A stretch of 63,927 bases of DNA, the filler included, from Thermoplasmatota archaeon (lineage in GTDB: Archaea > Thermoplasmatota > E2 > JACPAO01 > JAHFTW01), in NCBI GenBank assembly GCA_041623215.1. It is 6 parts of 6 records of this genome, joined end to end, with 100 filler letters (N's around TTAATTAATTAA, not from the genome) between each part and the next. Parts side by side here need not be neighbours in the genome. Positions count along the whole stretch, not along the records: positions 11,022 to 21,792 come from JBFJXH010000058.1; 5 more parts are not named here. One strand, written 5' to 3'. A program made the position numbers and the translations under genes. Positions 1 through 63,927 of the stretch are shown here, in pieces. The notes under the pieces are model-generated. The model saw nothing but the letters and a program-made list of their open reading frames with translations. It ran no database searches and was not told the origin of the DNA. How positions within the stretch are numbered: position 1 is the first letter of the stretch; the number at the start of each line of letters is the position of its first letter.

Positions 1-629
1 CAGGTGAGCGTGATGCGGTCGAGCTTCCCGTTATCATCCGTGTCCGCCGTCTGGGCGGCTGTCAGGACCGGTTCTTGGATGTCCGCGACCGTTAGGCTGA
101 ACGAATCTGTGCTAGTCCCAGGGTTGCCTGCCGGCGAAGTGTCAATCTCGGTGGCCGTTACGGCGAAGGAAACGGAACCTTGGGCGTCATCAGCGGCATC
201 CACGCGGAAGGTAATGGAAACCGCCTCGCCAGCGTCCAAGGAGGTGCCGGTCCAGGTAACCTTGTTGCCCGATTTGGTGACTGAGCCTTGGTCTGCACTG
301 TGGCCGCTGGCCGAAAAGTCGAGCAGGCCGCTTGATTCGGTGATCTCAATTTTTGAAATCTTGTTTTGGTCATTGACGCCGGCAATAACGTTGGGCTCTG
401 GGGGGTTCGTGATGGTCACGATAACCTGCTTGGCGGCGACGCCACTGTCCAACGTGGTGGGCGTCGGCCCGGAGGAAACGAGGTCATTCGCGCCATGTGC
501 CGCAGAGGCGGCAGGGGCCCCGGCCATGAGGACGGCAAATTGGGCCAGCAGGAGCATGGCGACGACGCCAGTGCGGGCGAGACGATTCCCCAATTTGGGA
601 GTGCGCGACGGAGGCATGATGGACTTCAT
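1..629 (-). CDS. Secreted/surface protein with Ig-like (DUF11-like) domain, 3'-truncated at window edge
   Basis: Not in the ORF track. Manual translation from ATG 629 (AGGTG just upstream) gives MKSIMPP...GVVAMLLLAQFAVLMAGAPAASA (signal peptide), ...NKVTWTGTSLDAGEAVSITFRV... and PVLTAAQTADTDDNGKLDRITLT, open to position 1. Confidence 0.75.
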   Translation of the reverse strand, partial: MKSIMPPSRTPKLGNRLARTGVVAMLLLAQFAVLMAGAPAASAAHGANDLVSSGPTPTTLDSGVAAKQVIVTITNPPEPNVIAGVNDQNKISKIEITESSGLLDFSASGHSADQGSVTKSGNKVTWTGTSLDAGEAVSITFRVDAADDAQGSVSFAVTATEIDTSPAGNPGTSTDSFSLTVADIQEPVLTAAQTADTDDNGKLDRITLT

Positions 630-718
630 TGTGGACACCTGTAAGCGGTCCGCAGAGGGGGGGCATCCCATCCTGGCTGCGGCTCGGTTATTGACTACTG
701 TGACGACTTCTTGCACGG

Positions 719-724
719 TATAAA
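719..724 (-). promoter_or_regulatory. TATA box candidate (TTTATA) for the surface-protein gene
   Basis: TTTATA on the minus strand, about 90 nt before ATG 629, with an SD-like AGGTG in the leader. Confidence 0.45.
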
Positions 725-866
725 GCCGTTGACGATTACCCCAGGAGGGGGCAACGCGTGTTCTAGGGGGCCCAAACGGCCGTTTTTCCCATGGTCCCTG
801 CGGCGTCTGGCGACGATGGCGGTGGCGTCGGTGGCGGTTTTCAAGGGCCCCGGTGTGGCGCGCCGC

Positions 867-1718
867 GTGGCAGTACATCGCATTGGCGTCGTTGGCGCAG
901 GTCAGATGGGGGCGGGGATTGCACAAGTGGCGGCCGTGGCCGGTTACGATGTCGTTCTCGTCGATATCGAGGAGGCGTTCGTGGCGCGGGGGGTCGCCGG
1001 TATTGAAGCGAGTTTGGGGAAATTCGTCGAAAAAGGCAAGCTGGACCAGCCTGCCGCCGATGCGGCGCGTGGCCGCATTGCGACCGCAACCCAGAATGCA
1101 GCCCTAGGGGGTTGCGACCTGGTTATTGAGGCCATCATCGAGGATGTGGACATCAAGACCGCTTTCTGGAAGGAAGTCGATGCCGTTTGCGGACCGGAGA
1201 CGATTTTTGCCAGCAACACGAGCAGCATTCCCATTACGCAGTTGGCGGCGGCGACCAGCAGGCCGGATCGCTTCATTGGGATGCATTTCATGAACCCGGT
1301 GCCGCTGATGAAATTGATTGAAATTATCAATGGTGCCGATACGTCGGAGGCGACGACGACCGCCGTTGTTGGCGTGGGCAAAGCCATGGGCAAAGAGTGT
1401 CATGCCTGCAACGATTTTCCTGGCTTCATCAGCAATCGTGTGCTGATGCCAATGCTCAACGAGGCGATCTTTTGCTTGCATGAAGGCGTCGCTGCTCCCG
1501 AGGACATTGATGCCATCATGAAGCTGGGCATGAATCACCCCATGGGGCCGTTGGCGCTGGCGGACTTTATCGGTCTCGACACCTGCTTGGCCATCTTGCA
1601 TGTCCTGTACGACGGCTTCAAGGATTCCAAGTACCGCCCCTGCCCGTTGCTCGTGCAGAAGGTTCAGGCAGGTCACTTGGGGCGCAAGTCAGGCCGTGGA
1701 TTCTACGACTACGCCTAG
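867..1718 (+). CDS. hbd: 3-hydroxybutyryl-CoA / 3-hydroxyacyl-CoA dehydrogenase
   Basis: GVVGAGQMG Rossmann motif, [31 protein letters not shown]. Start moved to GTG 867 (TTTTCAAG box at 838-845). Confidence 0.95.
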
Positions 1719-1772
1719 TGTCGGGAAACGATTGGGCACAGCTAGGCGCTCCCTGTTGGCCCTCTGCGGCCT

Positions 1773-2912
1773 TCAGGTGTAGGCGGCGGCTTGCTGAATT
1801 TCCCTTAGTGGTGGCAACGGGAAGTAGGCCACGGTGCGGCCTTGGCGAACGCCGTCCACGAGGCCCGCTTCCTGCAGGCGCCGCAGGTGCCAGTGCGCGA
1901 CGCTCGCGTCCAATCCAAGGGCATCGCAGAGCTCCTTCTGGATGACGCCGGGGGTCTTGGCGACGCAATGGGCCAGAGCGTGGCTGCGGTCGTTTTGCAG
2001 CACCGCATACGCTTCCTTCTGGTGGTTAGCGTAGCGGCCGCCGTTTTGGAAGAAATGGCGGCTACGACCGTGCCGTTCGCTGACAATGATATGCTGCTTC
2101 TCCAGAAGACGCAAGTGGTGCGTCGCGGCTGTTCGCGACAGGCCGGTGGCTTCGCAAAGTTCTGGCAAGCAAATACCAGGTGTGGATGCAACTAATTCGT
2201 ACAGTTCACGGCGACGGTCATGTGCCAGCACGGTTTCGTGATTGAATCGGGTGAACAGGGGGGCGGCTAGGCCCGGTATGCGACGCAGGTCGCCTGCACG
2301 GGTGGCGGCGTGGCCTGCGCCGGAGGCGGCCGATGTCGAACTGAGTGTTGCACCGGCGCCAACAACGCCCGACTTGATGAGCCATGCAACGGCCAGCCCG
2401 GAGGCGGCCACCATGGCGGTGCCCACGATGAGGTGCGTGGGGCCTTCCTCGACGACGGCCTGTCCTTGGGTTTCTACTGGCTCGGGCCCGGATTCAGGTT
2501 CCTCGTCGGGGACCAGCATGGTGGCCTCCATTTGCACTTCTTCCACGTGCTTCCAGGCGGTCTGGCGTGCCTCTGCGGCCGCCCGCATCAGGGACGAGGA
2601 CTGGTCGTGCAAGGCCTGCTCGACCGCTGCTTGCGCATCGGCCACTTGCTGTTGTGCCTGTTGGCTGGCGGCGTCTGCCGCCGCGTGGATGCTGTCGGCC
2701 TGGTCATCCACCTCCATGGTTGTGGATGAGCCGGTGTCCGTTAACTCGTCAAGCGTACTGGTGACGAGGCCGTACGTGGTGCCTAGCGCGTCGCGAACCG
2801 GCACATCCGGCCCGGACAGGTCCGGCAAGCCGGTGGGTGCCTGCGCGGTGGCCGCCGGCGTGGCAGCCAGGATGGCCAAGAGCAGGAGGGCGGCGGTCGC
2901 AGTCCGAATCAT
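1773..2912 (-). CDS. Membrane-anchored winged-helix transcriptional regulator (signal peptide, extracellular region, TM, tandem wHTH)
   Basis: N-terminal signal peptide, TM LIVGTAMVAASGLAVAWLI, then two wHTH repeats (RRELYELVASTPGI...HHLRLLEK and TPGVIQKELC...HWHLRRLQEAGLV). Confidence 0.8.
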   Translation of the reverse strand: MIRTATAALLLLAILAATPAATAQAPTGLPDLSGPDVPVRDALGTTYGLVTSTLDELTDTGSSTTMEVDDQADSIHAAADAASQQAQQQVADAQAAVEQALHDQSSSLMRAAAEARQTAWKHVEEVQMEATMLVPDEEPESGPEPVETQGQAVVEEGPTHLIVGTAMVAASGLAVAWLIKSGVVGAGATLSSTSAASGAGHAATRAGDLRRIPGLAAPLFTRFNHETVLAHDRRRELYELVASTPGICLPELCEATGLSRTAATHHLRLLEKQHIIVSERHGRSRHFFQNGGRYANHQKEAYAVLQNDRSHALAHCVAKTPGVIQKELCDALGLDASVAHWHLRRLQEAGLVDGVRQGRTVAYFPLPPLREIQQAAAYT

Positions 2913-2966
2913 ATCCTTTCAGCGGCTTTGTGGGTCTTAAAGGTTGTAGGCGCAGTGTCCAATTGT

Positions 2967-3962
2967 TTAGGAGTCAAGGACCTCGTCGACTTTCGACAAT
3001 AGCCCGTCTGTGCCGGGCAAATCTTGCACGGTATCCAGGGTGCCATCCGCGTAGGTGGCCTCCGTTGGGCTGCTGCCGTTGAACAGCGAACCCCACGCGT
3101 CCGTGATGGCCGATGCGGCATCGGCAAAGGCTTCGCCGACGGCGAAGAAGCCGCTGCCAATCGCGGTTGCTACGGTGCCAGCGCCTTCAGCCACGGTCTT
3201 GAATCCAGCACCGATGGCGTCACCGGTTGCCGTAGCGCCCGTGGCAATGCTGGTGCCGGTTGCGTGCGTGGCCTGCAAGGGAATATCAGCCAAAGCCACG
3301 ACGCCGTCGCCAAGCGATGTCAGGCCGGTGCCGGTTGCGCGGACGCCTAGTCCAACGCCGTCCACGAGGCCCTGCGCTGTTCCCACGACGACGCCTTGCA
3401 GGGCACCGACCAGCTTGGCGGCGGTCCCGGCCATCGCCCTGGCAAAGGAAACCGCGGCCGCGCCCAAGCGCTCAAGGACGGATGGTGCCGATGTGGGGTC
3501 ATCCAGGAGTTGATTGACGCTCCCGCTCACTTCGGCTGCCAGTTCGTCCGTGGCTTGGGCGGTTTCTTCGGCGGCCGTGGTCACGGGCTCCTCTACCGGC
3601 TGCACGGCGCCGTCGGCGGGCGGTTCGTCCGCGTTGTCGGATTGGTTTGCGGGCGAGGCCTCGACGGGGGCCTGATAGTAATTGGCGCAGGCACCAGTTG
3701 GCTCACCTTCTAGGTACTCGTCGGCGGTCCAGCAGGCTAACCAGGCGGCGTGGTTGACCTCCGACTTGGCGTCCATCCCCGTGGCATAACCTGCGGGGTC
3801 GGCGGTAGCCTCGGTTGTCTGGTTAAGCGCGTAGTCGCCGCCGTACAGGAGAGGATCCTCGTAACCGGGCGCGGGCCCCGATTGCGCCGCGGCGCCGGGG
3901 GTTGCGAGCAGGATGAGGGCAAGGGCTAGCAAGCAAACGAAGGGGGTGTGGATGCGAGACAT
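2967..3962 (-). CDS. Secreted Ala/Thr/Gly-rich hypothetical protein
   Basis: Signal peptide ending PGAAA, one Cys pair, long amphipathic low-complexity C-terminal half; co-oriented upstream of the wHTH gene. Confidence 0.7.
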   Translation of the reverse strand: MSRIHTPFVCLLALALILLATPGAAAQSGPAPGYEDPLLYGGDYALNQTTEATADPAGYATGMDAKSEVNHAAWLACWTADEYLEGEPTGACANYYQAPVEASPANQSDNADEPPADGAVQPVEEPVTTAAEETAQATDELAAEVSGSVNQLLDDPTSAPSVLERLGAAAVSFARAMAGTAAKLVGALQGVVVGTAQGLVDGVGLGVRATGTGLTSLGDGVVALADIPLQATHATGTSIATGATATGDAIGAGFKTVAEGAGTVATAIGSGFFAVGEAFADAASAITDAWGSLFNGSSPTEATYADGTLDTVQDLPGTDGLLSKVDEVLDS

Positions 3963-4084
3963 CGAAGGGAAACGCGGCTGGCCCGGTACTAAAGCAGCGC
4001 GGGTGAGCGGTTTGATTCACGGCGCGATTTGTGCACGGGGTTCCGCCGCGCGCCTTATCAAAGCCGCCTGGGTGGGCGGCGCCC

Positions 4085-5152
4085 ATGGCCCACAAAGTGG
4101 TGCACGTTGTTGGCACCGGCACCATCGGAGAACCCCTAATTGCCCTCTTTGCCGACAAGAAGGACCAATTGGGAATCGATGAAGTGACGTTCAACAAGAA
4201 CACGCCACAATTCACCGACCGTTCCAAGATTAAGGACCTCATCAAGAAAGGAGCCAAGCTTGCTTGCGGGGATGAAAAGCGCGCCGACTTTGAGGCCCTC
4301 GAAATGCCGGTCACCTATGAAACGGAGGAGGCCATTGAGCGCGCCACCGTGGTCATCGATTGTACGCCCAGCGGCATTGGTGTTGCGAACAAGGCCGCAT
4401 TCTACGAAAAATACGATGCGCCGGGCCGTGGCTTCATGGCCCAAGGAAGCGAATTCGGCTTCGGCAAGCAATACTGTCGCTGGGTTAACGAAGACGCCAT
4501 CGACCCGGCCGAAGACCGGTTTGTGCAAATTGTCAGTTGCAACACGCACAACATGTCAGCCATCATCAACGCCATTGCACTCCGGCACGGCGAGGACAAC
4601 CTCGTCGAAGGAAACTTCTCCTGCATCCGCCGCGGCAGCGACGTCTACGAGGACAAGAACATCGGCGCGCCGGAAGTGGGCGCCCACAAGGACGGCGACT
4701 TTGGAACTCACCACGCTCGCGACGTTTGGCACCTGTACCAAACCAAGGGCCTAGACCTGAAACTGTTCAGCACGGCCCTCAAGGTGCCAACGCAGTACAT
4801 GCACACACTCTACTTCGACATGCGGCTCAAGAAGGCCACCACGGAGGAAGAAATCGTTGCCCACTTCCACGACCACCCCGGGCTCTCCACCACCTACAAG
4901 AAATCGGCTAACAGTGTGTTTGCCTTCGGCCGCGACCACGGCTACATGGGCCGCATCCTCAACCAAACCGTGCTGGCACACAACACGTTGAAGGTGCTGG
5001 AGGACGGCCACCGGGTTGTCGGCTATTGTTTCACGCCACAGGATGGCAACTCGTTGCTCTCGTCGGTGGCGATGGCGGTACGCTTCATGTATCCCAATGA
5101 CTGGCAGGAGCGCATGGCGCACTTTGACCAGTACCTATTCGACGAAGTGTAA
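4085..5152 (+). CDS. Divergent archaeal type II GAPDH-family NAD(P)-dependent oxidoreductase
   Basis: HVVGTGTIG, VIDCTPSGIG, QGSE and catalytic VSCNTHN resemble archaeal GAPDH (DCTP.GIG, QGGEK, VSCNTTGL). ATG 4085 follows TTATCAAA. Confidence 0.7.
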   Translation: MAHKVVHVVGTGTIGEPLIALFADKKDQLGIDEVTFNKNTPQFTDRSKIKDLIKKGAKLACGDEKRADFEALEMPVTYETEEAIERATVVIDCTPSGIGVANKAAFYEKYDAPGRGFMAQGSEFGFGKQYCRWVNEDAIDPAEDRFVQIVSCNTHNMSAIINAIALRHGEDNLVEGNFSCIRRGSDVYEDKNIGAPEVGAHKDGDFGTHHARDVWHLYQTKGLDLKLFSTALKVPTQYMHTLYFDMRLKKATTEEEIVAHFHDHPGLSTTYKKSANSVFAFGRDHGYMGRILNQTVLAHNTLKVLEDGHRVVGYCFTPQDGNSLLSSVAMAVRFMYPNDWQERMAHFDQYLFDEV

Positions 5153-5178
5153 GGGCTCCATCCGCACCGCTGCTGTGG

Positions 5179-5685
5179 TCACAACAGCGTGCCCGTGCTC
5201 TGCGTGATGATGGCCACTGCCAAGACAGCGACAAGCGCGCCCAAGGCGAGCGCGGGCCACGCCTTGTGGCGCGGCAGACCAAACACATAGGCTGCCACCG
5301 TTGCGGTCCACAAGCCCGAGCCTGGCAACGGAACGGCTACCAGGAGAATCAAGGCCGCTTCCTCGTAGCGGTCGATGCGCGTTGAATGGCGGTTATGAAC
5401 ACGAGCCCACAGCCATGTCAAGCCACGGTCCAACCGCTGGCTTCGCCGCAAGCCGCGTTCGATGTGAGGCAACAGGACCCAAAGGATTGGCAAGACCAGT
5501 AGGTTGCCCAGCAGGCTGAGTGCGACAACCCACCAAATTGGCATGTTGAACACCAGGGCCCCCACGGGGATGCTCCCTCGCACTTCCAGCACGGGAAAGC
5601 CTGCCAGCACGAAGACGAGCAGCCAGTCGGGCAGGAAATCAATGGCGTCAGCGACGGCTAGCACCAGGTCGTGCGTCCAGCCCAT
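5179..5685 (-). CDS. Putative small multidrug export protein (COG2426-like)
   Basis: PVLEVRGSIPVG and VAVPLPGSGLWTA motifs; hydrophobic 168 aa. Confidence 0.8.
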   Translation of the reverse strand: MGWTHDLVLAVADAIDFLPDWLLVFVLAGFPVLEVRGSIPVGALVFNMPIWWVVALSLLGNLLVLPILWVLLPHIERGLRRSQRLDRGLTWLWARVHNRHSTRIDRYEEAALILLVAVPLPGSGLWTATVAAYVFGLPRHKAWPALALGALVAVLAVAIITQSTGTLL

Positions 5686-5688
5686 GCG

Positions 5689-7029
5689 TCACCGCGGCGG
5701 GGCGCTGGCGTCCTGGTCGGGGACGTCAATGAGGCTGCGGCCGTTGCCTGGTTTGGCCACTAGTTCGCGGTCCGCTACGACCGCTTGACCCCGCAGGTAG
5801 GTGTGTTCCGGCAGCACGGCGGGGTGGTCTTCGTAGGGGGTCCATTTGCACTTGCTGTGCAGGTTGGCTGCGGTCACCGGTTCCACAGCGTTTAGGTCAA
5901 CGACTGTGAAGTTGGCCTGATGCCCCGGTTCCAGGTGGCCCCTGTCACCGAGTCCAAGGAGTTTCGCAGGTGCTGCGCAAAGCGAATCCACGACCGTTTG
6001 TAGGGGCACGTCGTCTGCCGCCGCCTTGGCGAGCATCAACGGCAGCATGGTTTCTACGCCGGGCACGCCGGCCGGAGCGGTATGGAAATCCTCGCTCTTT
6101 TCGGCGGCCGTGTGGGGGGCGTGGTCCGACTCGACAATGGGAATGTCGCCCCGCGTGTACGCGTCCCACAGCGCCTGGCGAGCGTGAGCGGAGCGCAGGG
6201 GCGGATTCATTTTTCCCAGGCTCGGTGGCTCAATCTTGAGCGCAGTGTCGAGCAGAATATGGTGGGGACAAACGCCGATGCTGAAGCCTGCCTGTTTGGC
6301 TGCTGCTGCTGCATCGGCACTCGCGCAATGAGCCACGTGGACGGTTGGCTTGGTCTTGACCTTGGCCAGCGCCTTCATGACATCGTAGATGGATTCCACT
6401 TCAGCCATGGGCGGGCGGGCCGAGTCGTGGTCCTCGAGCCGGTGCTCGGTCATCCGGTGCCGGTCGAGCACGCGCTGAGCCTCACAATGGAGAATGATGG
6501 GCTTGCCGGCCTTGCCCGTGATGCCTAGAATCTCAGGAAATGGCCCGGCGTCGTCCAACAGGAGGTCGCCCGTAGTGGCCCCTAGGTAGGTCTTGACGCC
6601 GACCGCCCAAGGAAGCATGTCGGCAAGGCCGCCGGTGTACCAGATGCCGCCGGCCCAGAAACCGTAGTCAATGACCGCTTTGGCTGCCGCTTCCCGGTGC
6701 TTGTTCTGAATTGCCGCGAGGCTGGTCGTGGGCGGTGCGGTGTTGGGCATGTCCACGAAGCCAGTTACGCCGCCGAACGCCGCCGAAACACTTCCTGATT
6801 GAAGGTCTTCTTTGTGGGTTTGGCCCGGGTCGCGGAAGTGGACGTGAATGTCGATGGCGCCCGGTAGGATGGCGCGGTCGCCGAAATCGATATGGTCGTC
6901 GGCCGTCGCGGTCCGGGCAACTTTGACGATGCGGCCGTCAGCATCAACATGCAAGATTCCTGGGGTGAGGCGGCCATTGCGGTAGATTTGGCCGGCAAAA
7001 CTCCGCACTGCTGGAGCCGCCGTTGCCAC
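5689..7029 (-). CDS. pyrC: Dihydroorotase (amidohydrolase family)
   Basis: PGAIDIHVHFRDPG, DMPNT, KMNPPLR, SDHAPHT, GVPGVE. Confidence 0.88.
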   Translation of the reverse strand: MATAAPAVRSFAGQIYRNGRLTPGILHVDADGRIVKVARTATADDHIDFGDRAILPGAIDIHVHFRDPGQTHKEDLQSGSVSAAFGGVTGFVDMPNTAPPTTSLAAIQNKHREAAAKAVIDYGFWAGGIWYTGGLADMLPWAVGVKTYLGATTGDLLLDDAGPFPEILGITGKAGKPIILHCEAQRVLDRHRMTEHRLEDHDSARPPMAEVESIYDVMKALAKVKTKPTVHVAHCASADAAAAAKQAGFSIGVCPHHILLDTALKIEPPSLGKMNPPLRSAHARQALWDAYTRGDIPIVESDHAPHTAAEKSEDFHTAPAGVPGVETMLPLMLAKAAADDVPLQTVVDSLCAAPAKLLGLGDRGHLEPGHQANFTVVDLNAVEPVTAANLHSKCKWTPYEDHPAVLPEHTYLRGQAVVADRELVAKPGNGRSLIDVPDQDASAPPR

Positions 7030-7596
7030 CTAAATCACGCCCCAAACGCCCAGTTCCCCCGCCTCCACAAGGTCGGTTACGGAGCGATCCAATTCCCGGT
7101 ACCAGCGAGCGGCCCACCAGTGGTAGCCTAAGATGAATCCCACCAGGGCACCGTTGGCTGCAATCACGGGGAAGTCGAAGGCGTTGGTGATGGGGTCGCG
7201 AAAAGCGAGTACGAAGAGTGCCAGTTCGGCGACCCAAAGAATGGTTAGGCCGGCTGCGTAGAGAAACGGACGATTTGCAGTTGAGCGCCCGGTGACCTTC
7301 TGATGAATCTCCGGCACCGACGCGCAACTGACCGCGTAGCGCATCCAGCGGTTCCAGTTGTTCATGAGACTAGTTTGGTAGCGCTTGGCGTGAACGTGCT
7401 TGGACCATTGGCGGCCAATGAACGTGCTCACTAGGGCTGCCACGCCATGGACCGCGAGCGCCCACCACCCCGCCATAAACCAAGCGGGCACGAAGAGGAC
7501 CAGCGCCACGGCCAGCGTGACCCAGGTGCGTTGTTGGCCGGTTCGGTGGTCGCCCTGGATGATGTGCAGCAGATTGCTTGCGACACCTTTGGGCAC
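7030..7596 (-). CDS. Hypothetical membrane protein (about 4 TM)
   Basis: Hydrophobic segments; abuts the pyrC start. GTG 7596 chosen from the TTAAG box at about 7620-7625. Confidence 0.7.
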   Translation of the reverse strand: MPKGVASNLLHIIQGDHRTGQQRTWVTLAVALVLFVPAWFMAGWWALAVHGVAALVSTFIGRQWSKHVHAKRYQTSLMNNWNRWMRYAVSCASVPEIHQKVTGRSTANRPFLYAAGLTILWVAELALFVLAFRDPITNAFDFPVIAANGALVGFILGYHWWAARWYRELDRSVTDLVEAGELGVWGVI

Positions 7597-7663
7597 AAGA
7601 GAGCGAAACGGCCTCCCCACTTAAGGGGCGCCAAATCGCCGCGCGCAGGATGGCCGATTTGGC

Positions 7664-10576
7664 CTAGGTCAGGGCAAGGCCTGGCTTGAAGGGTTCAGCG
7701 ACTGCGCGCTTCGGGTGGTCGTCTTGGTCGTCGTCAGCTGAGCGAATGGTGACCTTGGGGACGCCCAATTCCTTGGCGATGAACGCGGCTGCCCCAGACA
7801 GCGATGAAGCTTCATCCGCGTCCAGCAGCGGACGCTGCCATGGTGCCAGTTGTTTGACGGCGCCGGGCAATTTCCCGGCGTACTTTTGCACCGCCTTGCC
7901 GAGCGTCCGCATGCTGTCATCTGCCATGACGTCACCCATGAATTTGCCCATGGGGAATTTGCCAGTTGCTTATCCGTCCAAGGTCACGGCCCGGCGGAGC
8001 AATTCCGCCTTCCACTCGGACGTTGTAAAGACCATGAGCTCGGAAGGCTGCTCCAGGTCAGCTAGTTTTACGACTGTTTTGGCGTCGTCAAGGAATGCCT
8101 TGAGGTACTCTTCCCGGGCCAAAACCGCCGCCGCGCCGTCGGGTTCCTTCAGCGTGGGATAGTCCGCGGTCGCGCAGAGGCCCTGGCCGCCGGCTCGTGC
8201 CCACATTTCTTCGGCGGTGTGTGGCAAGACCGGACACAGGGCCGCGGCCCACGATTGCACGAGCTGTGCAAGGAGCGCGCCGTTGTTGCCGCCGCGCCGT
8301 TCGTACCACCGCAGCAGATCGGGAATTGTGTAGACAAGCTCGGTGGTAGCGGTTCGCAGGTCCATGGATTCCAGGGCGTCGCGGGCGTTGCCGATGGCGC
8401 TTCCCATCGCGGCTTCCAGCCAAGCATCCATCTGAGACGCCTCGCCGTCCGCTGCCAGCACATGGTCCACCATGCGTTGGATGCGGCCCACAGCATCGCG
8501 GTAGCCGCGCACCACGTCGGGGTCCCACTCAATATCTACGTGCGGACTTCCCACGTGGCAATAGTACAGCCGCATGGCGTCAATGCCGTATGCAGCGATG
8601 GCCCCGGGAATCGGTTCGGCCCCGCCCTTGGATTTGCTAATTTTGGCACCGGCTTGCTGCGTCACCCACCAATTGACGAAGATGCCACGGGGCCATTGCG
8701 CCGGGTCGTCCATCAAGCCCACCATGTTCATGATGTACACGGGGAAGTGGACCGTTTGGTGCTCCTTGCCGCCGAGGTTGATGTCCACCGGACCCCAATA
8801 CTGGACGTCGGCCCGGACCGCTTCCCAGACGTCCGCCTTCGCACCCGCCGATGCTGGCGGTGAGCCGTCGGCCGCGGCGCCTCGCCCATTGAAGACATAG
8901 TCGAAGAACGCGTCCGTCAGGTCCTCGGGTGCGAGGTCCCCCTTGGCGACGTAGAGGCTCACCAAGTAATACCAAGGATAGAACGTGGAATCGGCAATCG
9001 GCTCAATAATCCAATCGGGCTTGAAGGGGAAGGGCGTGCCCAGCCATGCACCACGGCGCACACAAGCGCGGTCGCCAAACCAATCGAGGGTATCTGCGAT
9101 GGTGTCCGCGTAACGCTGCGGCTGGATGGTCATGGAGGCCGCGTGCTCCTTGGCTCGTGCGGTCCACTCCTCGTCGGCGTAGTGAATGAAATCTTGGTCA
9201 GGGATGCGGCGCACATCAACCACTTCACCCGCACGACTCACCACGGGCTCGCTGAATTGCCGAATGATGCGACCGTCGTCGGCGTCGATGAAGCGTGTCC
9301 GCAGGTCGTCCTTGGCAGCCTTGACACGCTCGCCGGCAAGGTTGCCGCAGGCGTCGTTGAAGATGCCCTTGTTGAATTCGTCGCGGTAGATTTGGTCCGT
9401 GGCAGCTTCCAGGGCTTCGCGGTCGCCTTGGCTCTTGACGCCGTGCTGGTCGCAGGCGACGCGGGCGGGAAGGTCGTCGTAGCCCTCGATGCTGATGATT
9501 TGCGGCGGGGTGCCCAGTTCTTCCAGCAGGCCCGCGTCCCGGTAGGCGGCGTAGTCAAAGGGTGCGTGCGCTGGGACCGACATGACAATCCCGGTGGCAA
9601 TCATCGGGTCCACGAAGGTGCCCTGGACGACACGGACTTGGTGGCCGGTCACCGGTGCGGTGGCGACGAGATCAAGGAGTTGCTTGCCGTTCACGACGGT
9701 GCCTGTGGCCTCGGCGCGCTCCATTTGCCATTCTAGTTTGATGCGTCCTTGCTGGCTGACGACCCACAGTTCTGACGGGTCGTCGTCGGCTACGGCGCCA
9801 TCACGCCAGACGCGGACCAATTCGTAGTCGTGGTCTGGGTGCGCCCACAGGTTGGTGACGCCGTAGATGGTCTCGGGGCGAAGCGTCGCACAGGGCAGGA
9901 TGACGGGGGTGCCGTCGGTGAGCATGGCCGTGAACCGTAGTGCGATGAATTCGTTAATTTCGGCCGCGCCGCCGCTCTTGATGTCGGTCTCCGACTTGTC
10001 CACCGCCACGGGTCCGGCGACCGGGCAAAACGGTGCATAGTGAGGCTTCTGGATGAGCCAGCCGTGGTCATTGAGACGCCGGAATTGCCACTGGATGAAC
10101 GCCTGGTAACCGGGGTCAATGGTGGTTGCGTTACGCCGGTCGTCAATGAGGAACCCAAAGCGCTTCCAATAGTCGTGCGTGTAGACGTGGGCGAAGTAAT
10201 CGACGACCGCCTGTGGGTCTTTGAGGCGCGCGATCGGGCCGTCGCGCCCCTCGTCGTAGCCATTGGCGAGCAGGTAATCCGTCTTCTCGCCCCGTTCCAC
10301 TTCTTTGGCGAAGGCAACGGCCGGGATGCCGGATGCGTGGAAGCCAGCTGGGAACAGGACATTGTAGCCGGTTTGCCGCTTGAATCGGGTCAACACATCG
10401 GCGTAGGTGAAGCCGCGCATGTGTCCCACGTGCAGGTAGCCGCTGATGCCCGGGTAGGCGAAGTGAAGGAAGTAGGTGGGTTTGGACCGGTCCCCTGCTT
10501 CGGCATGGTGCAGGCGCTGCTCCCACCAGGCGGCTTGCCACTTGGCGGCGATGGCATCGTTGTCCCACTCGGGCAT
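7664..10576 (-). CDS. leuS: Archaeal-type leucyl-tRNA synthetase, interrupted by an in-frame TAA at 7970-7972
   Basis: AYPGISGYLHVGH (HIGH), CATLRPETIYG and GIVMSVPAHAPFD (editing domain), KISKSKG (KMSKS). The same frame continues after TAA to the archaeal C-terminus KRAVAEPFKPGLALT. Confidence 0.92.
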
Positions 10577-10712
10577 GATGACGGGCCGACCCTGGAGGGT
10601 CGTTTGAAGGGTTCGACCAGCCCTGCCGTGCCGCATGGCGCCGGGTTGGCCCCGTTTGGCGCGTTTGCGGGCAGAAGAACACTTCAAGACAAGGCCCGGG
10701 CTAGCCTTGCTC

Positions 10713-10921
10713 GTGGACGCCGCGCCCATCATCGAGCATTACCAAGCACGAGGCTACAAGGTGCTGGAAAACGAGCGTGTGCGCGACGACGATGGCACCA
10801 TCCACCACGTGGATTTGCTGGTGCAGGGTCGACTTGGAACGTTGGTGGTTGCCTTGGAGGACGAGGGGGGCTTCGAGGGCCCGGAAATGGGTAGCATCAA
10901 GCGCATTGGCCGCGCCTTGGG
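10713..10921 (+). CDS. Mrr/PD-(D/E)xK-like restriction-endonuclease-fold protein, truncated by contig end
   Basis: HYQARGYKVLENERVRDDDGTIHHVDLLV resembles the N-terminus of Mrr_cat domains. TTCAAG box at 10683-10688. Confidence 0.45.
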
Positions 10922-11021
10922 NNNNNNNNNNNNNNNNNNNNNNNNNNNNNNNNNNNNNNNNNNNNTTAATTAATTAANNNNNNNNNNNNNNNNNNNNNNN
11001 NNNNNNNNNNNNNNNNNNNNN
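10922..11021. other. Artificial contig linker (N44-TTAATTAATTAA-N44)
   Basis: 100-nt spacer with stops in all six frames; five identical copies in the window. Confidence 0.99.
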
Positions 11022-14000
11022 GCAATGTAATCGGCGACGGCGCGAAGCGTCGGGTAGTCCTTGATTTGCAAGCCATCCTGAAGCGGCACCTCATACGCCT
11101 CGCGAATCAAACCAAACAACTCCGCCTGCTTCACCGTATCAATCCCCAAATCCGCCTCCATGTCCAAATCAGGCTCCAGCAACTCTACCGGGTAGCCGGT
11201 CTTTTCGGCGACCAGTTTTGTCAATTGGGCGAGGACCGCGTCCGAATCCACGGCAGCGGCTGGCTCGGCGGTTGGTGCAGCTACGGGCGGCGAGGCGACA
11301 GCTTCCTCAATCGGAGATGGCGTTAGCGCTGAGTCAGACTCGACTTGGGCGACGGCGGGCGGCGGCTCGACATCGATCGTTTCAGCGCGGGCCCGCAGTT
11401 GGCGGTTTTCGACGAACAGGGCGGCTCGATTGGCGTTGACGGTGCTTCCAAGCCAAGCCTCGTATTGCATAGCATCGGCGACGCGTTCATTCTCACGGGC
11501 AACCAACTGCGTTAGCGTCATGGCGACTTGACTTCCGAAGCCCGCTGCCAAACGAACGGCATAACGAACATCCACCTCACCGCCATCGCTCAGACGGAGA
11601 TTGCCAAGCTCAGGGTCGGCATCACGGAAGTTGGCAATCGGGGGCGCCCGTCCACGTTGCAGACACTTGAGGGCGATGGCGTCCTCAACCCCGGCACCTT
11701 GCGGGTGTCCCGTGAAACCCTTGGTGTTGGCAATCGTTACCTGGTCAGCTGCGTCTCCAAATGCCTGGCGCAAGGCAGCGATTTCAGCCGAGGCACTTCC
11801 GCCTCGAGCCGGCGTGTAGGTTTCATGGCTCATGAAGAGGGTTTCACCGGCAATGGCGGCCGGGTCAAGTCCACTGGCTTGCACAAGCGCTCGCATCTCG
11901 GCCGCAATGTGAGCCACATCCAAACGGCTACCGTGGAAGGCAGAATTACTGATGCGTGTGGCCAACAGCCGTGCGATGGGCCGCATGCCCCGACTCGTGA
12001 TGCTTGCCTCATCCTCAACGACCAAGCCGACGGCCCCCATCCCCACAATCATTCCGTGGCGGCGTCGGTCAAACGGCAACGCTGCTTCGGCCACATCTTC
12101 CTTGGTCGTTGCAGCGCCAGCGGCTAGGAAACCTGCACCAATCCACTCAAAGAGGGCGTCGCTCGTTACATCGTCGGCGCCAATGACCACCACGCGGCGA
12201 GCTCGCCCGGTACGAATCCAATCCTCGGCGATGCCGATGGCTTGCGTCGTGCTAGCGCAGGCAGCGTTAACCTGCGTGTTAGGGCCACGCGCGCCAATGA
12301 ATTGCGCAAATTGCGAATGGCCCATGCTGAGAATGTGGAACAAGAAGCGGCGGTCAAACTCGCCGCCTGCCCGAATACGTTCGACCTCACGTAGAAGAGC
12401 GTCGTGGCCGGGAAACGCACTGGCAAAGATAATCCCCGTGTCATCCCGCATCGATGCAGGAAGCATCCAAGGACCTGGAAGGCGACTTCCCGTGCTGGTT
12501 GTCTTCCAAGTCTGAACTAGGGGAATCCCGGCGTCGCGGAGCGCTTCCAGACCGGCCGCCATGGCGTACTGGGTCGTTCGATCGAGCGTTTCAGTCAAGC
12601 CGGATGGAATACCAAACTCGGCTGCGTCAAACGAGCCGGCTTGCCCGGCCAGCCGGATTACTTGATCCGTTGCCGTAATTGCCTCAAAGTCTGCTGAACC
12701 GTCGTCGCCCTTGCGAAGCCGCGTGATTTTCTTGCCGACAAGTCGCGCGCGCGTGCTCTCGTCAACCGCATCGATAAGGTTCTCACCCGCCAAAATTCGG
12801 TCGAAGTTGTCGGGGTCAAATACTGACTTGTTGCGGCCGGGAAGCCCCACACTCACGCCACTCACAGCGACCGAAACGCGCTCCGGTACAGCCGCCTCAA
12901 GTGGCCGCCCTCCGGCATGGGCCGGCATGGAAATCGGGCGCGAATTGCCTGCTCCCGGACGGTTATCCGGCCGCATGAACGCCGCTCTGGGATCCAGATG
13001 TTCAGCAGTATAAACGGCCCCGTCTTGCAGGCTTGGCAATTGGGGCTCATAGCCCCATGCTCCCAGGAAAGCAAACAATTCGTTGACGTGTGTGATGCCA
13101 CCCTTTTTGGGATGATTGCTGGCGATGGCTACGCTGCCGCCTTTGCCCTGCAGGATGTCGTTGGCAAATCCGGTAAGGGCCTTCTTGGGACCAACTTCAA
13201 TGAAGGTTCGAACACCATCCTCGAACATTTTCTCCACGATGCCAATCCATTCAACGGGCGAGGCCACCTGCTTCGCTAAGTTGTCGCGAATCGCTTCCGG
13301 GTCATCGGGATAATCTGCGGCACCCACATTGCTGATTACCCGAACACTGGGAGGTTGGACGTTCAAGCGGCCTAGAACACGGCGCAGCGGTTCACTGGCG
13401 GGAGCGACGATGCTTGAATGGAATGCCGCTGAAACGGGCAGTTCAACAACCGAGAGGCCGCGCGACTCACAAGCTGACATCGCCTTGATGACGGCTTCGC
13501 TGGCGCCGGCAATGACGGTCTGGCTGGGGCAATTCTTGTTGGCGGGAATAACGTAGCCATCCACGTTGGCAATGGCGTCTTGCACCGTTTGCCAATCCGC
13601 AGAGACGCTTGCCATCTTGCCGAGATCGGGTACGTCCACGCCAGCCATCTCGCGGCCCCGCGCCGCCACCGCATGCAGCGCGTCTTCGAAGCTGAGGACC
13701 TCCGCCGCCACGAGCGCACCGTATTCACCCAGGCTGTGCCCAGCGACCACATCAGGCTGGATGCCCCATTGGCGGAGCAACCGAAGCAGGGCAACATCCG
13801 CCGCCAACACGGCCGGCTGCGTAAATTCTGTCAGTCGCAATTTTTCTTCCGCGGCCTTGCGCGTGTCGGGTGTGTCCGGCGTTGGCCAGATGACATCCGT
13901 CAATTTGCAGCCAATTTCGGATTCCAAGACGCGATCGGCCTCGCGGAAGGTTTCCGCAACCACCCGGTATTTGGCCGCCAAATCCCGGCACATGCCAACA

Positions 14001-15913
14001 TACTGAGTGCCTTGGCCGGGGAAGAGAAACGCCACCTTGCCCTTGGGCTTACCTTGGCCCAAGAAGACACCCTGATTGAACGCGAGGCGCCCCGCTCCCT
14101 TGGGGTCCGCCATGGCACGTTCGGCAAGTGCCAGGCGCTTGGGCACGTCTGCAGGATCGGCGACTTCGAAGCCCACCCGCTGCTCGGCAAGAACGCCGTG
14201 GGCAGTGACACCGTGCAGACGGTCACGAAGGCGGGGTCCTTCGCCATTGGCTGCAAAGGATACGGCCCCAAGTTCCGCGCCTACACCGGGCGCATCGAGC
14301 GCCGAAGCCACCAGTGGCTCTGCTTCCAGCATGGCGCCACCGGCGGCCATGTGTGCGGCAAACGCTCCTTGGTCAAACGTAGCAGCGCCTGCTTCTACCG
14401 GGATAGCGGCCGCTTCGACTTCGCCTGCCAAAGCAAGGTCATCCGGCATGGCATTGGTGGCTTCCTCCAGCACTACGTGGAAGTTTGTGCCGCCAAATCC
14501 GAAGGACGATACGGCTGCACGGCGCGGGTGATGGGGCGGGCGGGGGAACTCTTGCACTTCCCGGGCGACGGTGAAGGGCGCTGTATCCCATTGGATGCGT
14601 GGATTGAGCGTTTCGACGTTCAGGCTCGGGGGAATTCGTCCATGCTTCAAGCAAAGGGCGGTCTTCAGGACGCCGGCCGCACCTGCGGCAGCCTTGAGGT
14701 GGCCAATGTTGCTCTTGACGGAACCGACCGCAATGCTACCCGGTGCAGCGCTTGCTTGTGCATCGACAAAAGCGGCCGCCACCGACTCCAGTTCTGTTGG
14801 GTCCCCAACCGGGGTGCTTGTTCCATGCGCTTCGAGGTAACCGATGGTTGCCGGGTCAATGCCGGCTGCTTCGTACGCGCGACGCACGGCCTTGACCTGC
14901 CCCGCCGGATTGGGCGCTGTAATTCCCTTGCCCTTGCCATCACTGCTGGCGCCGATGCCGCGAATCGTGGCATACACTTGGTCACCGTTGGCTAGGGCAT
15001 CCGACAAGCGCTTGAGGACGAACATGGCACAGCCTTCGCCCATGACAAAACCATTGGCGGCCGCATCAAAGGGCCGCGAGCCGTCCGGGGACAACGCTCC
15101 AATCTTGCTGAATTGGATGTAAGCCGTTACGTCCATGGAACGGTCACTACCGCCCCAGACGACCACATCGTTTTCGCCCCGGCGCAAGGTATCCACGGCA
15201 GCATCAAGGGCGGCCAAGCTGCTAGCGCAAGCTGCGTCGGTCGTGAAGTTCTTGCCGCCGAGGTCGAACGCGTTGGCAATGCGCCCGGCGGCCACATTGC
15301 TCAGATGCCCAGGCATGGTGTCTTCGGTGACTGGATTTGTGTTTGCCTTGAACGTCGTCTCCACGCGTTCGAGAACGGCGTCCCGACGCGAGTCCGGCAG
15401 GGCCTGGAAATCGGGGTCCGCCCGCAAGGCGGCTGCGACTTCGGGCCAGTAGAGACGCTTGCTCACGGCTTTTTGGATTTCTCCACCCATCGCGTTTCCG
15501 AGGATGACGGCGCAGCGATCACGGTCGAAGGCCGCGCCATCGTCGCCCCGTAGTCCTGTTGCCAGCCCCGCGTCCAGCAATGCCTGCCGGGTGGCCGATA
15601 GCGCCCAGCGCTGGCTAGCATCCACCTGATTGACCACGTTGGGTGGCATGCGATAGGCCAAGCCGTCGAAGGCATCATCCATGACGAAAGCCCCAATCTT
15701 GGCGTACGTCTTGTCGGCTGCCTTACGGTCGTCCGACCAAAACAAGTCGGGGTCCCAGCGGTCCTTGGGCACCTCGCGGATGCTCGAGCGGCCGGCGAGC
15801 AGGTTGTTCCAAAAGGTGGCAACATCGGGTGCATCAGGCAAGACACAGCCGGCGCCGACGATGGCAATGGGTTCGTTCGGATGCGAGCGGGGGGACGGAG
15901 TCATAGTGGACAT
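11022..15913 (-). CDS. Type I polyketide/fatty-acid synthase (KS-AT-KS-ACP...), 3'-truncated at contig end
   Basis: KS1 about 15875-14460 (DAACASS, EAHGTST, KSNIGHL, SSFGFGGTN). AT about 14040-13060 (FPGQG, GHSLG, SAAFHS). KS2 about 12880-11510 (NAACAST, SHETYT, TKGFTGH, GFGS). Pro/Ala/Glu linker, then ACP about 11245-11022 (KTGYP, DLGIDTVKQ). Confidence 0.93.
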
Positions 15914-16011
15914 GGTATCCAGGGTGCGGTTGGCGGAATCGGAAAGAGGCAGGGGAAGGTGGAACAGGTAAGGGCAGTCTGGCGACGGCCAGCGAGACCA
16001 GCTTGATGCGG

Positions 16012-17715
16012 CTACAGGGGCGTGAGCCCGTGCTTTTTCTCCGGACGTGTCTCCCGCTTGTTGAGAGCGGGAAGCAGCGCGGCGATGAGGCGCGGGCGGG
16101 TTTCGCGAGGCTCGATGATATCGTCAATCCACCCTCGTTCTGCTGCCACGTAGGGGTTGTTGAAGGCCTCCTGGTATTCCTGCGTGAACGCCTCCTTGAG
16201 GCGAGCCGCTTCTTCGGGGTCGTCCTCCGCCAGGGCCGCCAGCTTGCGCTTGTGAATGATTTCCACGGCGCCACTTGCACCCATGACGGCGATTTCGGCG
16301 GCAGGCCAGCTGAGATTGCAGTCGGTGCCCACGTGCTTCGAGCCCATGACGATGTAGGCGCCGCCGTAGGACTTGCGTAGCACGACGCTCAGTTTGGGCA
16401 CGGTCGCCTCGCAATAGGCATACAGCAATTTGGCGCCGTTGCGGATGATGCCGCCATGTTCTTGGCCAAGTCCCGGCAGGAATCCAGGCACGTCTACGAA
16501 GCTGATGATGGGGATGTTGAAGGCATCACAGAAGCGAATGAATTTGGCGCCCTTGATGCTGGCTTCGATGTCCAAGGCGCCGGCGAGGACGGCGGGTTGG
16601 TTGGCGACAATTCCAACTGGGACACCGGCCATGCGGCCAAAGCCCACGACGAGGTTTTGGGCCCAGCGCGGTTGCACCTCGAAGAAGCTTCCCACATCCA
16701 CCACGTGATCCACGACGTCCCGAACATCGTACGGCTTTCCTGGGTCGGATGGAACCAGGGTGTCCAATTCGGGGTCGCGGCGGTCAGCCGGGTCTTCGGC
16801 CTCGACGATTGGCAATTCGCCGAGATTGTTGCTGGGCAAGTAGCTCAGCAATTTCCGAATAAGGGCGATGGAGCCATCCTCATCCAGACCACTGAAACTT
16901 GCCACGCCAGACTTGATTTCATGCACCGTTGCCCCGCCCAGCTCTTCCTGGGTTGCCTCTTCCCCGGTGACCGTTTTGACCACGTCGGGGCCAGTGACGA
17001 ACATGTGGCTCGTCTTGTCTGTCATGATGACGAAGTCGGTCAGCGCAGGCGAATAGACGGCGCCGCCGGCGCTGGGGCCGACAATGACGGAGATTTGCGG
17101 AACTACGCCGCTTGCTTCGACATTCTTGAAGAAAATGTCCCCATACCCGGCAAGACTGGCAACGCCCTCTTGGATCCGCGCGCCGCCCGAGTCATTGAAG
17201 CCTATGACGGGGGCCCCCATTTGCATGGCCTGCTTGAGTGTCTTGGCAATCTTTTGGCCGGTTGCGTGGCCCAGGCTGCCACCAAGCACCGTGAAGTCTT
17301 GCGAATAAACGAACACGAGGCGACCGTCAATGGTGCCGTGGCCGCATACCACGCCGTCGCCGTCAAACCGATTCTTGTCGAGTCCAAACGTGGTCGCTTG
17401 GGTCCGCACGAACGGGTCCATCTCAACGAAGGTCCCTGCATCTAGGAGAAGTTCGATGCGTTCTCGTGCCGTGTACTTGCCTTTGGCATGTTGGGATTCG
17501 ATGCGCTTGGCGCCACCGCCTTGCAGGGCCTTGGCCTTGCGCTCGCGAAGCGCGTCGATGGCACTCGCGCTCCCACTTGCCCCTGCATCGTGGTTTGGCT
17601 GCGTGTCGTCCGCTCTACCGCGCAGGCTGTCAGGTTGGAGGACCACTGGTTCAGAGGCCCCGTTACTGGCCGCCGATTCGTCCGCGCTGGGCGAGGCGGG
17701 CGTGGTTGGACTCAT
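16012..17715 (-). CDS. Acyl-CoA carboxylase carboxyltransferase subunit (PccB/AccD family)
   Basis: GKYTARERI, QDFTVLGGSLG, DSGGARIQEG, DVPGFLPG, RKSYGGAY, KKHG C-terminus. Confidence 0.95.
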   Translation of the reverse strand: MSPTTPASPSADESAASNGASEPVVLQPDSLRGRADDTQPNHDAGASGSASAIDALRERKAKALQGGGAKRIESQHAKGKYTARERIELLLDAGTFVEMDPFVRTQATTFGLDKNRFDGDGVVCGHGTIDGRLVFVYSQDFTVLGGSLGHATGQKIAKTLKQAMQMGAPVIGFNDSGGARIQEGVASLAGYGDIFFKNVEASGVVPQISVIVGPSAGGAVYSPALTDFVIMTDKTSHMFVTGPDVVKTVTGEEATQEELGGATVHEIKSGVASFSGLDEDGSIALIRKLLSYLPSNNLGELPIVEAEDPADRRDPELDTLVPSDPGKPYDVRDVVDHVVDVGSFFEVQPRWAQNLVVGFGRMAGVPVGIVANQPAVLAGALDIEASIKGAKFIRFCDAFNIPIISFVDVPGFLPGLGQEHGGIIRNGAKLLYAYCEATVPKLSVVLRKSYGGAYIVMGSKHVGTDCNLSWPAAEIAVMGASGAVEIIHKRKLAALAEDDPEEAARLKEAFTQEYQEAFNNPYVAAERGWIDDIIEPRETRPRLIAALLPALNKRETRPEKKHGLTPL

Positions 17716-17739
17716 GGGTTTGGCCCGGCTAAGGCGCTA

Positions 17740-17850
17740 CTTGAACCTTATCTTGACAAGGGGGGCGCAGCGTCGGCTCACCGCGAGATAGATTTCGGCG
17801 TTTGACGAGGGTTTGCCTTGACGTATCAGATTGACTCGAACATGTCAAGG
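17740..17850 (-). promoter_or_regulatory. Promoter region of the carboxyltransferase-PKS unit: TTCAAG box plus clustered TTGAC/GTCAA half-sites
   Basis: Minus-strand TTCAAG at 17740-17745 (25-30 nt before ATG 17715). TTGAC at 17753, 17802, 17818 and 17831; GTCAA at 17844. Confidence 0.45.
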
Positions 17851-17889
17851 GTCGATGGTGGGCCGGGGTGACGCCAGAAGGCGGCCCGG

Positions 17890-18252
17890 TCAGCGAGCCA
17901 ACAGCACAACGCCCAGGACAATCAGGGCCGCCCCGGCAAGTTTGGGCGCCGTCATTGCCTCGCCGAACCACAAGGCGCTGGCAACGAAGACCAGCACCAG
18001 CCCCAAGCTCGTCATGGTGGGATAGGCCACTGATAGTTGGATGCGCGTCAGGGCGAAGCTGTAGAACGCGAGGGCCAGCGCGAAGCTGACGATGCCCGCT
18101 ACTAGCCACCCGTCCGTGTAAAGCCGGGCGAGGCTACGGGCCGTGGCTACGCCATCGCCGTTTCTGGCAGCGACCTTGAGCAGGATGTTGGCCGTGGCGT
18201 TCAGGACTAAGCCAACGCCCAAGCTCCCCCAATGGAGGACCCCCGCCTGCAT
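17890..18252 (-). CDS. SMR/EamA (DMT) small membrane protein, candidate lipid-phospho-sugar flippase
   Basis: 4 TM, ANILLK, LSVAYP and FGE motifs. ATG overlaps the upstream TGA (TGATG), with GGAGGT before it. Confidence 0.8.
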   Translation of the reverse strand: MQAGVLHWGSLGVGLVLNATANILLKVAARNGDGVATARSLARLYTDGWLVAGIVSFALALAFYSFALTRIQLSVAYPTMTSLGLVLVFVASALWFGEAMTAPKLAGAALIVLGVVLLAR

Positions 18253-19709
18253 CAAGTGACCTCCCTCTGCAGCCACCACGGCAGCCCCACATTGCCTCGC
18301 TTGGTCTTGGCATCCACGAGGCCAGTCCGGCGACCCAATTCGCTCGTGAACTGGCCCTCCGGGTCCAAGCGGTCGCGGATCTTCCGCCAACGGTCCAGCT
18401 GCGGGTACATCGCGGCGACCGTGTCCACATCCATGCACGCATCCTTGGCCAGATAATTTCGCCCCCCATGCGCCAATACTATGGCATCAAGATCTTTGCA
18501 AAATGCGTGAACGCCCGGTTTGGCTGGCATGTCGAGAGCGAGCGTTGCGCCTGGCATGGGGAAGCTGAGCGGCGCCTGCGGCTCGCCGTTACCAAAGCGC
18601 TTGAGGACCGCTAACGGGCTACTTCGTCCGGCCCGGGCCACCTTGGCCAAGATCGCCCGCAAACCTTCCCGCTCTGCATCTGGTGGCAGGACACATTGGT
18701 ATTGGATGAAGCCACGACGCCCATACAAACGGTTCCACTTACCAATGGCATCCAACGGATAGAAATAGGGCAGCATAGGCACCACATGCTTGCCTTCCTT
18801 GGCACGCCCGTAGTAGGCAGCATTGAAGCCTCGGACGGTCCAACGATTCAGGCCCCACCCCGGTGCGTTAAGCGGTATGCCCGGCCGCCGCGGGGGGCGG
18901 AGGGCCAGCGGCTCGTCGGTGGCGGGCACATCATCGGGCGCAGCGTGGTCCGCTTGCATGAGAACCGACCGACCTAGCTGGTCGCCCTTCGCGGCGCAAT
19001 CAATCCAAGCCATGGAGCATTGGAAATCTTGGTCGGTCGCGTGAAAAGCGTCGAGAGCCGCATCGAGATTGGGCGCCTTTGTTGTGGTGGAAGACATCCA
19101 CGCAGACCCAATTGGTTGCAATGCCAGCGTCACATCTAGGATGACACCGGTAAGGCCCATGCCCCCAAGAGTCGCAAAGTAAGCCTCCTTGTTACGGTGG
19201 CGCGTGCAGCGTAGGAGGCGCCCACGGCCATCAAGCAGAGTAAAGGCCAGAACATGCCGACCAAAGGAACCAGCCTCGTGGTGATTCTTGCCGTGCACAT
19301 CCGCGGCGACCGCCCCGCCAAGCGTCACAAACCAGGTGCCAGGGGTTACGGGCAAGAACCAACCGCGCGGCCCGAACGTGGTCACGATTGCCTGCAGGCT
19401 AAGGCCCGCCTCAGCCCGAAGGACTCCTGTTTCCTCGTTCCAGTCAAGGACACCGTCAAGCGCCGTCAAATCCACCACGCCCCCGTTGCCGACGCTGTTG
19501 AGTGCGGCGTCCCCATACGACCGGCCGAGCCCACGGGGAATCATGGGCGCCGCGTGCCGGGTCGCATACGGGACGTCGTCGCGACTCGGTGGCCGCATGA
19601 CGTCGCAGTCCAAGCGGGGATGATTACCCCAGCCCGATAGTCGCTCGCGTGACGCCATGCCAGGTGGCGCCTCCTCATCGAGCGTTGTACGTCCTGCGGA
19701 CCGGCTCAT
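18252..19709 (-). CDS. DprE1-like FAD-binding oxidoreductase (prenyl-phosphoribose 2'-oxidase family)
   Basis: RGLGRSYGD, VTPGTWFVTLGGAVAADVHGKNHH, FIQYQ, LKRFG, LSFP, YLAKD. ATGA overlap with the ubiA-like stop; alternative start at 19658. Confidence 0.88.
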   Translation of the reverse strand: MSRSAGRTTLDEEAPPGMASRERLSGWGNHPRLDCDVMRPPSRDDVPYATRHAAPMIPRGLGRSYGDAALNSVGNGGVVDLTALDGVLDWNEETGVLRAEAGLSLQAIVTTFGPRGWFLPVTPGTWFVTLGGAVAADVHGKNHHEAGSFGRHVLAFTLLDGRGRLLRCTRHRNKEAYFATLGGMGLTGVILDVTLALQPIGSAWMSSTTTKAPNLDAALDAFHATDQDFQCSMAWIDCAAKGDQLGRSVLMQADHAAPDDVPATDEPLALRPPRRPGIPLNAPGWGLNRWTVRGFNAAYYGRAKEGKHVVPMLPYFYPLDAIGKWNRLYGRRGFIQYQCVLPPDAEREGLRAILAKVARAGRSSPLAVLKRFGNGEPQAPLSFPMPGATLALDMPAKPGVHAFCKDLDAIVLAHGGRNYLAKDACMDVDTVAAMYPQLDRWRKIRDRLDPEGQFTSELGRRTGLVDAKTKRGNVGLPWWLQREVT

Positions 19710-20569
19710 GCCACGCTTCCTGCCTGGAGAACGAGCCACATGCTCAGTAGGCCATACGCCAGCACCGTGGCCAACAGTGGCCAGTCGCGCACCAGCGCTT
19801 CCGTGGGTGATTCCCCAGCCGCCGTGTGCTCAACAATGAACCAGTAGCGAAACACGCCGAGTAGAACAAGCGGCAGCGTCGGCGTAAGCTCGGGGCGCAC
19901 GGTCGCAACAAAGAAGCCATAGAACACCACCGTGCTGGTGGCTGCTACTACGGCGTAGCGGTCGAGAAGAGGCAAGGTGTAGGACCCGAGGACGGAGCGT
20001 GCCTCTGGGCCCTGATGCTCCAACTCGGCTCGTCGTTTCATGACCACCAAGAAGAGACTCAGGGAAAGCGTCGCCACGAGCATCCAGTTGCTGACGGCGA
20101 CGGCGATGGCCGCAGCTCCGCCGTAAACCCGGAGCACAAAACCCGCGCTCACAGCAAACAAGTCCAGGACGGGCACTTGCTTCAATCCGATGCTGTAAGC
20201 AACGTTGAGGACAATGTAGCCCGCTGCGAAGGCAGCCACCTTGGGCATGAACCATGCACCGATGGCGCCGGCCGCAATGAGGGCCACGAGCACGGCCAAG
20301 GCGACCTGCGGACTAACGGCACCACTTGCCAGCGGGCGGTGGCGCTTGTCTGGATGCCGCGCGTCTGCCTCGCGGTCACGAAGATCATTGACCACGTACA
20401 CCGCACTTGCCGCCACCGTGAACAGAGCCACCGCGGCCAGCGCCGACAGCGTCGAAGGCACATCGCTAAAGCGGCCGCTGAAGATCAACGGGGCCAATAC
20501 GAAGGCGTTCTTGATCCACTGCTGGGGCCGCAGCAGGCGGATGACGGCGGGCATGCCTCCGTCGCTCAC
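19706..20569 (-). CDS. UbiA-family decaprenyl/polyprenyl-phosphate phosphoribosyltransferase (Rv3806c-like)
   Basis: LLRPQQWIKN, YVVNDLRDREADARHPDKRHRPLASG, GFVLRV, KRRAEL, GESPTE. GGAGGT SD and TTTTCAAG box at 20591-20598. Confidence 0.9.
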   Translation of the reverse strand: MSDGGMPAVIRLLRPQQWIKNAFVLAPLIFSGRFSDVPSTLSALAAVALFTVAASAVYVVNDLRDREADARHPDKRHRPLASGAVSPQVALAVLVALIAAGAIGAWFMPKVAAFAAGYIVLNVAYSIGLKQVPVLDLFAVSAGFVLRVYGGAAAIAVAVSNWMLVATLSLSLFLVVMKRRAELEHQGPEARSVLGSYTLPLLDRYAVVAATSTVVFYGFFVATVRPELTPTLPLVLLGVFRYWFIVEHTAAGESPTEALVRDWPLLATVLAYGLLSMWLVLQAGSVA

Positions 20570-20692
20570 GAACCTCCACTTGGAGCCCTGCTTGAAAACA
20601 CGGCGGTCCGTTCACAGACCCCTTTGGGCAACGCGCGTGGGCCGTCAGCACGCCAAGCGTAGCGTGCGCCGTAGTCATCATCAGCCCCGGCG

Positions 20693-21792
20693 CTACGGAG
20701 TCCAGCCAAGGGGGCGAAGCTCGTAGGCATGCATCAGACCGTACGGCCGCGTGGCATTGACACGCCAGCCCTCAGCTTCCAGGAGGTCAATGACCGCGTC
20801 GCCGTCAATGACGTGGTCAATCACCAACCAAGCCTGCGTTTCGTTGGCTAGCCAGTTGCGCACATAGGGCCCCGACTCATCCATGTCCCTGGTGCGATGC
20901 AACCCGATGACACTGCGCAGGTTCAGATCATCTCTCGTTTGATAGTATTCGAAGACGCAGAACCAATCATCGTCGCGACGGTCATCACAAAGCCCCTCGT
21001 GGAACAATACGTAGGCCCCGGGGTACGCGTGCGTTTCAATGTCGGCCGTCATGCCACGCCAATCCCAGCGAGCAGGATGCCTTGTTTCGCCTACGCCATC
21101 CAGACTTCCGACCAACAAAAGGACAAGAAACACCGGCGCGACCAGACGCGCGGGGACGCGCATGGCACCGCGAACCACCAGCAGAATAAGCGCGGGGAGC
21201 GCCAGGACCGCGTAGCGAGGGGTGAAGATCGGTGGCCCCACCAATGAAAAAAGAAGGGGCAGTAACACGCCTGCCGTCCACCAAATAACCGGTAAGGCAG
21301 CCCCCTTGCGCCAGCGCCAAAGACCCCAAGTAACCAGGATGGCCCACAGGGGCGCAATGAGGTAACTACCGGCTTGCCACCGCACGGTTGCCATCAGGTC
21401 GTCGATGCTTGGCGGGGGAATCCAGAACCCCTGGGACACCCGATTGGCGCGGTCCAAGAAGACGAGGCCATACCAAGGCAAGGCAGCAATGGCTAGGGCC
21501 ACATGCGCCCACCACCAATGTCGCGGGAGGCCGGGAAGCCAAGCAAGGACGGGGGAACGCCACCCCGATGTGGCCGGCGCCGGCTCACCTTCCTTGGGAA
21601 TTTCGGGAGGTGCGCGATTGCTTGCAGGTCCAGTTTCGACGTGCTCAGCCGGCGAGAATTGGCTCGCCAAGGTGGCTGTCGGCGGCGGGTCAAGGCCGTC
21701 ATGCCAGGCCCACCAGGCGGCAGTCAACACGTGCGCCAGGGCGATGAAGAGGCCAAACACGTGCGTATGAATGAGCAGGAACAGTAGCGCCA
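20693..21792 (-). CDS. GT-C fold membrane glycosyltransferase (GT39/PMT/ArnT-like), 5'-truncated
   Basis: Frame open to the contig end. IHTHVFG motif, multiple TMs, FWIPPP, PIFTPRY, DWRG and an extracellular C-terminal domain. Confidence 0.7.
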
Positions 21793-21892
21793 NNNNNNNN
21801 NNNNNNNNNNNNNNNNNNNNNNNNNNNNNNNNNNNNTTAATTAATTAANNNNNNNNNNNNNNNNNNNNNNNNNNNNNNNNNNNNNNNNNNNN
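21793..21892. other. Artificial contig linker
   Basis: N44-TTAATTAATTAA-N44. Confidence 0.99.
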
Positions 21893-22528
21893 AGTTTTCC
21901 ATCCTGCTTCCAGGCGCAGGTCAAACGCGTCCGTTGCCTCTACAGGTTCAGGCAATGGACGGCCGCCGTCGCTTTCCTCAATGGCGTCGTTGGTGAATCG
22001 GATGGTGGCGTCGCAGGGCCCACTGATGATGACATGCTCGGCAGCGCAGTCAAGGTAGCCCTCGAAGCTCAAGCTCTGGGTCGAAGGCTCAAGGCTTGCA
22101 AGGTCTGGGCTTAGCACCAGGATGGCCGTGGCGGTTTCCCGGTCGCCGGGTAGAACGGTGACGGTGGCATTTTGGAAGGTGGCGGCTTGGGCTGTAACGA
22201 GGGTGGTGCCACGCGGGAGGTCCCGAATGATGAAGCTCCCATCGCGATTGGAAACCGCCTGCGCCGTGGCGGGTGCAGTGGTAATGGTGGCTTCGCCAAT
22301 GGGTCGTCCGGTGTCGTCCGTAACGACGCCCGTCAACGTGTAGGTCGTTGCCGAGCCACTTGCCGATGACTGTGCCCGTCCACCGGGGGCCTCCTGGGGT
22401 GGGGCCTCCGTGTTGCCGGGCCCTGGGGCGTTGACCGGCTGGCTGGGGGCGTCGTCTCCCAGACATCCCGCCAACGCGATGGTAACAAGCGCCAACGCGG
22501 CGGCCAGGGTGATGGGCAGTCGCTTCAT
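21893..22528 (-). CDS. Lipoprotein with carboxypeptidase-regulatory-like beta-sandwich, 3'-truncated
   Basis: MKRLPITL...LAGC lipobox; LTGVVTDDTGRPIGEATI...SNRDGSFIIRDLPRG. Confidence 0.8.
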
Positions 22529-22693
22529 GTGCCGTCCCACCGAGCCGGTTTGTAAATGGCTTGGTCGCGTCAGGGCGGACACGTCAACCATGGGCGTACG
22601 CTCGGGCAGCAAAATGCTGGACTTGTCAATAGATTGGGCGTCCAAATCCACTATATGTGACCTTGGCTGGCCCTGCCTGTGACCTCTCCGCTC

Positions 22694-23383
22694 ATGGAGT
22701 ACGTGTTCAAGATTCGAAGCGCCGACAATCTGCTTTGTGCCTTCACTACGGAACACCCCACGGTGCGAATTGTTCTCAACCTGCTGCGCTCGGGAGCCGA
22801 AGCACCGGTGGAAAAGGCGATTGTGACCATTCTCGCCGACCCCACGACACGCAAGCGGTTCCTGACCGGCCGCTTTGCCAAGCGCTACGGAACCTATGAC
22901 GTTCTTTCTGAGAATGACGAGTATGCCAGCGTCGAAATCAGCACAGCAGTGCTCAGCTATTACCAGCAGCATGACCCGATTCAACTCACCATCGGCATGC
23001 TCGGTCCTGAAACCGTGTTCCAGCCGGTCATCGTCCAAGGTGGTTACATCCACATCAGTGTCATGAGCCCCAATCCTGATGGTGTAGCCGTGTTCAATCG
23101 CTTCACGGGGCATATGCGGCAAGTGGTGCCCGCTGACGATTTCAAGCTCCTGCACGTTGGACCTTACACGCCCGATTTTGGTGCCAAGGGTAAAGGGGTT
23201 CGCCTGACGCCGCGGCAGGAGGAGGTGCTTCGAATGGCCATTGCCATGGGCTACTATTCTGACCCGCGCGGTTGCAACCTGGATGACCTGGCGCGGGCGT
23301 TTGGGATCAGCAAGGCCGCCGTGCACAAGCGCCTGCAAACCGCAGAAAACCAACTCATCACGGCCCATGTTGAGGCGCCATGA
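22694..23383 (+). CDS. HTH_10 (bacterio-opsin-activator-type) transcriptional regulator
   Basis: C-terminal LTPRQEEVLRMAIAMGYYSDPRGCNLDDLARAFGISKAAVHKRLQTAE. Confidence 0.9.
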   Translation: MEYVFKIRSADNLLCAFTTEHPTVRIVLNLLRSGAEAPVEKAIVTILADPTTRKRFLTGRFAKRYGTYDVLSENDEYASVEISTAVLSYYQQHDPIQLTIGMLGPETVFQPVIVQGGYIHISVMSPNPDGVAVFNRFTGHMRQVVPADDFKLLHVGPYTPDFGAKGKGVRLTPRQEEVLRMAIAMGYYSDPRGCNLDDLARAFGISKAAVHKRLQTAENQLITAHVEAP

Positions 23384-23985
23384 CTGGCCTCCGACTCGAC
23401 GACATCCACAAGGCCCTGGGCGGGCGAAGGGTCCTCAGGGGCGCAACGCTTCGCGTTGAGCCAGCGCAAGTGCTGGCGATTCTCGGAGACAACGGCGTTG
23501 GCAAGACCACTTTGCTTCGCATTGCTGCAGGCCTGCTACGGGCGGACCAGGGCACCCGCGATGCGCCGAATCGCGTTGGCTTTGCTGGCCACGAACCGGC
23601 CTTGTACGGGCACCTGACAGCGGCCGAACAGCTGGTGTGGTGGGCAAGCGTGCACCAGATGCCGGTGCCCGCCGACGGCGCCGAGAAAGCCCTTGCAACA
23701 GCCGGCTTGGCGACGGTGGCGGACACCCGCTGCAGCAAGCTGAGCCGTGGCCAGCGCCAACGCCTTGCTCTGGCCCAGGCGATGCTGCCGGAGCCCGACC
23801 TCCTGGTCTTGGATGAGCCGTGGACTGGCCTTGATCAAGCTGGGCGAGGGTGGCTGGAAGATCGACTTGGAGCATCCGCTGCGCCGGTATTGCTTACCAG
23901 CCACGATGCCGCTACTGCCAACCGGGTCGCCACGACCGTTCTCAGGCTAACCCCTGATGGTCGGCTTGCCGAGGTGGTGACATGA
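23380..23985 (+). CDS. ccmA: Heme exporter ATP-binding subunit CcmA
   Basis: Walker A GDNGVGKTT, LSRGQRQR, LDEPWTGLD; heads a ccmB-C-D-E run. Confidence 0.85.
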   Translation: MTGLRLDDIHKALGGRRVLRGATLRVEPAQVLAILGDNGVGKTTLLRIAAGLLRADQGTRDAPNRVGFAGHEPALYGHLTAAEQLVWWASVHQMPVPADGAEKALATAGLATVADTRCSKLSRGQRQRLALAQAMLPEPDLLVLDEPWTGLDQAGRGWLEDRLGASAAPVLLTSHDAATANRVATTVLRLTPDGRLAEVVT

Positions 23986-24638
23986 GCCTAGCGGCCCTGC
24001 TGGCCAAGGACCTCCGTCGCGACGCACGGCGATTGGAAGGCGTCGGAACGGCCCTCATTCTCACTGGCCTCCTGTATTTCCTTGCCTTGTTCGCCTTACC
24101 GGCAACGCGGCAGTCGCCAGGCACAATGACGTTGCTACTTTGGGTTCCTGTGGTGGTGGGGGCCAGCCTCGCCGCTACCCGCGGCTTGGCCCGGGAGGCG
24201 CAGGATGGCACGTTGGACCTGCTTCGCTTGGCCCCGGTTGCACCGGTCCTACATGGCCTCAGTCGCACCTTGGCCGACGGCGTAACGACCACGCTCATGG
24301 CCGCCGCTAGCGTAACCCTCCTGGCGGGTCTCTACGGCGCATCACTGTCCGTCGCCCTACTCCTGACAATCGCGCTAGGCGTCATCGGGATTACCGTTGT
24401 AACGAGCTTGGCGGGAGGCATCGCCGGCCTCGCAGACGACCGCGGCCTACTTGCTCCCGTCCTGGCGGTGCCTGCGCTGGCGCCCCATCTAAACGCGCTG
24501 ATGGACGCTACGACGGTGGCTCTAGCCGAGGGCCAGATGCACACAGATGCGCTCGTGGTGCTGGTAGGTTTGAATCTCGTTGCTGCCGCATTGGCGTGGT
24601 TTTTGTGGCCAAGCCTGATAGGGGGCGACGCGTCGTGA
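23982..24638 (+). CDS. ccmB: Heme exporter permease CcmB
   Basis: KDLRRDAR, REAQDGTLDLLRLAP, LLAPVLAVP; about 6 TM. Confidence 0.85.
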   Translation: MSLAALLAKDLRRDARRLEGVGTALILTGLLYFLALFALPATRQSPGTMTLLLWVPVVVGASLAATRGLAREAQDGTLDLLRLAPVAPVLHGLSRTLADGVTTTLMAAASVTLLAGLYGASLSVALLLTIALGVIGITVVTSLAGGIAGLADDRGLLAPVLAVPALAPHLNALMDATTVALAEGQMHTDALVVLVGLNLVAAALAWFLWPSLIGGDAS

Positions 24639-25396
24639 GCGCTGTGACCCAACTGGCTCCTGAGCGCCCCTGGGAAGCCCCACTACGGCGCTGGAGCCTC
24701 TGGGGAGCCCTGGCGGCGTGGCCAGTCCTCATCTATCTTACGTGGTTCGTGGCTCCTGACTGGAGCTACGCCGCCGACGTGACGGCGCCACTCACGCGAA
24801 AGATGCTGTTCTTCCACCCCGCCAGTGCCTGGACAACGGGCATTGCCTATGCGGTCGTGTTCGCCTATTCGGTGGCCGTGCTCAACGAGCGCAACCTTGC
24901 CTACGATGCGCCGGCAGCTGCTGCTGCCGAAGTGGGATGGGTCTTCAACACCATTGCGCTGGCGACCGGCACCATCTGGGGCAGCGTCGAATGGAGTCGC
25001 ACGGGCCAGCATCCACTGGCAACCGTGTACACGGAGCCCAAGGTCCTCGTGGTTCTTGTCATGTGGTTTACCATGAGTGCCTATCTCTTGCTACGGCGCA
25101 GCCTGGATGACCCCCACAAGCGCGCACGCCTCGCCGCCATCTTCGGTATTCTGGGCTTCGCCGGTGCCCCGCTGAGCTTCATCACCAGCCGGGTGCTGAC
25201 CCGTAGCCTGCATCCGGACATTGCTGGGCCCGGCGCGAACCCGGACGCCGCCGTCGATGGCACGGTTGGCGCGATTCTCGGCTTCAGCCTCCTCGCCTTT
25301 GTGCTCCTCTTCACCCACCTGTGGTTGCAACGCCTCCGGCTGCAACGCCTCGAAACCGCCCTTGCCGTCGGCTGCGCGAGCCAGGACTCTCCATGA
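24635..25396 (+). CDS. ccmC: Heme chaperone CcmC (divergent WWD loop)
   Basis: FFHPASAW and SLHP histidines, ALATGTIWG, EPK, YLLLR, RARLAAIFGI; GTGA overlap with ccmB. Confidence 0.85.
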   Translation: MSAVTQLAPERPWEAPLRRWSLWGALAAWPVLIYLTWFVAPDWSYAADVTAPLTRKMLFFHPASAWTTGIAYAVVFAYSVAVLNERNLAYDAPAAAAAEVGWVFNTIALATGTIWGSVEWSRTGQHPLATVYTEPKVLVVLVMWFTMSAYLLLRRSLDDPHKRARLAAIFGILGFAGAPLSFITSRVLTRSLHPDIAGPGANPDAAVDGTVGAILGFSLLAFVLLFTHLWLQRLRLQRLETALAVGCASQDSP

Positions 25397-25548
25397 ACGA
25401 ACCAACCTTCTTTGCTGCCTTTGCTGCTCTCTTTGGTATCTTGGCGCTCTACCTGCTGCGCATCGACCGCCGCGCCGCCCGCCTAGAGCAACAGCTTAGC
25501 AACGCGGCCGCAACCGTCAAAAATCCGGACGAGACCGAATCCTCGTGA
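25393..25548 (+). CDS. ccmD: CcmD-like small single-TM protein
   Basis: 51 aa, N-terminal TM then RRAARLEQQL; lies between ccmC and ccmE with overlapping start/stop codons. Confidence 0.65.
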   Translation: MNEPTFFAAFAALFGILALYLLRIDRRAARLEQQLSNAAATVKNPDETESS

Positions 25549-26171
25549 AGCGCGCCACCCAAGCCATCATCGGCACCACCATGCTGCTGCTGGGCGCGGC
25601 CTTCGTTCTATGGGGCCTGCTAGACGAGGAATCCAATGTCAGGCAGGTCGAAGCGGTCCTTGCGGACCCGCAGGCGCACACGAATGGGGCCTACACTGTC
25701 ATGGGAATCCCCCAAGTCAATGGAACCGCCGAGCGCCATCACCGGTGGACGACCCAAGACGGAGTGGATGTCGTTACCACCCTCACGTTGCATGCCGTGC
25801 GACAGGCAACGGGGCCGGGGCCCGAAACGTCGGCCGAACACACGACGTGGACGCTGCGCAATCGAACCTTAGCCACGGGGACGGGCACTGTCCTGGCCGA
25901 TGCCAATACCACCTGGACGTTGGCCGGGCCGCACCAGGTTTTCTTGGTGGAAAATTTCCACACGGACAGCAACCCGCGCCAAGCCTTGTGGGCCATTTAC
26001 GCTGGAACCCTGCGGGAGCCGCTGCAACCCAAACCGAGCCAATTCACCGGCCAAGTTTCCATGCAGCACGGCGTGCCGCTTCTAATGGTCGAGGAGGTCA
26101 CCGTTGGCTGCAGTAGCAAGTTCCTCCCGGAAGAATACCAGGAAGGCCAAGCTGAGTCATCGGCGGCCTAG
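25545..26171 (+). CDS. ccmE: CcmE-like heme chaperone, Cys variant
   Basis: N-terminal TM; C-terminal EEVTVGCSSKF at the position of the CxxxY motif; operon position. Confidence 0.65.
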   Translation: MKRATQAIIGTTMLLLGAAFVLWGLLDEESNVRQVEAVLADPQAHTNGAYTVMGIPQVNGTAERHHRWTTQDGVDVVTTLTLHAVRQATGPGPETSAEHTTWTLRNRTLATGTGTVLADANTTWTLAGPHQVFLVENFHTDSNPRQALWAIYAGTLREPLQPKPSQFTGQVSMQHGVPLLMVEEVTVGCSSKFLPEEYQEGQAESSAA

Positions 26172-26247
26172 GCTGCATGCTGGCCGCCTGCTGGTTGCCG
26201 TGGGCCGCCCCGCGCCGCTTATCAAACCCCCCTAGGTCGCGCGCCCC

Positions 26248-27153
26248 ATGCGTTTCCTGCCTGTTCTCTTGACGCTGACCTTGCTGGTCGCCGCCTCTGC
26301 TGCCGTCGCCCAAGGCGAAGGCCACGATGCCACTGCCTACACCTACCGAGGTGCCATTGGCGACATTCCCGGAACGTCGGCCCGCGAAGCGGCCAACGCG
26401 TGGAACGTCCAAGAGACCCTGGTGTTCGACGCGGCAACCACCGCCGCTCGGGCGGTTACCTTGCCAAGCGGACACACCTTTGGGGACCTGACTTGCACCT
26501 GCAACGGCTCCCACGAGCCGCAGCCCAACGGGCGCTATCTCTTCACACTGGATGCCAACCAGACGGGTGAGCACACCCTGACGTTCACGCATGTTCGCCC
26601 CATCACCTCCCCGGTGCTGTTGGTTGACATCGCCGTACCTGCCGGCGAGAAGGACGATGCGACGATTGTGCTGTTTGTAGGTCCTGGCGAAAGCATCGAG
26701 GCGAGCAGCGGTGGACAACAGCTGCCGGCGGCGGGCCGCGACGGGATGCTGTATGTGTACACGGGTAGCCCGGAGTCAGAACTGTCCGGCCTAACGGCTG
26801 CGGTGGCCCCGAAGCCGGTCCTGCCTACACCCGATGCGGGCGTTTCGCCGCTCCTGATGCTGCTTGTCGGTTTGGTGGCCGGTGCCATCGCTTGGGCGGT
26901 GCTGGTCAAGATGGGCGTAGTCCAGAAGCGCAGTCGCAAGCAAGTGGCGGCCAAGGCGGTCCACGAAGAGGTTGCCAAAGTGGAAGCCAAGAGCACGTTG
27001 GAGGCTCGCAAGCGCGTCCTCATGGCTGGCCTGAAGGAGTTGGAGTTGGCCAAGGCTGGTAAGGGCATCGAGGACGCCGATTATGACGCGCTGAAGGCGG
27101 AGTACAAACGCAAGACCGTGACGGTCATGCGGGCGCTTGAATCGGCGGAGTAA
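26248..27153 (+). CDS. Signal-peptide, single-TM protein with cytoplasmic coiled tail
   Basis: Signal peptide, beta-rich exterior, TM, tail LKELELAKAGKGIEDADYDALKAEY. TTATCAAA box at 26219-26226. Confidence 0.7.
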   Translation: MRFLPVLLTLTLLVAASAAVAQGEGHDATAYTYRGAIGDIPGTSAREAANAWNVQETLVFDAATTAARAVTLPSGHTFGDLTCTCNGSHEPQPNGRYLFTLDANQTGEHTLTFTHVRPITSPVLLVDIAVPAGEKDDATIVLFVGPGESIEASSGGQQLPAAGRDGMLYVYTGSPESELSGLTAAVAPKPVLPTPDAGVSPLLMLLVGLVAGAIAWAVLVKMGVVQKRSRKQVAAKAVHEEVAKVEAKSTLEARKRVLMAGLKELELAKAGKGIEDADYDALKAEYKRKTVTVMRALESAE

Positions 27154-27224
27154 CTCGTCCCAGGCGTGTTGCTGTAGCAGAGACTGGCGCGGCGCGCCGG
27201 CGATAGGAGCCTTGAAAGGCGGCG

Positions 27225-28622
27225 ATGCCCGATGCCGGCGCAGGTGCCCGCTTGCTTGACCTGACCGACCCGACCTTGGTGTTTGGCGCGATTGCCGCGC
27301 TCATCTTCCTCGGTTTTCTCGGCAATGTCATCTTCACTCGATTCCGCCTCAATGACACCTTGATTCTCATCGCGGTCGGCGTCGTTCTTGGCCCGGTCAC
27401 CAAAACCGTTGACCCTGCGGCCGTGAGCGTGCTGACACCCATCGTGGGCTCATTGGCCCTGATTCTCATCCTGTTTGACGGCGGGCTAGCCATGAAGTTC
27501 AAGGACCTCCTGTCGGGGGTCGCTGGCGCCTCCGTTCTGGGCCTCATCGGCTTCACCTTGACAACAGCCGCCATTGGTTGGCTGACCGCCTTCTTCTACG
27601 ACCTGCCACTCTTGGTGGGTTTCATCCTTGGCGCCATCCTCGGCGGCACTTCCGCCTTGGTCGTCATGCCAAGCCTGGATAACATGGAGACGACGCCCCG
27701 GACACGGAGCATTCTCAACCTGGAATCGGCCCTCACGGACGTGCTCGTGGTCGTGGTGGCAAGCACCCTGATTGCTGTCGCGGCCCTCGGAACGGGCCCC
27801 GACGCAGGCGGCATCGCCGGCGGCTTGGTCAACACCTTCATTGTGGCGATTGTTGTGGGTGCCGCCACGGGCCTCCTCTGGCTTGCGGTTAGTCGGCCGG
27901 TGAATGCCAAGGCGTTTGGCTACATGGTCACGCTGGGCGTCATGTTCGTGCTCTACATCGTGGTCAACGACATCCTCGTGGATGGCGGCGGCCCCCTCGC
28001 GGTGTTAGCCTTCGGTTTGGTCATCGGTAACGGTGAATCATTGGGTGCGTGGTTCAAGGACCGGGTGGACGAGAGCTTCAGCAAAGGCATGAAGAAATTC
28101 CAGGGCGAAATTGCCTTCATTGTCCGCACCTTCTTCTTCGTCTACCTCGGCGTCTTGGTAGATCCAAAATTGCTGGCGGACCCAGCCACCATCACCTATG
28201 GCATCATTCTGTTTGCAGCCCTATTGGGTGCGCGCTACGTCGCTGTTGCGGCAGCCACCCGAAGCTTCAGCCTAGACCAAGAAGGCAAGGTGATTTGGGT
28301 CATGATGCCTCGGGGTCTGGCCGCCGCAGTATTGGCGGCTGTGCCAGCGTCCGTGGGCATCCCCGGCACCGAGGCCTTCGTCGCTTTGTCCTTCCTCCTC
28401 TTGGTGCTAACCAACCTCACCACGACCGTTGGGACACTGCTGCTGGAGGGCAGCAACGGCGGCGGAAACGGTGCGGCAGTGGCTAAGCCAGGGGCAACGA
28501 GTAGCGGCACCGCTTCCAAGACGGCCACGCGGCCAGGCGCCACGACCGTCCGCCGTACAACGAGTGGTGGAAGGGTCGTCAGGGAGGAAACGGTTACAAC
28601 CGTCACGCGCCGGAAACGCTGA
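27225..28622 (+). CDS. Cation:proton antiporter (CPA1/NhaP-like)
   Basis: ILFDGGL, GGTSALVV, LESALTDV, RTFFFVYLG, MMPRGLAAAVLA. Start may be TTG 27252. Confidence 0.9.
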   Translation: MPDAGAGARLLDLTDPTLVFGAIAALIFLGFLGNVIFTRFRLNDTLILIAVGVVLGPVTKTVDPAAVSVLTPIVGSLALILILFDGGLAMKFKDLLSGVAGASVLGLIGFTLTTAAIGWLTAFFYDLPLLVGFILGAILGGTSALVVMPSLDNMETTPRTRSILNLESALTDVLVVVVASTLIAVAALGTGPDAGGIAGGLVNTFIVAIVVGAATGLLWLAVSRPVNAKAFGYMVTLGVMFVLYIVVNDILVDGGGPLAVLAFGLVIGNGESLGAWFKDRVDESFSKGMKKFQGEIAFIVRTFFFVYLGVLVDPKLLADPATITYGIILFAALLGARYVAVAAATRSFSLDQEGKVIWVMMPRGLAAAVLAAVPASVGIPGTEAFVALSFLLLVLTNLTTTVGTLLLEGSNGGGNGAAVAKPGATSSGTASKTATRPGATTVRRTTSGGRVVREETVTTVTRRKR

Positions 28623-28725
28623 ACGGGTTTCGGTGGAATGGTCTCCTTGCGCCATGGCGGGGCACCGACTGCACCGCATGTGCGTCAGCCCAGCGTGGCG
28701 TTCGTCGAGGTTCAAACGCGCGCAG

Positions 28726-30072
28726 CTAGGCCGTTAGGTCACGGTGCATGGTCGTGGCGGCCCGGCGCGCTACAGCAATCGCTTCGATGATGCTGCTGGG
28801 TCCGAGGGTAATATCGCCCGCGGCAAAGATGCGCGGATGGCTGGTGCGGCCTTCCGCGTCCACTTCCACGTCGCGCCACTTGGTTAGCTCCACTGTGCCT
28901 TCGCAAGCATCCACGATGTCACTCGGATTTTGGCCCACGGCGAGCACGACTAGGTCTGCCTTGAGGAGCATTTCACTGCCGGGAATGGGACTTGGGCGTT
29001 GGCGGCCGGATTCGTCTGGCTCGCCCAGTTCCATTTGGGCGCACTCCACCCAGTCGACGTAGCCGGCGTCGTTGCCGATGATGCGGGTTGGATTGACCAG
29101 CATGAGGAACTTGACGCGCTCGTCGCGTGCTTGCACCACTTCTTCGGGGGCCGCCGTCATCTGCCGGCGGCCGCGGCGGTACACAATGTGGACCGACTTG
29201 GCCCCGCAGCGCAGGGCGTTTCTGGACACATCCATGGCGGTGGAGCCGCCCCCGATTACCACGATGCGCTTGTCGGTCAAATCGGGCTTTTCCTTGATTT
29301 CAAGGTCACGTAACCAATCAACGGCGTGAATGACCCCGTCGAGGTCTTCGCCGGGTGTGCGGATGGACTTTGGTCCATGGCAACCGACACCGAGGAAGAC
29401 TTGGTCGTGGCGCGCCAGCAACGACTCCAGCGTATGTTCAGAGTCGCTGCCCAGGCGCCAGTTTGTGACGAATTCAACGCCCCATTCCCGCAACTTGTCG
29501 CATTCTTGCTCAATGACGTCGCGGGGCAAGCGGTAGCTCGGAATGCCCACGTGGAGCATGCCGCCTAAGACCGGCAGCGCTTCGTAAACAGTCACGGCGT
29601 GACCGTTTCGAATCAGGTCGTACGCTGCTTGCAGGCCGGCAGGGCCTCCACCAACCACGCCGACAGATTTGCCGGTCGGCTCGGGACGTTGAATCTCGGG
29701 CCACTGTCCGTGGTCGTAGGCGGCGCGCTTGAGGCTACAGATGGCGACCGGTTCGCCTTTGATGCCAACCACGCAACTATCCTCGCACGGGTGGAAGCAG
29801 GTCCGGCCCAGCGTTCCCGGTAGGGGGTAGGTTTCGAGGGCAATGGCGAGGGACTTGTCGAAGTCTTCCTCGGCGATGGCCTGGATGTACTCCGGGGCTC
29901 TGGTCAGCGCCGGGCAGGCATACGTGCAGGGCTTGGTTTTGCAGTCAATGCAGCGTTGCGCCTCGGCCACGGCGAGCTTCTTGGTGTAGCCAAGAATGGC
30001 CTCGTCGTAGGAGCGGACCCGCGTTTTGGGGTCCCGTTCGGGCATCGGTGTACGATCTAGGACCATTGCCAT
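28726..30072 (-). CDS. GltD/SudA/NfnB-family Fe-S flavin NAD(P)-dependent oxidoreductase
   Basis: EAQRCIDC...PC...CP, GRTCFHPCEDSC, GGGPAG, GIPSYRLP, IGGGSTAMD, YRR, FAAGD. Confidence 0.88.
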   Translation of the reverse strand: MAMVLDRTPMPERDPKTRVRSYDEAILGYTKKLAVAEAQRCIDCKTKPCTYACPALTRAPEYIQAIAEEDFDKSLAIALETYPLPGTLGRTCFHPCEDSCVVGIKGEPVAICSLKRAAYDHGQWPEIQRPEPTGKSVGVVGGGPAGLQAAYDLIRNGHAVTVYEALPVLGGMLHVGIPSYRLPRDVIEQECDKLREWGVEFVTNWRLGSDSEHTLESLLARHDQVFLGVGCHGPKSIRTPGEDLDGVIHAVDWLRDLEIKEKPDLTDKRIVVIGGGSTAMDVSRNALRCGAKSVHIVYRRGRRQMTAAPEEVVQARDERVKFLMLVNPTRIIGNDAGYVDWVECAQMELGEPDESGRQRPSPIPGSEMLLKADLVVLAVGQNPSDIVDACEGTVELTKWRDVEVDAEGRTSHPRIFAAGDITLGPSSIIEAIAVARRAATTMHRDLTA

Positions 30073-30145
30073 GGGCCGACCTGATACCTGGGGAACGGTG
30101 CAACCTGAAAAGCCCGCCCATCGAGGCGGTGCCTCGCTTGGTCAC

Positions 30146-31489
30146 CTATTGCACGATTCGGGGCGCGAAAACCTGAATCAAGAAGGCGGCAAGGATGACG
30201 ATGCTGATGGCTCCGGCTGCCCGTCCCACCAGGCGGTCTCGGCGTTCGGCGTCCATGCGCGGCCGGACCCGCTCGGCAATGCTGCCGACGACATCGCGGA
30301 AGATATGCCCGCCGTCGAGGGGCAGCATGGGAAGGATGTTGGTGAGGCCCACCATGAGGTTGATCCAGAACACCCAGTACAGCAGCGTAGTAACAATCCA
30401 GAATCCATCGAAGGGCCCGGAAAAGAACGCGGGCAACAACACGGATAGGTACGGCGTGTCGTATAATTCGCCAAAGGGCAAGGCAACGACCGCGCCAAAC
30501 GCCGCGAGGCTCGTCGGCTTGCTCAGGGTCTGCTGGACCGCTTCGCCCTGGAAGATGCTTACACCAATGACCGAGTCGCTCACCGCAGCTTCGGCAAACG
30601 CGGGGTCCTGCTCCATCCAGTAGGCTTGCTCCTCTGCCGACCAACTGTCCCAGCGGCTCACGGTCACGAGCTCGGCTTCCCGGCCGTCGTGGGTTACCAC
30701 GTGGACGGTATCACCCGGCCGAACCGTGTCCATATAGTCTCCGAATGCGGCATTGTTGGCCATGGCTTGGCCGTCTGCCATGACAAGCCGGTCGCCCGGC
30801 AGAATGCCGGCGTCAGCGGCCGGCATGCCGGTCGTGACGGCCAGCACGTGGAGGCCCGGCTCTGGTTCGGCACTGGCCATCAGGCCGGCGAAGGCGAAGA
30901 AGACCGCTGCGGCGACCACGATGTTGACCATGGGTCCGGCGGCAAACACGCGCAACCGCTTTCGCCGCGAAGCTGTATTCAGGTCTTCTTCTTCCGGTTC
31001 GACGAAGGCGCCAATGGGTACAATGGCGAACAAAAGGCCCAGGCTCTTGACGCGCAGGTCATTGGCGCGGGCAAGAATTCCGTGGCCGCCTTCGTGGACC
31101 ACGAGCGTGATGATGAGCGCGGCAATACCGTACCACAGCGGCACCAGGGGATTGACGCCCGGGATTACCAGCACTTCGCTGGCCGTCGCTGGCCGGATGC
31201 CCGAGTCCGGCCGCAAACTGACCAGCATGGAAAACAGCATCAGCGCTGTCATGGCCAACATGCCCAGAATTGTGGTGGCCACGCCAAGATCTCCGAAGAA
31301 ATTCCACGCACGGCGCGGCCGACTCAGTGCGTCGATGGTCGCACGACCCTTCTGCGTGCGCACCATGAGGATGACGCCCAGCATGAGACTCAGGTTCCAG
31401 CGTTCCATGCGTCCGCTGCTAATGAGCCAGTAAAGGAATCCCATGTACGCCGCTAGGAGGGCGAGGAAAATGATCCAGCCGTTTGCCAC
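30146..31489 (-). CDS. Site-2 protease (M50) with PDZ domain
   Basis: HEGGH, GAFVEP, AAGPMVN, PDZ (MPAADAGILPGD), NILPMLPLDGG. Start GTG 31489 chosen. Confidence 0.92.
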   Translation of the reverse strand: MANGWIIFLALLAAYMGFLYWLISSGRMERWNLSLMLGVILMVRTQKGRATIDALSRPRRAWNFFGDLGVATTILGMLAMTALMLFSMLVSLRPDSGIRPATASEVLVIPGVNPLVPLWYGIAALIITLVVHEGGHGILARANDLRVKSLGLLFAIVPIGAFVEPEEEDLNTASRRKRLRVFAAGPMVNIVVAAAVFFAFAGLMASAEPEPGLHVLAVTTGMPAADAGILPGDRLVMADGQAMANNAAFGDYMDTVRPGDTVHVVTHDGREAELVTVSRWDSWSAEEQAYWMEQDPAFAEAAVSDSVIGVSIFQGEAVQQTLSKPTSLAAFGAVVALPFGELYDTPYLSVLLPAFFSGPFDGFWIVTTLLYWVFWINLMVGLTNILPMLPLDGGHIFRDVVGSIAERVRPRMDAERRDRLVGRAAGAISIVILAAFLIQVFAPRIVQ

Positions 31490-31550
31490 GAGGCGACGGG
31501 GTCCTCGCACCGCCATAAGGTTTCTTGTGGTGCCCCAGGTCCCCTTGGCC

Positions 31551-31895
31551 ATGGACGAATGTGCCGGGAACAGTGGGTGGGCGCTGGTTCGAACGACCGT
31601 TTCGAAGGCAGCCCACGCGCAAGAGCTGGCCCAGCGCCTCGTGGCTTCGGGACTGGCCTGCTGCGTGCATCAGAGCGCCATTCAATCCACGTACCGGTGG
31701 GCGGGACAAATGCAGCAGGACGAGGAGTGGCTCGTGGAGGCGCGGACGCAAATTCGTTTGGCGCGCCAGGTTGGTGATGCCCTTCGGGAAGGCCACCCGT
31801 ATGAGGTTCCCCTGGTGGAGGTGGTGCCCATTGGCCAACTGGATGGCCGCTACGCTGTCTGGGCCGAACAACTGCTCCAGGGCAATTTACCGTAG
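31551..31895 (+). CDS. cutA: Divalent-cation tolerance protein CutA
   Basis: LACCV, STYRWAG, EE, HPYEVP. Confidence 0.9.
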   Translation: MDECAGNSGWALVRTTVSKAAHAQELAQRLVASGLACCVHQSAIQSTYRWAGQMQQDEEWLVEARTQIRLARQVGDALREGHPYEVPLVEVVPIGQLDGRYAVWAEQLLQGNLP

Positions 31896-31911
31896 GTCGG
31901 CCGGGACGCCA

Positions 31912-32479
31912 TTATGGGGGGGCATGGTTGGCAATGGCAATCCGGCGCCGGGCGGCCACCTCACCTAGGATGCGCTCAGCCCAGGCAAGCTTGCGTCGTT
32001 TGGTTTCTGGCACCGTGCGATGCGAGTAGCGGGATGGCGCTTGCTTGGTTTCGAAGCCGACTAACTGCACATTCAAGCCGAGGGCCTCCGCCAGGAGAAC
32101 GGCCCGGTCGCCGTCCGTGAATCCCCCTGCGAGGGCTGTGCCGGGCACCGGGCTCAGCGATTGCCGCGTCGCTACAATCCGCTCGCCCAGGTGCGGGACT
32201 AGTTCCCGGATGGCCGGGACATTGTCTGCGTGGCCGTGCACCACCATCCAGGCGCCGCGCTCGGCAGCCCACTGCAGCGACTCCGGTTCGCCGTCCAAAT
32301 CCGTCACGACGATGTGAGGCGTTAGTTGCAACTCTTGGCAGCGGCTTGCGGCCCCGTCCGCGGCAATCACGATGGTGCCCCGAAGCGCGTCGGAGGTTGG
32401 GTTCCAGGCCGCAAGACCCGGCCCACAGCCAAGCACGGTGGCGTTGGTTGGCGCGTGGTCTTCGACGACTGCTTGCCGG
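31912..32479 (-). CDS. mptE: 6-hydroxymethyl-7,8-dihydropterin pyrophosphokinase MptE-like (DUF115), 5'-truncated
   Basis: AADGA, VVTDLDG, VHGHADN, GGFTDGDRA, KRRKLAWA. Confidence 0.85.
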
Positions 32480-32579
32480 NNNNNNNNNNNNNNNNNNNNN
32501 NNNNNNNNNNNNNNNNNNNNNNNTTAATTAATTAANNNNNNNNNNNNNNNNNNNNNNNNNNNNNNNNNNNNNNNNNNNN
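32480..32579. other. Artificial contig linker
   Basis: N44-TTAATTAATTAA-N44. Confidence 0.99.
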
Positions 32580-32965
32580 ACGACGTCATCGGCCCGCAAA
32601 GAGTCGTATTTTCCACCCCAGGCATCGAATTGGAAGCGAAGGGCGCGGCGGCCCTGCGGCCCGACCAGCGTTAAGGGACCGTAGTCGCGAATCCAACTAT
32701 CCACGTGTTCAACGCGATGCACCCTGACGCCGGGCTTGCTAGCCACCAGCGGAAGCTCTAGCTCGGGGTGGACAATGAGGTCGACGGGTTGACCGGAAGC
32801 GGCGATGGCCGCCGCCGCTTCACCGTACGCTTGGCGTGCCCACTCCAAGTGCTCCCCGGGCCAGGTGGTCTGGTCTCGAGGCCACACCATCCAGATTGAC
32901 TCTTGCTCCTCCCACTCAGCAGGCAGGCGAAAGCCGCGTTCGGCCAGGGTCGGTCGGATGGCCAC
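32580..32965 (-). CDS. aguA: Agmatine deiminase family protein, 3'-truncated
   Basis: FRLPAEWE...WMVWP, DSWIRDYGP, FDAWGGKY. Confidence 0.85.
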
Positions 32966-33031
32966 GAGGCGCCGACGCCCGGTGGCCGGTTTGAGGATGC
33001 CGGGCATCGCGCGTGCGCTGGGCAGGGGGCA

Positions 33032-34282
33032 TCAAGCGATTGTGGAGTCGGGCGGATCTTGTTCCACGCGCTCGTCCACGCGGCGGCGAAACAGGAAAGC
33101 AAGCGGTACGGCGAGGGCCAGCATCCCAGCGCCCACCACATACCCGGCGCCGTACCCGCGGTCTTCAGCAACTTTGGCCAGACCCAATTGGCTTCCAACG
33201 CCGCCCGCCGAGGCGAGCAGGCCATCGAAGCTCACAATGGTGGCTCGCTCGCCACTGGGAATGAGGCGGTGAAGAGCGGCTTGCTTGGCAGGGCCGATGA
33301 CGCCAAAGCAGAGCATCCCGACCAAGAAGGCGGCGACGGCGGGCCAAAAAGACTGGGCTAGGCCCACCAAGAGCATGGACGCCGCCAGGCCAATGCTGCC
33401 ACCGATCAGAATGCCAGTTCGGGTGAGTCGGCCATGCAGCCACCGGACCGCTTGATTGCCCACAATCATGGTTAGCGAGACGGCCGCGGCGATGACGCCC
33501 GCCACCCACACGGCATCCCGACCCAGCAGCGCGAGGAAGTGGGGTTGCCATGCATACCATCCCCAGACGAGGAAGCCCATTTGCACGAGGCTCATGAGCA
33601 TGAGCAGGCGGACAGCGGGTTTCTTCCAGCCGTGTTGCCAACTGTTCTTGGCCACGCGCTCCACTTCTTCGGGAAGATGCGACAGGCGGAAGGCGCGTGT
33701 CGTGAATCCATCGTCATGCATGAACAAATACACCAGCACCAGCAATCCCAGAAGGAGCGCTGCCCTGGCCACGTAGGGCAACGACAGGTCGAGCTGCCCC
33801 AGCAAGCCTCCAGACACCGTGCCAAGCAGCATGGACGCGGCAAACACCTGACTATTGCGAGCAAAAATGGGGTCCAAGTCCTCGGGGCCTCCGACCGCTT
33901 GCAAGGCATCCACAAACCAGGCATCCACCGCCCCCGAGTAGAAGGTGAACCCAAGGCCCAGAATAATGGACGCACCCGCCCACCACACAAAGGTCGTGAC
34001 GCCGAGTTCGGCGAGGCCGACATAGGCCAGCGTCCCCACGAACAGGGTGGCCACGCTCAGAAGGACACTAATGCGGCGGCCGCGCGTATCGGCAACCACG
34101 CCGGTTGGGATTTCGAACAAGACTTGCGCGGCCGTGAAGGCGGCGTTAGCTGCAAACACCTGGAAAATGGGCAGTCCGGCGTCGAGGAGAAACAGGGTGT
34201 TGACGCCCCAAATGAGACTGGCACTCAGGTTGTACAGGCCGGTCAACGCGTAGAAGGCGCCAATGACGCGGCGTGGGGTCAC
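33032..34282 (-). CDS. MFS transporter
   Basis: FEIPTGVVADTRGRR, FTFYSGA; about 12 TM. Confidence 0.9.
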   Translation of the reverse strand: MTPRRVIGAFYALTGLYNLSASLIWGVNTLFLLDAGLPIFQVFAANAAFTAAQVLFEIPTGVVADTRGRRISVLLSVATLFVGTLAYVGLAELGVTTFVWWAGASIILGLGFTFYSGAVDAWFVDALQAVGGPEDLDPIFARNSQVFAASMLLGTVSGGLLGQLDLSLPYVARAALLLGLLVLVYLFMHDDGFTTRAFRLSHLPEEVERVAKNSWQHGWKKPAVRLLMLMSLVQMGFLVWGWYAWQPHFLALLGRDAVWVAGVIAAAVSLTMIVGNQAVRWLHGRLTRTGILIGGSIGLAASMLLVGLAQSFWPAVAAFLVGMLCFGVIGPAKQAALHRLIPSGERATIVSFDGLLASAGGVGSQLGLAKVAEDRGYGAGYVVGAGMLALAVPLAFLFRRRVDERVEQDPPDSTIA

Positions 34283-34433
34283 GGGATGGCAAGGCACACG
34301 CCCATCTTGGACGTGCCCCTGTCCCAGCCAGTGCCCCATGCCCGCGTCCAGACCTCCCTAGGACCGCCACGTTGTCCGTTGGGAGGGCCGATGATTGTCC
34401 GCGTGAGCGGGGCTCACGGGCGGCGCGACCGCA

Positions 34434-34829
34434 TCATGCGGTGATTGTGGCGCCGGCGATGCGGTTGAAGCCGCCAATGCGGCCGGCAACCATACTGGGA
34501 TGCCAGTCGGCCAGGCCGACGCGCAGTTCTTCGTCCACGTTGCCAAAGACCTGAAGGCCTGCCAGTTCAGAACACTCCAGCAGCTTGGGAACATACTCGT
34601 TGGGTGCTACTCCGTTCAGGTGGGCCTTGGCTCCTTCGTTGCCGGCGAACCATTCGTGAATGACGGCGGTCTTGCCATCGTCATTCATGAACCATTCATA
34701 CACGATGGCTCCTGGTTCACTGCCCTCAACGGCCCGGCTGGTTTCGTTGCAAATGGTCCGGAACGCCGCAGCGTCCTTGACATTCCAGGTGGTCGTCCAT
34801 CCAATCAATTCATTGTCCATTGTTGTCAT
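34434..34829 (-). CDS. Dimeric alpha-beta barrel (ABM/quinol-monooxygenase-like) protein
   Basis: SEPGAIVYEWF...IHEWF...AHL pattern. Start 34829 or 34820. Confidence 0.7.
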   Translation of the reverse strand: MTTMDNELIGWTTTWNVKDAAAFRTICNETSRAVEGSEPGAIVYEWFMNDDGKTAVIHEWFAGNEGAKAHLNGVAPNEYVPKLLECSELAGLQVFGNVDEELRVGLADWHPSMVAGRIGGFNRIAGATITA

Positions 34830-34996
34830 CTCCAAGTTGCTCACCTGGCCACAACAGGTCCGTGGCCAAGGTTGAGGCGGACGACCCGCGTCTCCTACTA
34901 AACAAGACGACCAAGGGGACACGGCGCTACAATCAAGAAGGGGAAGGTTCAGTTCTAGGGAAGAAATTTCATTCGCCGCGCGTCCATACAGCGCCT

Positions 34997-35320
34997 GTGG
35001 CATATGACGAAGGGCTTGCCGAGCGGATGGCCGACTGTGTCCCGCCCCACGCCACGCAGAAGAAGATGTTTGGCGGCATCTGTTACCTCGACCGAGGGAA
35101 CATGGCGTGCGGCATCGTTGCCGACAAGCTGATGCTTCGTCTGACTAAGGAGTTGGTCGCCGAGTACCGCCGCGAGCCCCACACAGCGGACATGGACTTC
35201 ACGAAGCGGCCCATGCCGAGCATGATGTATGTGGACGCAGAAGGCATCGCTGATGACGACCAGCTGCGGTTGTGGGTGGACCGGGCATTTTCGTTTACGG
35301 CTGGACTGCCCAGCAAGTGA
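34997..35320 (+). CDS. TfoX/Sxy N-terminal domain protein
   Basis: AYDEGLAER, KKMFGG, GNMACG, DFTKRPM, LRLWV. Confidence 0.85.
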   Translation: MAYDEGLAERMADCVPPHATQKKMFGGICYLDRGNMACGIVADKLMLRLTKELVAEYRREPHTADMDFTKRPMPSMMYVDAEGIADDDQLRLWVDRAFSFTAGLPSK

Positions 35321-35432
35321 GCAATCGTCCCTCGCCCTTTGACCCGGTCGGCTCGAGTCGTCGTGGTAGGGCACGTGCTCTGTCAGCCAGAGAAAGGTGG
35401 CTGCCTAAGCCACATCCCGGTGTGTGGGTGTC

Positions 35433-36869
35433 ATGAGCCAAGACTCACACCGCTTGGTCGCGCATGGTATCCTCATGGCGGCCTGCCTGCTTGCCGCCGG
35501 CCTCGCCGGCTGTGTCACCAATCATTCGGGAGGGACGTCGTCACCCGCTCCGTCGGAGAGCACCCCTATCGATGCGCTTGAGACTTCCAGGAGCAACCCG
35601 GCCGCCGACCGCCCGTGGACCCTTACATGCCCCCACCAGGGAAAGGCCCCCCTCTGCGCAACGACATTTGGCCTTCCGGGGACAAGGCAACTGGAACCAT
35701 TCCTCGCCATCGACCCCTTTGACGATCGCCGGATGGCCTTGGCATTCATGGAGACCCAAGCGGTCGCTGACCAAGGCGGAGTCGCCCCCCTGGCGCTGAC
35801 GCTCCATACCTCGGACGACGGCGGGCAAACGTGGACACAAGCAAATCACCCTGGCGAACCGGAAGTGGGGGACGAAACCGGCATCCGTCTGGAGAACGAT
35901 CCTACCCTGGCCTTCGGGCCCAGTGGGCGCCTCCACATGGCCTGGCTGGCCTCACCCTCCCTCACCCTCAATGGTGATTCCTCCAGCGCCATTGCCTACG
36001 CGTTCTCCGACGATTTCGGCCTGCGATGGAGCGCGACGCATGTGTTTCGAGCCGACGGTGGCAGTGACCGGCCCTGGCTCGGCGTTGATTCCTCCGGTGA
36101 CGTGACCCTGGTTTGGCAGCAACCAACCTTGTCGCCGCAGACGACCAAGCCGCCGCTGCGCCTTGCCTCAAGCCACGACCGGGGGGAAACTTGGTCCGTT
36201 GCAACAAGGGCCATGCCCGCATGCAACGTGCCATCCGAACCGGTCATGGTTGACGGACAGATGCTCCTCACCTGCACGTCCTGGGCCAACGATGAGGCTG
36301 ACACGCTTGTGCTCCACGTAGGCCAGGACCTTCTCCTTGACGTCCGGGCCCAGGTGCTGCCAGGCATTGGTTGCGGCACAGGTCAGCTGTCGTCGGGAGG
36401 GGGCATACTCGCCTTTGCCTGCAGGGGTGGAGCCGTGGCCATTAGCGCCGACAATGGCCATACATGGACGCCGCCCACTTGGCTGTACGAGGCCTTCCCA
36501 CCAGACGGGCCCTGGTACCGCATCTATTGGATGGAAGTCGATTCCACCGGTCATGTTCACATCCTGCGCGGTAACAAGGGCGGCGACGGCACGCAAGGAC
36601 TGGAGCACCTGGTATTGAATCGCACCCTGAACAAGGTTGCGCCATCCACCACGCTCGCCCAAAGCCCCGTTGCCCCTCCCTTCGCTGGCCACTTTGACGC
36701 ACTCGCCACGGGCCAACTTCATGGCGCACTCGCGTGGGAGGACCCCGACAATCGCATTCGTATACTGCACCTTCACCCACCCCAGGCGGAACCGATTGTC
36801 CCGCCTGCTGGCAATAGTTCGGGGTCGCTTCCGCCCCTTTACCCTCTCAAGGTCGGAGCCCGGGCATGA
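35433..36869 (+). CDS. Lipoprotein with BNR/Asp-box (sialidase-like) beta-propeller
   Basis: LAGC lipobox; Asp-boxes SDDGGQTW, SDDFGLRW, SHDRGETW, SADNGHTW; DRPW. Confidence 0.8.
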   Translation: MSQDSHRLVAHGILMAACLLAAGLAGCVTNHSGGTSSPAPSESTPIDALETSRSNPAADRPWTLTCPHQGKAPLCATTFGLPGTRQLEPFLAIDPFDDRRMALAFMETQAVADQGGVAPLALTLHTSDDGGQTWTQANHPGEPEVGDETGIRLENDPTLAFGPSGRLHMAWLASPSLTLNGDSSSAIAYAFSDDFGLRWSATHVFRADGGSDRPWLGVDSSGDVTLVWQQPTLSPQTTKPPLRLASSHDRGETWSVATRAMPACNVPSEPVMVDGQMLLTCTSWANDEADTLVLHVGQDLLLDVRAQVLPGIGCGTGQLSSGGGILAFACRGGAVAISADNGHTWTPPTWLYEAFPPDGPWYRIYWMEVDSTGHVHILRGNKGGDGTQGLEHLVLNRTLNKVAPSTTLAQSPVAPPFAGHFDALATGQLHGALAWEDPDNRIRILHLHPPQAEPIVPPAGNSSGSLPPLYPLKVGARA

Positions 36870-37525
36870 CCCAGCAACTCCATCAATTGCGACAAAGGTC
36901 ACCCAGCATGGCCGATGCCTCCTTAGACGCCCTTACTGCATCGAAGCTCGTAGGCGAAGCGGCTCGGTACGAGGAGGGACTTACGGCACGGGTAGCTGGC
37001 TTGACATTGATGATGTGGGGGTGTGTCACCTTTGGCCTGTTCTTTATTTCCTACGCGCTGGCTGCTGGCGGCTCCGCCTTCTCGCCGTGGGCCGGGGTCG
37101 GGGTCCTAGCGGTCGTATTGGCCGCCTGCATCATCGCCACCAATTTGCTCTGGCAATGGCGGGCCCTGGGGGCCAACGTCGGGTTTCACCCCTGGCGCAT
37201 ATGGAGCCAAGGCGCCCTCTTGCTGGTAGCAGGCTTTGCCATCATGATCACCCTCGACCCCCTGGTACCAACCGACTCCAGTGTATCGCTGGCATTTGTG
37301 GCCGCATTCATCCTGCTATACCTTGGCATCCGCCTGCGGCGCCGGTGGGCTGGCCCGCCACGGATGCTCGCTGCGGCCATCATGCTGCTCGTGGTCAACC
37401 TTGCCTTGCTGGCTTGGGCCCCCCATTCCCTGCCTGAGCCGGATGCACGAACGCATACCATGGCAGCACTTGCTACCAGCGCGGCCATCTTCCTGCCAGG
37501 TTACTTCACATTCACGCGCGCATGA
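36866..37525 (+). CDS. Hypothetical multi-pass membrane protein
   Basis: About 6 hydrophobic segments; ATGA overlap with the downstream regulator. Confidence 0.7.
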   Translation: MTQQLHQLRQRSPSMADASLDALTASKLVGEAARYEEGLTARVAGLTLMMWGCVTFGLFFISYALAAGGSAFSPWAGVGVLAVVLAACIIATNLLWQWRALGANVGFHPWRIWSQGALLLVAGFAIMITLDPLVPTDSSVSLAFVAAFILLYLGIRLRRRWAGPPRMLAAAIMLLVVNLALLAWAPHSLPEPDARTHTMAALATSAAIFLPGYFTFTRA

Positions 37526-37827
37526 CGTTCGTGCTGGATGATGACCTGTCGCCGATTCACCAGCCCGTGCGCCTACGACTCATGGCGCTCTTGTTTCGCG
37601 AGCGCGACGTTGGCTTTGCCCAGGCGCGAGACGCACTTGGCCTCACCGACGGTAACTTGGGGGCCCACGCGAAAGTGCTCGAATCGCTTGGATGGCTGAC
37701 CTCCCGGCGCGCCTTGGAACCGACCGGGTTCCAGACTCGCTACCTGCTCACGGCTGCCGGCTCCCAGGCGTTCCGCCGCTACACCACAGCATTACAGGGC
37801 TTCTTGGATACGGTAGATGGCGGGTAG
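37522..37827 (+). CDS. Winged-helix transcriptional regulator (HTH_34/ArsR-like)
   Basis: IHQPVRLRLM, LTDGNLGAH, TRYLLTAAG. Confidence 0.88.
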   Translation: MTFVLDDDLSPIHQPVRLRLMALLFRERDVGFAQARDALGLTDGNLGAHAKVLESLGWLTSRRALEPTGFQTRYLLTAAGSQAFRRYTTALQGFLDTVDGG

Positions 37828-37860
37828 GACCTTGGCGGAGCCAGGACGCTCAGCGCGCCT

Positions 37861-38388
37861 CTATTCAACGACCAAGTGCTGCCACGATTGTCGCAACTTG
37901 GCAAGCTTGGGCGAAATGACGGCGGCACAATAGCCATTGCCAGGATTGTTGGCATAGTAATTCTGGTGATAGTCCTCGGCGAGCCAGAATTGTTCGAGTG
38001 GCCGAACTTGGGTGACGATGTCATCGTCCCACGCCGCTTGGGCCCGGCGAATGGCGGCTTGCGCCTGCGCCTCTTGGCCGTCGTTGTGGAGGAAGATCGC
38101 GCTGCGGTATTGCGTGCCAACGTCGGCACCTTGCCGGTTGAGCGTCGTCGGGTCATGGATGGAAAAGAAGACATCCAACACTGTTTCCAAAGGCAGCTTA
38201 GACGCGTCGAAGGTTACCTGCACCACTTCGGCATGGCCCGTGGTCCCGGCGCAGACCTGTTCGTACGTCGGATGGCTCGTCGTGCCACCAGCGTAGCCAC
38301 ATTGTACGGTCGTTACGCCCCGGATACCCCGGTAGGCCGCATCCAGGCACCAAAAGCAGCCGCCCGCAAGTATGATGGTTTCAGGCAT
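37861..38388 (-). CDS. msrA: Peptide-methionine (S)-S-oxide reductase
   Basis: GGCFWC, YEQVCAGTTGHAE, RQGADVGTQYRS, AEDYHQNY. Confidence 0.96.
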   Translation of the reverse strand: MPETIILAGGCFWCLDAAYRGIRGVTTVQCGYAGGTTSHPTYEQVCAGTTGHAEVVQVTFDASKLPLETVLDVFFSIHDPTTLNRQGADVGTQYRSAIFLHNDGQEAQAQAAIRRAQAAWDDDIVTQVRPLEQFWLAEDYHQNYYANNPGNGYCAAVISPKLAKLRQSWQHLVVE

Positions 38389-39292
38389 CGGCGAACCTCC
38401 GCTGCAGCACATCGTAGGCATCGACGCGCCGGTCGCGCAGGAAGGGCCAGCCTCGCCTTTGGGTTTCGATTCGGTCCAGGTCAATGGTCACGACGGCCAC
38501 TTCTTCTTGTTCGCCGCATTCGTGGACGGTTTCTCCAGCTGGGCCAAAAACGAAGGAATGTCCCCAAAACGCCAGTTCCTCTTCCGTGCCAACCCGGTTC
38601 ACCGCGACCGTGTAGACCCCGTTCGCGATGGCATGGCCGCGCTGGACGCCTTGCCACGCAGCCAATTGTTCGTCCTTGAGGTCCATCTCGCCGTGCCACG
38701 TGCCAATGGCCGTTGGATAGAACAGGATGTCTGCGCCCAGCAACGCGGTGGCTCGAGCGGCCTCAGGATACCACTGGTCCCAGCAAACCAGTGTTCCAAT
38801 GCGGCCAACCGCCGTGTCCCACGCCGCAAATCCGGCGGCGGAGTGGACGCGTCCTTCGGCACCGGGCGCGGCGCTGATTTGGGCAGCATCTCCTGGGGTA
38901 AAGTAGAATTTCTCGTAAAACCGGGGGTCGTCGGGAATGTGCATCTTGCGGTACTTGCCAAGATAGGCGCCATCTGCGTCAATCACGGCCAGAGAATTGT
39001 GGTACAATCCCTTGGCTCGCTGTTCGAAGAGACTGGCTAGGATGACGACGCCGTGCTGCTTGGCCTTGGCTGTCAGTCGATCAGTGGTCGGCCCAGGGAC
39101 CGTCTCGGCTCGGTCGAATTCCGCGTGGTCCTCTTCTTGGCAAAAATAAGGGCCAAGAAACAGTTCCTGGAGGCAGATAATCTGTGCGCCCTTGGCGGCA
39201 GCGTCATCAATGAGCTGCAAGGTTCGCTCGAGGTTGGCCTCGGCGTCCGATCCGGCGTGGGTTTGAATGAGGCCGACCTTGATGGCTGCCAC
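38381..39292 (-). CDS. aguB: N-carbamoylputrescine amidase (carbon-nitrogen hydrolase)
   Basis: LQELF...YFCQ, YRKMHIPDDP.FYEKFYF, VCWDQWYPE, YPTAIG, WPFLRDRR. Confidence 0.9.
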   Translation of the reverse strand: MAAIKVGLIQTHAGSDAEANLERTLQLIDDAAAKGAQIICLQELFLGPYFCQEEDHAEFDRAETVPGPTTDRLTAKAKQHGVVILASLFEQRAKGLYHNSLAVIDADGAYLGKYRKMHIPDDPRFYEKFYFTPGDAAQISAAPGAEGRVHSAAGFAAWDTAVGRIGTLVCWDQWYPEAARATALLGADILFYPTAIGTWHGEMDLKDEQLAAWQGVQRGHAIANGVYTVAVNRVGTEEELAFWGHSFVFGPAGETVHECGEQEEVAVVTIDLDRIETQRRGWPFLRDRRVDAYDVLQRRFADA

Positions 39293-39322
39293 ATGGCGTT
39301 GTCTGCGAAGCGCCGTTTAGGC

Positions 39323-40261
39323 TTATTCCTCTTCGAGAGTCATCACGCGGGCCCCAGCGTCCGCGTCGGATGACATCACCGGGCCGGCAGCGGCGGCCAC
39401 CTGGCCAGCATCAGCCGTGGAACCCGGCTCTTCGCCAGTTGCAACGGGGCGCCCGTCCGCAGGCCGACACCATTGGCTCCAGCCGCCCGGGTAGAGGCGG
39501 GGCGTTGGTAGGCCGGCTAATTCCATGGCGAGAATGTTGTTGGCCGCCGTGACGCCGCTGCCACAATAAGCAACCGTCCCTGGGCCCGCCACGGCCGCGA
39601 AGCGGGCCGCAAGTTCGTCGGGGGACAGCCAAAGGCCATCGGGCCCGACATTGCCCGCAAACGGAAGGTTCACCGCGCCCGGAATGTGGCCTGCCACTGG
39701 GTCAATCGGTTCGGTTTCACCGCGGTAACGCTCGGGAGCACGAGCATCCACGACCGACGATGCAACTAGGACCTCGTCGGCCTCCGCCACGGGCATGGTT
39801 CCGGGCTTGCCGTCGAAGTCACCGTCGGGCAAGCGGTGATGGGTATTGTCGATGGGAAGGCCGAGCGCGCGCCACCGTTGCAGGCCACCATCGAGGACCG
39901 CGACCGCATCGTGGCCATAATGACGAAGCAGCCACCAGAGGCGGGCGGCCCACGCGCCACCCACGTCGTCATAGCACACAACTTGCGAGTTTTGGTTGAC
40001 TCCGGCTTGCCTCAGGAATCGCACGAAGGCCCCTGGAATGGGCAGGGGGTGTCGTCCCTTGCCCCCCGCCCCGACCGGCCCAGCGAGGTCCCGGTCAATG
40101 TGGGCGTGAATCGCTCCCGGAATTCTTCGCTTGCCAAATTCGCGGGGCCCCCATTCGGGGTCCCCAAGGTCATGGCGGCAGTCGAAGATGACCCAGCGCG
40201 AGTCCTTCAGGTGCTCAAACGTCGTCTCACAACTGACCAGGGGGGCGTGGACTTCCTGCAC
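39323..40261 (-). CDS. Two-domain sulfurtransferase (rhodanese, SseA/MST-like)
   Basis: GRHPLP, AARLWW, VLDGG, DARAPERYRG, GHIPGA, YCGSGVTA, LYPGGWSQW. Confidence 0.92.
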   Translation of the reverse strand: MQEVHAPLVSCETTFEHLKDSRWVIFDCRHDLGDPEWGPREFGKRRIPGAIHAHIDRDLAGPVGAGGKGRHPLPIPGAFVRFLRQAGVNQNSQVVCYDDVGGAWAARLWWLLRHYGHDAVAVLDGGLQRWRALGLPIDNTHHRLPDGDFDGKPGTMPVAEADEVLVASSVVDARAPERYRGETEPIDPVAGHIPGAVNLPFAGNVGPDGLWLSPDELAARFAAVAGPGTVAYCGSGVTAANNILAMELAGLPTPRLYPGGWSQWCRPADGRPVATGEEPGSTADAGQVAAAAGPVMSSDADAGARVMTLEEE

Positions 40262-40332
40262 GCCCGGGAATTGCCTGAGCCCTTCAAGGCTTGGCCCAGG
40301 GGCCTGGCAACCCTGTGGGCCACCTGCAAGCC

Positions 40333-41163
40333 TCACGACGAGGCGGGCGGCGCAACCGTGACAGTGCCGGTAACCGGCTGCAAGTCGTCGCTCTCGTAAG
40401 TGTAGGTCCCCGGCACGAGGAGGAGAAGCGGTTCCGTCGCTGCGCCGCCAGCCACGGTGAAAGCAGGTAGGTCCACGGGGCCGGCAGTCCATGCGAACGT
40501 ATGGTCGGCTAGGTCGTCGTTTTGGAAGACCAAGGCATCGCCCAGCACCGCCTCGGCGTCCGTTGGCTCCGTGGCCGCGAGAAGCGGACCGCCCGCCGAG
40601 ATTGTTACGGTGACCGTGTTTCCCGTGGCTTCCACCGGGTCCACGACAACGGCGTGTTCGGCGCTCCAAACATGTCGGCCAAACACTTCGGCGTACGCCC
40701 GAAGGAAGTAGGTGCCCGGTTCGGTTGGGCGCCATTCGCCGTCATAGCCGGTGCCATCCTCGAAATTCTGGTGCTCCTTCTTGGCAAGGGACACACCGAA
40801 CGTTTCGGGGCCCTCGAGTAGGTCGTCGGCAATGGAAACTCGGTTGGCGCGGACCTCGGTCAGCATCGCATGGGCATTGGCTTCGTCCGTTTGCAATACC
40901 CATCGAAAGCTCACGGGGGAATAGGCGAGACTGGCACCCGGCAGACCTTCAATCCGGACGGTGGCCGGCAGGGGCTCTTCGGCCGGTGCAGGACATTCGC
41001 TTGCCGGGTCGAAGCTTTCGTTGTGATGGCTCGTGAAGTTTCCCGGATTGATGATGGTGCCATCGTCGCACGCGAAGGCTTCGCCGTGACTATGGTCGTC
41101 TGCGCCGGTGCAGCCGGCCAGCGCAATGGCGCCGGCCAACACAACAGCCGTCAGTAGTCGCAT
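40333..41163 (-). CDS. Lipoprotein with His/Cys-rich N-terminus and C-terminal cupredoxin-like domain
   Basis: LAGC lipobox, HSH...C...HH...C, C-terminal GDALVFQNDDLADHT...PGTYTY...TGTVTV lacking the Cys/His/Met copper ligands. Confidence 0.7.
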   Translation of the reverse strand: MRLLTAVVLAGAIALAGCTGADDHSHGEAFACDDGTIINPGNFTSHHNESFDPASECPAPAEEPLPATVRIEGLPGASLAYSPVSFRWVLQTDEANAHAMLTEVRANRVSIADDLLEGPETFGVSLAKKEHQNFEDGTGYDGEWRPTEPGTYFLRAYAEVFGRHVWSAEHAVVVDPVEATGNTVTVTISAGGPLLAATEPTDAEAVLGDALVFQNDDLADHTFAWTAGPVDLPAFTVAGGAATEPLLLLVPGTYTYESDDLQPVTGTVTVAPPASS

Positions 41164-41244
41164 GGGCTGCGTCTCCGGTGGTTTCGACTTAGGCGTTGTG
41201 CCAGTTCAGGGCCTGGGCCGCTGCGCGACGAGGTCATGTCGCCC

Positions 41245-42396
41245 CTACTGAGGCGTCTGCCAGAAGGCCCGGTGTTCAACAACGTCAACGGTGTTTGCAC
41301 CAATCTCCAACAGCACACTGGCTGTGTTGTCGGATTCATCGGTTTCCAGTAGTTGGTCAAAGGGGTCAACCGTGCTAACCAGCTCATAGAGCCCGGGGGA
41401 GGCGCCGCTAGCTTCGACATATTGGTCGGTGAGGCTGGGAGAGTAGTAGTCGTACCAACCAACGCTGACGCCCATCGTCCACCCGGCGGCTCCCGGCACG
41501 AGGCAGGCATTCTCAGCGTTCCCGCCATTGCCGTGCGGCGGCGTGTCCTTGGCATCCATTTCGCCCCAATCAACCAGGCAGAAGCCGGACTTGGTGCCTT
41601 GGCCAATTGCCTCGCCACGAAGGCCATGTTCATCCACAGGATGCAACGTGAAGAGGGCAAAACCGTCGTAGTGGAAATGGCTGTGTGCCATGTGCCAATC
41701 GGCGGCGCCAACTGGCTCCTCTCGAACCGTACCGTCCACTTGGTGGATGCGCTGGACGAAGGTCCCCTCCAGAAGACCAACTTCACTGGCAACGGTGGCC
41801 GCCGCTTGGTCAAACGTGAGCCGCACTTCCATGGGGCCGTAGCCGACGTTTCCTCCGGCGTTGCCAAGGCGTAGGCACCGCTTGGCGCCTTGTTCGACCT
41901 CCTCAACTTGTTGGCAGGAGCCAAAATGGGGATCACGGATACTAAGCGTCACCAAGTTTGGCAGCAGGTCGCTGGCCGCCGGCGAGCCGGGACCCACCGT
42001 GGAGGTTACGTGGTAGGTTGTTGCCGGCAGCCCTTCCCCGGCTTGCCAAAAACTGACGTGCCAGGTGCCCTCCTCCCACGCGACCAAACGCAGGGAATCG
42101 AAACCGCGCGCAAGCTGCTCTACCTCGCCCGAAGGCGAGGTTGCCTCGCCCGCAAGCGGCGGCGACGTGGTACCATCCCACAGGATGCGGACGTCTCCCC
42201 ACTCGCCTGCTTGCAGCGGCGCAATTTCAATCGGGAACGACGTGCAAGAACCCACGCAGGTTGACGCCTCGGTTCCGGCCGCGGGGATTGTGGCGCTGTC
42301 CACTGGAGCATCCGATGTCAAGCAGCCTGCCAGCGCGGCCACGCTGAGGACCAATCCTGCTAGCCACGCTTGTTCCAGTGCTGCCACGAGTTTCAT
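41245..42396 (-). CDS. Lysyl oxidase family lipoprotein
   Basis: LAGC lipobox; DLLP, NVGYGP, copper motif WHMAHSHFHY, KSGFCLVD, GWYDYY, PGLYEL...VDP...ETDESDN. Confidence 0.85.
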   Translation of the reverse strand: MKLVAALEQAWLAGLVLSVAALAGCLTSDAPVDSATIPAAGTEASTCVGSCTSFPIEIAPLQAGEWGDVRILWDGTTSPPLAGEATSPSGEVEQLARGFDSLRLVAWEEGTWHVSFWQAGEGLPATTYHVTSTVGPGSPAASDLLPNLVTLSIRDPHFGSCQQVEEVEQGAKRCLRLGNAGGNVGYGPMEVRLTFDQAAATVASEVGLLEGTFVQRIHQVDGTVREEPVGAADWHMAHSHFHYDGFALFTLHPVDEHGLRGEAIGQGTKSGFCLVDWGEMDAKDTPPHGNGGNAENACLVPGAAGWTMGVSVGWYDYYSPSLTDQYVEASGASPGLYELVSTVDPFDQLLETDESDNTASVLLEIGANTVDVVEHRAFWQTPQ

Positions 42397-42447
42397 TAGC
42401 CTGGCATGCAAGCCACCCTTCAAAGGATGATGCTGGGCAATGTCGGC

Positions 42448-43037
42448 CTATCCGCCCCATTCTTCTTCTTCGCTGCGGCGCCGCATCCAGACAAGGAGAC
42501 CAACTAGACCGCCGACCACGAGGAGAACCAATAGGGCGGCCAGCCAAGCGAAGGGACTTCGCCCGCCTCCATCGCCATCTTCCTGCGTCGGCTGCGGCTC
42601 GCCATCGGCATCCAGCACGGTTGCCGTGGCGGAAGCTGTGAGGCCCATCCAATCGTGGGCAACCACCTCAACGACGTCCCCCGGTTCGGCAGCTATGGTG
42701 ACCTGTCGCTCGGTGCCATTCCATTCCTCATCCAGGACCTCTTGCCCGTCGACCGCGATGATGAGACGGTCAATGCGCAGGTTGTCGGAGGCATTCGCGG
42801 CCACAATCACGCGGCCGTCAACAATCCGCCAATCTGTGCGGCTGCCACCCTCGCCGTCGCCCGGCCACACGTTCAGGAGTGGAGACTGGTCATCTTGACC
42901 CAATACGAAAACGCCGCAACAAGGGAGCATGATGTCCACCGTCGCTTGGTCGCCATCCCATACAATGCCCGCCAAGGCGGCCTGCGCGGGAACCCAGGAG
43001 CCATCCATGAGGCGAAGGGCACCAAGGTGCGTGAAGT
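42448..43037 (-). CDS. C-terminal part of a surface protein with TM anchor, 5'-truncated
   Basis: Frame open to the contig end; Ig-like strand pattern, C-terminal TM followed by RRR. Confidence 0.65.
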
Positions 43038-43137
43038 NNNNNNNNNNNNNNNNNNNNNNNNNNNNNNNNNNNNNNNNNNNNTTAATTAATTAANNNNNNN
43101 NNNNNNNNNNNNNNNNNNNNNNNNNNNNNNNNNNNNN
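43038..43137. other. Artificial contig linker
   Basis: N44-TTAATTAATTAA-N44. Confidence 0.99.
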
Positions 43138-43526
43138 CCGCTGTTGGCTTGCTGGCCACAATCACGTTCCTGGTATGGTATCCGGCAGCCTGGAATGGAG
43201 CGGCTAGCTCGGCAACGGCCCGAAGCGTGATTGTCAACCTGCACGCCGGCGCGGCCCTGGCTGCTGCGGCCTTGCTGGCCGTCGGCAATGTCATGGCCAT
43301 CCGTGGTCGTCGCATCCAGGCGCGCGCCGTGCTTCGCCATGCCAAGGCCGCTACTGCTAGCGATGTCGCGGGCGCGATGAATGCATCCCCGGCCCTTGCG
43401 CAGGCCGACCAGCACGCAGGGCCCCGCCTGACAAAGCCACCCGCCGCCGACGTTGCCATTTCCTGGAAGAATCCGGACCGGGACGCCCAGCAGTGGCTTG
43501 AAGAGACTCCGACGAAGCAGGGGTAG
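43138..43526 (+). CDS. C-terminal part of a hypothetical membrane protein
   Basis: Frame open from the contig start; two TM segments; stop 4 nt before the next gene. Confidence 0.55.
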
Positions 43527-43530
43527 ACGG

Positions 43531-44097
43531 GTGGCCGGCGGGGAGGTCCGCGGCATTCTGCGAGAATCTCTCCCGCTGCTATTGGCCATGGCCGTCTTGG
43601 AAATCGTAGCAGGCAGCTTCTTTGGCCGCATGGAGCATAGCTTGGCGGCCCTCCCGGGCTTGCTTGCCTTGACCCCCGCAGTCCTAGCCATGCGGGGCAA
43701 CATTAGCACCAGTTTAGGCAGCCGCCTTGGCACGGCGGCTCGTTTTGGTCTCGTGCCCCGCGACCAATGGTCGGTGCCGGTTGTCTGGCACAACCTTGTG
43801 GCAAGTCTCGTACTCGGAGTCTTGGTGGCCTTTGCTGCCGCGCTTGCGGCTCATTTCTCAACTCTTGCCGTAGGATTTCCTAGTGCGGGCATCGTTCCCC
43901 TAGCAAGCATTGCCATCGTGGCCGGCCTCGCCAGTGGGCTCGTCATGGCGGTCATGGCGGTCGTAACGATGCGCGTGGCCTTTCGACGCGGCCTAGACCT
44001 AGACAACGTGGCGGGTCCCGTGCTGATGACGAGTAGCGACGTTTTCACGCTGCTGTTCCTGTGGGTGGCGGCGCGCGCGTGGGGGGTGATTGGGTGA
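43531..44097 (+). CDS. MgtE integral-membrane-domain protein (copy 1)
   Basis: PAVLAMRGNISTSLGSRL, GLDLDNVAGPVLMTSSD. Confidence 0.85.
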   Translation: MAGGEVRGILRESLPLLLAMAVLEIVAGSFFGRMEHSLAALPGLLALTPAVLAMRGNISTSLGSRLGTAARFGLVPRDQWSVPVVWHNLVASLVLGVLVAFAAALAAHFSTLAVGFPSAGIVPLASIAIVAGLASGLVMAVMAVVTMRVAFRRGLDLDNVAGPVLMTSSDVFTLLFLWVAARAWGVIG

Positions 44098-44173
44098 CCG
44101 TTAGCTGGCAACGTGGACCGGCCGCGACGGTATCGCAAGCGAGGCGTGGTCGCCCGGGTGCGGAGGGGTCGCC

Positions 44174-44770
44174 GTGAGTATGGGAGGGGCGGCAGCGGGC
44201 CGCACGCAAACCGCACCGGTGTACCATTGGCGTCGAATCACGATTCAATCACTCCCGGTGCTCCTAGGCGCGGTCGTCATTGGAGTGCTGGCGGGCCAAA
44301 TTCTAGCCCTTTACCAGGACCGCCTGTTCTCCGTTCCCATCCTGCTCGCCCTGGTCCCCGCGGTGAATGGCATCGGTGGCAACGTGGGCAGCATTCTGGG
44401 CGCCCGCGTAGCAAGCGGCTTGCACTTTGGCGGCCTGTGGTCCAATCAGGCCCGCGGTTTCCGACGCGATGTCGCTGCAAGCGTCATTCTCGCTGCCGCA
44501 ACCTTCCTGTTTCTTGGCGTGGCCGCTAGCCTCTCGGCGCCGATTCTTGGCATTAGCGGCCCCACACCCCTTCTGCGCCTTGCGGCCACCACCCTGCTTG
44601 CAGGCGTGGCTCTGGTCGTGGCCATGATTATTCTTGTTATCGTCGTGGGCATGCTTGCTCATCGACGCGGATGGGACCCGGATGCCGTTGTGGTGCCGGT
44701 CCTGACAACTGCCGGCGATACGCTCGGCATCCTCTTCCTTCTTGCCTCTGGAGCCCTGATCGGCCTATGA
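44174..44770 (+). CDS. MgtE integral-membrane-domain protein (copy 2)
   Basis: PAVNGIGGNVGSILGARV, GWDPDAVVVPVLTTAGD. Confidence 0.85.
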   Translation: MSMGGAAAGRTQTAPVYHWRRITIQSLPVLLGAVVIGVLAGQILALYQDRLFSVPILLALVPAVNGIGGNVGSILGARVASGLHFGGLWSNQARGFRRDVAASVILAAATFLFLGVAASLSAPILGISGPTPLLRLAATTLLAGVALVVAMIILVIVVGMLAHRRGWDPDAVVVPVLTTAGDTLGILFLLASGALIGL

Positions 44771-45393
44771 AACGACGAACCCGACGCATCAAAGACTACG
44801 AAGCGGTTGCCTACGAGCCGGTGACCGTTCTCGAATTGCTCACCGAAATGAAAGATGTCTCAGAATTGATGACTGACCTAGCATACTCGGCACTGATTCT
44901 GGATTCAGACCCAATCGGCGAGCAAGTAGATGATTTGGCCGCCCGCATGGACTGGCTGAAGTATCACCTCAGGTTGCAAGCTAGCCTCGCGGTAAGAAAT
45001 CCGGATGAAGCTGAACAAGTGGCCGGTATCCTGCAGGTGGCCGATGCCAGTGAGCACATTGCCAATGCCGCGGCGGATCTGGTGGATCTTCTGGACCAAA
45101 GCGTCAACTTGCGCCCGTTTCTGGGCCGCGTCCTCGACGAGGCGGACGACCGCATCAGCACGGCAACGATTCCGGACGGGTCGCCGGCCATTGGCCAGAA
45201 CCTTGGCGAACTTGACCTCGAGGCCGAGATGGGCCTGAGAGTGCTCGCCGTTCGGCGGGCCCAGAAGGGATGGCGCTATGCACCGGGCAAGTCCACGCAG
45301 TTGCACGCCGGCGACACCTTGCTGGTCCGAGGACAGCAGGAAAGCGCCGCCAATTTCAGGGACTTCCTTCGCGGCGCGGAGGTGGCTCCATGA
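44767..45393 (+). CDS. PhoU-like + TrkA-C domain protein (copy 1)
   Basis: EMKDVSELMTDLAYSAL, E.IANAA, LGELDLEAEMGLRVLAVRR, GDTLLVRG. Confidence 0.85.
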   Translation: MKRRTRRIKDYEAVAYEPVTVLELLTEMKDVSELMTDLAYSALILDSDPIGEQVDDLAARMDWLKYHLRLQASLAVRNPDEAEQVAGILQVADASEHIANAAADLVDLLDQSVNLRPFLGRVLDEADDRISTATIPDGSPAIGQNLGELDLEAEMGLRVLAVRRAQKGWRYAPGKSTQLHAGDTLLVRGQQESAANFRDFLRGAEVAP

Positions 45394-46034
45394 CCTCCGC
45401 CGAAGCACCCGTCCCGGCCGATGACGACGTGACGGACGAGAGCGCGCCGAAAGTTCGCCAAGTCGAAGACCTGCTGCTCGAATTGAGGGATGACTCTGCG
45501 ATTATGGTTGACTTGGCCTACTCAGCTCTGCTCTACGATAGTCGCGCCATCGCGGAAGAGGTAGTGGCCATGGAGGAGGAGGCCGACCGCGACTTTGACA
45601 CCATCCTGCGCCTGGCGCTGCAAGCGGTCCAAGACGGTGACCTCAGCACGGGCCACGCTCAAATCATCATCCAAGTGGCGCAAGCTGCGGAGACCATTGC
45701 GGACAGTGCGCTAGAGATTGCCGACGTGGTGCTGCGCGATGTGGAACCCCACCCGGTCATCGCGGCAACCATTCGGCAAAGTGACTCGGTAATCAGCAAG
45801 GTCGTCCTGGCCGCCGACAGTGACTTTGCCGGCGAGCGCCTACGAGACCTCGAACTGGAATCGGGATGGGGCATGCGCATCGTGGCGGTCAAGCGGAAAG
45901 GCCGCTGGCGCACCGCCGTCGATGGTGCCTTCAGGCTCCAGGCGGATGACTTGCTAATTGCGTCTGGACCGCTGGATGGAGAAGCCGATTTCCTCGCCGC
46001 TGCGACCGCCGGTTCAACCGTGGATGCCACCTAG
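45390..46034 (+). CDS. PhoU-like + TrkA-C domain protein (copy 2)
   Basis: ELRDDSAIMVDLAYSAL, AETIADSA, GMRIVAVKR, DDLLIASG. Confidence 0.85.
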   Translation: MTSAEAPVPADDDVTDESAPKVRQVEDLLLELRDDSAIMVDLAYSALLYDSRAIAEEVVAMEEEADRDFDTILRLALQAVQDGDLSTGHAQIIIQVAQAAETIADSALEIADVVLRDVEPHPVIAATIRQSDSVISKVVLAADSDFAGERLRDLELESGWGMRIVAVKRKGRWRTAVDGAFRLQADDLLIASGPLDGEADFLAAATAGSTVDAT

Positions 46035-46109
46035 CGCTGCGGTGAAACGGGCGCGATGAGCTTGCAGCTCGACATGGCACCTTAGCCGCCGCGTGTCTTC
46101 GCGTAGCAG

Positions 46110-46835
46110 TTACGATTCGGCAGGCGGGCGGAACTTCGAGGCCAACCAGAGAACTAGAATGCCGATGCCGCTGACGCCAATGATGCGCATGCGCATTGCG
46201 GTGCGGTCGGGCGGCGGGGGCGTGTAGTTTTCCGGGATGGGCGGTGCGTTTGCCTGTAGTAGCGCGATGGTGGCGTCGTCTTGGTTGCCGTACACGAAGA
46301 GGATGCGTTCACCGTTGGCAGACTGCCGCGACAAAATTTCATCCAAGTCAACCTCCGTCCAGCCATCAGCGCCCCACGGCTGGTGGAATGCGCGCACGCG
46401 GTGGGTATCGTTGATGGGGTATTCGCCCGCGTCCCCGAAGTGCTGGGGGCCCAGGGTCATGGCGGAATCGGAGAACTCAACCGCGAGGTGTTTCATGAAG
46501 TCTCCAAGTTCCGTGCAACGCAACGTGCCAGGGTGGAAGTGCATCACGCCACTGTCGTCGTGGATGTGGGTGCCGGGGGCGTTGGGGTTTTGCGAGTCCT
46601 GGAAGCCGGGGTGGGCGAAGGCTACGCGCTCTTCACCGTTGTATACTTGCACAATGCTGTGCCAGTGGCCGGGGCAGCTGGGGCCATCGTCCGCCGTGGC
46701 AACGATGCCGCCAACGGCGAGACCCCAAAGGGCCACGACGATGAGGGGGTATTTCCAGGCGGCCAAGCTGAACTTGGGTTTCGCAGTCTTGGCCTTCTGA
46801 AACTGTTCCCGGCGTCGTTCCCGCGCGTCGCTCAT
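46110..46835 (-). CDS. Membrane protein with His/Cys-rich extracellular domain
   Basis: N- and C-terminal TM; CPGHWH and THIHDDSGVMHFHP...C. TTTTGAAG box at 46857-46864. Confidence 0.7.
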   Translation of the reverse strand: MSDARERRREQFQKAKTAKPKFSLAAWKYPLIVVALWGLAVGGIVATADDGPSCPGHWHSIVQVYNGEERVAFAHPGFQDSQNPNAPGTHIHDDSGVMHFHPGTLRCTELGDFMKHLAVEFSDSAMTLGPQHFGDAGEYPINDTHRVRAFHQPWGADGWTEVDLDEILSRQSANGERILFVYGNQDDATIALLQANAPPIPENYTPPPPDRTAMRMRIIGVSGIGILVLWLASKFRPPAES

Positions 46836-46949
46836 TGAAGTGGCCGATTGAAGCTGCTTCAAAAGACCTAGCCATATGGCCGTCAGGGTTCGGCGCGGCC
46901 GGCCACGCCGCGGCGGGGGCCGGTTTGGCACGCTCTTGGTGGGTTGCGC

Positions 46950-48089
46950 CTACTTGAGCAAGTGGTTGCTGATGACCAATCGCTGGATTTCGCTGGTACC
47001 CTCGTAGATTTCCGTAATCTTTGCGTCGCGGAAATTACGTTCTACGGGGTAGTCCTTGGTGTAGCCGTTGCCGCCGTGAATCTGAATCGCCTCCGTAGCG
47101 GCCCACATGGCGGTCTCGCTCGCGTACACTTTGGCCATGCTAGCCTCCTTGGAGTAGGCAGCTTTTTGGTCCTTCAACTGGGCAGCGCGCCAGATGAGGA
47201 GGCGGGCTGCGTCGATGCGGGTTGCCATGTCCGCAAGCTTCCATTGGATGGCTTGGTTGGCGGCGATGGGCTTGCCAAATTGGACGCGCTCTTTGGCGTA
47301 GTCGAGGCTCGCGTCGTAGGCGGCCCGGGCAATCCCTAGCGCCTGCGAGGCAATGCCCAGCCGGCCTCCGTCGAGCGTCTGCATGGCAATTTTGAATCCC
47401 ATGCCTTCGTCGCCGAGTCGATTTTCGACCGGGACATGGACGTTTTCGAAGAAGAGGGGACAGCAGGGTGCGCCTCGGATGCCTAGTTTGTCTTCCGTCT
47501 TGCCCACTTCGAAGCCATCGAAGCCCTTCTCGACGATGAAGGCCGACTGGCCCTTGTGGCGGGCCGCCGCGTCGGTTTGCGCAAACACGATGTAGGTTTC
47601 CGCAGGGCCGGCGTTGGTGATGAACAACTTCTGGCCGTTCAGAACGTAGTGGTCGCCGTCTAGAGCAGCGGTGGTTTGCATGCTCACAACGTCGCTGCCA
47701 GCATTGGGCTCTGTGAGTCCATAGGCGCCAATGCGGCGACCTTGCAACATGTCGGTTAGGTACCGCTCGTGCTGGTCGTCGCTGCCAAACGTGTAGAGAG
47801 GCCACCCGGAGAGGCTATTGTTGACACTGGCGATGACGCCCGTTGATGCGCAGGCTGCAGACAGTTCCTCAATGGCGATGCAGTAACTAACCATGTCCGT
47901 GCCGGCTCCGCCCTTCTCGGCGGGGAAATTCATGCCCATGAGGCCAAGGGCGCTCATTTCGTCGATGATGGGCTGCGGATACCAGTGGTCACGGTCGATG
48001 CGCTCCGCTTCTGGCTTGACGCGGGTCTCGGCGAACTCCCGCACTGTTTGCTGAATGAGTGCCTGTTCGTCCGTCAAGGAGAAGTCCAT
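46950..48089 (-). CDS. Short-chain (butyryl-CoA-type) acyl-CoA dehydrogenase
   Basis: GLTEPNAGSD, KLFITN, LDGGRLGIA, RVQFG, QIHGGNGY, EIYEGTSEIQR. Confidence 0.95.
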   Translation of the reverse strand: MDFSLTDEQALIQQTVREFAETRVKPEAERIDRDHWYPQPIIDEMSALGLMGMNFPAEKGGAGTDMVSYCIAIEELSAACASTGVIASVNNSLSGWPLYTFGSDDQHERYLTDMLQGRRIGAYGLTEPNAGSDVVSMQTTAALDGDHYVLNGQKLFITNAGPAETYIVFAQTDAAARHKGQSAFIVEKGFDGFEVGKTEDKLGIRGAPCCPLFFENVHVPVENRLGDEGMGFKIAMQTLDGGRLGIASQALGIARAAYDASLDYAKERVQFGKPIAANQAIQWKLADMATRIDAARLLIWRAAQLKDQKAAYSKEASMAKVYASETAMWAATEAIQIHGGNGYTKDYPVERNFRDAKITEIYEGTSEIQRLVISNHLLK

Positions 48090-48214
48090 GGGGGCCGCCA
48101 CCAGGGGTGGCGTGATAAGGGCGCGGGCCCGCCTCCCACGCGCCAGGGCTGCCCCCGGCAGTGGCTTCACTTGCCTCGCCGACTTTCTCAAGGCGGGCTG
48201 CACGAATCGACTGT

Positions 48215-48565
48215 GTGGACCCTATTGTGTGGCTAGCGGTTGGTGCCACGTTGCTAGCTGTGTTGTTGGCTTGGCGTCTTTTCGTGGTGTCTCGCCGCCT
48301 GAAAGTGGTCGCAGCAAGCAAACAGTCGATGGCGACGCGGCACGGCCAAGCGGTCGAGCAATTTGCGCCGCTTCTTGACCAGTGGCCGTGGGACCCGGCT
48401 CGCTTTCGCTTCCTCGGGTCCCCCATTGATGGCATCCAATTCACGGACGAGGCGGTCCTTCTTGTTGAAATCAAGGCGGCCAAGTCGAAGCTGTCTCCCG
48501 CGCAGCGACGGATTCGCAATCAAGTGAGCCAAGGCAAGGTACGGTGGCAAGAAGTGCGTCTATAG
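48215..48565 (+). CDS. Holliday-junction-resolvase-like endonuclease (Endonuc_Holl family) with N-terminal TM
   Basis: GQAVEQFAP, RFLGSPIDGIQF, LVEIK, LSPAQRRIR. Confidence 0.8.
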   Translation: MDPIVWLAVGATLLAVLLAWRLFVVSRRLKVVAASKQSMATRHGQAVEQFAPLLDQWPWDPARFRFLGSPIDGIQFTDEAVLLVEIKAAKSKLSPAQRRIRNQVSQGKVRWQEVRL

Positions 48566-48614
48566 GCGCCCGGCCCCCGGCATCTTCAAATGCAAGGGGC
48601 AGGAGCGCGAAGCC

Positions 48615-49652
48615 GTGCTGGAGCGCGTCCCCACTGTCCCCACCAGCCAGGAACTCCTGGATCAGGCCTTCGGCCGCGCCAGCAAGCTTGAGGTCAACGA
48701 CCCGGTGAAATACCACCGGGTCCGCAAAACCCTGGAAGCGCGCCTCAAATCGGTTGCCGACACCACGGTCACGAAATTGGACCGCATTCACAATGCGTTC
48801 CCGAACCTTGACCATGTGCGCGACTACGAATTGGAAATGCTCCGCATCCTAGTGGGCGAGCACGAGTTGAAGCGAGCGCTTGGTAGTGTCGGCTGGGCAG
48901 CACGAACCATTCGGCAACTGTGCGGCGACGAACTACGCGCTTTCCAACGAATTCGCGACATTGACGGTTTCCACAAAGCCCAGAAGCGAGTGTATGGTCG
49001 CATCGCAGACATCATCAACGACCTGGACGGACCCCTAGCAATTCTTGCCGACGCGCGTGAGAAGGCACGCCACTTGCCCACCGTTGACCCACAGTATGCG
49101 ACGATTGTCATTGCAGGCTTCCCCAACGTCGGCAAGTCCAGCCTGCTGGCCCGCTGGACACGTGCGTCCCCCGAGATTGCCAGCTATGCCTTCACGACCA
49201 AGCAGTCCAACGTAGGCCACTTGGAGGCGACGAACCAATGGGGTGAGCCAGTCATGGTGCAATTGGTGGATACGCCGGGCCTATTGGACAGGCCGGATGC
49301 CAAGCGGAATCCGGTGGAGCGACAGGCGGTTGCGGCCCTTCGCCATGCGGCTGACGCCGTCCTTTTCATTGTGGACCCGAGCGAAACCAGCGGCTTCACC
49401 GTCGGGCAGCAGGATGCGCTTCTCGAGCAAACCCGCAGTGAAATGGTTGGTATTCCATTCCTCGTAGCCGAGAGCAAATCGGACTTACACCAAAGTGGCA
49501 CCCAGGGGCGCGTGGCCTTCAGTAGTGAAACCGGCGAGGGACTGGATGAGCTTGCCACCGCCATCTTGCAGGCCCTGCCAAGCGACGAGGACCTTGAGGA
49601 GGACCCTCTCGAAGCTTGGCAAGCGGCTCCGGATGATGGCGACGATTGGTAG
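48615..49652 (+). CDS. NOG1 family GTPase
   Basis: VPTSQELLDQAF, GFPNVGKSS, SYAFTTK, DTPGLLDRP, SKSD. Confidence 0.92.
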   Translation: MLERVPTVPTSQELLDQAFGRASKLEVNDPVKYHRVRKTLEARLKSVADTTVTKLDRIHNAFPNLDHVRDYELEMLRILVGEHELKRALGSVGWAARTIRQLCGDELRAFQRIRDIDGFHKAQKRVYGRIADIINDLDGPLAILADAREKARHLPTVDPQYATIVIAGFPNVGKSSLLARWTRASPEIASYAFTTKQSNVGHLEATNQWGEPVMVQLVDTPGLLDRPDAKRNPVERQAVAALRHAADAVLFIVDPSETSGFTVGQQDALLEQTRSEMVGIPFLVAESKSDLHQSGTQGRVAFSSETGEGLDELATAILQALPSDEDLEEDPLEAWQAAPDDGDDW

Positions 49653-49668
49653 TTACCAGTGGGTTCCC

Positions 49669-50331
49669 CTAGGGTAGGCAAGCCTCAACGTGGGCAACGC
49701 TTCCCTTGAGGCTTCGCGCGGCTTGCTCGCCTTGTGGAGACGCTCCGTGACCGCAATGGAGCACGGCAACCGGCAAGCGCTCCAGGCGCAGCACCGACTC
49801 GGCGAGCTGCCTGACATTGCCGTCGGGAAAATCAAAGCGGCCAATGCCGCCATCCGCAAACACGGTGTCCCCTGCAAAGAGGACCCCATCCGATGGATTC
49901 CAGAAGCAGCACGAGCCGGGCGAATGCCCGGGCGTAAGAAGCACTTCGTGGTCCGCCCCGCCGAGCGCCAGGCGGTCGCCGTCCTCAACTTGGGTGTCCA
50001 CCAGCAACTTGGGGATGTCCTGCCCAAACATGGCGGAGGTTGGGTCGTGCCCGGCGGCCAACTTGGCGGCTGTGGCTGGGCTGCTGGCGATCTTGGCCCC
50101 TAGCTGTTGCCACAGCGGCAGCCCGTTGACGTGGTCAAGGTGCTCGTGGGTGACGGCCACAATCCGGATGCGATGTGGGTCCACCAAGCTTGCTACTTGT
50201 TTGACCAACAGGGCATGGTTGACTCCGATACCGGCATCCACCAGGTCGTACTGGTTCGACTTGGGGTCCTTGAGCAAGAACACGTTGCAGTCAAAGCCTT
50301 GGCTTGCCAGGAGGTGTGCCCCGGCGGCCAT
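49669..50331 (-). CDS. MBL-fold metallo-hydrolase
   Basis: THEHLDH, TPGHSPG, AGDTVF, GHG. Confidence 0.9.
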   Translation of the reverse strand: MAAGAHLLASQGFDCNVFLLKDPKSNQYDLVDAGIGVNHALLVKQVASLVDPHRIRIVAVTHEHLDHVNGLPLWQQLGAKIASSPATAAKLAAGHDPTSAMFGQDIPKLLVDTQVEDGDRLALGGADHEVLLTPGHSPGSCCFWNPSDGVLFAGDTVFADGGIGRFDFPDGNVRQLAESVLRLERLPVAVLHCGHGASPQGEQAARSLKGSVAHVEACLP

Positions 50332-51455
50332 CAGCGCTCCGGGATGTCCAGATACGGCTCCACGGCGGTCAATGTGATGGCGTGGTGGGCGATGGCCGCG
50401 AGGTTGCCCAAGATTGCGACGATGGGGGTGCTGAGTTGGTAGAATGCGTTAGCTAAGCCGCGTTCGTCGTCGCTGATTTGGGTTCCCCAGGCGTCCATGA
50501 CGGCGTCGAAGATGCCGGCCTGAAGTCCCAATTGGGCCCCGCGCGCGGTTCCTTGCAGGTGCCGGAGGGCCGCGATATCCCGTGACAACAGCGCTGCGGC
50601 ACCGGCCGCTAGTCCCTCAGCCGCCGATTGCAGGGTGTCTGAATACTGTTCGGCCATGGCCCGCATGACCGGCCCCGGTATGGGCGGTAGGCGGACCTTT
50701 TCCTGAATGTGGGCAGTCGGATAGTCAAGGTCGGACAACTGCAAGCCGTACAGGTCCAGCAAGGCAGCCGCCACTTGCCGTGTGTGCTGTCCAATGCGGT
50801 CCAATTGGGCGGCTGTGAGGTCCAGCAGTTGCAAGTCGCTGACCGACTGGACCGGCAAGTCGATGGTGGCCACGGCCCTCAATGTTTGATAGAAAATGCG
50901 GGCGATGTCGAACTCGACCGTGTCTCGAAGCAGGCGGAGGGTGTGCAGCGTCCGCTCGGGGTCATGGGCGACGGTGGTAATCGCGTCGGCTGCCAGCGTC
51001 ATCGCCTCTTGGACGCGGGCCACGAGCACCATGGCGGCGTCCGTTCCCGCAGTGGACGGCGGCAGGTCGGGGTTGATGTGGAATCCAATGGATGCGGGCC
51101 CGGCAGTCGCCACGATGCGTTCGTCAAGGTGACGCAGAAAATCTCGGGCGGCAAGGATGGCATCGTTGCCGAAGTGCCCTTCCTCGGCAGGCGTCAGCGT
51201 GACGTCGGTGGCTCCCCGTACGTACGCCGACAGCAGGATGCGGCGAACCGTTTTTGGGTCGGTATCCACGGCGGCGCTCACCGTGCGGTCTGCCAGCACT
51301 GGTGCTACGACGATGGCTTCGCCGATGGTGTAGAGATCCACTTCGCGGCCGGCCTGTTGCTCTGGCGTCCAAGCGTCAATCCACTTCTTGGGCAGGTAGA
51401 TGGACCACGCTCCGCTGCCAACCTTCGTGATTCGCTTACGGATGACTGCATCCAC
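50331..51455 (-). CDS. AbrB-N-terminal/PhoU-like phosphate uptake regulator
   Basis: KRITKVGSGAWSIYLPKKW (AbrB-like), RILLSAYVRG, helical PhoU-like repeats. Confidence 0.7.
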   Translation of the reverse strand: MDAVIRKRITKVGSGAWSIYLPKKWIDAWTPEQQAGREVDLYTIGEAIVVAPVLADRTVSAAVDTDPKTVRRILLSAYVRGATDVTLTPAEEGHFGNDAILAARDFLRHLDERIVATAGPASIGFHINPDLPPSTAGTDAAMVLVARVQEAMTLAADAITTVAHDPERTLHTLRLLRDTVEFDIARIFYQTLRAVATIDLPVQSVSDLQLLDLTAAQLDRIGQHTRQVAAALLDLYGLQLSDLDYPTAHIQEKVRLPPIPGPVMRAMAEQYSDTLQSAAEGLAAGAAALLSRDIAALRHLQGTARGAQLGLQAGIFDAVMDAWGTQISDDERGLANAFYQLSTPIVAILGNLAAIAHHAITLTAVEPYLDIPER

Positions 51456-51475
51456 ACCTGTAGATGTGCGTGGGG

Positions 51476-52870
51476 TTACGTAAGCCTGATGCGGCGGCGC
51501 GATGCCGCCAGCACAGCCAGCAACGCTCCTAGCATGACCACGAGGGGCAAGCTAGGGGAGTCTTCGCCTTCACTTGCCACAGCTTCTTCGTCGGCGTCAC
51601 CACGCGGCGCGCTGTCCAACGGGACGGCGGATGACGCGAGCTGTCGGCTTGACTCGGGGTGTACCATGGCGGCCAGCAGGCCGGCACGTTCGTGGTCTAT
51701 GGTGTAAATCCATTGGCCATCGTCGGCAATGCCGGTGGGCAGGCCATGTTTAGCTAGGGTGTCGGTCAAATCGGTTGGACTACGGTACGCCGGCGCAAGG
51801 GGACCACGACGGATCTCGCCAGGCTCGCCGGTAACCGGGTTGTCTGGCCACGCTTCAAGGTACTCCTGCAGCGGTTCCTCCACATTGAGGCGGCTCGATT
51901 CGCGCTTGGCATCCACGAAGACTTGCGCATGATTGCTAACGTAGGCAAGTGTCGCATCCATGAGGACGCGGTGGGCGTCCACGCGGCGTTCCTCCGACAC
52001 GAACGGGTTGGGCACCGCAGAGGGAACGAACGATTCAACCAGGATGCCAGCCACATTGTTGAGGCCGAAGTTGTTGCGAAGAATACCGGGGTCGGGGCCG
52101 CCGGCAGCATGTTGGATAGGTACACCGGCTGCGGTTTGCTCGCCGTATTCGTTGATGGAGTAGCCCGCTTCTTCAGCCGCCGGCCACATGCCCTCATACA
52201 TGAGTCGCTGCGCCGCGTCCATGGTTGGCTGCCGGACGTTGCCGTGGCGTGGGAACAATGTGGTCAAGTCGTGGTCGTACGCACGGACGGGATTGGGGTA
52301 TCCCGTTCCCGCCCCGGAGTACTCGTGGTGGTCAACGCCCACATGAACGTCCCAGGACTGGAAGATGCCATGCACCGCCTGCGTTTCCGGCTCCTCCAAA
52401 TGCACATGGTCGCGATTCAGGTCGGTGCCCACGCCGTTTCCACGTTGCCGGGCCTCGGCACCATCTGGATTCCCCATAGGGGCAAGCAACAGAACCTGAT
52501 TTGCTAGGGTTCGGCGAAGCTCGTGGCCATCGGTAGCTAGGTCATCGAGCAGGTCGAGGGCGGCGGGAGTACCGGCGGGCTCGTTACCGTGCTGCTGGGT
52601 TAGGATGAGCGTTACGACCCGCTCGTTCATCGGCACGTCGCTGGCAGGGTCCGTCACCACGGTTAGGTACAGTTCGCGTCCAGAAGTAGAGGTCCCGATG
52701 GCTTGCAAGTCAATCCACTCGGGTGCAGCGGCGGCGGCGGCCTGAACTCGCGCTACCACTTCGTCGTGATTCGGAAAGGACGATTCGCCGAACTGCGCCA
52801 TGGCGCCCGGCGGTGCGCCAAGGACAAGTGCCAATGTGACGCAGAGAACAACGCCGACATGCCGCTTCAT
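51476..52870 (-). CDS. Secreted M14 zinc carboxypeptidase with C-terminal membrane anchor
   Basis: Signal peptide, HGNE, NPDG, DLNRDH, DHHE, C-terminal TM + RRR. Confidence 0.88.
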   Translation of the reverse strand: MKRHVGVVLCVTLALVLGAPPGAMAQFGESSFPNHDEVVARVQAAAAAAPEWIDLQAIGTSTSGRELYLTVVTDPASDVPMNERVVTLILTQQHGNEPAGTPAALDLLDDLATDGHELRRTLANQVLLLAPMGNPDGAEARQRGNGVGTDLNRDHVHLEEPETQAVHGIFQSWDVHVGVDHHEYSGAGTGYPNPVRAYDHDLTTLFPRHGNVRQPTMDAAQRLMYEGMWPAAEEAGYSINEYGEQTAAGVPIQHAAGGPDPGILRNNFGLNNVAGILVESFVPSAVPNPFVSEERRVDAHRVLMDATLAYVSNHAQVFVDAKRESSRLNVEEPLQEYLEAWPDNPVTGEPGEIRRGPLAPAYRSPTDLTDTLAKHGLPTGIADDGQWIYTIDHERAGLLAAMVHPESSRQLASSAVPLDSAPRGDADEEAVASEGEDSPSLPLVVMLGALLAVLAASRRRIRLT

Positions 52871-52893
52871 GGCCGCGCACAATCGTGCGCGGT

Positions 52894-53520
52894 CTAAGGT
52901 TTGATGTGTCCGTCGGGCCCGAAGCCTCGCAGGCCAGAGACGAACCGCTGCAAGACCGAAATCATGCCCGCGATGCCAAAGTAGGCGAGCATGGCTTCTG
53001 GCAGACTCGTAACGATGCGGCCGTAGGCAAACGTGATGCCAAATTCGTACAGGACGGCGGTCAGCATCGGCACGGCCATCATGATGACCAAGCGGTCGGC
53101 GCGGCCCAGCATGCCACCATAGTTGCGGCCTAGGCCGATGGCTTGCGCCTGCGTGCCCAGGTAGCTGGTTAGCAAGGTGCCGATGATGGCCAACAAGCCC
53201 CACTCCATGCGTGCCCACGGGCTAAACGCAATGCCCGCGATGAGGACCGCGTCGCTGAAGCGATCCAGCGCATGATCTAGGTAGTCGCCCTTGGGCGTCA
53301 TGCGCCCGGTAATCGTGGCTACTTTGCCGTCAAGAACATCAAGCACCCCATTGGCAATTGTGCAAAGCGCGGCAACCCACAGGAGCCACAGCGCCTCGGG
53401 GCCACTTTGCCAGAAGGCCAAGCCGCCAGCCACGGCGAAGGCGAAGCTAATCCACGTGATGGTGTTGGGATTGATGTTGCGGCACGCCTTGGCAAGGGGG
53501 ACGAGCCACCAGTCGAGCAC
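52894..53520 (-). CDS. CDP-alcohol phosphatidyltransferase (archaetidylinositol-phosphate/glycerophosphate synthase-like), likely 5'-truncated
   Basis: NPNTIT, DVLDGKVA...GDYLDHALDRFSD, SYLG, RADR. Confidence 0.9.
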   Translation of the reverse strand: MLDWWLVPLAKACRNINPNTITWISFAFAVAGGLAFWQSGPEALWLLWVAALCTIANGVLDVLDGKVATITGRMTPKGDYLDHALDRFSDAVLIAGIAFSPWARMEWGLLAIIGTLLTSYLGTQAQAIGLGRNYGGMLGRADRLVIMMAVPMLTAVLYEFGITFAYGRIVTSLPEAMLAYFGIAGMISVLQRFVSGLRGFGPDGHIKP

Positions 53521-53620
53521 NNNNNNNNNNNNNNNNNNNNNNNNNNNNNNNNNNNNNNNNNNNNTTAATTAATTAANNNNNNNNNNNNNNNNNNNNNNNN
53601 NNNNNNNNNNNNNNNNNNNN
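53521..53620. other. Artificial contig linker
   Basis: N44-TTAATTAATTAA-N44. Confidence 0.99.
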
Positions 53621-54864
53621 CCGCCAGCCGTGGTCACATCGACGCCCCAGTAGTGGTCGCCATAGGCAGGCGCGATGGTTTCAGGCGGCACCGTGGGCAG
53701 GCCGCCATCCCCGGGCAGGCCGTAGTCCGCCAGCACGGCCTCCGCATCGAGGTCAAGGACCACGTAGCGCGGATTGGCGGTACCAAGCAGAAAATGGAGG
53801 TTACCCCAGGGGTCGTCGGTGAGCCACATGACGCTCCCCGCTTGGCCAAGTAGTTCAGGCAGCCCCGCCGGCTTGGTCCAGTTACGTCCATCGTAACTGA
53901 CCGTGTAATCGTCGCCGGGGCAGCCCTCAGCCGTCAGAAACAGTGCATCACGGGCTACCGCAAGCTTGGGCCAGTAACAATCCATGTCCAACTCGGCCCA
54001 CAAGGCGAGCGAGCCGTCCACGGCGTCCAGTGCGTAGACATGCACGGAATACTCGGAGTCGCCGCCACTGCGATGGCTACAAGCAAACAGGGCGGCCCCG
54101 GCGAAGAAGGCCATTTCGGAGATGGTGATGCAATCATCCGCAACTTGTCCACGCTCTTGCACGGTCCAGGAGTCGCCACGATCCGTTGACCAAGCGACCT
54201 CGGATAACGACCCAACGCGTTGCCACGGTACGTAGATGGTTCCATCGGGGCCAATATTGAGCCAGTTGCGATCATTATCGTCTTGGTCCGACAAAACCAC
54301 CGGCGGGCTCCACGACGCGCCAAAGTCGTCGCTTCGCGTGTAGAATACGTTGTAGCCGCGTGCGCGCGAATGGCTAGCAATTCCACTGACGTGAAGAGCC
54401 CCCTCTTCGTCAAACTGCATCGCCGGGTCGCCGACCACGGAGTTCTCCACCGGCTCAAACGTCACGTCGGGGTCCGGCACATAAGGCAACTGACTCTTGG
54501 TCCAAGTTTCGCCGCCGTCGGTCGTGATGAAGATGTCGAGTCGGACCATGTCATACCCTGGGCGCTCCCCATGGTCGCTAAGGCCGTCGGTCGTATGACC
54601 TGCGTTGACGCCAATCGCCATAATGGCCGGGTCATCAGGGTGCAGGGCAATGAACGGTTCTTGATTGCTTTCCGTCAGGCTGGCGATGCGGTAGCTACAG
54701 ACGCCTTCATGGTCAGCCCCGCCAGGTGGACACACCAGGGCGAAGGTACCTGGTGCGGCAGGAAGGCGGTCTGCGGATTCATCCGTTGCTAGGTCTTCAT
54801 CGTCTGGTGCGGCACAGCCGGAGAGAACGAGCAGGCCGACCGCCAGCACGGCGCCGATACGCAT
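53621..54864 (-). CDS. Lipoprotein with BNR/Asp-box (sialidase-like) propeller, 3'-truncated
   Basis: LSGC lipobox; TTDGGETW, SDDFGASW, STDRGDSW, SYDGRNW; DRNW. Confidence 0.8.
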
Positions 54865-54938
54865 GCGAGGGCACTTCGCCGGCCAGCATTAGAGCTGACG
54901 GCGCGGCATTCACAGCCGCGAACAAATGCCGCCAAGCA

Positions 54939-55574
54939 TCATGTTGCGGCGCGCAGGGCGGCCGCCACGCCCGCCAGCCGGGGAACAGGCACAATGGCGA
55001 GCACGGCGCCGTCAGCGGCGGCAACTGCTTCTTGGATGCCGGATGCCATAGCTTCCTCCCGCGCCTTTTCAATTGCCTTCAGAGGCTTGAGGTCATTCAG
55101 GGCGTCGTCCCACCAGGTGGCGACCTCGTACGCATCGGAGCCCGCCGGAGGCGCTTGCTTCAGGAGCCGCTTCTGTAGGCGATTGCTCTTCACGACGCCC
55201 ATGAAGCCCACCTTGTGCGTGTAGAGGCGCGTATGCGTTTCATCATCGAGGTCCGCGGCCGACAGGGGCACATTGGCTTCCATGGCCAATCCATAGGCGA
55301 CGCTCAGGTCCGGACTGGGAATCGTGCAGGTGCCAAAGGGCTCCAAGTGCTTGAAGAGCACTTGGTCCAATTCAGGCGCCTCGGGCAACTCCTTCACCAG
55401 CGACGGTTCCGTGGCGAGCGCCGCGAGCCCCTCCAAGTCTTCGGGTGGAATCCCCAAGACAACTGCTCTGGGGCCCGTCTTCGTGAAGGCATGTTCAACG
55501 CGCTTACCATCCGGCTCAAAACCGGGAATCGTGCCAAGCAGAAGGGCGTTGCCGACGCGGACCTCAATCTCCAC
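54939..55574 (-). CDS. Hypothetical protein (TraB-like alpha/beta pattern possible)
   Basis: Coding-like ORF with REEAMA and VLAIVP...RLAGV C-terminus; start uncertain. Confidence 0.6.
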   Translation of the reverse strand: MEIEVRVGNALLLGTIPGFEPDGKRVEHAFTKTGPRAVVLGIPPEDLEGLAALATEPSLVKELPEAPELDQVLFKHLEPFGTCTIPSPDLSVAYGLAMEANVPLSAADLDDETHTRLYTHKVGFMGVVKSNRLQKRLLKQAPPAGSDAYEVATWWDDALNDLKPLKAIEKAREEAMASGIQEAVAAADGAVLAIVPVPRLAGVAAALRAAT

Positions 55575-55639
55575 GAGGGGTGGAGTGTGACCTTGCGATT
55601 GACCGTTGCGGCCAAGTGCGGGGCCAACCTCGGTCCCCT

Positions 55640-56662
55640 GTGTTTGCCGGGGTCGGCCTTGTGGTTGCCGTTGCCATTGTCGCCTGGGCCCTGGGAATCC
55701 TCGTGCCGGCCGTGCCGACCAGTCTTTGGGCAGTCGGCATTGGCATCGTCGCATCTACGGCGGCCCGCGGGTGGAACGCGCCGGCACGTCGCGGCATTGC
55801 CGGTAGCGCCCGCTGGGGTTTGATCATTGGCCTGGCCGGCCTTGGTCTACAAGTGGACGGCGCAGCCCTGTGGGCAACCGGGCCCCCGGCAGTCATCCTG
55901 GCAGCCCTGGCCGTTGGCGGGGCCATGGCCACGGGCGCGCTTTTCCTGCGGACGCAGGCGAGCAAACCCAATCGTCGCGACAGCTTGGCCTGGCTGCTCG
56001 CTATTGGCACTGGCGTGTGCGGTGCAAGTGCCATCGTAGCCGCACGAGGAGTTGTTGGTGCGAAAGCCCGCGACGCGGCGAGCGCGGTTGCCGCAGTCAC
56101 CTTGCTTGGCACACTCGGCATGCTGCTGCTGCCCCTTGTGGGCCAGTTGTTGAACTTGGACGCGGCAACCTACGGCGCTTGGGTCGGCGCTTCCTTGCAT
56201 GCGGTGCCACAAGTCATGGCCGCAGCTGCTGCGCATCCTGCCTCAGGCCCCGACGCGTCGGCGTCGGCCGCAGCGGTGAAAATGCTGCGCGTCGCTCTGC
56301 TGCCGGTGGCGATGCTGTGGCTAGGCCGCCGCTTGCGGGCCCCTGAACGTAACGACCGGGCCGGCGTCGCGGCCACCCATGGGCGAGTGCCCATGGAGGT
56401 GTGGGTGTTCGGGGCGGCGTTGTTGGCTGGGCTCGCCTGGCAGGCGAGTACCCTGTTTCCCAGTGCGCTGGCGGCACTCGGCGTGGCCGGTCGCCTCGCG
56501 TTTCTCGCGGCGTTTGCAGCTTTGGGCCTTCAAACGGATGTCAAGGACATGGCCGCATCCGGCGGCCGCACGCTCTCCCTGGCCATCGTCATCTGGCTCG
56601 TTGTGCTCGTCGTGACTGGAGCCGCCGCCCTACTGCTGATGCCCGCATTGGCAAGCCTATAA
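55640..56662 (+). CDS. YeiH/putative sulfate exporter family membrane protein
   Basis: GTGVCGASAI, YGAWVGASLHAVPQV, VKMLRV, FAALGL; start uncertain. Confidence 0.85.
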   Translation: MFAGVGLVVAVAIVAWALGILVPAVPTSLWAVGIGIVASTAARGWNAPARRGIAGSARWGLIIGLAGLGLQVDGAALWATGPPAVILAALAVGGAMATGALFLRTQASKPNRRDSLAWLLAIGTGVCGASAIVAARGVVGAKARDAASAVAAVTLLGTLGMLLLPLVGQLLNLDAATYGAWVGASLHAVPQVMAAAAAHPASGPDASASAAAVKMLRVALLPVAMLWLGRRLRAPERNDRAGVAATHGRVPMEVWVFGAALLAGLAWQASTLFPSALAALGVAGRLAFLAAFAALGLQTDVKDMAASGGRTLSLAIVIWLVVLVVTGAAALLLMPALASL

Positions 56663-56746
56663 TGGCACACACCAATCCACCAAGGCCCACAAGGGGACAC
56701 AGGCATCCTTCGCTGCTTGGCCTCCCCTGGCATCCGGAGCACCTCC

Positions 56747-57139
56747 ATGAAGATTGACATCGGCTCAGAAGGCAAAATCCTCGGCACCAAGCGCGTTAGC
56801 CCCAATGGCCAAGTCAGTGGCTTGTCGGAGTACGCGGGGGAAGAGGTGCTCATCATCTACCCCGGTCCGCGCGAGCCACGCATCCAGTTGGAAGCCAAAG
56901 ACTACGTCCACGAAGTGGAAAAGGCCGTGCAGAATCAGATGCGCGGCGCCTTTCGCCAATACAAGGCCCTGAAGGACAAGTACAAGGACGAAGGCGACGC
57001 CACGCGCGAGTTCCTGAAGGCCAAGAGCCCTAAGTCTTTCTCCGGCTTGTTCGAAACCGTGGACGAATGGGTCGGCACCCAAGTGGGCAAGGTCGAGAAG
57101 GGCGTGGCGAAGCGGTTGGGCGAAAAGGACGAACAGTAA
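56747..57139 (+). CDS. Small protein with DUF2080/AbrB-like N-terminus and helical C-terminus
   Basis: TKRVSPNGQVSGLSEYAGEEVLII; GGAG SD; strongly biased codon usage. Confidence 0.65.
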   Translation: MKIDIGSEGKILGTKRVSPNGQVSGLSEYAGEEVLIIYPGPREPRIQLEAKDYVHEVEKAVQNQMRGAFRQYKALKDKYKDEGDATREFLKAKSPKSFSGLFETVDEWVGTQVGKVEKGVAKRLGEKDEQ

Positions 57140-57162
57140 TCGGGTCGCCTGCCAGGCAGGAG

Positions 57163-57732
57163 CTAGGCTCGGAGGGATGCCACCACGGCATCCACTAAGT
57201 CCAGCGGGGCCAGCTTGGTTGAATCAAGCACCAAGTCGTACGGGGCCAAATCGCCCAGGTCGATGCCGTAGTAGCGGTTGTAGCGGTCTGCCTCACTTCT
57301 TTCGCGCACCAGCATGGCCTCTCGCTGCGCCTGGACGTCACCCCCATCCCGCTCGGCTAGGCGCCGCGCGCGTTCATCATCATCACAGGTAACCCAAACC
57401 CGCCGCGATGGAACGGCGTCGCGATGCGCCAGCCAACCAGCCAGACGACCTTCCAGAATCAAGCCATCCCCTTGCGCCGAGGCCTCGCTCAGCAAGGCTG
57501 CTTGTCTGGCATCCAGGGCCTGATCGACGGAGGCATCCTGCTGGCACAGCGCCCCAAAGTCGGCCAGACTCAGTCCGCGCTGCGCCGCCTCATCGCGAAA
57601 CAATTGCCCCGCGTAGACGTAGGGCCAGCCAAGACGCTCCTGGAGCAGCCGGCAAAGCGTGCTTGTGCCGGTGCCGGGCAGCCCCCCGACGGTCACGATG
57701 CGGGGTTGGTCCCTGGACGCGGCATCACTCAT
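57163..57732 (-). CDS. cmk: Archaeal cytidylate kinase
   Basis: GGLPGTGTST, AGQLFRD, EGRLAGW, RYNRYYGIDL..YDLVLDST. Confidence 0.9.
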   Translation of the reverse strand: MSDAASRDQPRIVTVGGLPGTGTSTLCRLLQERLGWPYVYAGQLFRDEAAQRGLSLADFGALCQQDASVDQALDARQAALLSEASAQGDGLILEGRLAGWLAHRDAVPSRRVWVTCDDDERARRLAERDGGDVQAQREAMLVRERSEADRYNRYYGIDLGDLAPYDLVLDSTKLAPLDLVDAVVASLRA

Positions 57733-58459
57733 GGACGTCAGGATGCACTTTCTGCCAGCGCTCCTTCCAACTGATGTACTTCATGGCCTTTTGAACGACG
57801 GCGCCAAAAGGAATACTCAGCACCATGTACAGCAGAATCCAGTGGGGAAATAGACTGGAGCCAAACAGGAATCCTTCCGTTCCGAACATCGTTACTTCGG
57901 CGTTCCACGGCGTCGAGTAGAAGCGATAGTCCAAGCCACTCACGAAGGTGAAGAGCCAGGCAAACAGAGGGATGACCAGAATCATGGTCATGGGCATGGT
58001 CTTCAGCTGCTTGGTGCTCATCTTCTGTTGCTCCATGAGGACCTCGGGTTGCTTGTCCTGGAGCTTCTTGAGGCGGTAGGTGTTGTTTTCCTTGCGAGCC
58101 TCCGCCATTTCCTTTTGGAAGGCGCGCATGTACCCTTGGGTCTTGGCCATCTCCAACCAATCGGTGGTGAAGTGGCGAAGCAGGGTTGTCAGGATGACCA
58201 TGAGGCTGCCGGCTAGCACAATGGTGAGAACCGGGTAAGCCCCGCCGAAGCCGACGACGGGGTTCATGACAACACCCACGACGCGGCCGGTGGCCTCACG
58301 AAGATTGTTGTCAAAGAGAATCATGAAGACGGCGGCAAAGGTCAGAATTGTGACAAAGTTGCCCTTGCGCTTGGGCGGGTCGGCGGCGCCTTTGGTGGTC
58401 TTTGTGGACCCACCCTTTCCTCCCTTGCCGCCCTTGCTTCCCTTCCCGGATGCAGCCAC
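57725..58459 (-). CDS. EMC3/TMCO1 (DUF106, archaeal Oxa1-superfamily) membrane insertase
   Basis: TM-coiled coil-TM layout, KTMPMTM..IPLFAW, FPHWILLY; lies between adk and cmk. Confidence 0.88.
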   Translation of the reverse strand: MAASGKGSKGGKGGKGGSTKTTKGAADPPKRKGNFVTILTFAAVFMILFDNNLREATGRVVGVVMNPVVGFGGAYPVLTIVLAGSLMVILTTLLRHFTTDWLEMAKTQGYMRAFQKEMAEARKENNTYRLKKLQDKQPEVLMEQQKMSTKQLKTMPMTMILVIPLFAWLFTFVSGLDYRFYSTPWNAEVTMFGTEGFLFGSSLFPHWILLYMVLSIPFGAVVQKAMKYISWKERWQKVHPDVHE

Positions 58460-59004
58460 TAGAGCACCGCCAAGATTTGCTCCTTCGCATCTTCCACGCG
58501 GCCATCGTGATTGTACACGGTTGCCACCGTTGCGCCAGTGAGCGTTGCGTACGATGCCGCGAAGCGGCGATTGACCTCTTGGTGTTCGGCGATGGCTTCT
58601 ACCGAGTCGGCGTCGCGCTTGCGAGTCTCATCGCTGGCTCGCCGGCCAGCGATTTCCTCGTCGTCCGCTTCCACCAACACAATCGTGTCGGGCTTGAGGT
58701 TTTCAAGCACCCAGGCCGGAAGGCCGGGCAGATAGCCCTTGGGCGTCTTGATGGTGCAATGAGTATCCACGATGATGTCGCCCATGGCAGCCATTTTTTC
58801 GGCCGCGGCCATTTGCACTTCCTTTTGCACGGCCGGGTCGAGGCGCCGCATGTCGTCGCGATGTTCTACCAAGCCGCGCTCGGTGGCCACTTCGAACATG
58901 GCCGTCCCATAGACGACGATGGTGCGTCCTGCGTGTTCCGCCGCAGCCTCCATGACGGTGGTCTTGCCCACGCCAGGGATGCCCGTGACGATAATCGCTC
59001 CCAT
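58459..59004 (-). CDS. adkA: Archaeal adenylate kinase
   Basis: TGIPGVGKTT, YGTAM, RDDMRRL, VDTHCTIKTPKGYLPGLP, HQEVNR. TTTATGAA box at 59027-59034. Confidence 0.95.
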   Translation of the reverse strand: MGAIIVTGIPGVGKTTVMEAAAEHAGRTIVVYGTAMFEVATERGLVEHRDDMRRLDPAVQKEVQMAAAEKMAAMGDIIVDTHCTIKTPKGYLPGLPAWVLENLKPDTIVLVEADDEEIAGRRASDETRKRDADSVEAIAEHQEVNRRFAASYATLTGATVATVYNHDGRVEDAKEQILAVL

Positions 59005-59138
59005 GAGGCGCGCCACTTGGACGGCCTTCATAAACGGGCCGGGGTCAAAAGGAGTGGAAAAAGTAGGAAAGAGGGGGGCTGGTGACCCTCCTCGACGGGG
59101 GCCATGATTCCAGCAGCGACTCGGCCACGGACCGATTG

Positions 59139-59744
59139 CTAAGCCGTGACTTCGACGGTGGCGGAGCCCGCCTTGGCGAAGTACTCGTTGGCGTTGTTGG
59201 GGTCGATGGTGTCGGCACCGGGGGTCCAGCCAGCGGGGCACACTTCGCCGTGTTCGTCGGTGAAGCGGATGGCATCCACGATGCGAATGGCTTCCTGGAC
59301 GTTGCGGCCAAGGGGCATGTCGTTCACGAGCATGTGGCGGATGACGCCCTTAGCGTCAATGACGAAGAGGCCGCGGAAGGCGACGCCGCCGGGACTCAGG
59401 ACATCGTAGGCCTGGCTGATTTCCTTCTTGGTGTCCGCCACGATGGGGTAGCGCACGCCACCAAGGCCGCCTTCGTTGCGGGCTTGGCGGTTCCAGGCAA
59501 GGTGGCTGAATTCTTGGTCGGTGCTGCAGGCGACGACGTTACAGTCGCGCTTGGCAAACTCTTCCATGGCTGCGTCGAAGGCAATGATTTCGGTGGGGCA
59601 GACGAACGTGAAGTCCTTCGGGTAGAAGAACAGGCACGTGAATTTGCCCGCGTTCCAGTTACTGCTCATCTGGTAGTCGACGATGTCGTCTCCAATGACG
59701 GCCTTGGCTTCAAAGTCGGGGGCTTGGGTTCCAACAAGAGGCAT
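59139..59744 (-). CDS. ahpC: Typical 2-Cys peroxiredoxin
   Basis: FYPKDFTFVCPTE, GGLG, GRNVQE, GEVCPAGW. Confidence 0.95.
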   Translation of the reverse strand: MPLVGTQAPDFEAKAVIGDDIVDYQMSSNWNAGKFTCLFFYPKDFTFVCPTEIIAFDAAMEEFAKRDCNVVACSTDQEFSHLAWNRQARNEGGLGGVRYPIVADTKKEISQAYDVLSPGGVAFRGLFVIDAKGVIRHMLVNDMPLGRNVQEAIRIVDAIRFTDEHGEVCPAGWTPGADTIDPNNANEYFAKAGSATVEVTA

Positions 59745-59844
59745 GTTATCTCCTTGTGTGGACGCATCGGTACCCCCTCTTAGGCGTTAGGGAACATCGG
59801 CATAGAATCGCCGTACGAAGCGCATGCCGACAAGTCTGCCACGG

Positions 59845-61401
59845 CTACGTGACGACGTCTAGGACCTCGCCGCCCATGAGGTGGTACGGCCGCAGTTGGC
59901 GCGCTAATTGTTTGGCTTCGGCGGCCGCTTCGTCATGATGCGCATACAGCGTGTAGAGGACCTGGTCCTCTTCCACGGCGTCACCTGGCCGCACGTGGGT
60001 TAGGATACCGGCACCGGCGTCGTGCGGGCTGCCCGTAGCACGGGCAATTTGGACCAACGCGCGAATGTCCACGGCCGTGATGACGGCGCTTCGCGGCGCA
60101 CGCACGTCAACACTACTGGCTCCGATGCGGATGTCATCTGGTTGCACATCCGGATTGCCACCTTGGGCAGCAAGGATGGCCCGAAAGCGGCTGAGCGCCC
60201 GGCCTGATTTGACGGTCTCCTGGGCGAGTTGGGCGCCGTCGCCGGGGCTGCAAACGTCCGCCATTTCTAGCAAGCGACCGGCCAGCGTGCAGCCCTTGTC
60301 CCGGACCGCGTCCGAGCCCCCGCCGGCCAACGTGGCTAGTGCTTCGCGGGCCTCTAGGGCAGGGCCGATGCATTGGCCCAAGGGCCGGTCACCTTGGCTC
60401 ACCACCACCTGCACATCCAAGCCCAGTCGTGATCCGGTGGCAATGAAGTCACGCGCCAAGCTGCGCGCATCAGCTTCCGATGCTACTTTGGCCCCGGGGC
60501 CAACTGGAATATCGATGAGCACCTTCTGGGCTCCGACCGCGAGTTTCTTGGACAGGACGCTGGCCAATAACTGACTGTGAGGATCCAGGCCCAGCGGGTA
60601 CTCAACGCGGATGATGGCGTCATCCGCTGGCGCCAGACTCACGCCCCCGCCCCAGGCGAGCGTGCCCCCGACGCGCTCGGTGATGTCGTGGATGGCCTTT
60701 GCGTCGTGTTCGACCGGACATAGGACCTCCATGAAGTCGGCCGTGCCGCACGCGCTGGTGATTGCACGGCTGCTGGTTTTGGGAATGCGGATGCCGTGCT
60801 CGGCAACAATACTGACCGCAATGGGCGCATATTTGTTGCCAGGCACACCGCCAATGCTGTGAACGTCCACGACCGGACCAACGTCAAACGAAATGCGTCC
60901 ACCCGTGCCCACCATGGCCTTGATGCACGCTACGGTTTCATCCTGGTCCATGCCGTGAACCTGCATCCCGCAGGCCCACGCCGTCAATTCAATGGGGGTC
61001 AAGGTACCGGACGCGATGTCGCTGATGACGTGGCGAATCTCGTCAGCCGTGAGACGTTCGCCATCGAGTTTGCGGCGCACAATGCCCACGCTTTCCGGTC
61101 GCGTGCTGCGACGAACGGTCACATGTGTGGGTGCGCCGATGCGGTCGCACAATTCTTGCGACAAACCTGCTTGACCCACAGGCAGGAAGCCTTTCCAGAC
61201 ATTGACCGCGGCACGCGCTTCGCCGCCAGCACCGCGCACCGCTGCACGGTCATGGGCACGCAGGCCAAGCCGGCGCGCATCGTCCGGGGTCAGAAACACT
61301 TCCGGACCACCCGTGCGCAGGTCGAGGCACTTTGCCAGCAACCCTTGCCGCGCGTCAGTACCGGCCACGTCGGGGCCGGCCTTGTTGGTTTCAGCGGTCA
61401 T
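59845..61401 (-). CDS. deoA: AMP (NMP) phosphorylase
   Basis: N-terminal barrel extension, DVHSIGGVPGNK, PKTSSRAITSACGTAD, WGGGVSLAPADD, SVLSKK, IGPALEA. Confidence 0.92.
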   Translation of the reverse strand: MTAETNKAGPDVAGTDARQGLLAKCLDLRTGGPEVFLTPDDARRLGLRAHDRAAVRGAGGEARAAVNVWKGFLPVGQAGLSQELCDRIGAPTHVTVRRSTRPESVGIVRRKLDGERLTADEIRHVISDIASGTLTPIELTAWACGMQVHGMDQDETVACIKAMVGTGGRISFDVGPVVDVHSIGGVPGNKYAPIAVSIVAEHGIRIPKTSSRAITSACGTADFMEVLCPVEHDAKAIHDITERVGGTLAWGGGVSLAPADDAIIRVEYPLGLDPHSQLLASVLSKKLAVGAQKVLIDIPVGPGAKVASEADARSLARDFIATGSRLGLDVQVVVSQGDRPLGQCIGPALEAREALATLAGGGSDAVRDKGCTLAGRLLEMADVCSPGDGAQLAQETVKSGRALSRFRAILAAQGGNPDVQPDDIRIGASSVDVRAPRSAVITAVDIRALVQIARATGSPHDAGAGILTHVRPGDAVEEDQVLYTLYAHHDEAAAEAKQLARQLRPYHLMGGEVLDVVT

Positions 61402-62641
61402 AGGCGTACGCCTCGCTGCCCCATTTTGCCAGGGCCGTTTGCAGCGCTTCGTCAGGCACATCCTGTAGGCGCTGCCCCTCGGCTAAGGCGCGAACGGCGG
61501 TTGCCATGGCGTGCGCTCCCTGCCTGGTGCCCCCCGGGTGCCCATGCACACCGCCGCCTGCTTGGACGACAACGTCTGGGCCAAAAGCAGCAACCTCAGC
61601 CTCAACACTCGCGGGATGCAAGCCGCCACTGGCTACAGGAAATACGGTTGTCGCGCCATCGGCGTCCCCGGTGAGAGCTTCGAGCATGGCAGCAAGGCCA
61701 TGGCTGTGTTCCATCTTGCCGCTTGCACTTCCAATGTGCAATTGGTCGCCACCCGCCAATCGTGTGAGCTGGCAAAGCACCAGCATATCAATGCCGTAAT
61801 CGGGGCTTCGGGTGATGGCCCCATGCATGGCTCGATGGACGTGAATCGGCACATCGACTAGCCGGCGTAGGGTTGCCAGTGCGTCAAAGCCGGCGGTCAG
61901 CACATCAATCATGACGCAATTCGCCCCGTAGGCAGCGACGCGGTCCCAGCGGTCGGCCAGTTCGGCTGCCCCCGCCGTGACATTGACGGCGTAGAGGACC
62001 CGCCTGCCGGTCTCGTCCCGTACATCGTCAAGCGCGTCCAGCACGAGTCGTGCACGTTCATCGAGGGGGCAAAATGCCTGGTCGGTCAGCGTCTCATCAT
62101 CCTTGATGAAGTCTAAGCCTCCCAGAGCTGCCTCTTTGGCAACCGCCGCCGTACCAGCGGGGTCAAGGCCAACTTTGGGTTTGATGATGGTGCCCGCATG
62201 GGCCCGGCGCGGACCCACGTCGGTCCCAATCAGATGTCGTACCCCGTCGATGCCAAACGCGGGACCTAGGTGGTGCCGGCGGAATGCCGCAGGAACCTGC
62301 AGGTCCACCAGGCGCGCCCGCGTCAAGCTTCCAAGGCCAAACAGGTTGCCCGCTACAATGGATAATACACCGGCAAAATTGGCTGGTTCGAAGATGTCGA
62401 TTGGGTAGGCGACCCGCACCGTGGAGTGCGCGTCATCGCCATCGATGACCCACGCGGCCAAGTCTCGCTCACGACTACCAGCCCGCTCGGGCACCTTCGT
62501 CCACGTGCCAGTCGATTGTTCCATGCCCACGATGCGACCCAAGTCCTCGACGGGGCGGCCATCGGCACTAGCCAACTCGTAGGTGGCCACGACGGCGTCG
62601 GAGGGCGGCGGCTCAGCCGAGCTCGGGGAGCTAGCCGTCAT
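61391..62641 (-). CDS. rbcL: Form III ribulose-1,5-bisphosphate carboxylase
   Basis: EQSTGTW, GNLFG, KPKVG, KDDE, HVHRAMH, HIG...GKM, SGG, GGG: the full catalytic residue set, between R15P isomerase and AMP phosphorylase. Confidence 0.92.
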   Translation of the reverse strand: MTASSPSSAEPPPSDAVVATYELASADGRPVEDLGRIVGMEQSTGTWTKVPERAGSRERDLAAWVIDGDDAHSTVRVAYPIDIFEPANFAGVLSIVAGNLFGLGSLTRARLVDLQVPAAFRRHHLGPAFGIDGVRHLIGTDVGPRRAHAGTIIKPKVGLDPAGTAAVAKEAALGGLDFIKDDETLTDQAFCPLDERARLVLDALDDVRDETGRRVLYAVNVTAGAAELADRWDRVAAYGANCVMIDVLTAGFDALATLRRLVDVPIHVHRAMHGAITRSPDYGIDMLVLCQLTRLAGGDQLHIGSASGKMEHSHGLAAMLEALTGDADGATTVFPVASGGLHPASVEAEVAAFGPDVVVQAGGGVHGHPGGTRQGAHAMATAVRALAEGQRLQDVPDEALQTALAKWGSEAYAYDR

Positions 62642-63501
62642 TGCAGCACCCGCCGTTGCCAAGCCACTTCGGGTTCGAGCATCCCCCAAGGCGTCGCGTA
62701 GGCAGAAACGAGGTCGGCCGGCACATGGTCAAACACCGGATTTTCGATGCGAACGCCATCCGGCGCATCGGCCCATACTTCCGCCGGGTCCCGATGCTCA
62801 ATCGGGACCGTTCGCCGCGAAGTGAACTTGATGGCAGACGCCACGCAATGAACCGGGATGCCGGCATGGGCCGCCGATGCAGCCACGCCAAACGTGCCAA
62901 TCTTGTTGACGAGGTCGCCGCCGGGCAGCACGGCATCCGCTCCAACCACCACCTGGTCAACATCGCCGTCGTGCAAGTATCGCGATGCGGCCCCGTCTAC
63001 GACAAAGGTCACGGCAACGCCGTGCTTGGCCAGGTGGCTGGCCGAGATGTGGCCTTGATTCCATGGCCGCGTCTCAAGGGCCACCACGCGAACCTCAGGT
63101 GTATGCTGATGCGCCGCCACAATCGCCGCCATGACCTGCGACGAATGACACAAAGTCAGCACCCTTGGTGCTGCCGCAATGGCCTTCTCCCCCTGCTTAA
63201 CCGTGGCCACCTCGTCGGCGTCCAAGTCGGCCAGGAACCGTTGCAAGGAACGTGTCGCCTCGCGGGCGGGGTCGTCAGCAGCCAGGACGTCATTGAGGAT
63301 GGCTGCCACGGCATTGGGCAATGCCACCGCCGTTGGACGAGCCGCAACCAGGGCTGCGGCAGCGTCGCGCGCGCTGCGGCGCACATCCCCCGTGGCGTGG
63401 GCCACATGGTCCGCCAGCGCCGTGGCTGCGGCTCGTGCAATGACGACCGCCCCCCGAATCTCCATGCTCCGAATAGCGGCGGTTGTCTCGGCAACATCCA
63501 T
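62638..63501 (-). CDS. Ribose-1,5-bisphosphate isomerase (eIF2B-like family)
   Basis: MEIRGA, RPTAV, TLCHS (catalytic Cys), ETRP..QG, VGAD (catalytic Asp), NKIGT, NPVFD; operon context. Confidence 0.9.
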   Translation of the reverse strand: MDVAETTAAIRSMEIRGAVVIARAAATALADHVAHATGDVRRSARDAAAALVAARPTAVALPNAVAAILNDVLAADDPAREATRSLQRFLADLDADEVATVKQGEKAIAAAPRVLTLCHSSQVMAAIVAAHQHTPEVRVVALETRPWNQGHISASHLAKHGVAVTFVVDGAASRYLHDGDVDQVVVGADAVLPGGDLVNKIGTFGVAASAAHAGIPVHCVASAIKFTSRRTVPIEHRDPAEVWADAPDGVRIENPVFDHVPADLVSAYATPWGMLEPEVAWQRRVLQ

Positions 63502-63524
63502 ACCTGGTTACTTTGCTCCAGGAC

Positions 63525-63531
63525 AATATAA
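63525..63531 (-). promoter_or_regulatory. TATA box (TTATATT) of the pentose-bisphosphate operon
   Basis: 24-30 nt upstream of ATG 63501. Confidence 0.6.
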
Positions 63532-63663
63532 GGCAGGCGTCATTCCCACTGGCGAACGACCCGCCCGCGCACCCTAAGGCCGTAGGTCCGTCCAACGGAT
63601 GATGCGTGCCTGCGGGCCGGGAAAACCGACGCAGGCAGCCGCCGCGCGCCAGGAATCATCAGG

Positions 63664-63927
63664 TCACGTCACGACCACGGTACCGACCATTCCAGCCCAA
63701 GCGCCGTCGGAGCGTTGGGACGCGTGCGGCAAACAGTAGTAGTCGTAGGTGCCAGGCTGCGAAAACCGGAAGGACCAGGAATCTCCTTCTTCCATCCACT
63801 CCGCCCTGTCATCGCCGCTACCCGGGCTTCCCCATTGAGCCTTGTCACTGGGCGTGACCGTGTGACCAACCGCATCCAGGTTTACCCAGGTCACGGTGTC
63901 ACCGACCTTAACTCGTACAGTGGCCGG
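63664..63927 (-). CDS. Blue (type-1) copper protein, plastocyanin/halocyanin-like, 5'-truncated
   Basis: VKVGDTVTWVN...GHTVT; YYCLPH...GMVGTVVV gives His/Cys/His/Met ligands. Confidence 0.9.
   Translation of the reverse strand, partial: PATVRVKVGDTVTWVNLDAVGHTVTPSDKAQWGSPGSGDDRAEWMEEGDSWSFRFSQPGTYDYYCLPHASQRSDGAWAGMVGTVVVT

What the first reader, a model, noticed from the sequence alone, without database searches (positions are those of the whole stretch)
11022..17715. Type I PKS/FAS megasynthase with KS-AT-KS-ACP order, paired with an acyl-CoA carboxyltransferase, in an apparent archaeon
Seen: one ORF of more than 1600 aa has KS1 (Cys codon 15227-15229, EAHGTST, NIGH), an AT (GHSLG, SAAFHS), a second complete KS (Cys codon 12257-12259, SHETYT, FTGH) and an ACP. 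It lies about 100 nt downstream of a co-oriented PccB/AccD gene. Established: canonical modules and PfaA run KS-AT-ACP or KS-AT-reductive-ACP, chain-length factors lack the catalytic Cys, and archaea generally lack ACP-dependent fatty-acid synthesis. Inference: two catalytically intact, dissimilar KS domains sharing one AT suggest division of labour (priming vs elongation, or condensation of two acyl chains), fed by a dedicated carboxylase. This could be an undescribed route to long-chain acyl lipids in Thermoplasmatota. The promoter box before the carboxyltransferase matches those on contigs with archaeal markers, arguing against simple contamination.
Basis: partly seen in the sequence, partly recalled or inferred. 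Interest (0 to 1): 0.92.

Follow-up and report, generated by a model that had tools for sequence, protein, structure and literature searches.

The report
Archaeal fatty-acid synthase with threonine carriers
An uncultured archaeon carries, as a normal inherited gene, a giant bacterial-style fatty-acid-building enzyme whose carrier arms have threonine where such enzymes normally need serine, which suggests an unusual way of switching the enzyme on and a route to fatty-acid lipids in archaea.

Summary
The gene continues over two more contigs as KS1-AT-KS2-ACP(≥2)-KR-DH-PPTase, between a carboxyltransferase and BioY, biotin carboxylase and BCCP genes. It is native: 29 of 30 same-order genomes have it, 0 of 10 other same-class genomes do, and 131 of 401 phylum genomes do. 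The layout is not new. It is the uncharacterised 'Type R' synthase catalogued in bacteria in 2011, with KS2 labelled a chain-length factor; this scan had already met it in other bacteria and archaea.

New here:
(1) The carrier domains have threonine at the phosphopantetheine site (785 of 793 domains), while single-KS PfaA-like controls keep serine (21 of 25). The fused PPTase looks intact and is the only one found in the genome.
(2) The missing enoyl reductase is a separate FabI, found with the synthase in 100 of 101 FabI-positive genomes.
(3) The order encodes both G3P/acyltransferase and G1P/GGGP lipid genes.

Best reading: an iterative, fully reducing fatty-acyl synthase on threonine-linked carriers that feeds ester lipids. 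The product is untested, and a specialised lipid remains a serious rival.

The parts
16012..17715 (-). PccB/AccD-type carboxyltransferase, with Ile at the position of Streptomyces PccB residue 422; the genome's paralog on C4 has Asp there
   Evidence: adjacent to the synthase in 13 of 13 relatives
11022..15913 (-). 5' 1630 codons of the Type R megasynthase. It continues off-window on C179 (second ACP, KR, DH) and C37 (PPTase), about 2850 aa in all with two ACPs
14453..15874 (-). KS1, type I/PfaA-like, with Cys229, His363 and His405
13154..14038 (-). AT domain with Ser727 (GHSLG) and AAFH
11474..12886 (-). KS2, FabF-like, with Cys1219, His1363, Lys1398 and His1403 invariant in 97 of 97 aligned sequences
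11024..11227 (-). first ACP domain
11135..11137 (-). Thr1593 codon (ACG) at the phosphopantetheine attachment position, where canonical ACPs have Ser
17831..17848 (-). palindromic operator-like site TTGAC-N8-GTCAA, 133 nt upstream of the carboxyltransferase start. Its 16-mer core is the only exact match in the genome and sits at the same place in G001, G007 and G022
17738..17749 (-). BRE/TATA-like box (weak match)

Best explanation
An iterative, fully reducing type I fatty-acyl synthase of the Type R family, working on threonine-linked carriers. Steps: (1) the operon's carboxyltransferase, biotin carboxylase and BCCP make malonyl-CoA from acetyl-CoA, with BioY importing biotin (genes shown; substrate inferred, about 0.75). 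(2) The fused Sfp-type PPTase attaches phosphopantetheine to the Thr of the tandem ACPs (Thr and intact PPTase shown; reaction inferred, about 0.85). (3) AT loads malonyl. KS1 and KS2 both condense, most likely KS1 in the early rounds and the FabF-like KS2 in the late rounds (residues shown; activity about 0.85; the split of roles is a guess modelled on the recalled division of labour in PUFA synthases). (4) KR and DH act in cis, and a separately encoded FabI reduces the enoyl (linkage shown; about 0.9). (5) Saturated long acyl chains are handed to GpsA-derived glycerol-3-phosphate by PlsB/PlsC-type acyltransferases, giving ester lipids alongside the archaeal G1P ether lipids (inferred, about 0.55; the release step is unknown).
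For: Domain set and catalytic residues. FabI orthologue at G000:C163. It lies next to the synthase in G001, G046, G072, G308, G044 and in Poseidoniales- and Heimdall-labelled records. Among 401 phylum genomes, 100 have both, 1 has FabI only, 31 have the synthase only and 269 have neither; in family f13 the same 13 of 38 genomes have both (counted by hand). Where FabI is missing, the 3 loci checked from f23 and f33 have an N-terminal FabK-like domain; the 1 locus checked from f39 does not. Chloroflexota and Actinomycetota loci instead have an upstream acyl-CoA-dehydrogenase-like gene (21 of 80 loci). Acyltransferase PF01553 is in 130 of 131 synthase-positive and 37 of 270 synthase-negative genomes. 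GpsA is in 29 of 30 order genomes and 0 of 10 outside. No other PP-binding domain or PPTase was found in G000, G005, G072 or G044; no FabH over cut-off or separate FabZ in 5 genomes. Thr in 785 of 793 ACP domains, with all four Thr codons used and no other conserved Ser in the domain.
Against: No product, expression or biochemistry is available. There is no thioesterase or other release domain in the synthase. No clear CdsA in G000 (weak partial hits only) and no PlsY in 5 of 5. The PlsB-like gene scores far below the NCBIfam cut-off and was found in only 15 of 401 genomes. All 5 bacterial carriers tested have AcpP and FabF over cut-off, so in bacteria the family coexists with FAS II, as a specialised-lipid enzyme would; FabZ was over cut-off in 0 of 5. 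The order keeps EgsA and GGGP synthase, so it does not need fatty acids for a membrane. The genomes are related and the co-occurrence counts are not independent. I recall that Ser-to-Thr mutants of E. coli ACP are poor PPTase substrates (recalled, not checked).
Confidence: 0.52

Rival explanations
1. The enzymology is the same (Thr carriers, two active KS, separate FabI), but the product is a specialised lipid such as a very-long-chain, diol, hydroxy or head-to-head condensed chain for a surface or storage lipid. It is not glycerol-3-phosphate ester lipid.
For: Bacterial carriers keep AcpP and FabF. Shulse and Allen class the family among secondary lipid synthases (passages). A second KS could serve a final condensation. 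No clear CdsA in G000.
Against: No tailoring gene is conserved in the archaeal operon. WS/DGAT and FAR families were not found in 26 genomes, but the controls were silent, so this is weak. The acyltransferase and GpsA distributions follow the synthase.
Confidence: 0.31
2. The Thr carriers are not phosphopantetheinylated, or KS2 is a non-catalytic chain-length factor, so the enzyme works in another way (for example on CoA thioesters) or with one KS only.
For: Ser is the canonical site in the solved ACPs aligned. The 2011 paper labels the domain CLF. KS2 has an invariant Glu after the first His (HET), unlike FabF.
Against: The PPTase keeps the Sfp H90, D107, E109, E151 and K155 equivalents and has no other carrier to act on in 4 of 5 genomes tested. 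ACPs are kept in 3-4 copies in the 28 closest homologues. One two-KS synthase has Ser in all copies at the same column. KS2 Cys, His, Lys and His are invariant in 97 of 97, and its model has the FabF fold (pLDDT 94).
Confidence: 0.09
3. A partly reducing synthase that makes a polyene or polyketide, as enediyne PKSE enzymes do (KS-AT-ACP-KR-DH-PPTase without ER; layout recalled).
For: There is no ER domain in the polypeptide and no FabK-like gene in G000. The PPTase is fused at the C-terminus.
Against: FabI tracks the synthase almost one to one and is often adjacent. Other lineages carry other reductase-like partners. No thioesterase or tailoring genes are conserved.
Confidence: 0.07
4. A bacterial contig was mis-binned into an archaeal genome.
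For: The family is common in Chloroflexota and Myxococcota, and the assembly has 223 contigs.
Against: 29 of 30 order genomes carry it. The window's sequence falls in a clade of its own family (support 100), sister to the same-genus genome. SUF genes lie upstream in 8 of 13 relatives and on the overlapping contig C36. Composition is ordinary.
Confidence: 0.01

Closest known systems
Type R secondary lipid synthase (Shulse and Allen 2011, PMC3098273; Koribacter, Solibacter, Elusimicrobium, Roseiflexus)
   Same: Domain order KS-MAT-(KS-like)-ACPn-KR, an associated PPTase and linkage to carboxylase genes (passages). A Roseiflexus-labelled homologue is 44% identical over KS1-AT and 53% over KS2. 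No known product.
   Different: The 'CLF' keeps Cys-His-His, a DH follows KR, the PPTase is fused, the host is archaeal and the ACPs carry Thr. The Roseiflexus- and Elusimicrobiaceae-labelled homologues also carry Thr. 'Threonine' and 'archaea' do not occur in the paper's main text.
PfaA of PUFA synthases (TIGR02813)
   Same: KS1-AT, tandem ACPs, KR and DH; best NCBIfam hit.
   Different: Scores below the cut-off (669 against 1010 for the window part). An extra FabF-like KS is inserted, there are no PfaB/C/D partners, and the ACPs have Thr where PfaA-like proteins have DSIKRVE.
FabF (type II elongating ketosynthase)
   Same: Closest solved relative of KS2 by sequence and fold, with the catalytic residues aligned.
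   Different: About 24% identity; embedded in a megasynthase; HET motif.
ACP-independent archaeal fatty-acid synthase complex of Sulfolobus (bioRxiv 10.1101/2024.07.05.601840)
   Same: A route to fatty acids in archaea.
   Different: That route uses CoA and a ketothiolase. [quoted passage not shown] This system depends on ACP and malonyl-CoA.
Mixed lipid gene sets of Marine Group II and Asgard archaea (PMC6461757, PMC7852524)
   Same: G3P dehydrogenase and ester-forming genes occur beside archaeal lipid genes (passages).
   Different: Those groups are reported to lack G1P dehydrogenase, whereas this order has both EgsA and GpsA. PMC6461757 has no occurrence of 'polyketide', 'PKS' or 'acyl carrier' in its main text.

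Membership tests
Type R secondary lipid synthase | single pfaA homologue with order KS-MAT-CLF(KS-like)-ACPn-KR | tested here: met
   definition
Type R secondary lipid synthase | 3-6 tandem ACPs | tested here: inconclusive
   Two in the assembly. About double depth and an alternative loose end on the first ACP hint at a collapsed third copy. The 28 closest homologues have 3 (23) or 4 (5).
Type R secondary lipid synthase | downstream PPTase with the hShxH-type motif | tested here: met
   Fused at the C-terminus instead of a separate gene; VTITH motif
Type R secondary lipid synthase | homology to the named members' proteins | tested here: inconclusive
   Full-layout homologues labelled Roseiflexus sp. 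and Elusimicrobiaceae were found; the five type-strain proteins themselves were not retrieved
PfaA / PUFA synthase (Types A, B) | TIGR02813 cut-off, and pfaB/C/D partners | tested here: not met
Chain-length factor (for KS2) | loss of the catalytic Cys | tested here: not met
   Cys invariant in 97 of 97
Canonical ACP (PF00550) | carrier-protein profile match | tested here: met
Canonical ACP (PF00550) | Ser at the attachment site | tested here: not met
   Thr in 785 of 793 domains; aligns without gaps to the Ser of DLGADS
Canonical ACP (PF00550) | covalent phosphopantetheine on that residue | not testable with these tools
   needs mass spectrometry
Self-contained FAS I | ER and a release domain in the polypeptide | tested here: not met
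   neither found in full-length homologues or in C179/C37
FabI enoyl-ACP reductase (partner on C163) | best family match and Tyr-x6-Lys motif | tested here: inconclusive
   The top 12 NCBIfam hits are FabI models, all below their cut-offs; GYRVMGTAK motif present

The most novel reading that the evidence does not exclude
A whole family of megasynthases uses phosphopantetheine on threonine, a carrier chemistry I did not find in print. About a third of the Thermoplasmatota genomes sampled, including the lineages that group with Marine Group II, use this enzyme to make fatty acids de novo. In this order the chains go onto glycerol-3-phosphate beside G1P ether lipids, giving a natural mixed, heterochiral membrane in an archaeon.
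Probability: 0.4. Interest if true: 0.94.

Novelty: new variant of a known kind. Interest (0 to 1): 0.8.

Why it matters
Recent work still states that archaea lack FAS I, a complete FAS II and, nearly always, ACP. A complete ACP-dependent gene set in 131 of 401 Thermoplasmatota genomes, with homologues in Heimdall-labelled records, gives the lipid-divide question a specific enzyme to test. A threonine attachment site would widen what counts as an active carrier domain, since annotation by the Ser motif would call these carriers dead. It may also insulate the synthase from housekeeping PPTases (inference). It can be tested with one small domain and one mass spectrum, and cultured Roseiflexus offers a native host.

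Tried and rejected
- FabK/PfaD-type reductase in this order: only short TIM-barrel fragments in 41 genomes (best E 1.5e-8), and none in G000 with the family's own profile.
- The Chloroflexota acyl-CoA-dehydrogenase partner has no orthologue in G000, only generic hits of about 35%.
- The SMR, DprE1-like and UbiA genes upstream (17890-20569) are not part of the unit: none in 13 relatives' loci, apart from one 28% DprE1-like hit.
- PlsY 0 of 5. WS/DGAT and FAR 0 of 26 with silent controls.
- The sigma-70 promoter scan found nothing and does not apply to archaea.
- No RNA holder was listed. Runs X3 and X4 hold only small shares. No contig spans all of C179.
- The complex predictor was not available, so a KS1-KS2 pairing is untested. 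No model of the ACP was obtained.
- Paper searches with no relevant hit: KS-AT-KS; Asgard/Poseidoniales with synthase terms; Type R follow-ups (71); archaeal type I PKS with ACP (72); threonine with phosphopantetheine (82, 83; one hit opened, about a KS Cys-to-Thr change). The library lacks most subscription papers, so this does not show that nothing is in print.
- The PccB specificity paper was not held, so the meaning of residue 422 is recalled.
- The tree is FastTree, midpoint-rooted, with 16 rows left out as near-duplicates or to thin dense groups. It supports inheritance within the family but says nothing firm on donor or direction of transfer.
Full report
1. Observation. The window is six contigs joined by spacers, and 11022-21792 is contig C58 of a 1.94 Mb, 223-contig genome (88% complete, 0.04% contamination). 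The carboxyltransferase gene ends 98 nt upstream. C58 has ordinary GC and tetranucleotide composition.

2. The whole gene. It continues on C179 (141-nt exact overlap; second ACP, KR, DH) and ends on C37 (186-nt overlap, 98.4%) with a PPTase domain. KR (SGGAQGI, YAAAN), DH (His and Glu motifs) and PPTase (Sfp H90, D107, E109, E151, K155 equivalents) look intact. Downstream on the same strand come BioY, biotin carboxylase, BCCP and an enoyl-CoA hydratase. Full-length homologues on single contigs have the same order. Contigs of two public runs show about double depth over the first ACP, and one has an alternative continuation; this is a weak hint of a collapsed third ACP. The 28 closest homologues have 3 or 4.

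3. Native to archaea. The synthase was found in 29 of 30 same-order genomes and 0 of 10 genomes of other orders in the class. Its KS2 was found in 131 of 401 genomes drawn across the phylum: f31 58 of 58, f23 20 of 20, f1 17 of 18, f15 9 of 9, f13 13 of 38. The closest homologues with names are labelled Thermoplasmatota. In a KS1+KS2 FastTree of 93 rows the window sits in a clade of its own family (100), sister to the same-genus genome. The f31 and f13 rows group with Poseidoniales-labelled records. Heimdall-labelled, Chloroflexota, Actinomycetota and Myxococcota rows form other groups, and the backbone is unresolved. The carboxyltransferase is adjacent in 13 of 13 relatives examined, BC and BCCP follow in 10, BioY in 7, and SUF genes precede in 8. 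The genome has G1P dehydrogenase and GGGP synthase over their cut-offs.

4. What is known. Earlier notes of this scan pointed me to Type R, and I checked the paper (PMC3098273, passages; supplements not seen). It defines Type R as KS-MAT-CLF-ACP(3-6)-KR plus a downstream PPTase in five bacteria, with product unknown. A Roseiflexus-labelled homologue aligns at 44% and 53%. So the layout is catalogued, and the scan had also met it in Marine Group II and Heimdall genomes. [quoted passage not shown] My ten searches found no characterisation of the family and no description of it in archaea (listings seen).

5. KS2 is not a chain-length factor by sequence. Cys, His, Lys and His are invariant in 97 of 97 aligned KS2 domains. 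The closest solved sequences and folds are FabF, and the model has pLDDT 94. KS1 is type I/PfaA-like and equally conserved. No FabH over cut-off was found in 5 genomes. Which KS does which rounds is not shown.

6. Threonine carriers. The ACP motif is DLG[IV]D-T-VKQAE. The Thr aligns without gaps to the attachment Ser of PigH and AcpP-type carriers. With that column masked, a profile found 793 domains in 211 of 212 family proteins: 785 Thr, 1 Ser, 3 gaps and 4 other residues, with no other column above 16% Ser. These proteins came from two searches and are rich in Chloroflexota. In the loci the count was 356 Thr to 3 Ser, some loci overlapping, and a looser pattern found one more Ser. All four Thr codons are used. 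As a control I took the best 150 representatives at 50% identity. Proteins with KS2 were Thr-type in 63 of 64, single-KS PfaA-like proteins were Ser-type in 21 of 25, and fragments without a KS were 42 Thr and 19 Ser. That set was found with a Thr-bearing profile, so only the contrast between architectures counts. The one all-Ser two-KS protein is labelled Heimdallarchaeota. In G000, G005, G072 and G044 the synthase's ACPs are the only PP-binding domains found and there is one PPTase; G007 has a separate NRPS/PKS island with its own. I infer that the Thr is modified. I found no paper on this and no earlier scan note among those shown.

7. The missing reductase. G000 has an orthologue on C163, 62% identical to the one beside a Heimdall-labelled synthase. 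It was found in 101 of the same 401 genomes, 100 of which have the synthase; 31 synthase-positive genomes lack it. Three loci checked from two of those families have an N-terminal FabK-like domain, and one from a third family does not. Chloroflexota and Actinomycetota loci have an acyl-CoA-dehydrogenase-like neighbour. Three different reductase-like partners argue that the enoyl step matters and that the chain is saturated (inference).

8. Substrate and fate. The operon carboxyltransferase has Ile at PccB position 422 in every archaeal operon copy that matched the pattern, and the C4 paralog has Asp. I recall that Asp-to-Ile lets PccB accept acetyl-CoA; that paper was not available. GpsA is in 29 of 30 order genomes and 0 of 10 outside. 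PF01553 acyltransferases are in 130 of 131 synthase-positive and 37 of 270 synthase-negative genomes. Against a membrane role: no PlsY, no clear CdsA, a PlsB-like gene confined to 15 genomes, no release domain, and AcpP plus FabF in 5 of 5 bacterial carriers. Related genomes are not independent, so these counts are descriptive.

9. Regulation. A palindrome at 17831-17848 has a 16-mer core that is the only exact match in the genome and is identical upstream of the same gene in three other genomes (3 of 5 searched). A 2-mismatch copy lies 65 nt before an acyl-CoA dehydrogenase on C5. A fatty-acyl-responsive regulator is a guess. Sulfolobus FadR binds a 16-bp dyad motif (PMC6449355, passages), but I did not see its sequence.

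10. Verdict. The feature is real and native, and it belongs to the Type R family by layout. It works like an iterative fatty-acid synthase with a separate FabI. The family is known but uncharacterised; the threonine carriers and the complete, order-wide archaeal pathway are the new parts. Novelty: new variant of a known kind. Interest 0.8.

Noticed in passing
window 17890-20569 (-), continuing on G000:C36: SMR/ArnE-like flippase, DprE1-like FAD oxidase and UbiA-type decaprenyl-phosphate phosphoribosyltransferase-like genes, with PMT-family glycosyltransferases nearby: a lipid-linked pentose glycosylation cassette inserted between the SUF genes and the synthase operon in this genome only.
   Followed up: partly
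window 17831-17848; G000:C5 near 13102: Conserved palindromic operator shared with an acyl-CoA dehydrogenase gene near ETF genes; regulator not identified.
   Followed up: partly
L172:10833-17258 (G089, family f23): A 2142-aa ORF right after the synthase matches both biotin carboxylase and carboxyltransferase, so it is probably a single-chain acetyl-CoA carboxylase.
   Followed up: no
L034 (G007:C1 about 340-365 kb): An NRPS/PKS hybrid island with ordinary Ser carriers and its own PPTase in an archaeon of the same family.
   Followed up: no
L053, L069, L076, L081, L105, L109, L110, L172, L174, L176 N-termini: The fused FabK-like domains mostly lack the His after the G-x-E-x-G-G motif in the alignment. 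Whether they are active reductases is open.
   Followed up: no
P0232, P0286, P0288, P0336: Single-KS synthases that also have Thr carriers, so the trait extends a little beyond the two-KS family.
   Followed up: no
L171, L173, and Myxococcota loci such as L037, L039, L050, L053: Permuted layouts with an ACP before KS1 or between AT and KS2; the rare Ser carriers seen in L050, L064 and L114 are the copy just before KS2.
   Followed up: no
family f13 in the phylum sample: 21 genomes have the acyltransferase but neither synthase nor FabI; those listed are the smaller ones (1.2-1.6 Mb), which would fit loss of synthesis with scavenging of fatty acids.
   Followed up: no
L036, L039, L041, L050, L059, L063, L100, L114: Records labelled Enterobacterales or Klebsiella fall among Myxococcota sequences where they were placed in the tree (6 of these 8 rows), so the submitters' labels are probably wrong.
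   Followed up: no

Follow-up and report, generated by a model that had tools for sequence, protein, structure and literature searches.

Threonine at the phosphopantetheine position of a candidate iterative type I fatty acid synthase in Thermoplasmatota and its relatives

A Thermoplasmatota archaeon encodes, within an acyl-CoA carboxylase operon, an iterative type I synthase whose acyl carrier protein (ACP) domains carry threonine at the canonical phosphopantetheine position. ACPs normally hold the 4′-phosphopantetheine swinging arm on a serine of the carrier domain and, to our knowledge, serine is treated as the universal attachment residue. Comparison of the sequences leads us to favor, with modest confidence, a reading in which the threonine domain is the carrier of the synthase, the phosphopantetheinyl transferase (PPTase) fused to the synthase arms the threonine, and the enzyme makes fatty acyl chains de novo. 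The window, by which we mean the whole stretch of DNA analysed (63,927 nucleotides of joined contigs, filler included), contains the following features:

10922..11021, no strand: artificial linker between contigs C57 and C58 (N/TTAATTAATTAA filler; the contigs are unrelated)
11024..15913, minus strand: N-terminal 1630 aa of the iterative type I synthase (KS1-AT-KS2-ACP...), truncated at the end of C58
11024..11239, minus strand: first ACP domain, motif DLGIDTVKQAE, without any Ser in the domain
11135..11137, minus strand: Thr1593 codon ACG, the phosphopantetheine position
11504..12883, minus strand: KS2, second ketosynthase; Cys1219, His1363 and His1403 intact
13124..14038, minus strand: AT/MAT domain; GHS Ser727 (13733-13735) and AAFH His832
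14447..15874, minus strand: KS1, PfaA-like ketosynthase; Cys229 (15227-15229), His363 and His405 intact
16012..17715, minus strand: acyl-CoA carboxylase carboxyltransferase, directly upstream of the synthase

Threonine replaces serine in the ACP domain

An initial annotation held that threonine (ACG, 11135-11137) replaces serine at the phosphopantetheine site, and translation, Pfam and an AlphaFold2 model bear this out. The minus-strand ORF running from 15913 to 11024 contains DLDMEADLGIDTVKQAELFG in its translation, and the Pfam PP-binding model (PF00550) spans its residues 1563-1630 (E 3e-7, above cut-off). The helical ACP fold is recovered by Pfam, AlphaFold2 and Foldseek, the model matching AcpP structures with a TM of ~0.8, although helix II begins not with the serine expected of the family but with a threonine (Thr35 of the model, pLDDT 93). 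A PDB sequence search aligned this threonine to the serine of the PigH motifs DLGVDS/DLGIDS, and a residue check of the translated domain found no serine at all among residues 1561-1630.

Fragmentation of the metagenome-assembled genome (MAG), with the gene spread across three contigs, would suit an error of sequencing or assembly, or else a pseudogene in decay, and a single TCG-to-ACG error had been suggested at the outset. This explanation is already refuted, and we leave it virtually no weight. In the diverged second ACP copy, which lies on the overlapping contig C179, the residue is again threonine and its codon differs (ACC); Logan contigs from two runs of one study, possibly the source study, cover 11135-11137 with no differences; and the gene is intact with threonine in same-genus and same-family genomes, all three ACP copies of the same-genus genome G375 being Thr (ACC/ACG/ACC). 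The threonine codons over 239 copies from 78 loci are ACC (115), ACG (99), ACA (17) and ACT (8), and more than 800 distinct Thr domains are known elsewhere. Because the second copy, the Logan contigs, G375 and the four codons agree, the threonine is not a sequencing error.

Other readings were also rejected. No other serine is a credible attachment site, as no serine column is conserved among 820 Thr domains (the highest reaches 30%), and 158 of the 820 have no serine within the model columns. Ser-ACPs further downstream in the gene had been proposed as a check; the downstream copy on C179 proved to be Thr. The LeuRS gene to the left of the gap lies on the other contig, C57, and is unrelated to the synthase. 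Bacterial contamination of the bin is contradicted by a gene order shared with G375 and the same-family genome G093 and by a contamination value of 0.04%; 15 of the 18 genomes of the source's family are positive for the synthase. Codon reassignment or mistranslation was dropped on reasoning, since each of the four ACN codons appears across many phyla and the AT catalytic serine is a normal AGC.

Threonine predominates among relatives

We chose relatives by KS2, KR-DH or bacterial KS1, that is, without using the ACP in the selection. In the KS2-picked set, 119 of 120 proteins have such domains, 353 altogether, with 346 Thr, no Ser, six degenerate and one cut; all 373 ACPs of the KR-DH-picked set are Thr; and the bacterial-KS1-picked set has 271 Thr, no Ser and two cut (103 of 120 proteins). 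A scan permitting either residue returned 290 Thr and 11 Ser. Our first tally of 239 Thr and no Ser was chosen by ACP likeness and is not an unbiased count.

The annotators' statement that LGIDTVKQ recurs was correct. Their suggestion of a conserved feature stands insofar as threonine is the majority state, but a minority of orthologs have serine, so the idea that serine never occurs in the family is rejected. Four of the 12 f12 genomes have a DSIKQAE (Ser) synthase in the same FabI-synthase(-PPTase) operon, the PPTase being seen in three while the fourth region stops at a contig edge, and two Asgard genomes have mixed Ser-Thr-Ser ACP arrays with a fused PPTase. Both groups of Ser cases nest within Thr clades, and Ser variants retain the KQAE context after the position. 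Because serine occurs in intact orthologous operons nested in Thr clades, the position appears to act as an interchangeable hydroxyl.

The synthase and its nearest known systems

The domain order is KS1-AT-KS2-ACP(2-3)-KR-DH-PPTase, and the gene continues from C58 over two overlapping contigs, C179 (ACP, KR and DH) and then C37 (PPTase); it lies whole on single contigs in G375 (2769 aa) and G093 (3048 aa). Catalytic residues are kept throughout the family, with KS1 and KS2 Cys/His/His in 304/304 synthases, AT Ser/Arg/His also in 304/304, KR Tyr in 277/277 and DH His in 270/270. The best matches of KS2 outside the family (plasmid collection) are FabF-type KSs at 28-31%. The chain carries KS, AT, ACP, KR and DH and the genome also encodes a FabI-like gene, as a fatty acid synthase (FAS) of type I would require; at 17 of 20 Asgard loci everything from KS to ER is on one chain.

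We place the synthase as an archaeal member of the "Type R" lipid synthase family catalogued in 2011. In the main text of that catalogue, Type R is a secondary lipid synthase of Koribacter, Solibacter, Elusimicrobium minutum and Roseiflexus, with KS-MAT-second KS-ACPn-KR and a linked PPTase, sometimes with an ACC gene (Shulse & Allen 2011, PMC3098273). The archaeal protein shares KS-MAT-second KS(CLF)-ACPn-KR on one chain and differs in having a DH, two to three rather than three to six ACPs, a PPTase fused in frame rather than directly downstream, and an archaeal host. The second KS is labeled a CLF in the paper, yet, as noted, its Cys-His-His residues are universally kept. The E. minutum homolog (L072) is in our comparison set and has four Thr ACPs. 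In a KS1+AT tree, 100/100 support separates the PfaA rows from 31 Type R rows, among them those of the window, L072, L077 and L016; the outgroup is two PfaA rows only, our sole sample of the nearest Ser-bearing sister family. The KS thus clusters with that of E. minutum and with members from Acidobacteria and Chloroflexota. The main text of PMC3098273 mentions neither threonine nor archaea, and the literature searched (main texts) yielded no mention of threonine in Type R and no description of a natural Thr-ACP.

The omega-3 PUFA synthase PfaA (TIGR02813) is the best NCBIfam match, with homologous KS1, AT, tandem ACPs, KR and DH, although the cut-off of 1010 bits is reached neither by the window fragment, at 669, nor by an Asgard homolog of full length, at 939. 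PfaA proteins (L273 and L274) have serine (DSIKRVEI), lack KS2 and have a separate PfaC-like gene; our synthase has threonine, and no KS-C domain occurs outside its gene. Enediyne PKSE, ordered KS-AT-ACP-KR-DH-PPTase, and the fungal FAS alpha chain are likewise self-priming, with a C-terminal PPTase on the ACP chain, and use serine. Neither is known to have a second KS, and PKSE gives a polyene without an ER, whereas a FabI or FabK-type ER accompanies the archaeal gene.

Threonine in the synthase family is a natural majority state with a dedicated PPTase, unlike the engineered S36T variant of E. coli ACP. AcpS reportedly loaded ~5% of S36T in vitro (in work of Flugel et al. from 2000). That variant, which carries the identical exchange at the matching site of this fold, is described as unmodifiable, non-functional and no replacement for acpP, and serves as a dead control (PMC3340395, PMC9456370). 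Among archaea, in which, according to a 2024 preprint, FAS I is missing and ACP nearly always so, an ACP-independent, thiolase/CoA-based fatty acid route has been proposed for Sulfolobus (bioRxiv 10.1101/2024.07.05.601840); the synthase here is instead an ACP- and PPTase-containing type I chain.

Operon, genome content and a cognate PPTase

The carboxyltransferase directly upstream is PccB/MmdA-like and likely supplies the malonyl- or methylmalonyl-CoA extender; on C37, the PPTase is followed by biotin carboxylase, BCCP and a BioY-like gene, the last recognised by eye and with no NCBIfam match. Searched with PF00550, the source genome (G000, 88% complete) gives three matches, all Thr domains, and no Ser-ACP. 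Its single PF01648 match lies in frame at the synthase C-terminus, and its only two KS-C domains are both in the synthase gene. It also holds G3P dehydrogenase-like and PlsC-family genes and a FabI-like gene, the latter on C163 and below the NCBIfam cut-off; the FabI-like gene of G375 is directly downstream of the synthase. No thioesterase was seen in the synthase cluster. The single-contig genome G084 (96% complete) similarly has three PF00550 matches, all Thr, one PPTase and no Ser-ACP. Exactly one PPTase occurs in 17 of 18 archaeal genomes tested, and none of eight named archaea has an AcpP above cut-off.

The fused PPTase is a ~210-aa chain of Sfp type, with (S/T)H, G(I/V)D(L/I)E and WxxKExxxK motifs and best PDB matches to 1qr0 and 4mrt (E 5e-7). 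It retains the equivalents of the Sfp functional residues H90, D107, E109, E151 and K155, and an alignment of 150 PPTases, some ten of which are non-cognate, shows 98-100% conservation in the motif columns. The cognate enzymes make up a recognisable Sfp/EntD-like group; a PPTase match is present at 58 of 78 synthase loci and is fused at nine. The three Ser-clade PPTases lack E19, K27 and R61, each of which is kept in 13/13 Thr-linked MGII PPTases, a contrast drawn from one clade only, in which general drift is possible. The cognate PPTase probably loads 4′-phosphopantetheine on the threonine, which, if true, would amount to a hitherto undescribed variety of that modification. A threonine-linked arm is much better supported than a structural ACP, because no Ser-ACP was detected in G000, the sole PPTase of that genome is part of the synthase chain, and threonine is present in the downstream ACP as well.

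Distribution

The synthase is present in all 62 Poseidoniaceae-type genomes (small, f29), in 44 of 251 Asgard genomes and in 57 of 151 Elusimicrobiota genomes, with threonine read directly in 13 of the 57. FabF is found in 88 Elusimicrobiota genomes, and no genome has both after removal of two weak synthase matches (G777 and G834), which are Ser-type PfaA. The counts of co-occurrence lack independence, and a single event may underlie the Elusimicrobiota split. In an E. minutum MAG, KS-C and AT domains occur in the synthase only, and the synthase supplies the only AT in 5/5 Elusimicrobiales genomes. Besides E. minutum, Nonomuraea gerenzanensis is a cultured host of the synthase. FabF is retained in 11 of 51 synthase genomes (Chloroflexota and Acidobacteriota), where the role of primary FAS therefore need not fall to the synthase. 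A stand-alone Ser-AcpP exceeds the cut-off in 38 of 50 bacterial synthase carriers and could in principle act in trans.

Proposed function and alternatives

In the proposed mechanism, the PPTase would move phosphopantetheine from CoA to the threonine hydroxyl, the carboxylase would provide malonyl- or methylmalonyl-CoA, and the AT would load the extender onto the arm. Reducing cycles would then be run by KS1, KR, DH and the FabI-like enoyl reductase, or by a fused FabK-like enoyl reductase in most Asgard and some other archaea, with KS2 putatively priming or extending the chain; acyl chains would pass to glycerol-phosphate acyltransferases, giving ester lipids alongside archaeal ether lipids. 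Chain length and product are not told by sequence alone. With the synthase, these archaea would probably be able to produce fatty acids. A broader proposal is possible and we hold it tentatively: natural threonine-linked phosphopantetheine, produced by a dedicated pair, in a self-priming type I FAS that would be the primary FAS of one Elusimicrobiota branch and the missing de novo pathway of MGII, other Thermoplasmatota and part of the Asgard archaea. If so, a Thr-running family of thousands of proteins would revise the rule of serine attachment and could offer a potentially orthogonal carrier/PPTase pair for labeling and engineering.

It is rather unlikely that the threonine is loaded and the product is a specialised lipid (a very long, hydroxylated or methyl-branched acyl chain, a wax, a glycolipid or a storage lipid) instead of bulk membrane fatty acid. 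That PfaA is the nearest characterised model and that Type R was filed under secondary lipids (PMC3098273) would fit such a product, as would the coexistence with FabF, the methylmalonyl-CoA that a PccB/MmdA-like enzyme could yield, the G1PDH-like gene kept in G000, and two KS domains that could fix an unusual chain length. Bulk synthesis is favored by the exclusion of FabF in Elusimicrobiota, the sole AT of Elusimicrobiales and the presence in every small f29 genome. It is also favored by the minimal three-gene operon of MGII, in which FabI is paired with the synthase and PPTase, and no tailoring genes turned up in the scanned clusters.

Threonine domains that are structural and never modified, with acyl groups held on a Ser-ACP in trans or on CoA, would agree with the use of S36T as the standard dead ACP (PMC3340395), with AcpP in most bacterial hosts and with the CoA-based Sulfolobus route (bioRxiv 10.1101/2024.07.05.601840). 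We regard this as improbable: no Ser-ACP was found in G000 or G084, the fused PPTase, whose catalytic residues are intact, would be left without a substrate, dead copies drift at the motif (the six degenerate domains) while threonine is fixed across four codons, and most Elusimicrobia hold an AcpS-sized PPTase besides the cognate one. Very improbable, too, is a threonine that bears something besides plain phosphopantetheine or needs an accessory factor or further modification. The K-Q-A-E after the threonine is invariant (K-R-V-E in PfaA), and a KRxxEW/HxxGR motif at the N-terminus sets the cognate PPTases apart from the ordinary Sfp/HetI types of the same genomes; against this, the standard CoA/Mg motifs are kept in the PPTase, the MGII operon has no further conserved gene, and the KQAE context is unchanged in Ser variants.

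Acyltransferase genes and membrane lipids

If the proposed fatty acid function holds, MGII, other Thermoplasmatota and part of the Asgard archaea would build fatty-acyl glycerolipids, with consequences for the lipid divide and for membrane biomarkers; the "mixed membrane" question would become directly testable through a complete ACP-based synthase of Asgard archaea and of archaea abundant in the ocean. A PF01553 acyltransferase occurs in 122/122 Thermoplasmatota genomes with the synthase vs 42/279 others. The corresponding PlsC (PF01553) link is not supported in Asgard archaea (15/44 vs a background of 84/251); PlsY, counted in the synthase genomes only, is in 40 of the 44 Asgard ones, and one or other of PlsY and PF01553 is in all 44.

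A threonine at the phosphopantetheine site

The window derives from the archaeal metagenome-assembled genome (MAG) G000 (1.94 Mb, 62.7% GC, 88% complete, 0.04% contamination), and its six contigs are mutually unrelated, with N linkers between them. On contig C58, a single reading frame has Pfam matches to two KS domains, with an AT between them, and to a single PP-binding domain:

15913 to the end of contig C58, minus strand: synthase ORF
11135-11137, minus strand: ACG codon of Thr1593, in the motif DLGIDTVKQAE

The initial annotation had placed this Thr at the canonical Ser position, which is confirmed: in an AlphaFold2 model (27 aligned domains) the Thr is the first residue of helix II, with pLDDT 93. 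The model matches AcpP at a TM of about 0.8 in Foldseek, and in the top PDB sequence match, PigH, the Ser falls opposite the window Thr. Reading the window ACP domain sequence, we found no Ser.

The gene and its neighbors

The end of C58 shares 141 identical bases with contig C179, which codes for another, diverged ACP, then KR and DH; a Ser-ACP had been thought possible farther downstream, but this next copy also has Thr (ACC). C179 in turn overlaps contig C37 by 186 bases, 183 of them identical, and the open frame carries on into an Sfp-type phosphopantetheinyl transferase (PPTase), the sole PF01648 match of G000. All PF00550 matches in the genome are Thr domains. In Logan sequence-run contigs the ACP stretch has ~2x the depth of its flanks, so the synthase probably has three ACPs. 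A single contig of the same-genus genome G375 holds all of KS1-AT-KS2-ACPx3(Thr)-KR-DH-PPTase, with a carboxyltransferase before this chain and a FabI-like gene after; in the same-family genome G093, a carboxyltransferase lies on one side and bioY-like, biotin carboxylase, and BCCP genes on the other, an order with which G000 agrees. The FabI-like gene of G000 (contig C163) has 51% identity to its MGII (Marine Group II) counterpart and falls under the NCBIfam cut-off. The nearest named relatives are Thermoplasmatota. Other genes are as follows:

17890-21760, contig C58, minus strand: genes upstream of the carboxyltransferase (by Pfam, an SMR/EamA-type small protein, an FAD oxidase with FAD_binding_4 and ALO, and a UbiA-family prenyltransferase)
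7970-10732, contig C57: class I tRNA synthetase with a leucyl editing domain, unrelated to the synthase (Pfam and contig map)
C3:1810-2250, C9:16536-17000, C110:4201-4575 (G000 contigs): glycerol-phosphate and acyltransferase genes (G1PDH-like, GpsA-like, and three PF01553, PlsC-family)

The first group, which includes a membrane protein with no Pfam match, presumably resembles the decaprenyl-phosphoribose/arabinose (DprE1-like) genes, here archaeal. The tRNA synthetase was ruled out as part of the synthase, as it is on a separate contig, next to C58 in the window only by a linker. With the third group, both glycerol-phosphate backbones may be open to G000; the genome gave no PlsY match.

Thr is conserved and Ser is an occasional substitute

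The recurrence of the motif in other genomes, as suggested in the initial annotation, is found, and Thr dominates in every set. Among the first 78 GTDB loci we counted 239 Thr motifs and no Ser motif, with all four ACN codons in use; the loci were ranked by ACP likeness and give no unbiased count, so we used sets picked by other domains, reading the attachment column with an HMM in which that column was masked. Of 353 domains in the KS2-chosen set (best 120 of 3743 matches), 346 have Thr and none Ser; six are degenerate and one is cut. The MGII KR-DH-chosen set has Thr in 373/373. In a set chosen by an acidobacterial KS1, 103/120 proteins have such domains (271 Thr, 0 Ser, 2 cut). A metagenome scan permitting Ser or Thr, with V/I-K-Q-A-E after it held fixed and 5/64 parts covered, gave 290 Thr vs 11 Ser (116 vs 7 of 123 loci). 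A column survey of the Thr domains found no conserved Ser elsewhere in the domain. The Thr is real and conserved.

Ser does occur. In family f12, presumably MGIIb and sister to f29 in trees, the synthase of the same FabI-synthase operon carries DSIKQAE in 4/12 genomes; in three of them the PPTase adjoins, and in the fourth the region stops at a contig edge. Ser-Thr-Ser ACP arrays with a fused PPTase are present at 2/20 Asgard loci, in two genomes:

L114:3377-13933: mixed array, with PlsY and biotin ligase immediately upstream of the synthase
L115:5349-13535: mixed array, with overlapping ORFs, a split, and a second PPTase copy, a possible assembly artefact

The Ser cases sit within Thr clades, with two changes on a 38-row tree and three once two PfaA outgroup rows join, and Thr is thus not obligatory. 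Intact copies have Ser or Thr exclusively, and six visibly degenerate copies lack the motif, as an attachment hydroxyl should vary. One Asgard branch has degenerate ACP-like copies with neither residue on the flanks of its intact Thr copies (L096, L097, P0054, P0058, P0059).

The family challenges a near-universal Ser rule and bears directly on fatty acids in archaea. E. coli ACP S36T is reportedly loaded to about 5% by AcpS in vitro. Two papers term it unmodifiable and non-functional (PMC3340395, PMC9456370), and a third employs it as a variant (PMC13343975). The searched literature (few subscription journals, no supplements) holds no report of a naturally occurring Thr-ACP or of a type I FAS from an archaeon.

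The synthase appears active, with a cognate PPTase

KS chemistry requires a thioester donor. Cys/His/His of KS1, Cys/His/His of KS2, and Ser/Arg/His of AT are invariant among 304 synthases, as are the catalytic KR Tyr (277/277) and DH His (270/270), and the enzyme looks catalytically alive. A PPTase match lies within 58/78 loci, fused to the synthase in nine. Exactly one PPTase is present in 17/18 archaeal genomes tested, and in the single-contig genome G084 the PF00550 matches are three Thr domains and nothing else; most Elusimicrobia have the cognate PPTase plus a further, AcpS-sized one. An N-terminal KRxxEWxxGR motif is common to the cognate PPTases and missing from the ordinary Sfp/HetI types that these genomes also encode; EntD presumably carries a similar motif, so it need not be Thr-specific. 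Three residues kept in 13/13 Thr-linked MGII PPTases are missing from three Ser-clade MGII PPTases, which, within one clade, is a lead only. The PPTase of G000 keeps the equivalents of Sfp H90, D107, E109, E151, and K155. For Sfp compatibility, one paper singles out Gly at position -3, a hydrophobic +1 residue, and a Met at +4 (PMC11744666); the family ACPs agree at -3 and +1, and +4 is Ala in 96%. We think it probable that the PPTase loads the Thr.

Distribution and predicted product

The synthase would be an iterative, self-priming type I enzyme, for which enediyne PKSE and fungal FAS served as comparisons. Its architecture is that of Type R of Shulse and Allen (PMC3098273), of which it is a member; the main text mentions neither threonine nor archaea. 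A Sulfolobus preprint says that archaea apparently have neither FAS I nor FAS II and almost never an ACP (bioRxiv 10.1101/2024.07.05.601840). Papers on MGII and Asgard take up the degradation of fatty acids, the G3P backbone, and mixed membranes, and name no ACP-based synthase in the sections available (PMC6461757, PMC6336850, PMC7852524, PMC13037920, PMC9723677). PMC8049014 and bioRxiv 2024.11.23.624595 proved to have no bearing on the subject.

ACP matches occur in 122/401 Thermoplasmatota genomes: f29 (Poseidoniaceae, judging from how its 70%-identical homologs are named) 62/62, f21 15/15, the window's own family 15/18, f13 7/8, f12 12/39, f5 0/59, and f9 0/48. PF01553 acyltransferases are in 122/122 synthase-positive Thermoplasmatota vs 42/279 others, related genomes not being independent in this or any other count of this section. 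In MGII the cluster runs FabI-synthase-PPTase. Family f26 (10/10) and part of f12 have PF01553 acyltransferases and no synthase ACP match, which would fit fatty acid scavenging.

Asgard genomes match in 44/251 cases; of 20 loci fetched, 17 have a single chain ER-KS-AT-KS-ACPn-KR-DH-PPTase, one is split, and two have a downstream FabI. Among the neighbors (46/144 listed ORFs scanned), biotin ligase, carboxylase subunits, and an alpha/beta hydrolase make up the majority, with PlsY once. PF01553 shows no link here (15/44 synthase genomes vs 84/251 background), and PlsY is in 40/44.

In Elusimicrobiota, 59/151 matched; two turned out to be PfaA and were taken out, and the remaining 57 have zero overlap with the 88 FabF genomes. 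The synthase AT is the sole AT domain in five Elusimicrobiales genomes. An E. minutum MAG has KS-C domains in the synthase only; G029, one of three Elusimicrobiales genomes tested for KS-C, has two additional stand-alone KSs. The E. minutum KS was placed near a C. thermocellum KS (PMC3250452). Bulk fatty acids are, on balance, the product we favor; FabF is kept by 11/51 hosts (Chloroflexota, Acidobacteriota) and AcpP by 38/50, which counts against a primary role in every host. In trees, the synthases of Asgard, MGII, Elusimicrobiota, and Chloroflexota each group separately, and as the deep order is not settled, we claim no donor lineage.

Variant loci include a second Thr-ACP synthase in spirochaetes G018 and G046 (L133:5416-16560, L134:6597-18413; ER-KS-KS-AT-KS2-ACPn-KR-DH, with three KS-like domains) and a synthase with one Thr-ACP in the cultured actinomycete Nonomuraea gerenzanensis (L136:8878-16629), where the roughly 12 kb to each side gave no PPTase, FabI, or ER match. 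Some Thermoplasmatota synthases have additional Thr-ACP copies ahead of KS1 (L074:5011-14310, P0048). Locus L019, labelled Proteobacteria, has a fused PPTase, clusters with Thermoplasmatota rows, and is probably mislabelled.

Follow-up and report, generated by a model that had tools for sequence, protein, structure and literature searches.

Contig 2 of the window (the whole stretch of DNA analysed, 63,927 nucleotides) is contig C58 of an uncultured marine archaeon, genome G000, and occupies positions 11022-21792. ORF calling returned six ORFs, all on the minus strand, in the order GT-C, UbiA-type, DprE1-like, SMR, carboxyltransferase and PKS, as the original prediction had placed them, and the gene identities it gave were upheld by comparisons with Pfam, NCBIfam and the PDB. 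The UbiA and DprE1 ORFs overlap by 4 nt and the DprE1 and SMR ORFs by 1 nt. The gap described between SMR and the carboxyltransferase gene (accD) exists, but measures 174 nt and not 175. GT-C and PKS are cut by the contig ends (Table 1).

Table 1. Predicted features of contig 2, in order of position along the window.
Feature	Position	Strand	Remark
Type R megasynthase KS-AT-KS-ACPn-KR-DH-PPTase, 5' part	11022..15913	-	continues on C179 and C37
Synthase domain ACP	11024-11227	-	
Synthase domain KS2	about 11474-12874	-	
Synthase domain AT	13154-14038	-	
Synthase domain KS1	14456-15874	-	
Acyl-CoA carboxylase carboxyltransferase (accD/pccB type)	16012..17715	-	Pfam Carboxyl_trans, 640 bits
Semi-palindromic operator-like motif TTGACATGTTCGAGTCAA	17831..17848	-	upstream of accD, in the SMR-accD gap; conserved
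SMR/ArnE-F-like protein, 120 aa, 4 helices	17890..18252	-	Pfam Multi_Drug_Res and EamA
DprE1-like FAD oxidase	18252..19709	-	NCBIfam DprE1, 446 bits (cut-off 500)
UbiA-family polyprenyl-phosphate phosphoribosyltransferase (PPPRS/DPPRS-like)	19706..20569	-	Pfam UbiA; NCBIfam PRK12324
GT-C, PMT_2/ArnT-like, 3' part	20693..21792	-	5' part with W-x-DE motif at end of C36

The best NCBIfam model for the UbiA-type protein was decaprenyl-phosphate phosphoribosyltransferase PRK12324 (222 bits, below the cut-off of 234). Its PDB matches were limited to DPPRS 8j8j/8j8k (E 3e-36), with which the KN, NDxxDxxxDxxHP and KRxAEL motifs aligned. The DprE1-like protein matched PDB DprE1 at E 1.6e-90 with GRSYGD, GKNHH, QYQ and LAKD aligned; where the mycobacterial NICVD motif has Cys, it has Ala. 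The SMR protein, translationally coupled and with 4 hydrophobic segments, scored under cut-off with all ArnF/ArnE and efflux NCBIfam models; its gene takes the same place in the cassettes of two relatives (G001 and G155), and a lipid-linked sugar flippase is predicted. The in-window part of the GT-C gave no match in Pfam; its PMT_2 N-terminus was found at the end of C36. Alignment of the GT-C against PDB sequences gave no match. A structure model of the homologue in G045 (28-30% identical, pLDDT 78.7) had ArnT as best match (TM 0.62), with AftD ranked 26th and EmbC 40th. With a polyprenyl-phosphoribose synthase (NCBIfam, PDB), a candidate flippase and a GT-C fold transferase (PMT_2 in the stretch on C36, and the fold modelled for the homologue in G045), the four genes are by homology a three-component pentofuranosylation cassette, and the lipid-linked pentose transfer first ascribed to them stands as their predicted function.

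Three-component pentofuranosylation in Citrobacter youngae O1/O2 is assigned to ORF15 (PPPRS), ORF14 (flippase) and ORF12 (GT136) in the available text of Kelly et al. (2024; PMC11127046). The systems treated there share with the archaeal cassette a PPPRS, an EmrE/ArnE-like flippase and an ArnT-like GT-C, DprE1/E2 being optional epimerases that predict Araf. Unlike them, the cassette of G000 has an archaeal host, no HAD phosphatase fused to its PPPRS, and no dprE2. No archaeal example appears in the main text or supplement text of PMC11127046, and our literature search found lipid-linked pentofuranose transfer described in bacteria only; these cassettes would be archaeal cases.

Although dprE2 adjoins dprE1 in G001, G045 and G155, it was not found in G000 (best match E 1e-4, 30%), and a search for a remnant between dprE1 and SMR gave nothing significant. 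The cassette also holds no gene for the 5'-phosphatase that would act on lipid-linked ribose phosphate. A tentative alternative is that the cassette of G000 is decaying: without dprE2 the oxidase would be a dead end, and only a ribofuranose donor, or nothing, would be made. Decay sits poorly with four open cassette ORFs with conserved motifs and tight overlaps, and with the same arrangement on contigs from two runs; moreover, one unlinked PAP2 gene is present elsewhere in the genome, which is 88% complete.

The PKS ORF runs on from C58 into C179 (141-nt overlap) and into C37 (186-nt overlap, 98% identical). Domain reading gave KS-AT-KS-ACPn-KR-DH-PPTase, which fits the arrangement of type R synthases (KS-MAT-CLF/KS-ACP(3-6)-KR in one gene, with an associated PPTase); in G000, 2 ACPs were read, the contig break lying inside the repeat, and relatives carry 2-6. 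The full-length synthase of G001 has 2749 aa. Catalytic motifs are present in both KS, AT, KR, DH and PPTase. The PPTase is fused to the synthase in this order and is a separate downstream gene in loci of families f31 and f13. Downstream of the synthase, the overlapping contigs carry bioY, accC, accB and an enoyl-CoA hydratase gene. The synthase was detected in 37/38 genomes of the order and 132/401 Thermoplasmatota genomes, and its named nearest non-archaeal matches (54-60%) were mostly from Chloroflexota (including Roseiflexus, 56%) and Myxococcota. Two features are mechanistically odd: the threonine (GIDT) conserved where the ACP is modified, and the presence of two intact KS domains.

Type R is given in the available text of Shulse & Allen (2011; PMC3098273) as a Pfa-like secondary lipid synthase, KS-MAT-KS/CLF-ACPn-KR, with a PPTase and an associated ACC gene. 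The archaeal synthase agrees with that description in domain order, PPTase and ACC gene. It differs in being archaeal and near-universal in its order, with a fused PPTase, a DH domain and a full acc operon; in its second KS, which keeps Cys/His/His and is not a dead CLF; in its ACP attachment site, GIDT (conserved Thr); and in a FabI-like ER predicted to act in trans. A literature search with limited reach into subscription journals found no description of this synthase in Thermoplasmatota. According to the available text of PMC10304266, T1PKS ranks second in size among the BGC classes of marine archaeal genomes.

FabI-like genes were found in 37/38 genomes of the order, and adjoin the synthase in G001 and in 9/15 loci from other families. 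PlsC-like acyltransferases were present in 38/38 genomes of the order and, among the 401 Thermoplasmatota genomes, in 131/132 synthase carriers; 39 genomes had PlsC only and 230 had neither. In the five genomes searched, ACP matches were confined to the synthase, and KS matches in G000 outside it were limited to weak thiolase-level ones. All parts of a fatty acid cycle (ACC, MAT, KS, KR, DH, ER, ACP and PPTase) and an acyl sink are present by homology and motifs. The megasynthase is most likely, on this gene content, an ACP-dependent archaeal fatty acid synthase; that these archaea put a bacterial-type ACP-dependent megasynthase to this use is considered somewhat more probable than the contrary.

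The product of the synthase may instead be a specialised secondary lipid, whether a long-chain alkyl, a diol, an alkene or a polyketide, with PlsC using scavenged acyl-CoA, a reading we hold to be possible but the less probable one. It is consistent with the classing of type R as a secondary lipid synthase with its product listed as unknown (PMC3098273, available text), with the 39 genomes that have PlsC and no detected synthase, and with two intact KS domains, which are unusual. G1P dehydrogenase-like and GGGP synthase genes in 5/5 genomes point the same way, since ether lipids can be made with them. Its near-universal retention in the order, the dedicated carboxylase operon, the FabI linkage and the failure to find separate FabF or ACP genes in the genomes searched argue for a fatty acid synthase.

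The megasynthase matters more than the cassette, since fatty acid synthesis of that kind is not expected in archaea; a single-gene, predicted self-priming, ACP-dependent synthase with carboxylase, FabI and PlsC partners is carried by a third of the sampled Thermoplasmatota genomes. Should it make fatty acids, it would offer a concrete enzyme with which to test mixed membranes in uncultured archaea (the lipid divide), and the type R family, so far uncharacterised, would gain an assigned product. Archaea that make fatty acids de novo, as suggested here, have likewise been proposed in the case of Sulfolobus, there through an ACP-independent synthase (available text of bioRxiv 10.1101/2024.07.05.601840).

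The accD gene is the synthase-linked paralogue of three in G000 (orthologues in the family 71-84%; paralogues about 60% and 38%). The operator-like motif before it was found in 20/34 accD upstream regions (shuffles: mean 0.1, maximum 2). Exact matches numbered 15, in 12/38 genomes, with 10 upstream of accD, 3 at genes without evident lipid link and 0 in the reversed control. The motif stays with accD whatever gene lies further up, and G045 has none; in G000 the second-best site stands before a gene for an acyl-CoA dehydrogenase. A sigma-70 promoter scan gave 0 sites, that consensus being uninformative for an archaeon, and the available text of the FadR(Sa) paper (PMC6449355) held no motif sequence for comparison.

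PPPRS was found in 14/38 genomes of the order and DprE1 in 3/38 (3/401 in the phylum); the compared genomes are related to one another and 62-99% complete, so these counts are not independent. PPPRS lies away from accD in 10/12 informative carriers, and the cassette lies elsewhere in 2/4 DprE1 carriers (G001 and G155). In G001, of the same genus, a different gene lies upstream of accD, and GT-C-PPPRS-E1-E2-SMR is carried by another contig. The other PPPRS loci of the order are on contigs different from that of the synthase, among genes for GT-C, GT87, LPG-synthase-like flippase, epimerase and methyltransferase. AglB was present in 5/5 genomes tested, and in G005 a homologous GT-C lies no more than 4 kb from aglB.

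The slot upstream of the accD orthologue was informative in 28 of the 37 other genomes of the order, 19 genomes reaching sufT within 5 kb. PPPRS or DprE occurred there in G045 only (1/28). Elsewhere the slot held lone PMT_2 GT-Cs (G041 and G024), a pilin, a PKD protein, a BNR protein or, in 10 genomes by Pfam, cupredoxins. GT-C genes lay in the slot in 4 genomes. Between the SUF operon and accD, the cassette occupies a slot of variable content, filled in relatives by surface genes; the repeated uptake of envelope genes there, GT-Cs included, likely explains why cassette and accD adjoin. A degenerate pattern for the accD C-terminus, run against metagenomes, was not specific and adds little: it gave 120 loci, just 2 of them order-level accD (74-76% identity), with no cassette genes in the 5.9 and 1.4 kb upstream.

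At a probability of roughly 0.7, two modules under separate regulation meet on the contig: one is a sporadically occurring cassette predicted to make and transfer a lipid-linked pentofuranose, the other an accD-megasynthase operon present across the lineage, whose likely products are fatty acyl chains. By homology, PPPRS would transfer the ribose-5-phosphate of PRPP to an isoprenoid phosphate as carrier, an unlinked phosphatase would remove the 5'-phosphate, the SMR protein would flip the pentose donor, and the ArnT/PMT-like GT-C would attach the pentose on the outer side of the membrane, the most likely acceptor being a glycan or glycoprotein at the cell surface. Arabinofuranose would be delivered in relatives that have dprE1 and dprE2; G000, having lost dprE2, would deliver ribofuranose unless another reductase took its place. 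In the second module, AccD/AccC/AccB and BioY would supply malonyl-CoA, and the synthase, primed by its own PPTase, would iterate KS, KR and DH on tandem ACPs with the FabI-like reductase in trans; PlsC-like acyltransferases would pass the chains into ester lipids.

The original prediction held that the two halves may be coupled. This has largely given way, with the synthase, PPPRS and DprE1 differing in distribution as counted above and PPPRS mostly unlinked to accD; the refutation is not full, since in G045, too, a pentose cassette (dprE1-dprE2-PPPRS-GT-C, same strand, 57 nt) lies directly upstream of the accD orthologue. It is unlikely, though conceivable, that the GT-C pentosylates a lipid carrying megasynthase-made acyl chains and that co-regulation selected cassettes before accD twice. 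The cassettes of G000 and G045 differ in gene order and share 38-45% identity, adjacency in 2/3 DprE1 carriers of the order exceeds what random placement would give, and GT-C genes recur in the slot. An ArnT-like fold and ArnE/F-like flippase are compatible with a lipid acceptor, as for ArnT in the available text of PMC11127046, and G045 has no motif between GT-C and accD. Coupling is opposed by the cassettes placed elsewhere, by a synthase near-universal without any cassette, by the accD motif retained in the gap of G000, and by the divergent SnoaL-like gene that precedes the G045 synthase, on a separate contig. Marginally less probable still is an archaeal acyl-pentosyl glycolipid in some lineages, in which the megasynthase would serve as fatty acid synthase, PlsC would make ester lipids beside isoprenoid ethers, the ArnT-like GT-C would add a pentofuranose cap, and the cassette would have been recruited twice before accD.

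The mycobacterial arabinan/mycolate locus is marked by emb/aft, accD4, pks13, fadD32 and antigen 85 and by their gene order, and Pks13 is non-reducing, with the architecture ACP-KS-AT-ACP-ACP-TE. The archaeal contig resembles that locus in its homologous PPPRS and DprE1, and in having genes for GT-C, carboxyltransferase and type I synthase close by; roles of Rv3806c, Rv3807c, DprE1/E2 and Rv3789 were taken from the available text of PMC11127046. The proposed echo of the mycolyl-arabinogalactan locus nevertheless fails on the features compared, and the likeness is mostly superficial. The synthase is type R and not Pks13 (NCBIfam Pks13 model 401.6 bits against a cut-off of 2100), and is reducing and predicted to be self-priming, with two KS, KR, DH and PPTase and no thioesterase match. 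The GT-C is ArnT/PMT-like, and the Emb domain PF04602 was found in 0/4 DprE1 carriers (control: found in C. glutamicum). DprE1 and DprE2 occur together in the three relatives but not in G000, and the two halves are distributed differently. Gene calls of C36, C58, C179 and C37 included no FadD32, antigen 85 or galactan synthases.

C36 and C58 share a 124-nt exact overlap across which the GT-C reading continues; their join rests on that overlap, on the continuous frame, on synteny and on a run contig extending 2.5 kb beyond the window end. A contig from run X1 spans 16344-19044 gap-free and one from run X2 spans 16784-18345 (one study, possibly the source samples). These contigs bridge the region, so neither the SMR-accD junction nor the absence of a gene between dprE1 and SMR is a misassembly. 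That a bacterial cassette was brought in by faulty binning or assembly, as the bacterial named nearest matches of DprE1 (about 48-51% identity) might suggest, was rejected as very improbable: cassette GC and GC3 agree with the neighbouring genes, the run contigs cross the junction, G001 carries the same cassette, and the flanks repeat the SUF-slot-accD-synthase synteny of the order. In a DprE1 tree built by a quick method from 71 rows (about half of 120 matches), G000 grouped with G001 (SH-aLRT 86), and G045 and G155 formed long branches.

The six genes of contig 2, one of six contigs joined by spacers in the window, were present as originally described, by gene calls and profile searches, and form two modules, both variants of systems described in bacteria: a pentose cassette (GT-C, UbiA-type polyprenyl-phosphate phosphoribosyltransferase [PPPRS], DprE1-like oxidase and SMR) and accD with a megasynthase (PKS). 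The source genome (G000; 1.94 Mb, 88% complete, 223 contigs) is fragmented here, and the GT-C and PKS genes are both cut by the ends of the contig (C58). Contig C36, which carries the SUF operon, ends in a PMT_2 N-terminus with a 124-nt in-frame overlap with C58; C179 overlaps the PKS end by 141 nt, the commonest overlap length in this assembly, and the C37 overlap is 186 nt at 98% identity. The inferred locus order is SUF - GT-C - PPPRS - dprE1 - SMR - accD - synthase - bioY - accC - accB - enoyl-CoA hydratase, in which dprE1-SMR-accD was bridged gap-free by contigs from sequencing runs. The best-matching runs are labelled marine metagenome and come from a single study. An archaeal LeuRS is encoded on a contig neighbouring contig 2, and Thermoplasmatota account for 10 of the 12 named records matching the synthase.

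Coordinates of features in the window and in other genomes
Feature	Location	Remark
ACP domains	window 11024-11227	read LGIDT, with Thr in place of the usual phosphopantetheine Ser
KS2	window about 11474-12874	
Motif TTGACATGTTCGAGTCAA	window 17831-17848	in the 174-nt gap between SMR and accD
ORFs resembling a ccmABC/ccmE haem-export set	window 23380-26171 (contig 3)	judged by eye only
PKD-repeat protein and second PMT_2 GT-C	G000:C36 (L028:4652-8349)	directly upstream of the SUF operon
Acyl-CoA dehydrogenase gene	G000:C5 (L315:2911-4068)	the second-best match to the accD upstream motif lies in front of it
Divergent dprE1 - dprE2 - PPPRS - GT-C cassette	G045:C118 (L107) 696-5659	directly upstream of the accD orthologue
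FabI-like gene adjoining PAP2 phosphatase gene	G005:C1:77221-78867	
FabI-like gene adjoining PAP2 phosphatase gene	G045:C82:1845-3420	
Second PKS gene (1019 aa, 33%)	G007:C1:334000-350000 (L081)	unrelated-looking, beside large ORFs

The supposed parallel with the mycobacterial mycolyl-arabinogalactan locus was rejected on Pks13, Emb and DprE2: the domains of the synthase (KS-AT-KS-ACPn-KR-DH-PPTase) rule out Pks13, no Emb domain was detected in the four genomes carrying DprE1-like genes (G000, G001, G045 and G155), and dprE2, which adjoins dprE1 in the other three, was not found beside dprE1 or elsewhere in the 88%-complete source assembly. The predicted fold of the G045 GT-C (28–30% identical to that of G000) had ArnT as its best match, followed by Pmt4 and oligosaccharyltransferases; Aft/Emb ranked far below. 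The sole PDB relatives of the UbiA protein are entries for the mycobacterial decaprenyl-phosphate phosphoribosyltransferase, the oxidase aligns over its full length to DprE1, and the gene for the four-helix SMR shares a 1-nt overlap with dprE1 that couples the two. This layout is that of the three-component pentofuranosylation systems of Kelly et al. 2024 (PMC11127046), in which the last steps of the route fall to an EmrE/ArnE-like flippase and an ArnT-like GT-C, and DprE1/E2 predict arabinofuranose. AglB was detected in 5/5 genomes tested and in G005 a homologous GT-C lies less than 4 kb from aglB, a modest hint at a protein-glycan acceptor.

DprE1-like genes were found in 3/38 genomes of the order and 3/401 of the phylum, and PPPRS in 14/38, mostly amid GT-C, GT87, flippase-like, epimerase and methyltransferase genes. 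DprE1-free PPPRS clusters in genus g5 and other families (L113, L115, L117, L119, L121-L123) encode a ~1100-aa GT87-like protein, methyltransferase, LPG-synthase-like flippase, epimerase and acyltransferase_3; these are possibly ribo-, xylo- or methylated pentofuranose systems.

Linkage of the modules was assessed in the 37 remaining genomes of the order from the sequence preceding the accD orthologue; 28 of these genomes were informative (six had <1 kb upstream, two no located orthologue, and G027 uncertain orthology). sufT lay within 5 kb of accD in 19/28, and the intervening slot held cupredoxins in at least 10 genomes, and elsewhere a pilin, PKD protein, HerA, BNR protein or lone PMT_2 GT-C (G041, G024). 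Of the 14 PPPRS carriers 12 were informative; in 10 of them, including the congeneric G001, PPPRS lies away from accD, with G045 as the exception. There the order is PKD gene - dprE1 - dprE2 - PPPRS - GT-C - accD 5' fragment, with the accD fragment 81–87% identical to the synthase-linked accD of its genus and 62–66% to paralogues; the synthase is on a separate contig, behind a divergent SnoaL-like gene. This cassette differs in gene order from those of G000 and G001 and is 38–45% identical to them, and its GT-C resembles those of G047 (57%) and G041 (42%) more than that of G000. With about two thousand genes in play, this single recurrence of the adjacency would seldom arise from random placement. 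The adjacency is interpreted as the arrival of pentose-donor genes next to a GT-C, at a site where envelope genes accumulate; a functional tie between cassette and accD-synthase is possible, and coupling of both modules into one glycolipid pathway is conceivable though improbable.

The caveat that accD has its own promoter gained support from a motif that travels with accD irrespective of the upstream gene. A regex written after viewing 10 regions matched 20/34 accD upstream regions versus 0.1 in shuffles, and was undetected in G045 and the 13 others. Genome-wide exact scanning gave 15 matches in 12/38 genomes (reversed control, 0): 10 precede accD, one precedes acyl-CoA dehydrogenase in G000 and four are unassigned.

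It is the megasynthase that gives the locus its lasting interest; no archaeal description of it was found in the literature searched (coverage limited). Its domain order matches the type R synthase described by Shulse and Allen in 2011 (PMC3098273), which comprises KS-MAT-CLF-ACP3-6-KR plus PPTase, in one case with an ACC gene, and whose product is given there as unknown. Motifs were KS1 DAAC/EAHGT/GH, AT GHSLG and AAFHS, KR YxxAN, DH DH..P and PPTase GIDLE/WxxKE. KS2 occupies the position termed CLF in 2011, whereas here its Cys, His and His motifs are kept in 114 of 120 listed homologues (the Cys regex missed in the other six), and KS2 may therefore be catalytic. The ACP attachment residue was Thr in 331/332 motifs of the 120 listed archaeal and bacterial type R proteins; the G129 motif is LGIDS.

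The synthase was found in 37/38 order genomes (30/31 in a first search, then three and four more) and not in G002 (85% complete). Across the phylum it occurred in 132/401, including families f31 (57/58), f23 (22/24), f15 (8/9) and f13 (13/36), and in none of f4 (54 genomes), f10 (48) or f5 (14). PlsC-like acyltransferases occurred in 38/38 order genomes and 131/132 synthase carriers; 39 genomes had PlsC without synthase and 230 neither, counts from kin genomes that give a pattern rather than a statistical test. A FabI-like reductase was present in 37/38 order genomes, its gene adjoining the synthase in G001 and in 9/15 loci fetched from other families, with a fabI-synthase-PPTase layout in f31 and f13. 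Weak matches aside, no further KS was found in G000, ACP matches in 5/5 genomes were all inside the synthase, and G1P dehydrogenase-like and GGGP synthase genes were present in 5/5. Most simply, the megasynthase would be an ACP-dependent fatty acid synthase alongside the ether-lipid pathway. Additional ACP motifs precede KS1 on its N-terminal side in some synthases of the phylum (L070, G053; L072, G209), and those of G026 and G161 have N-terminal extensions of ~300–350 aa.
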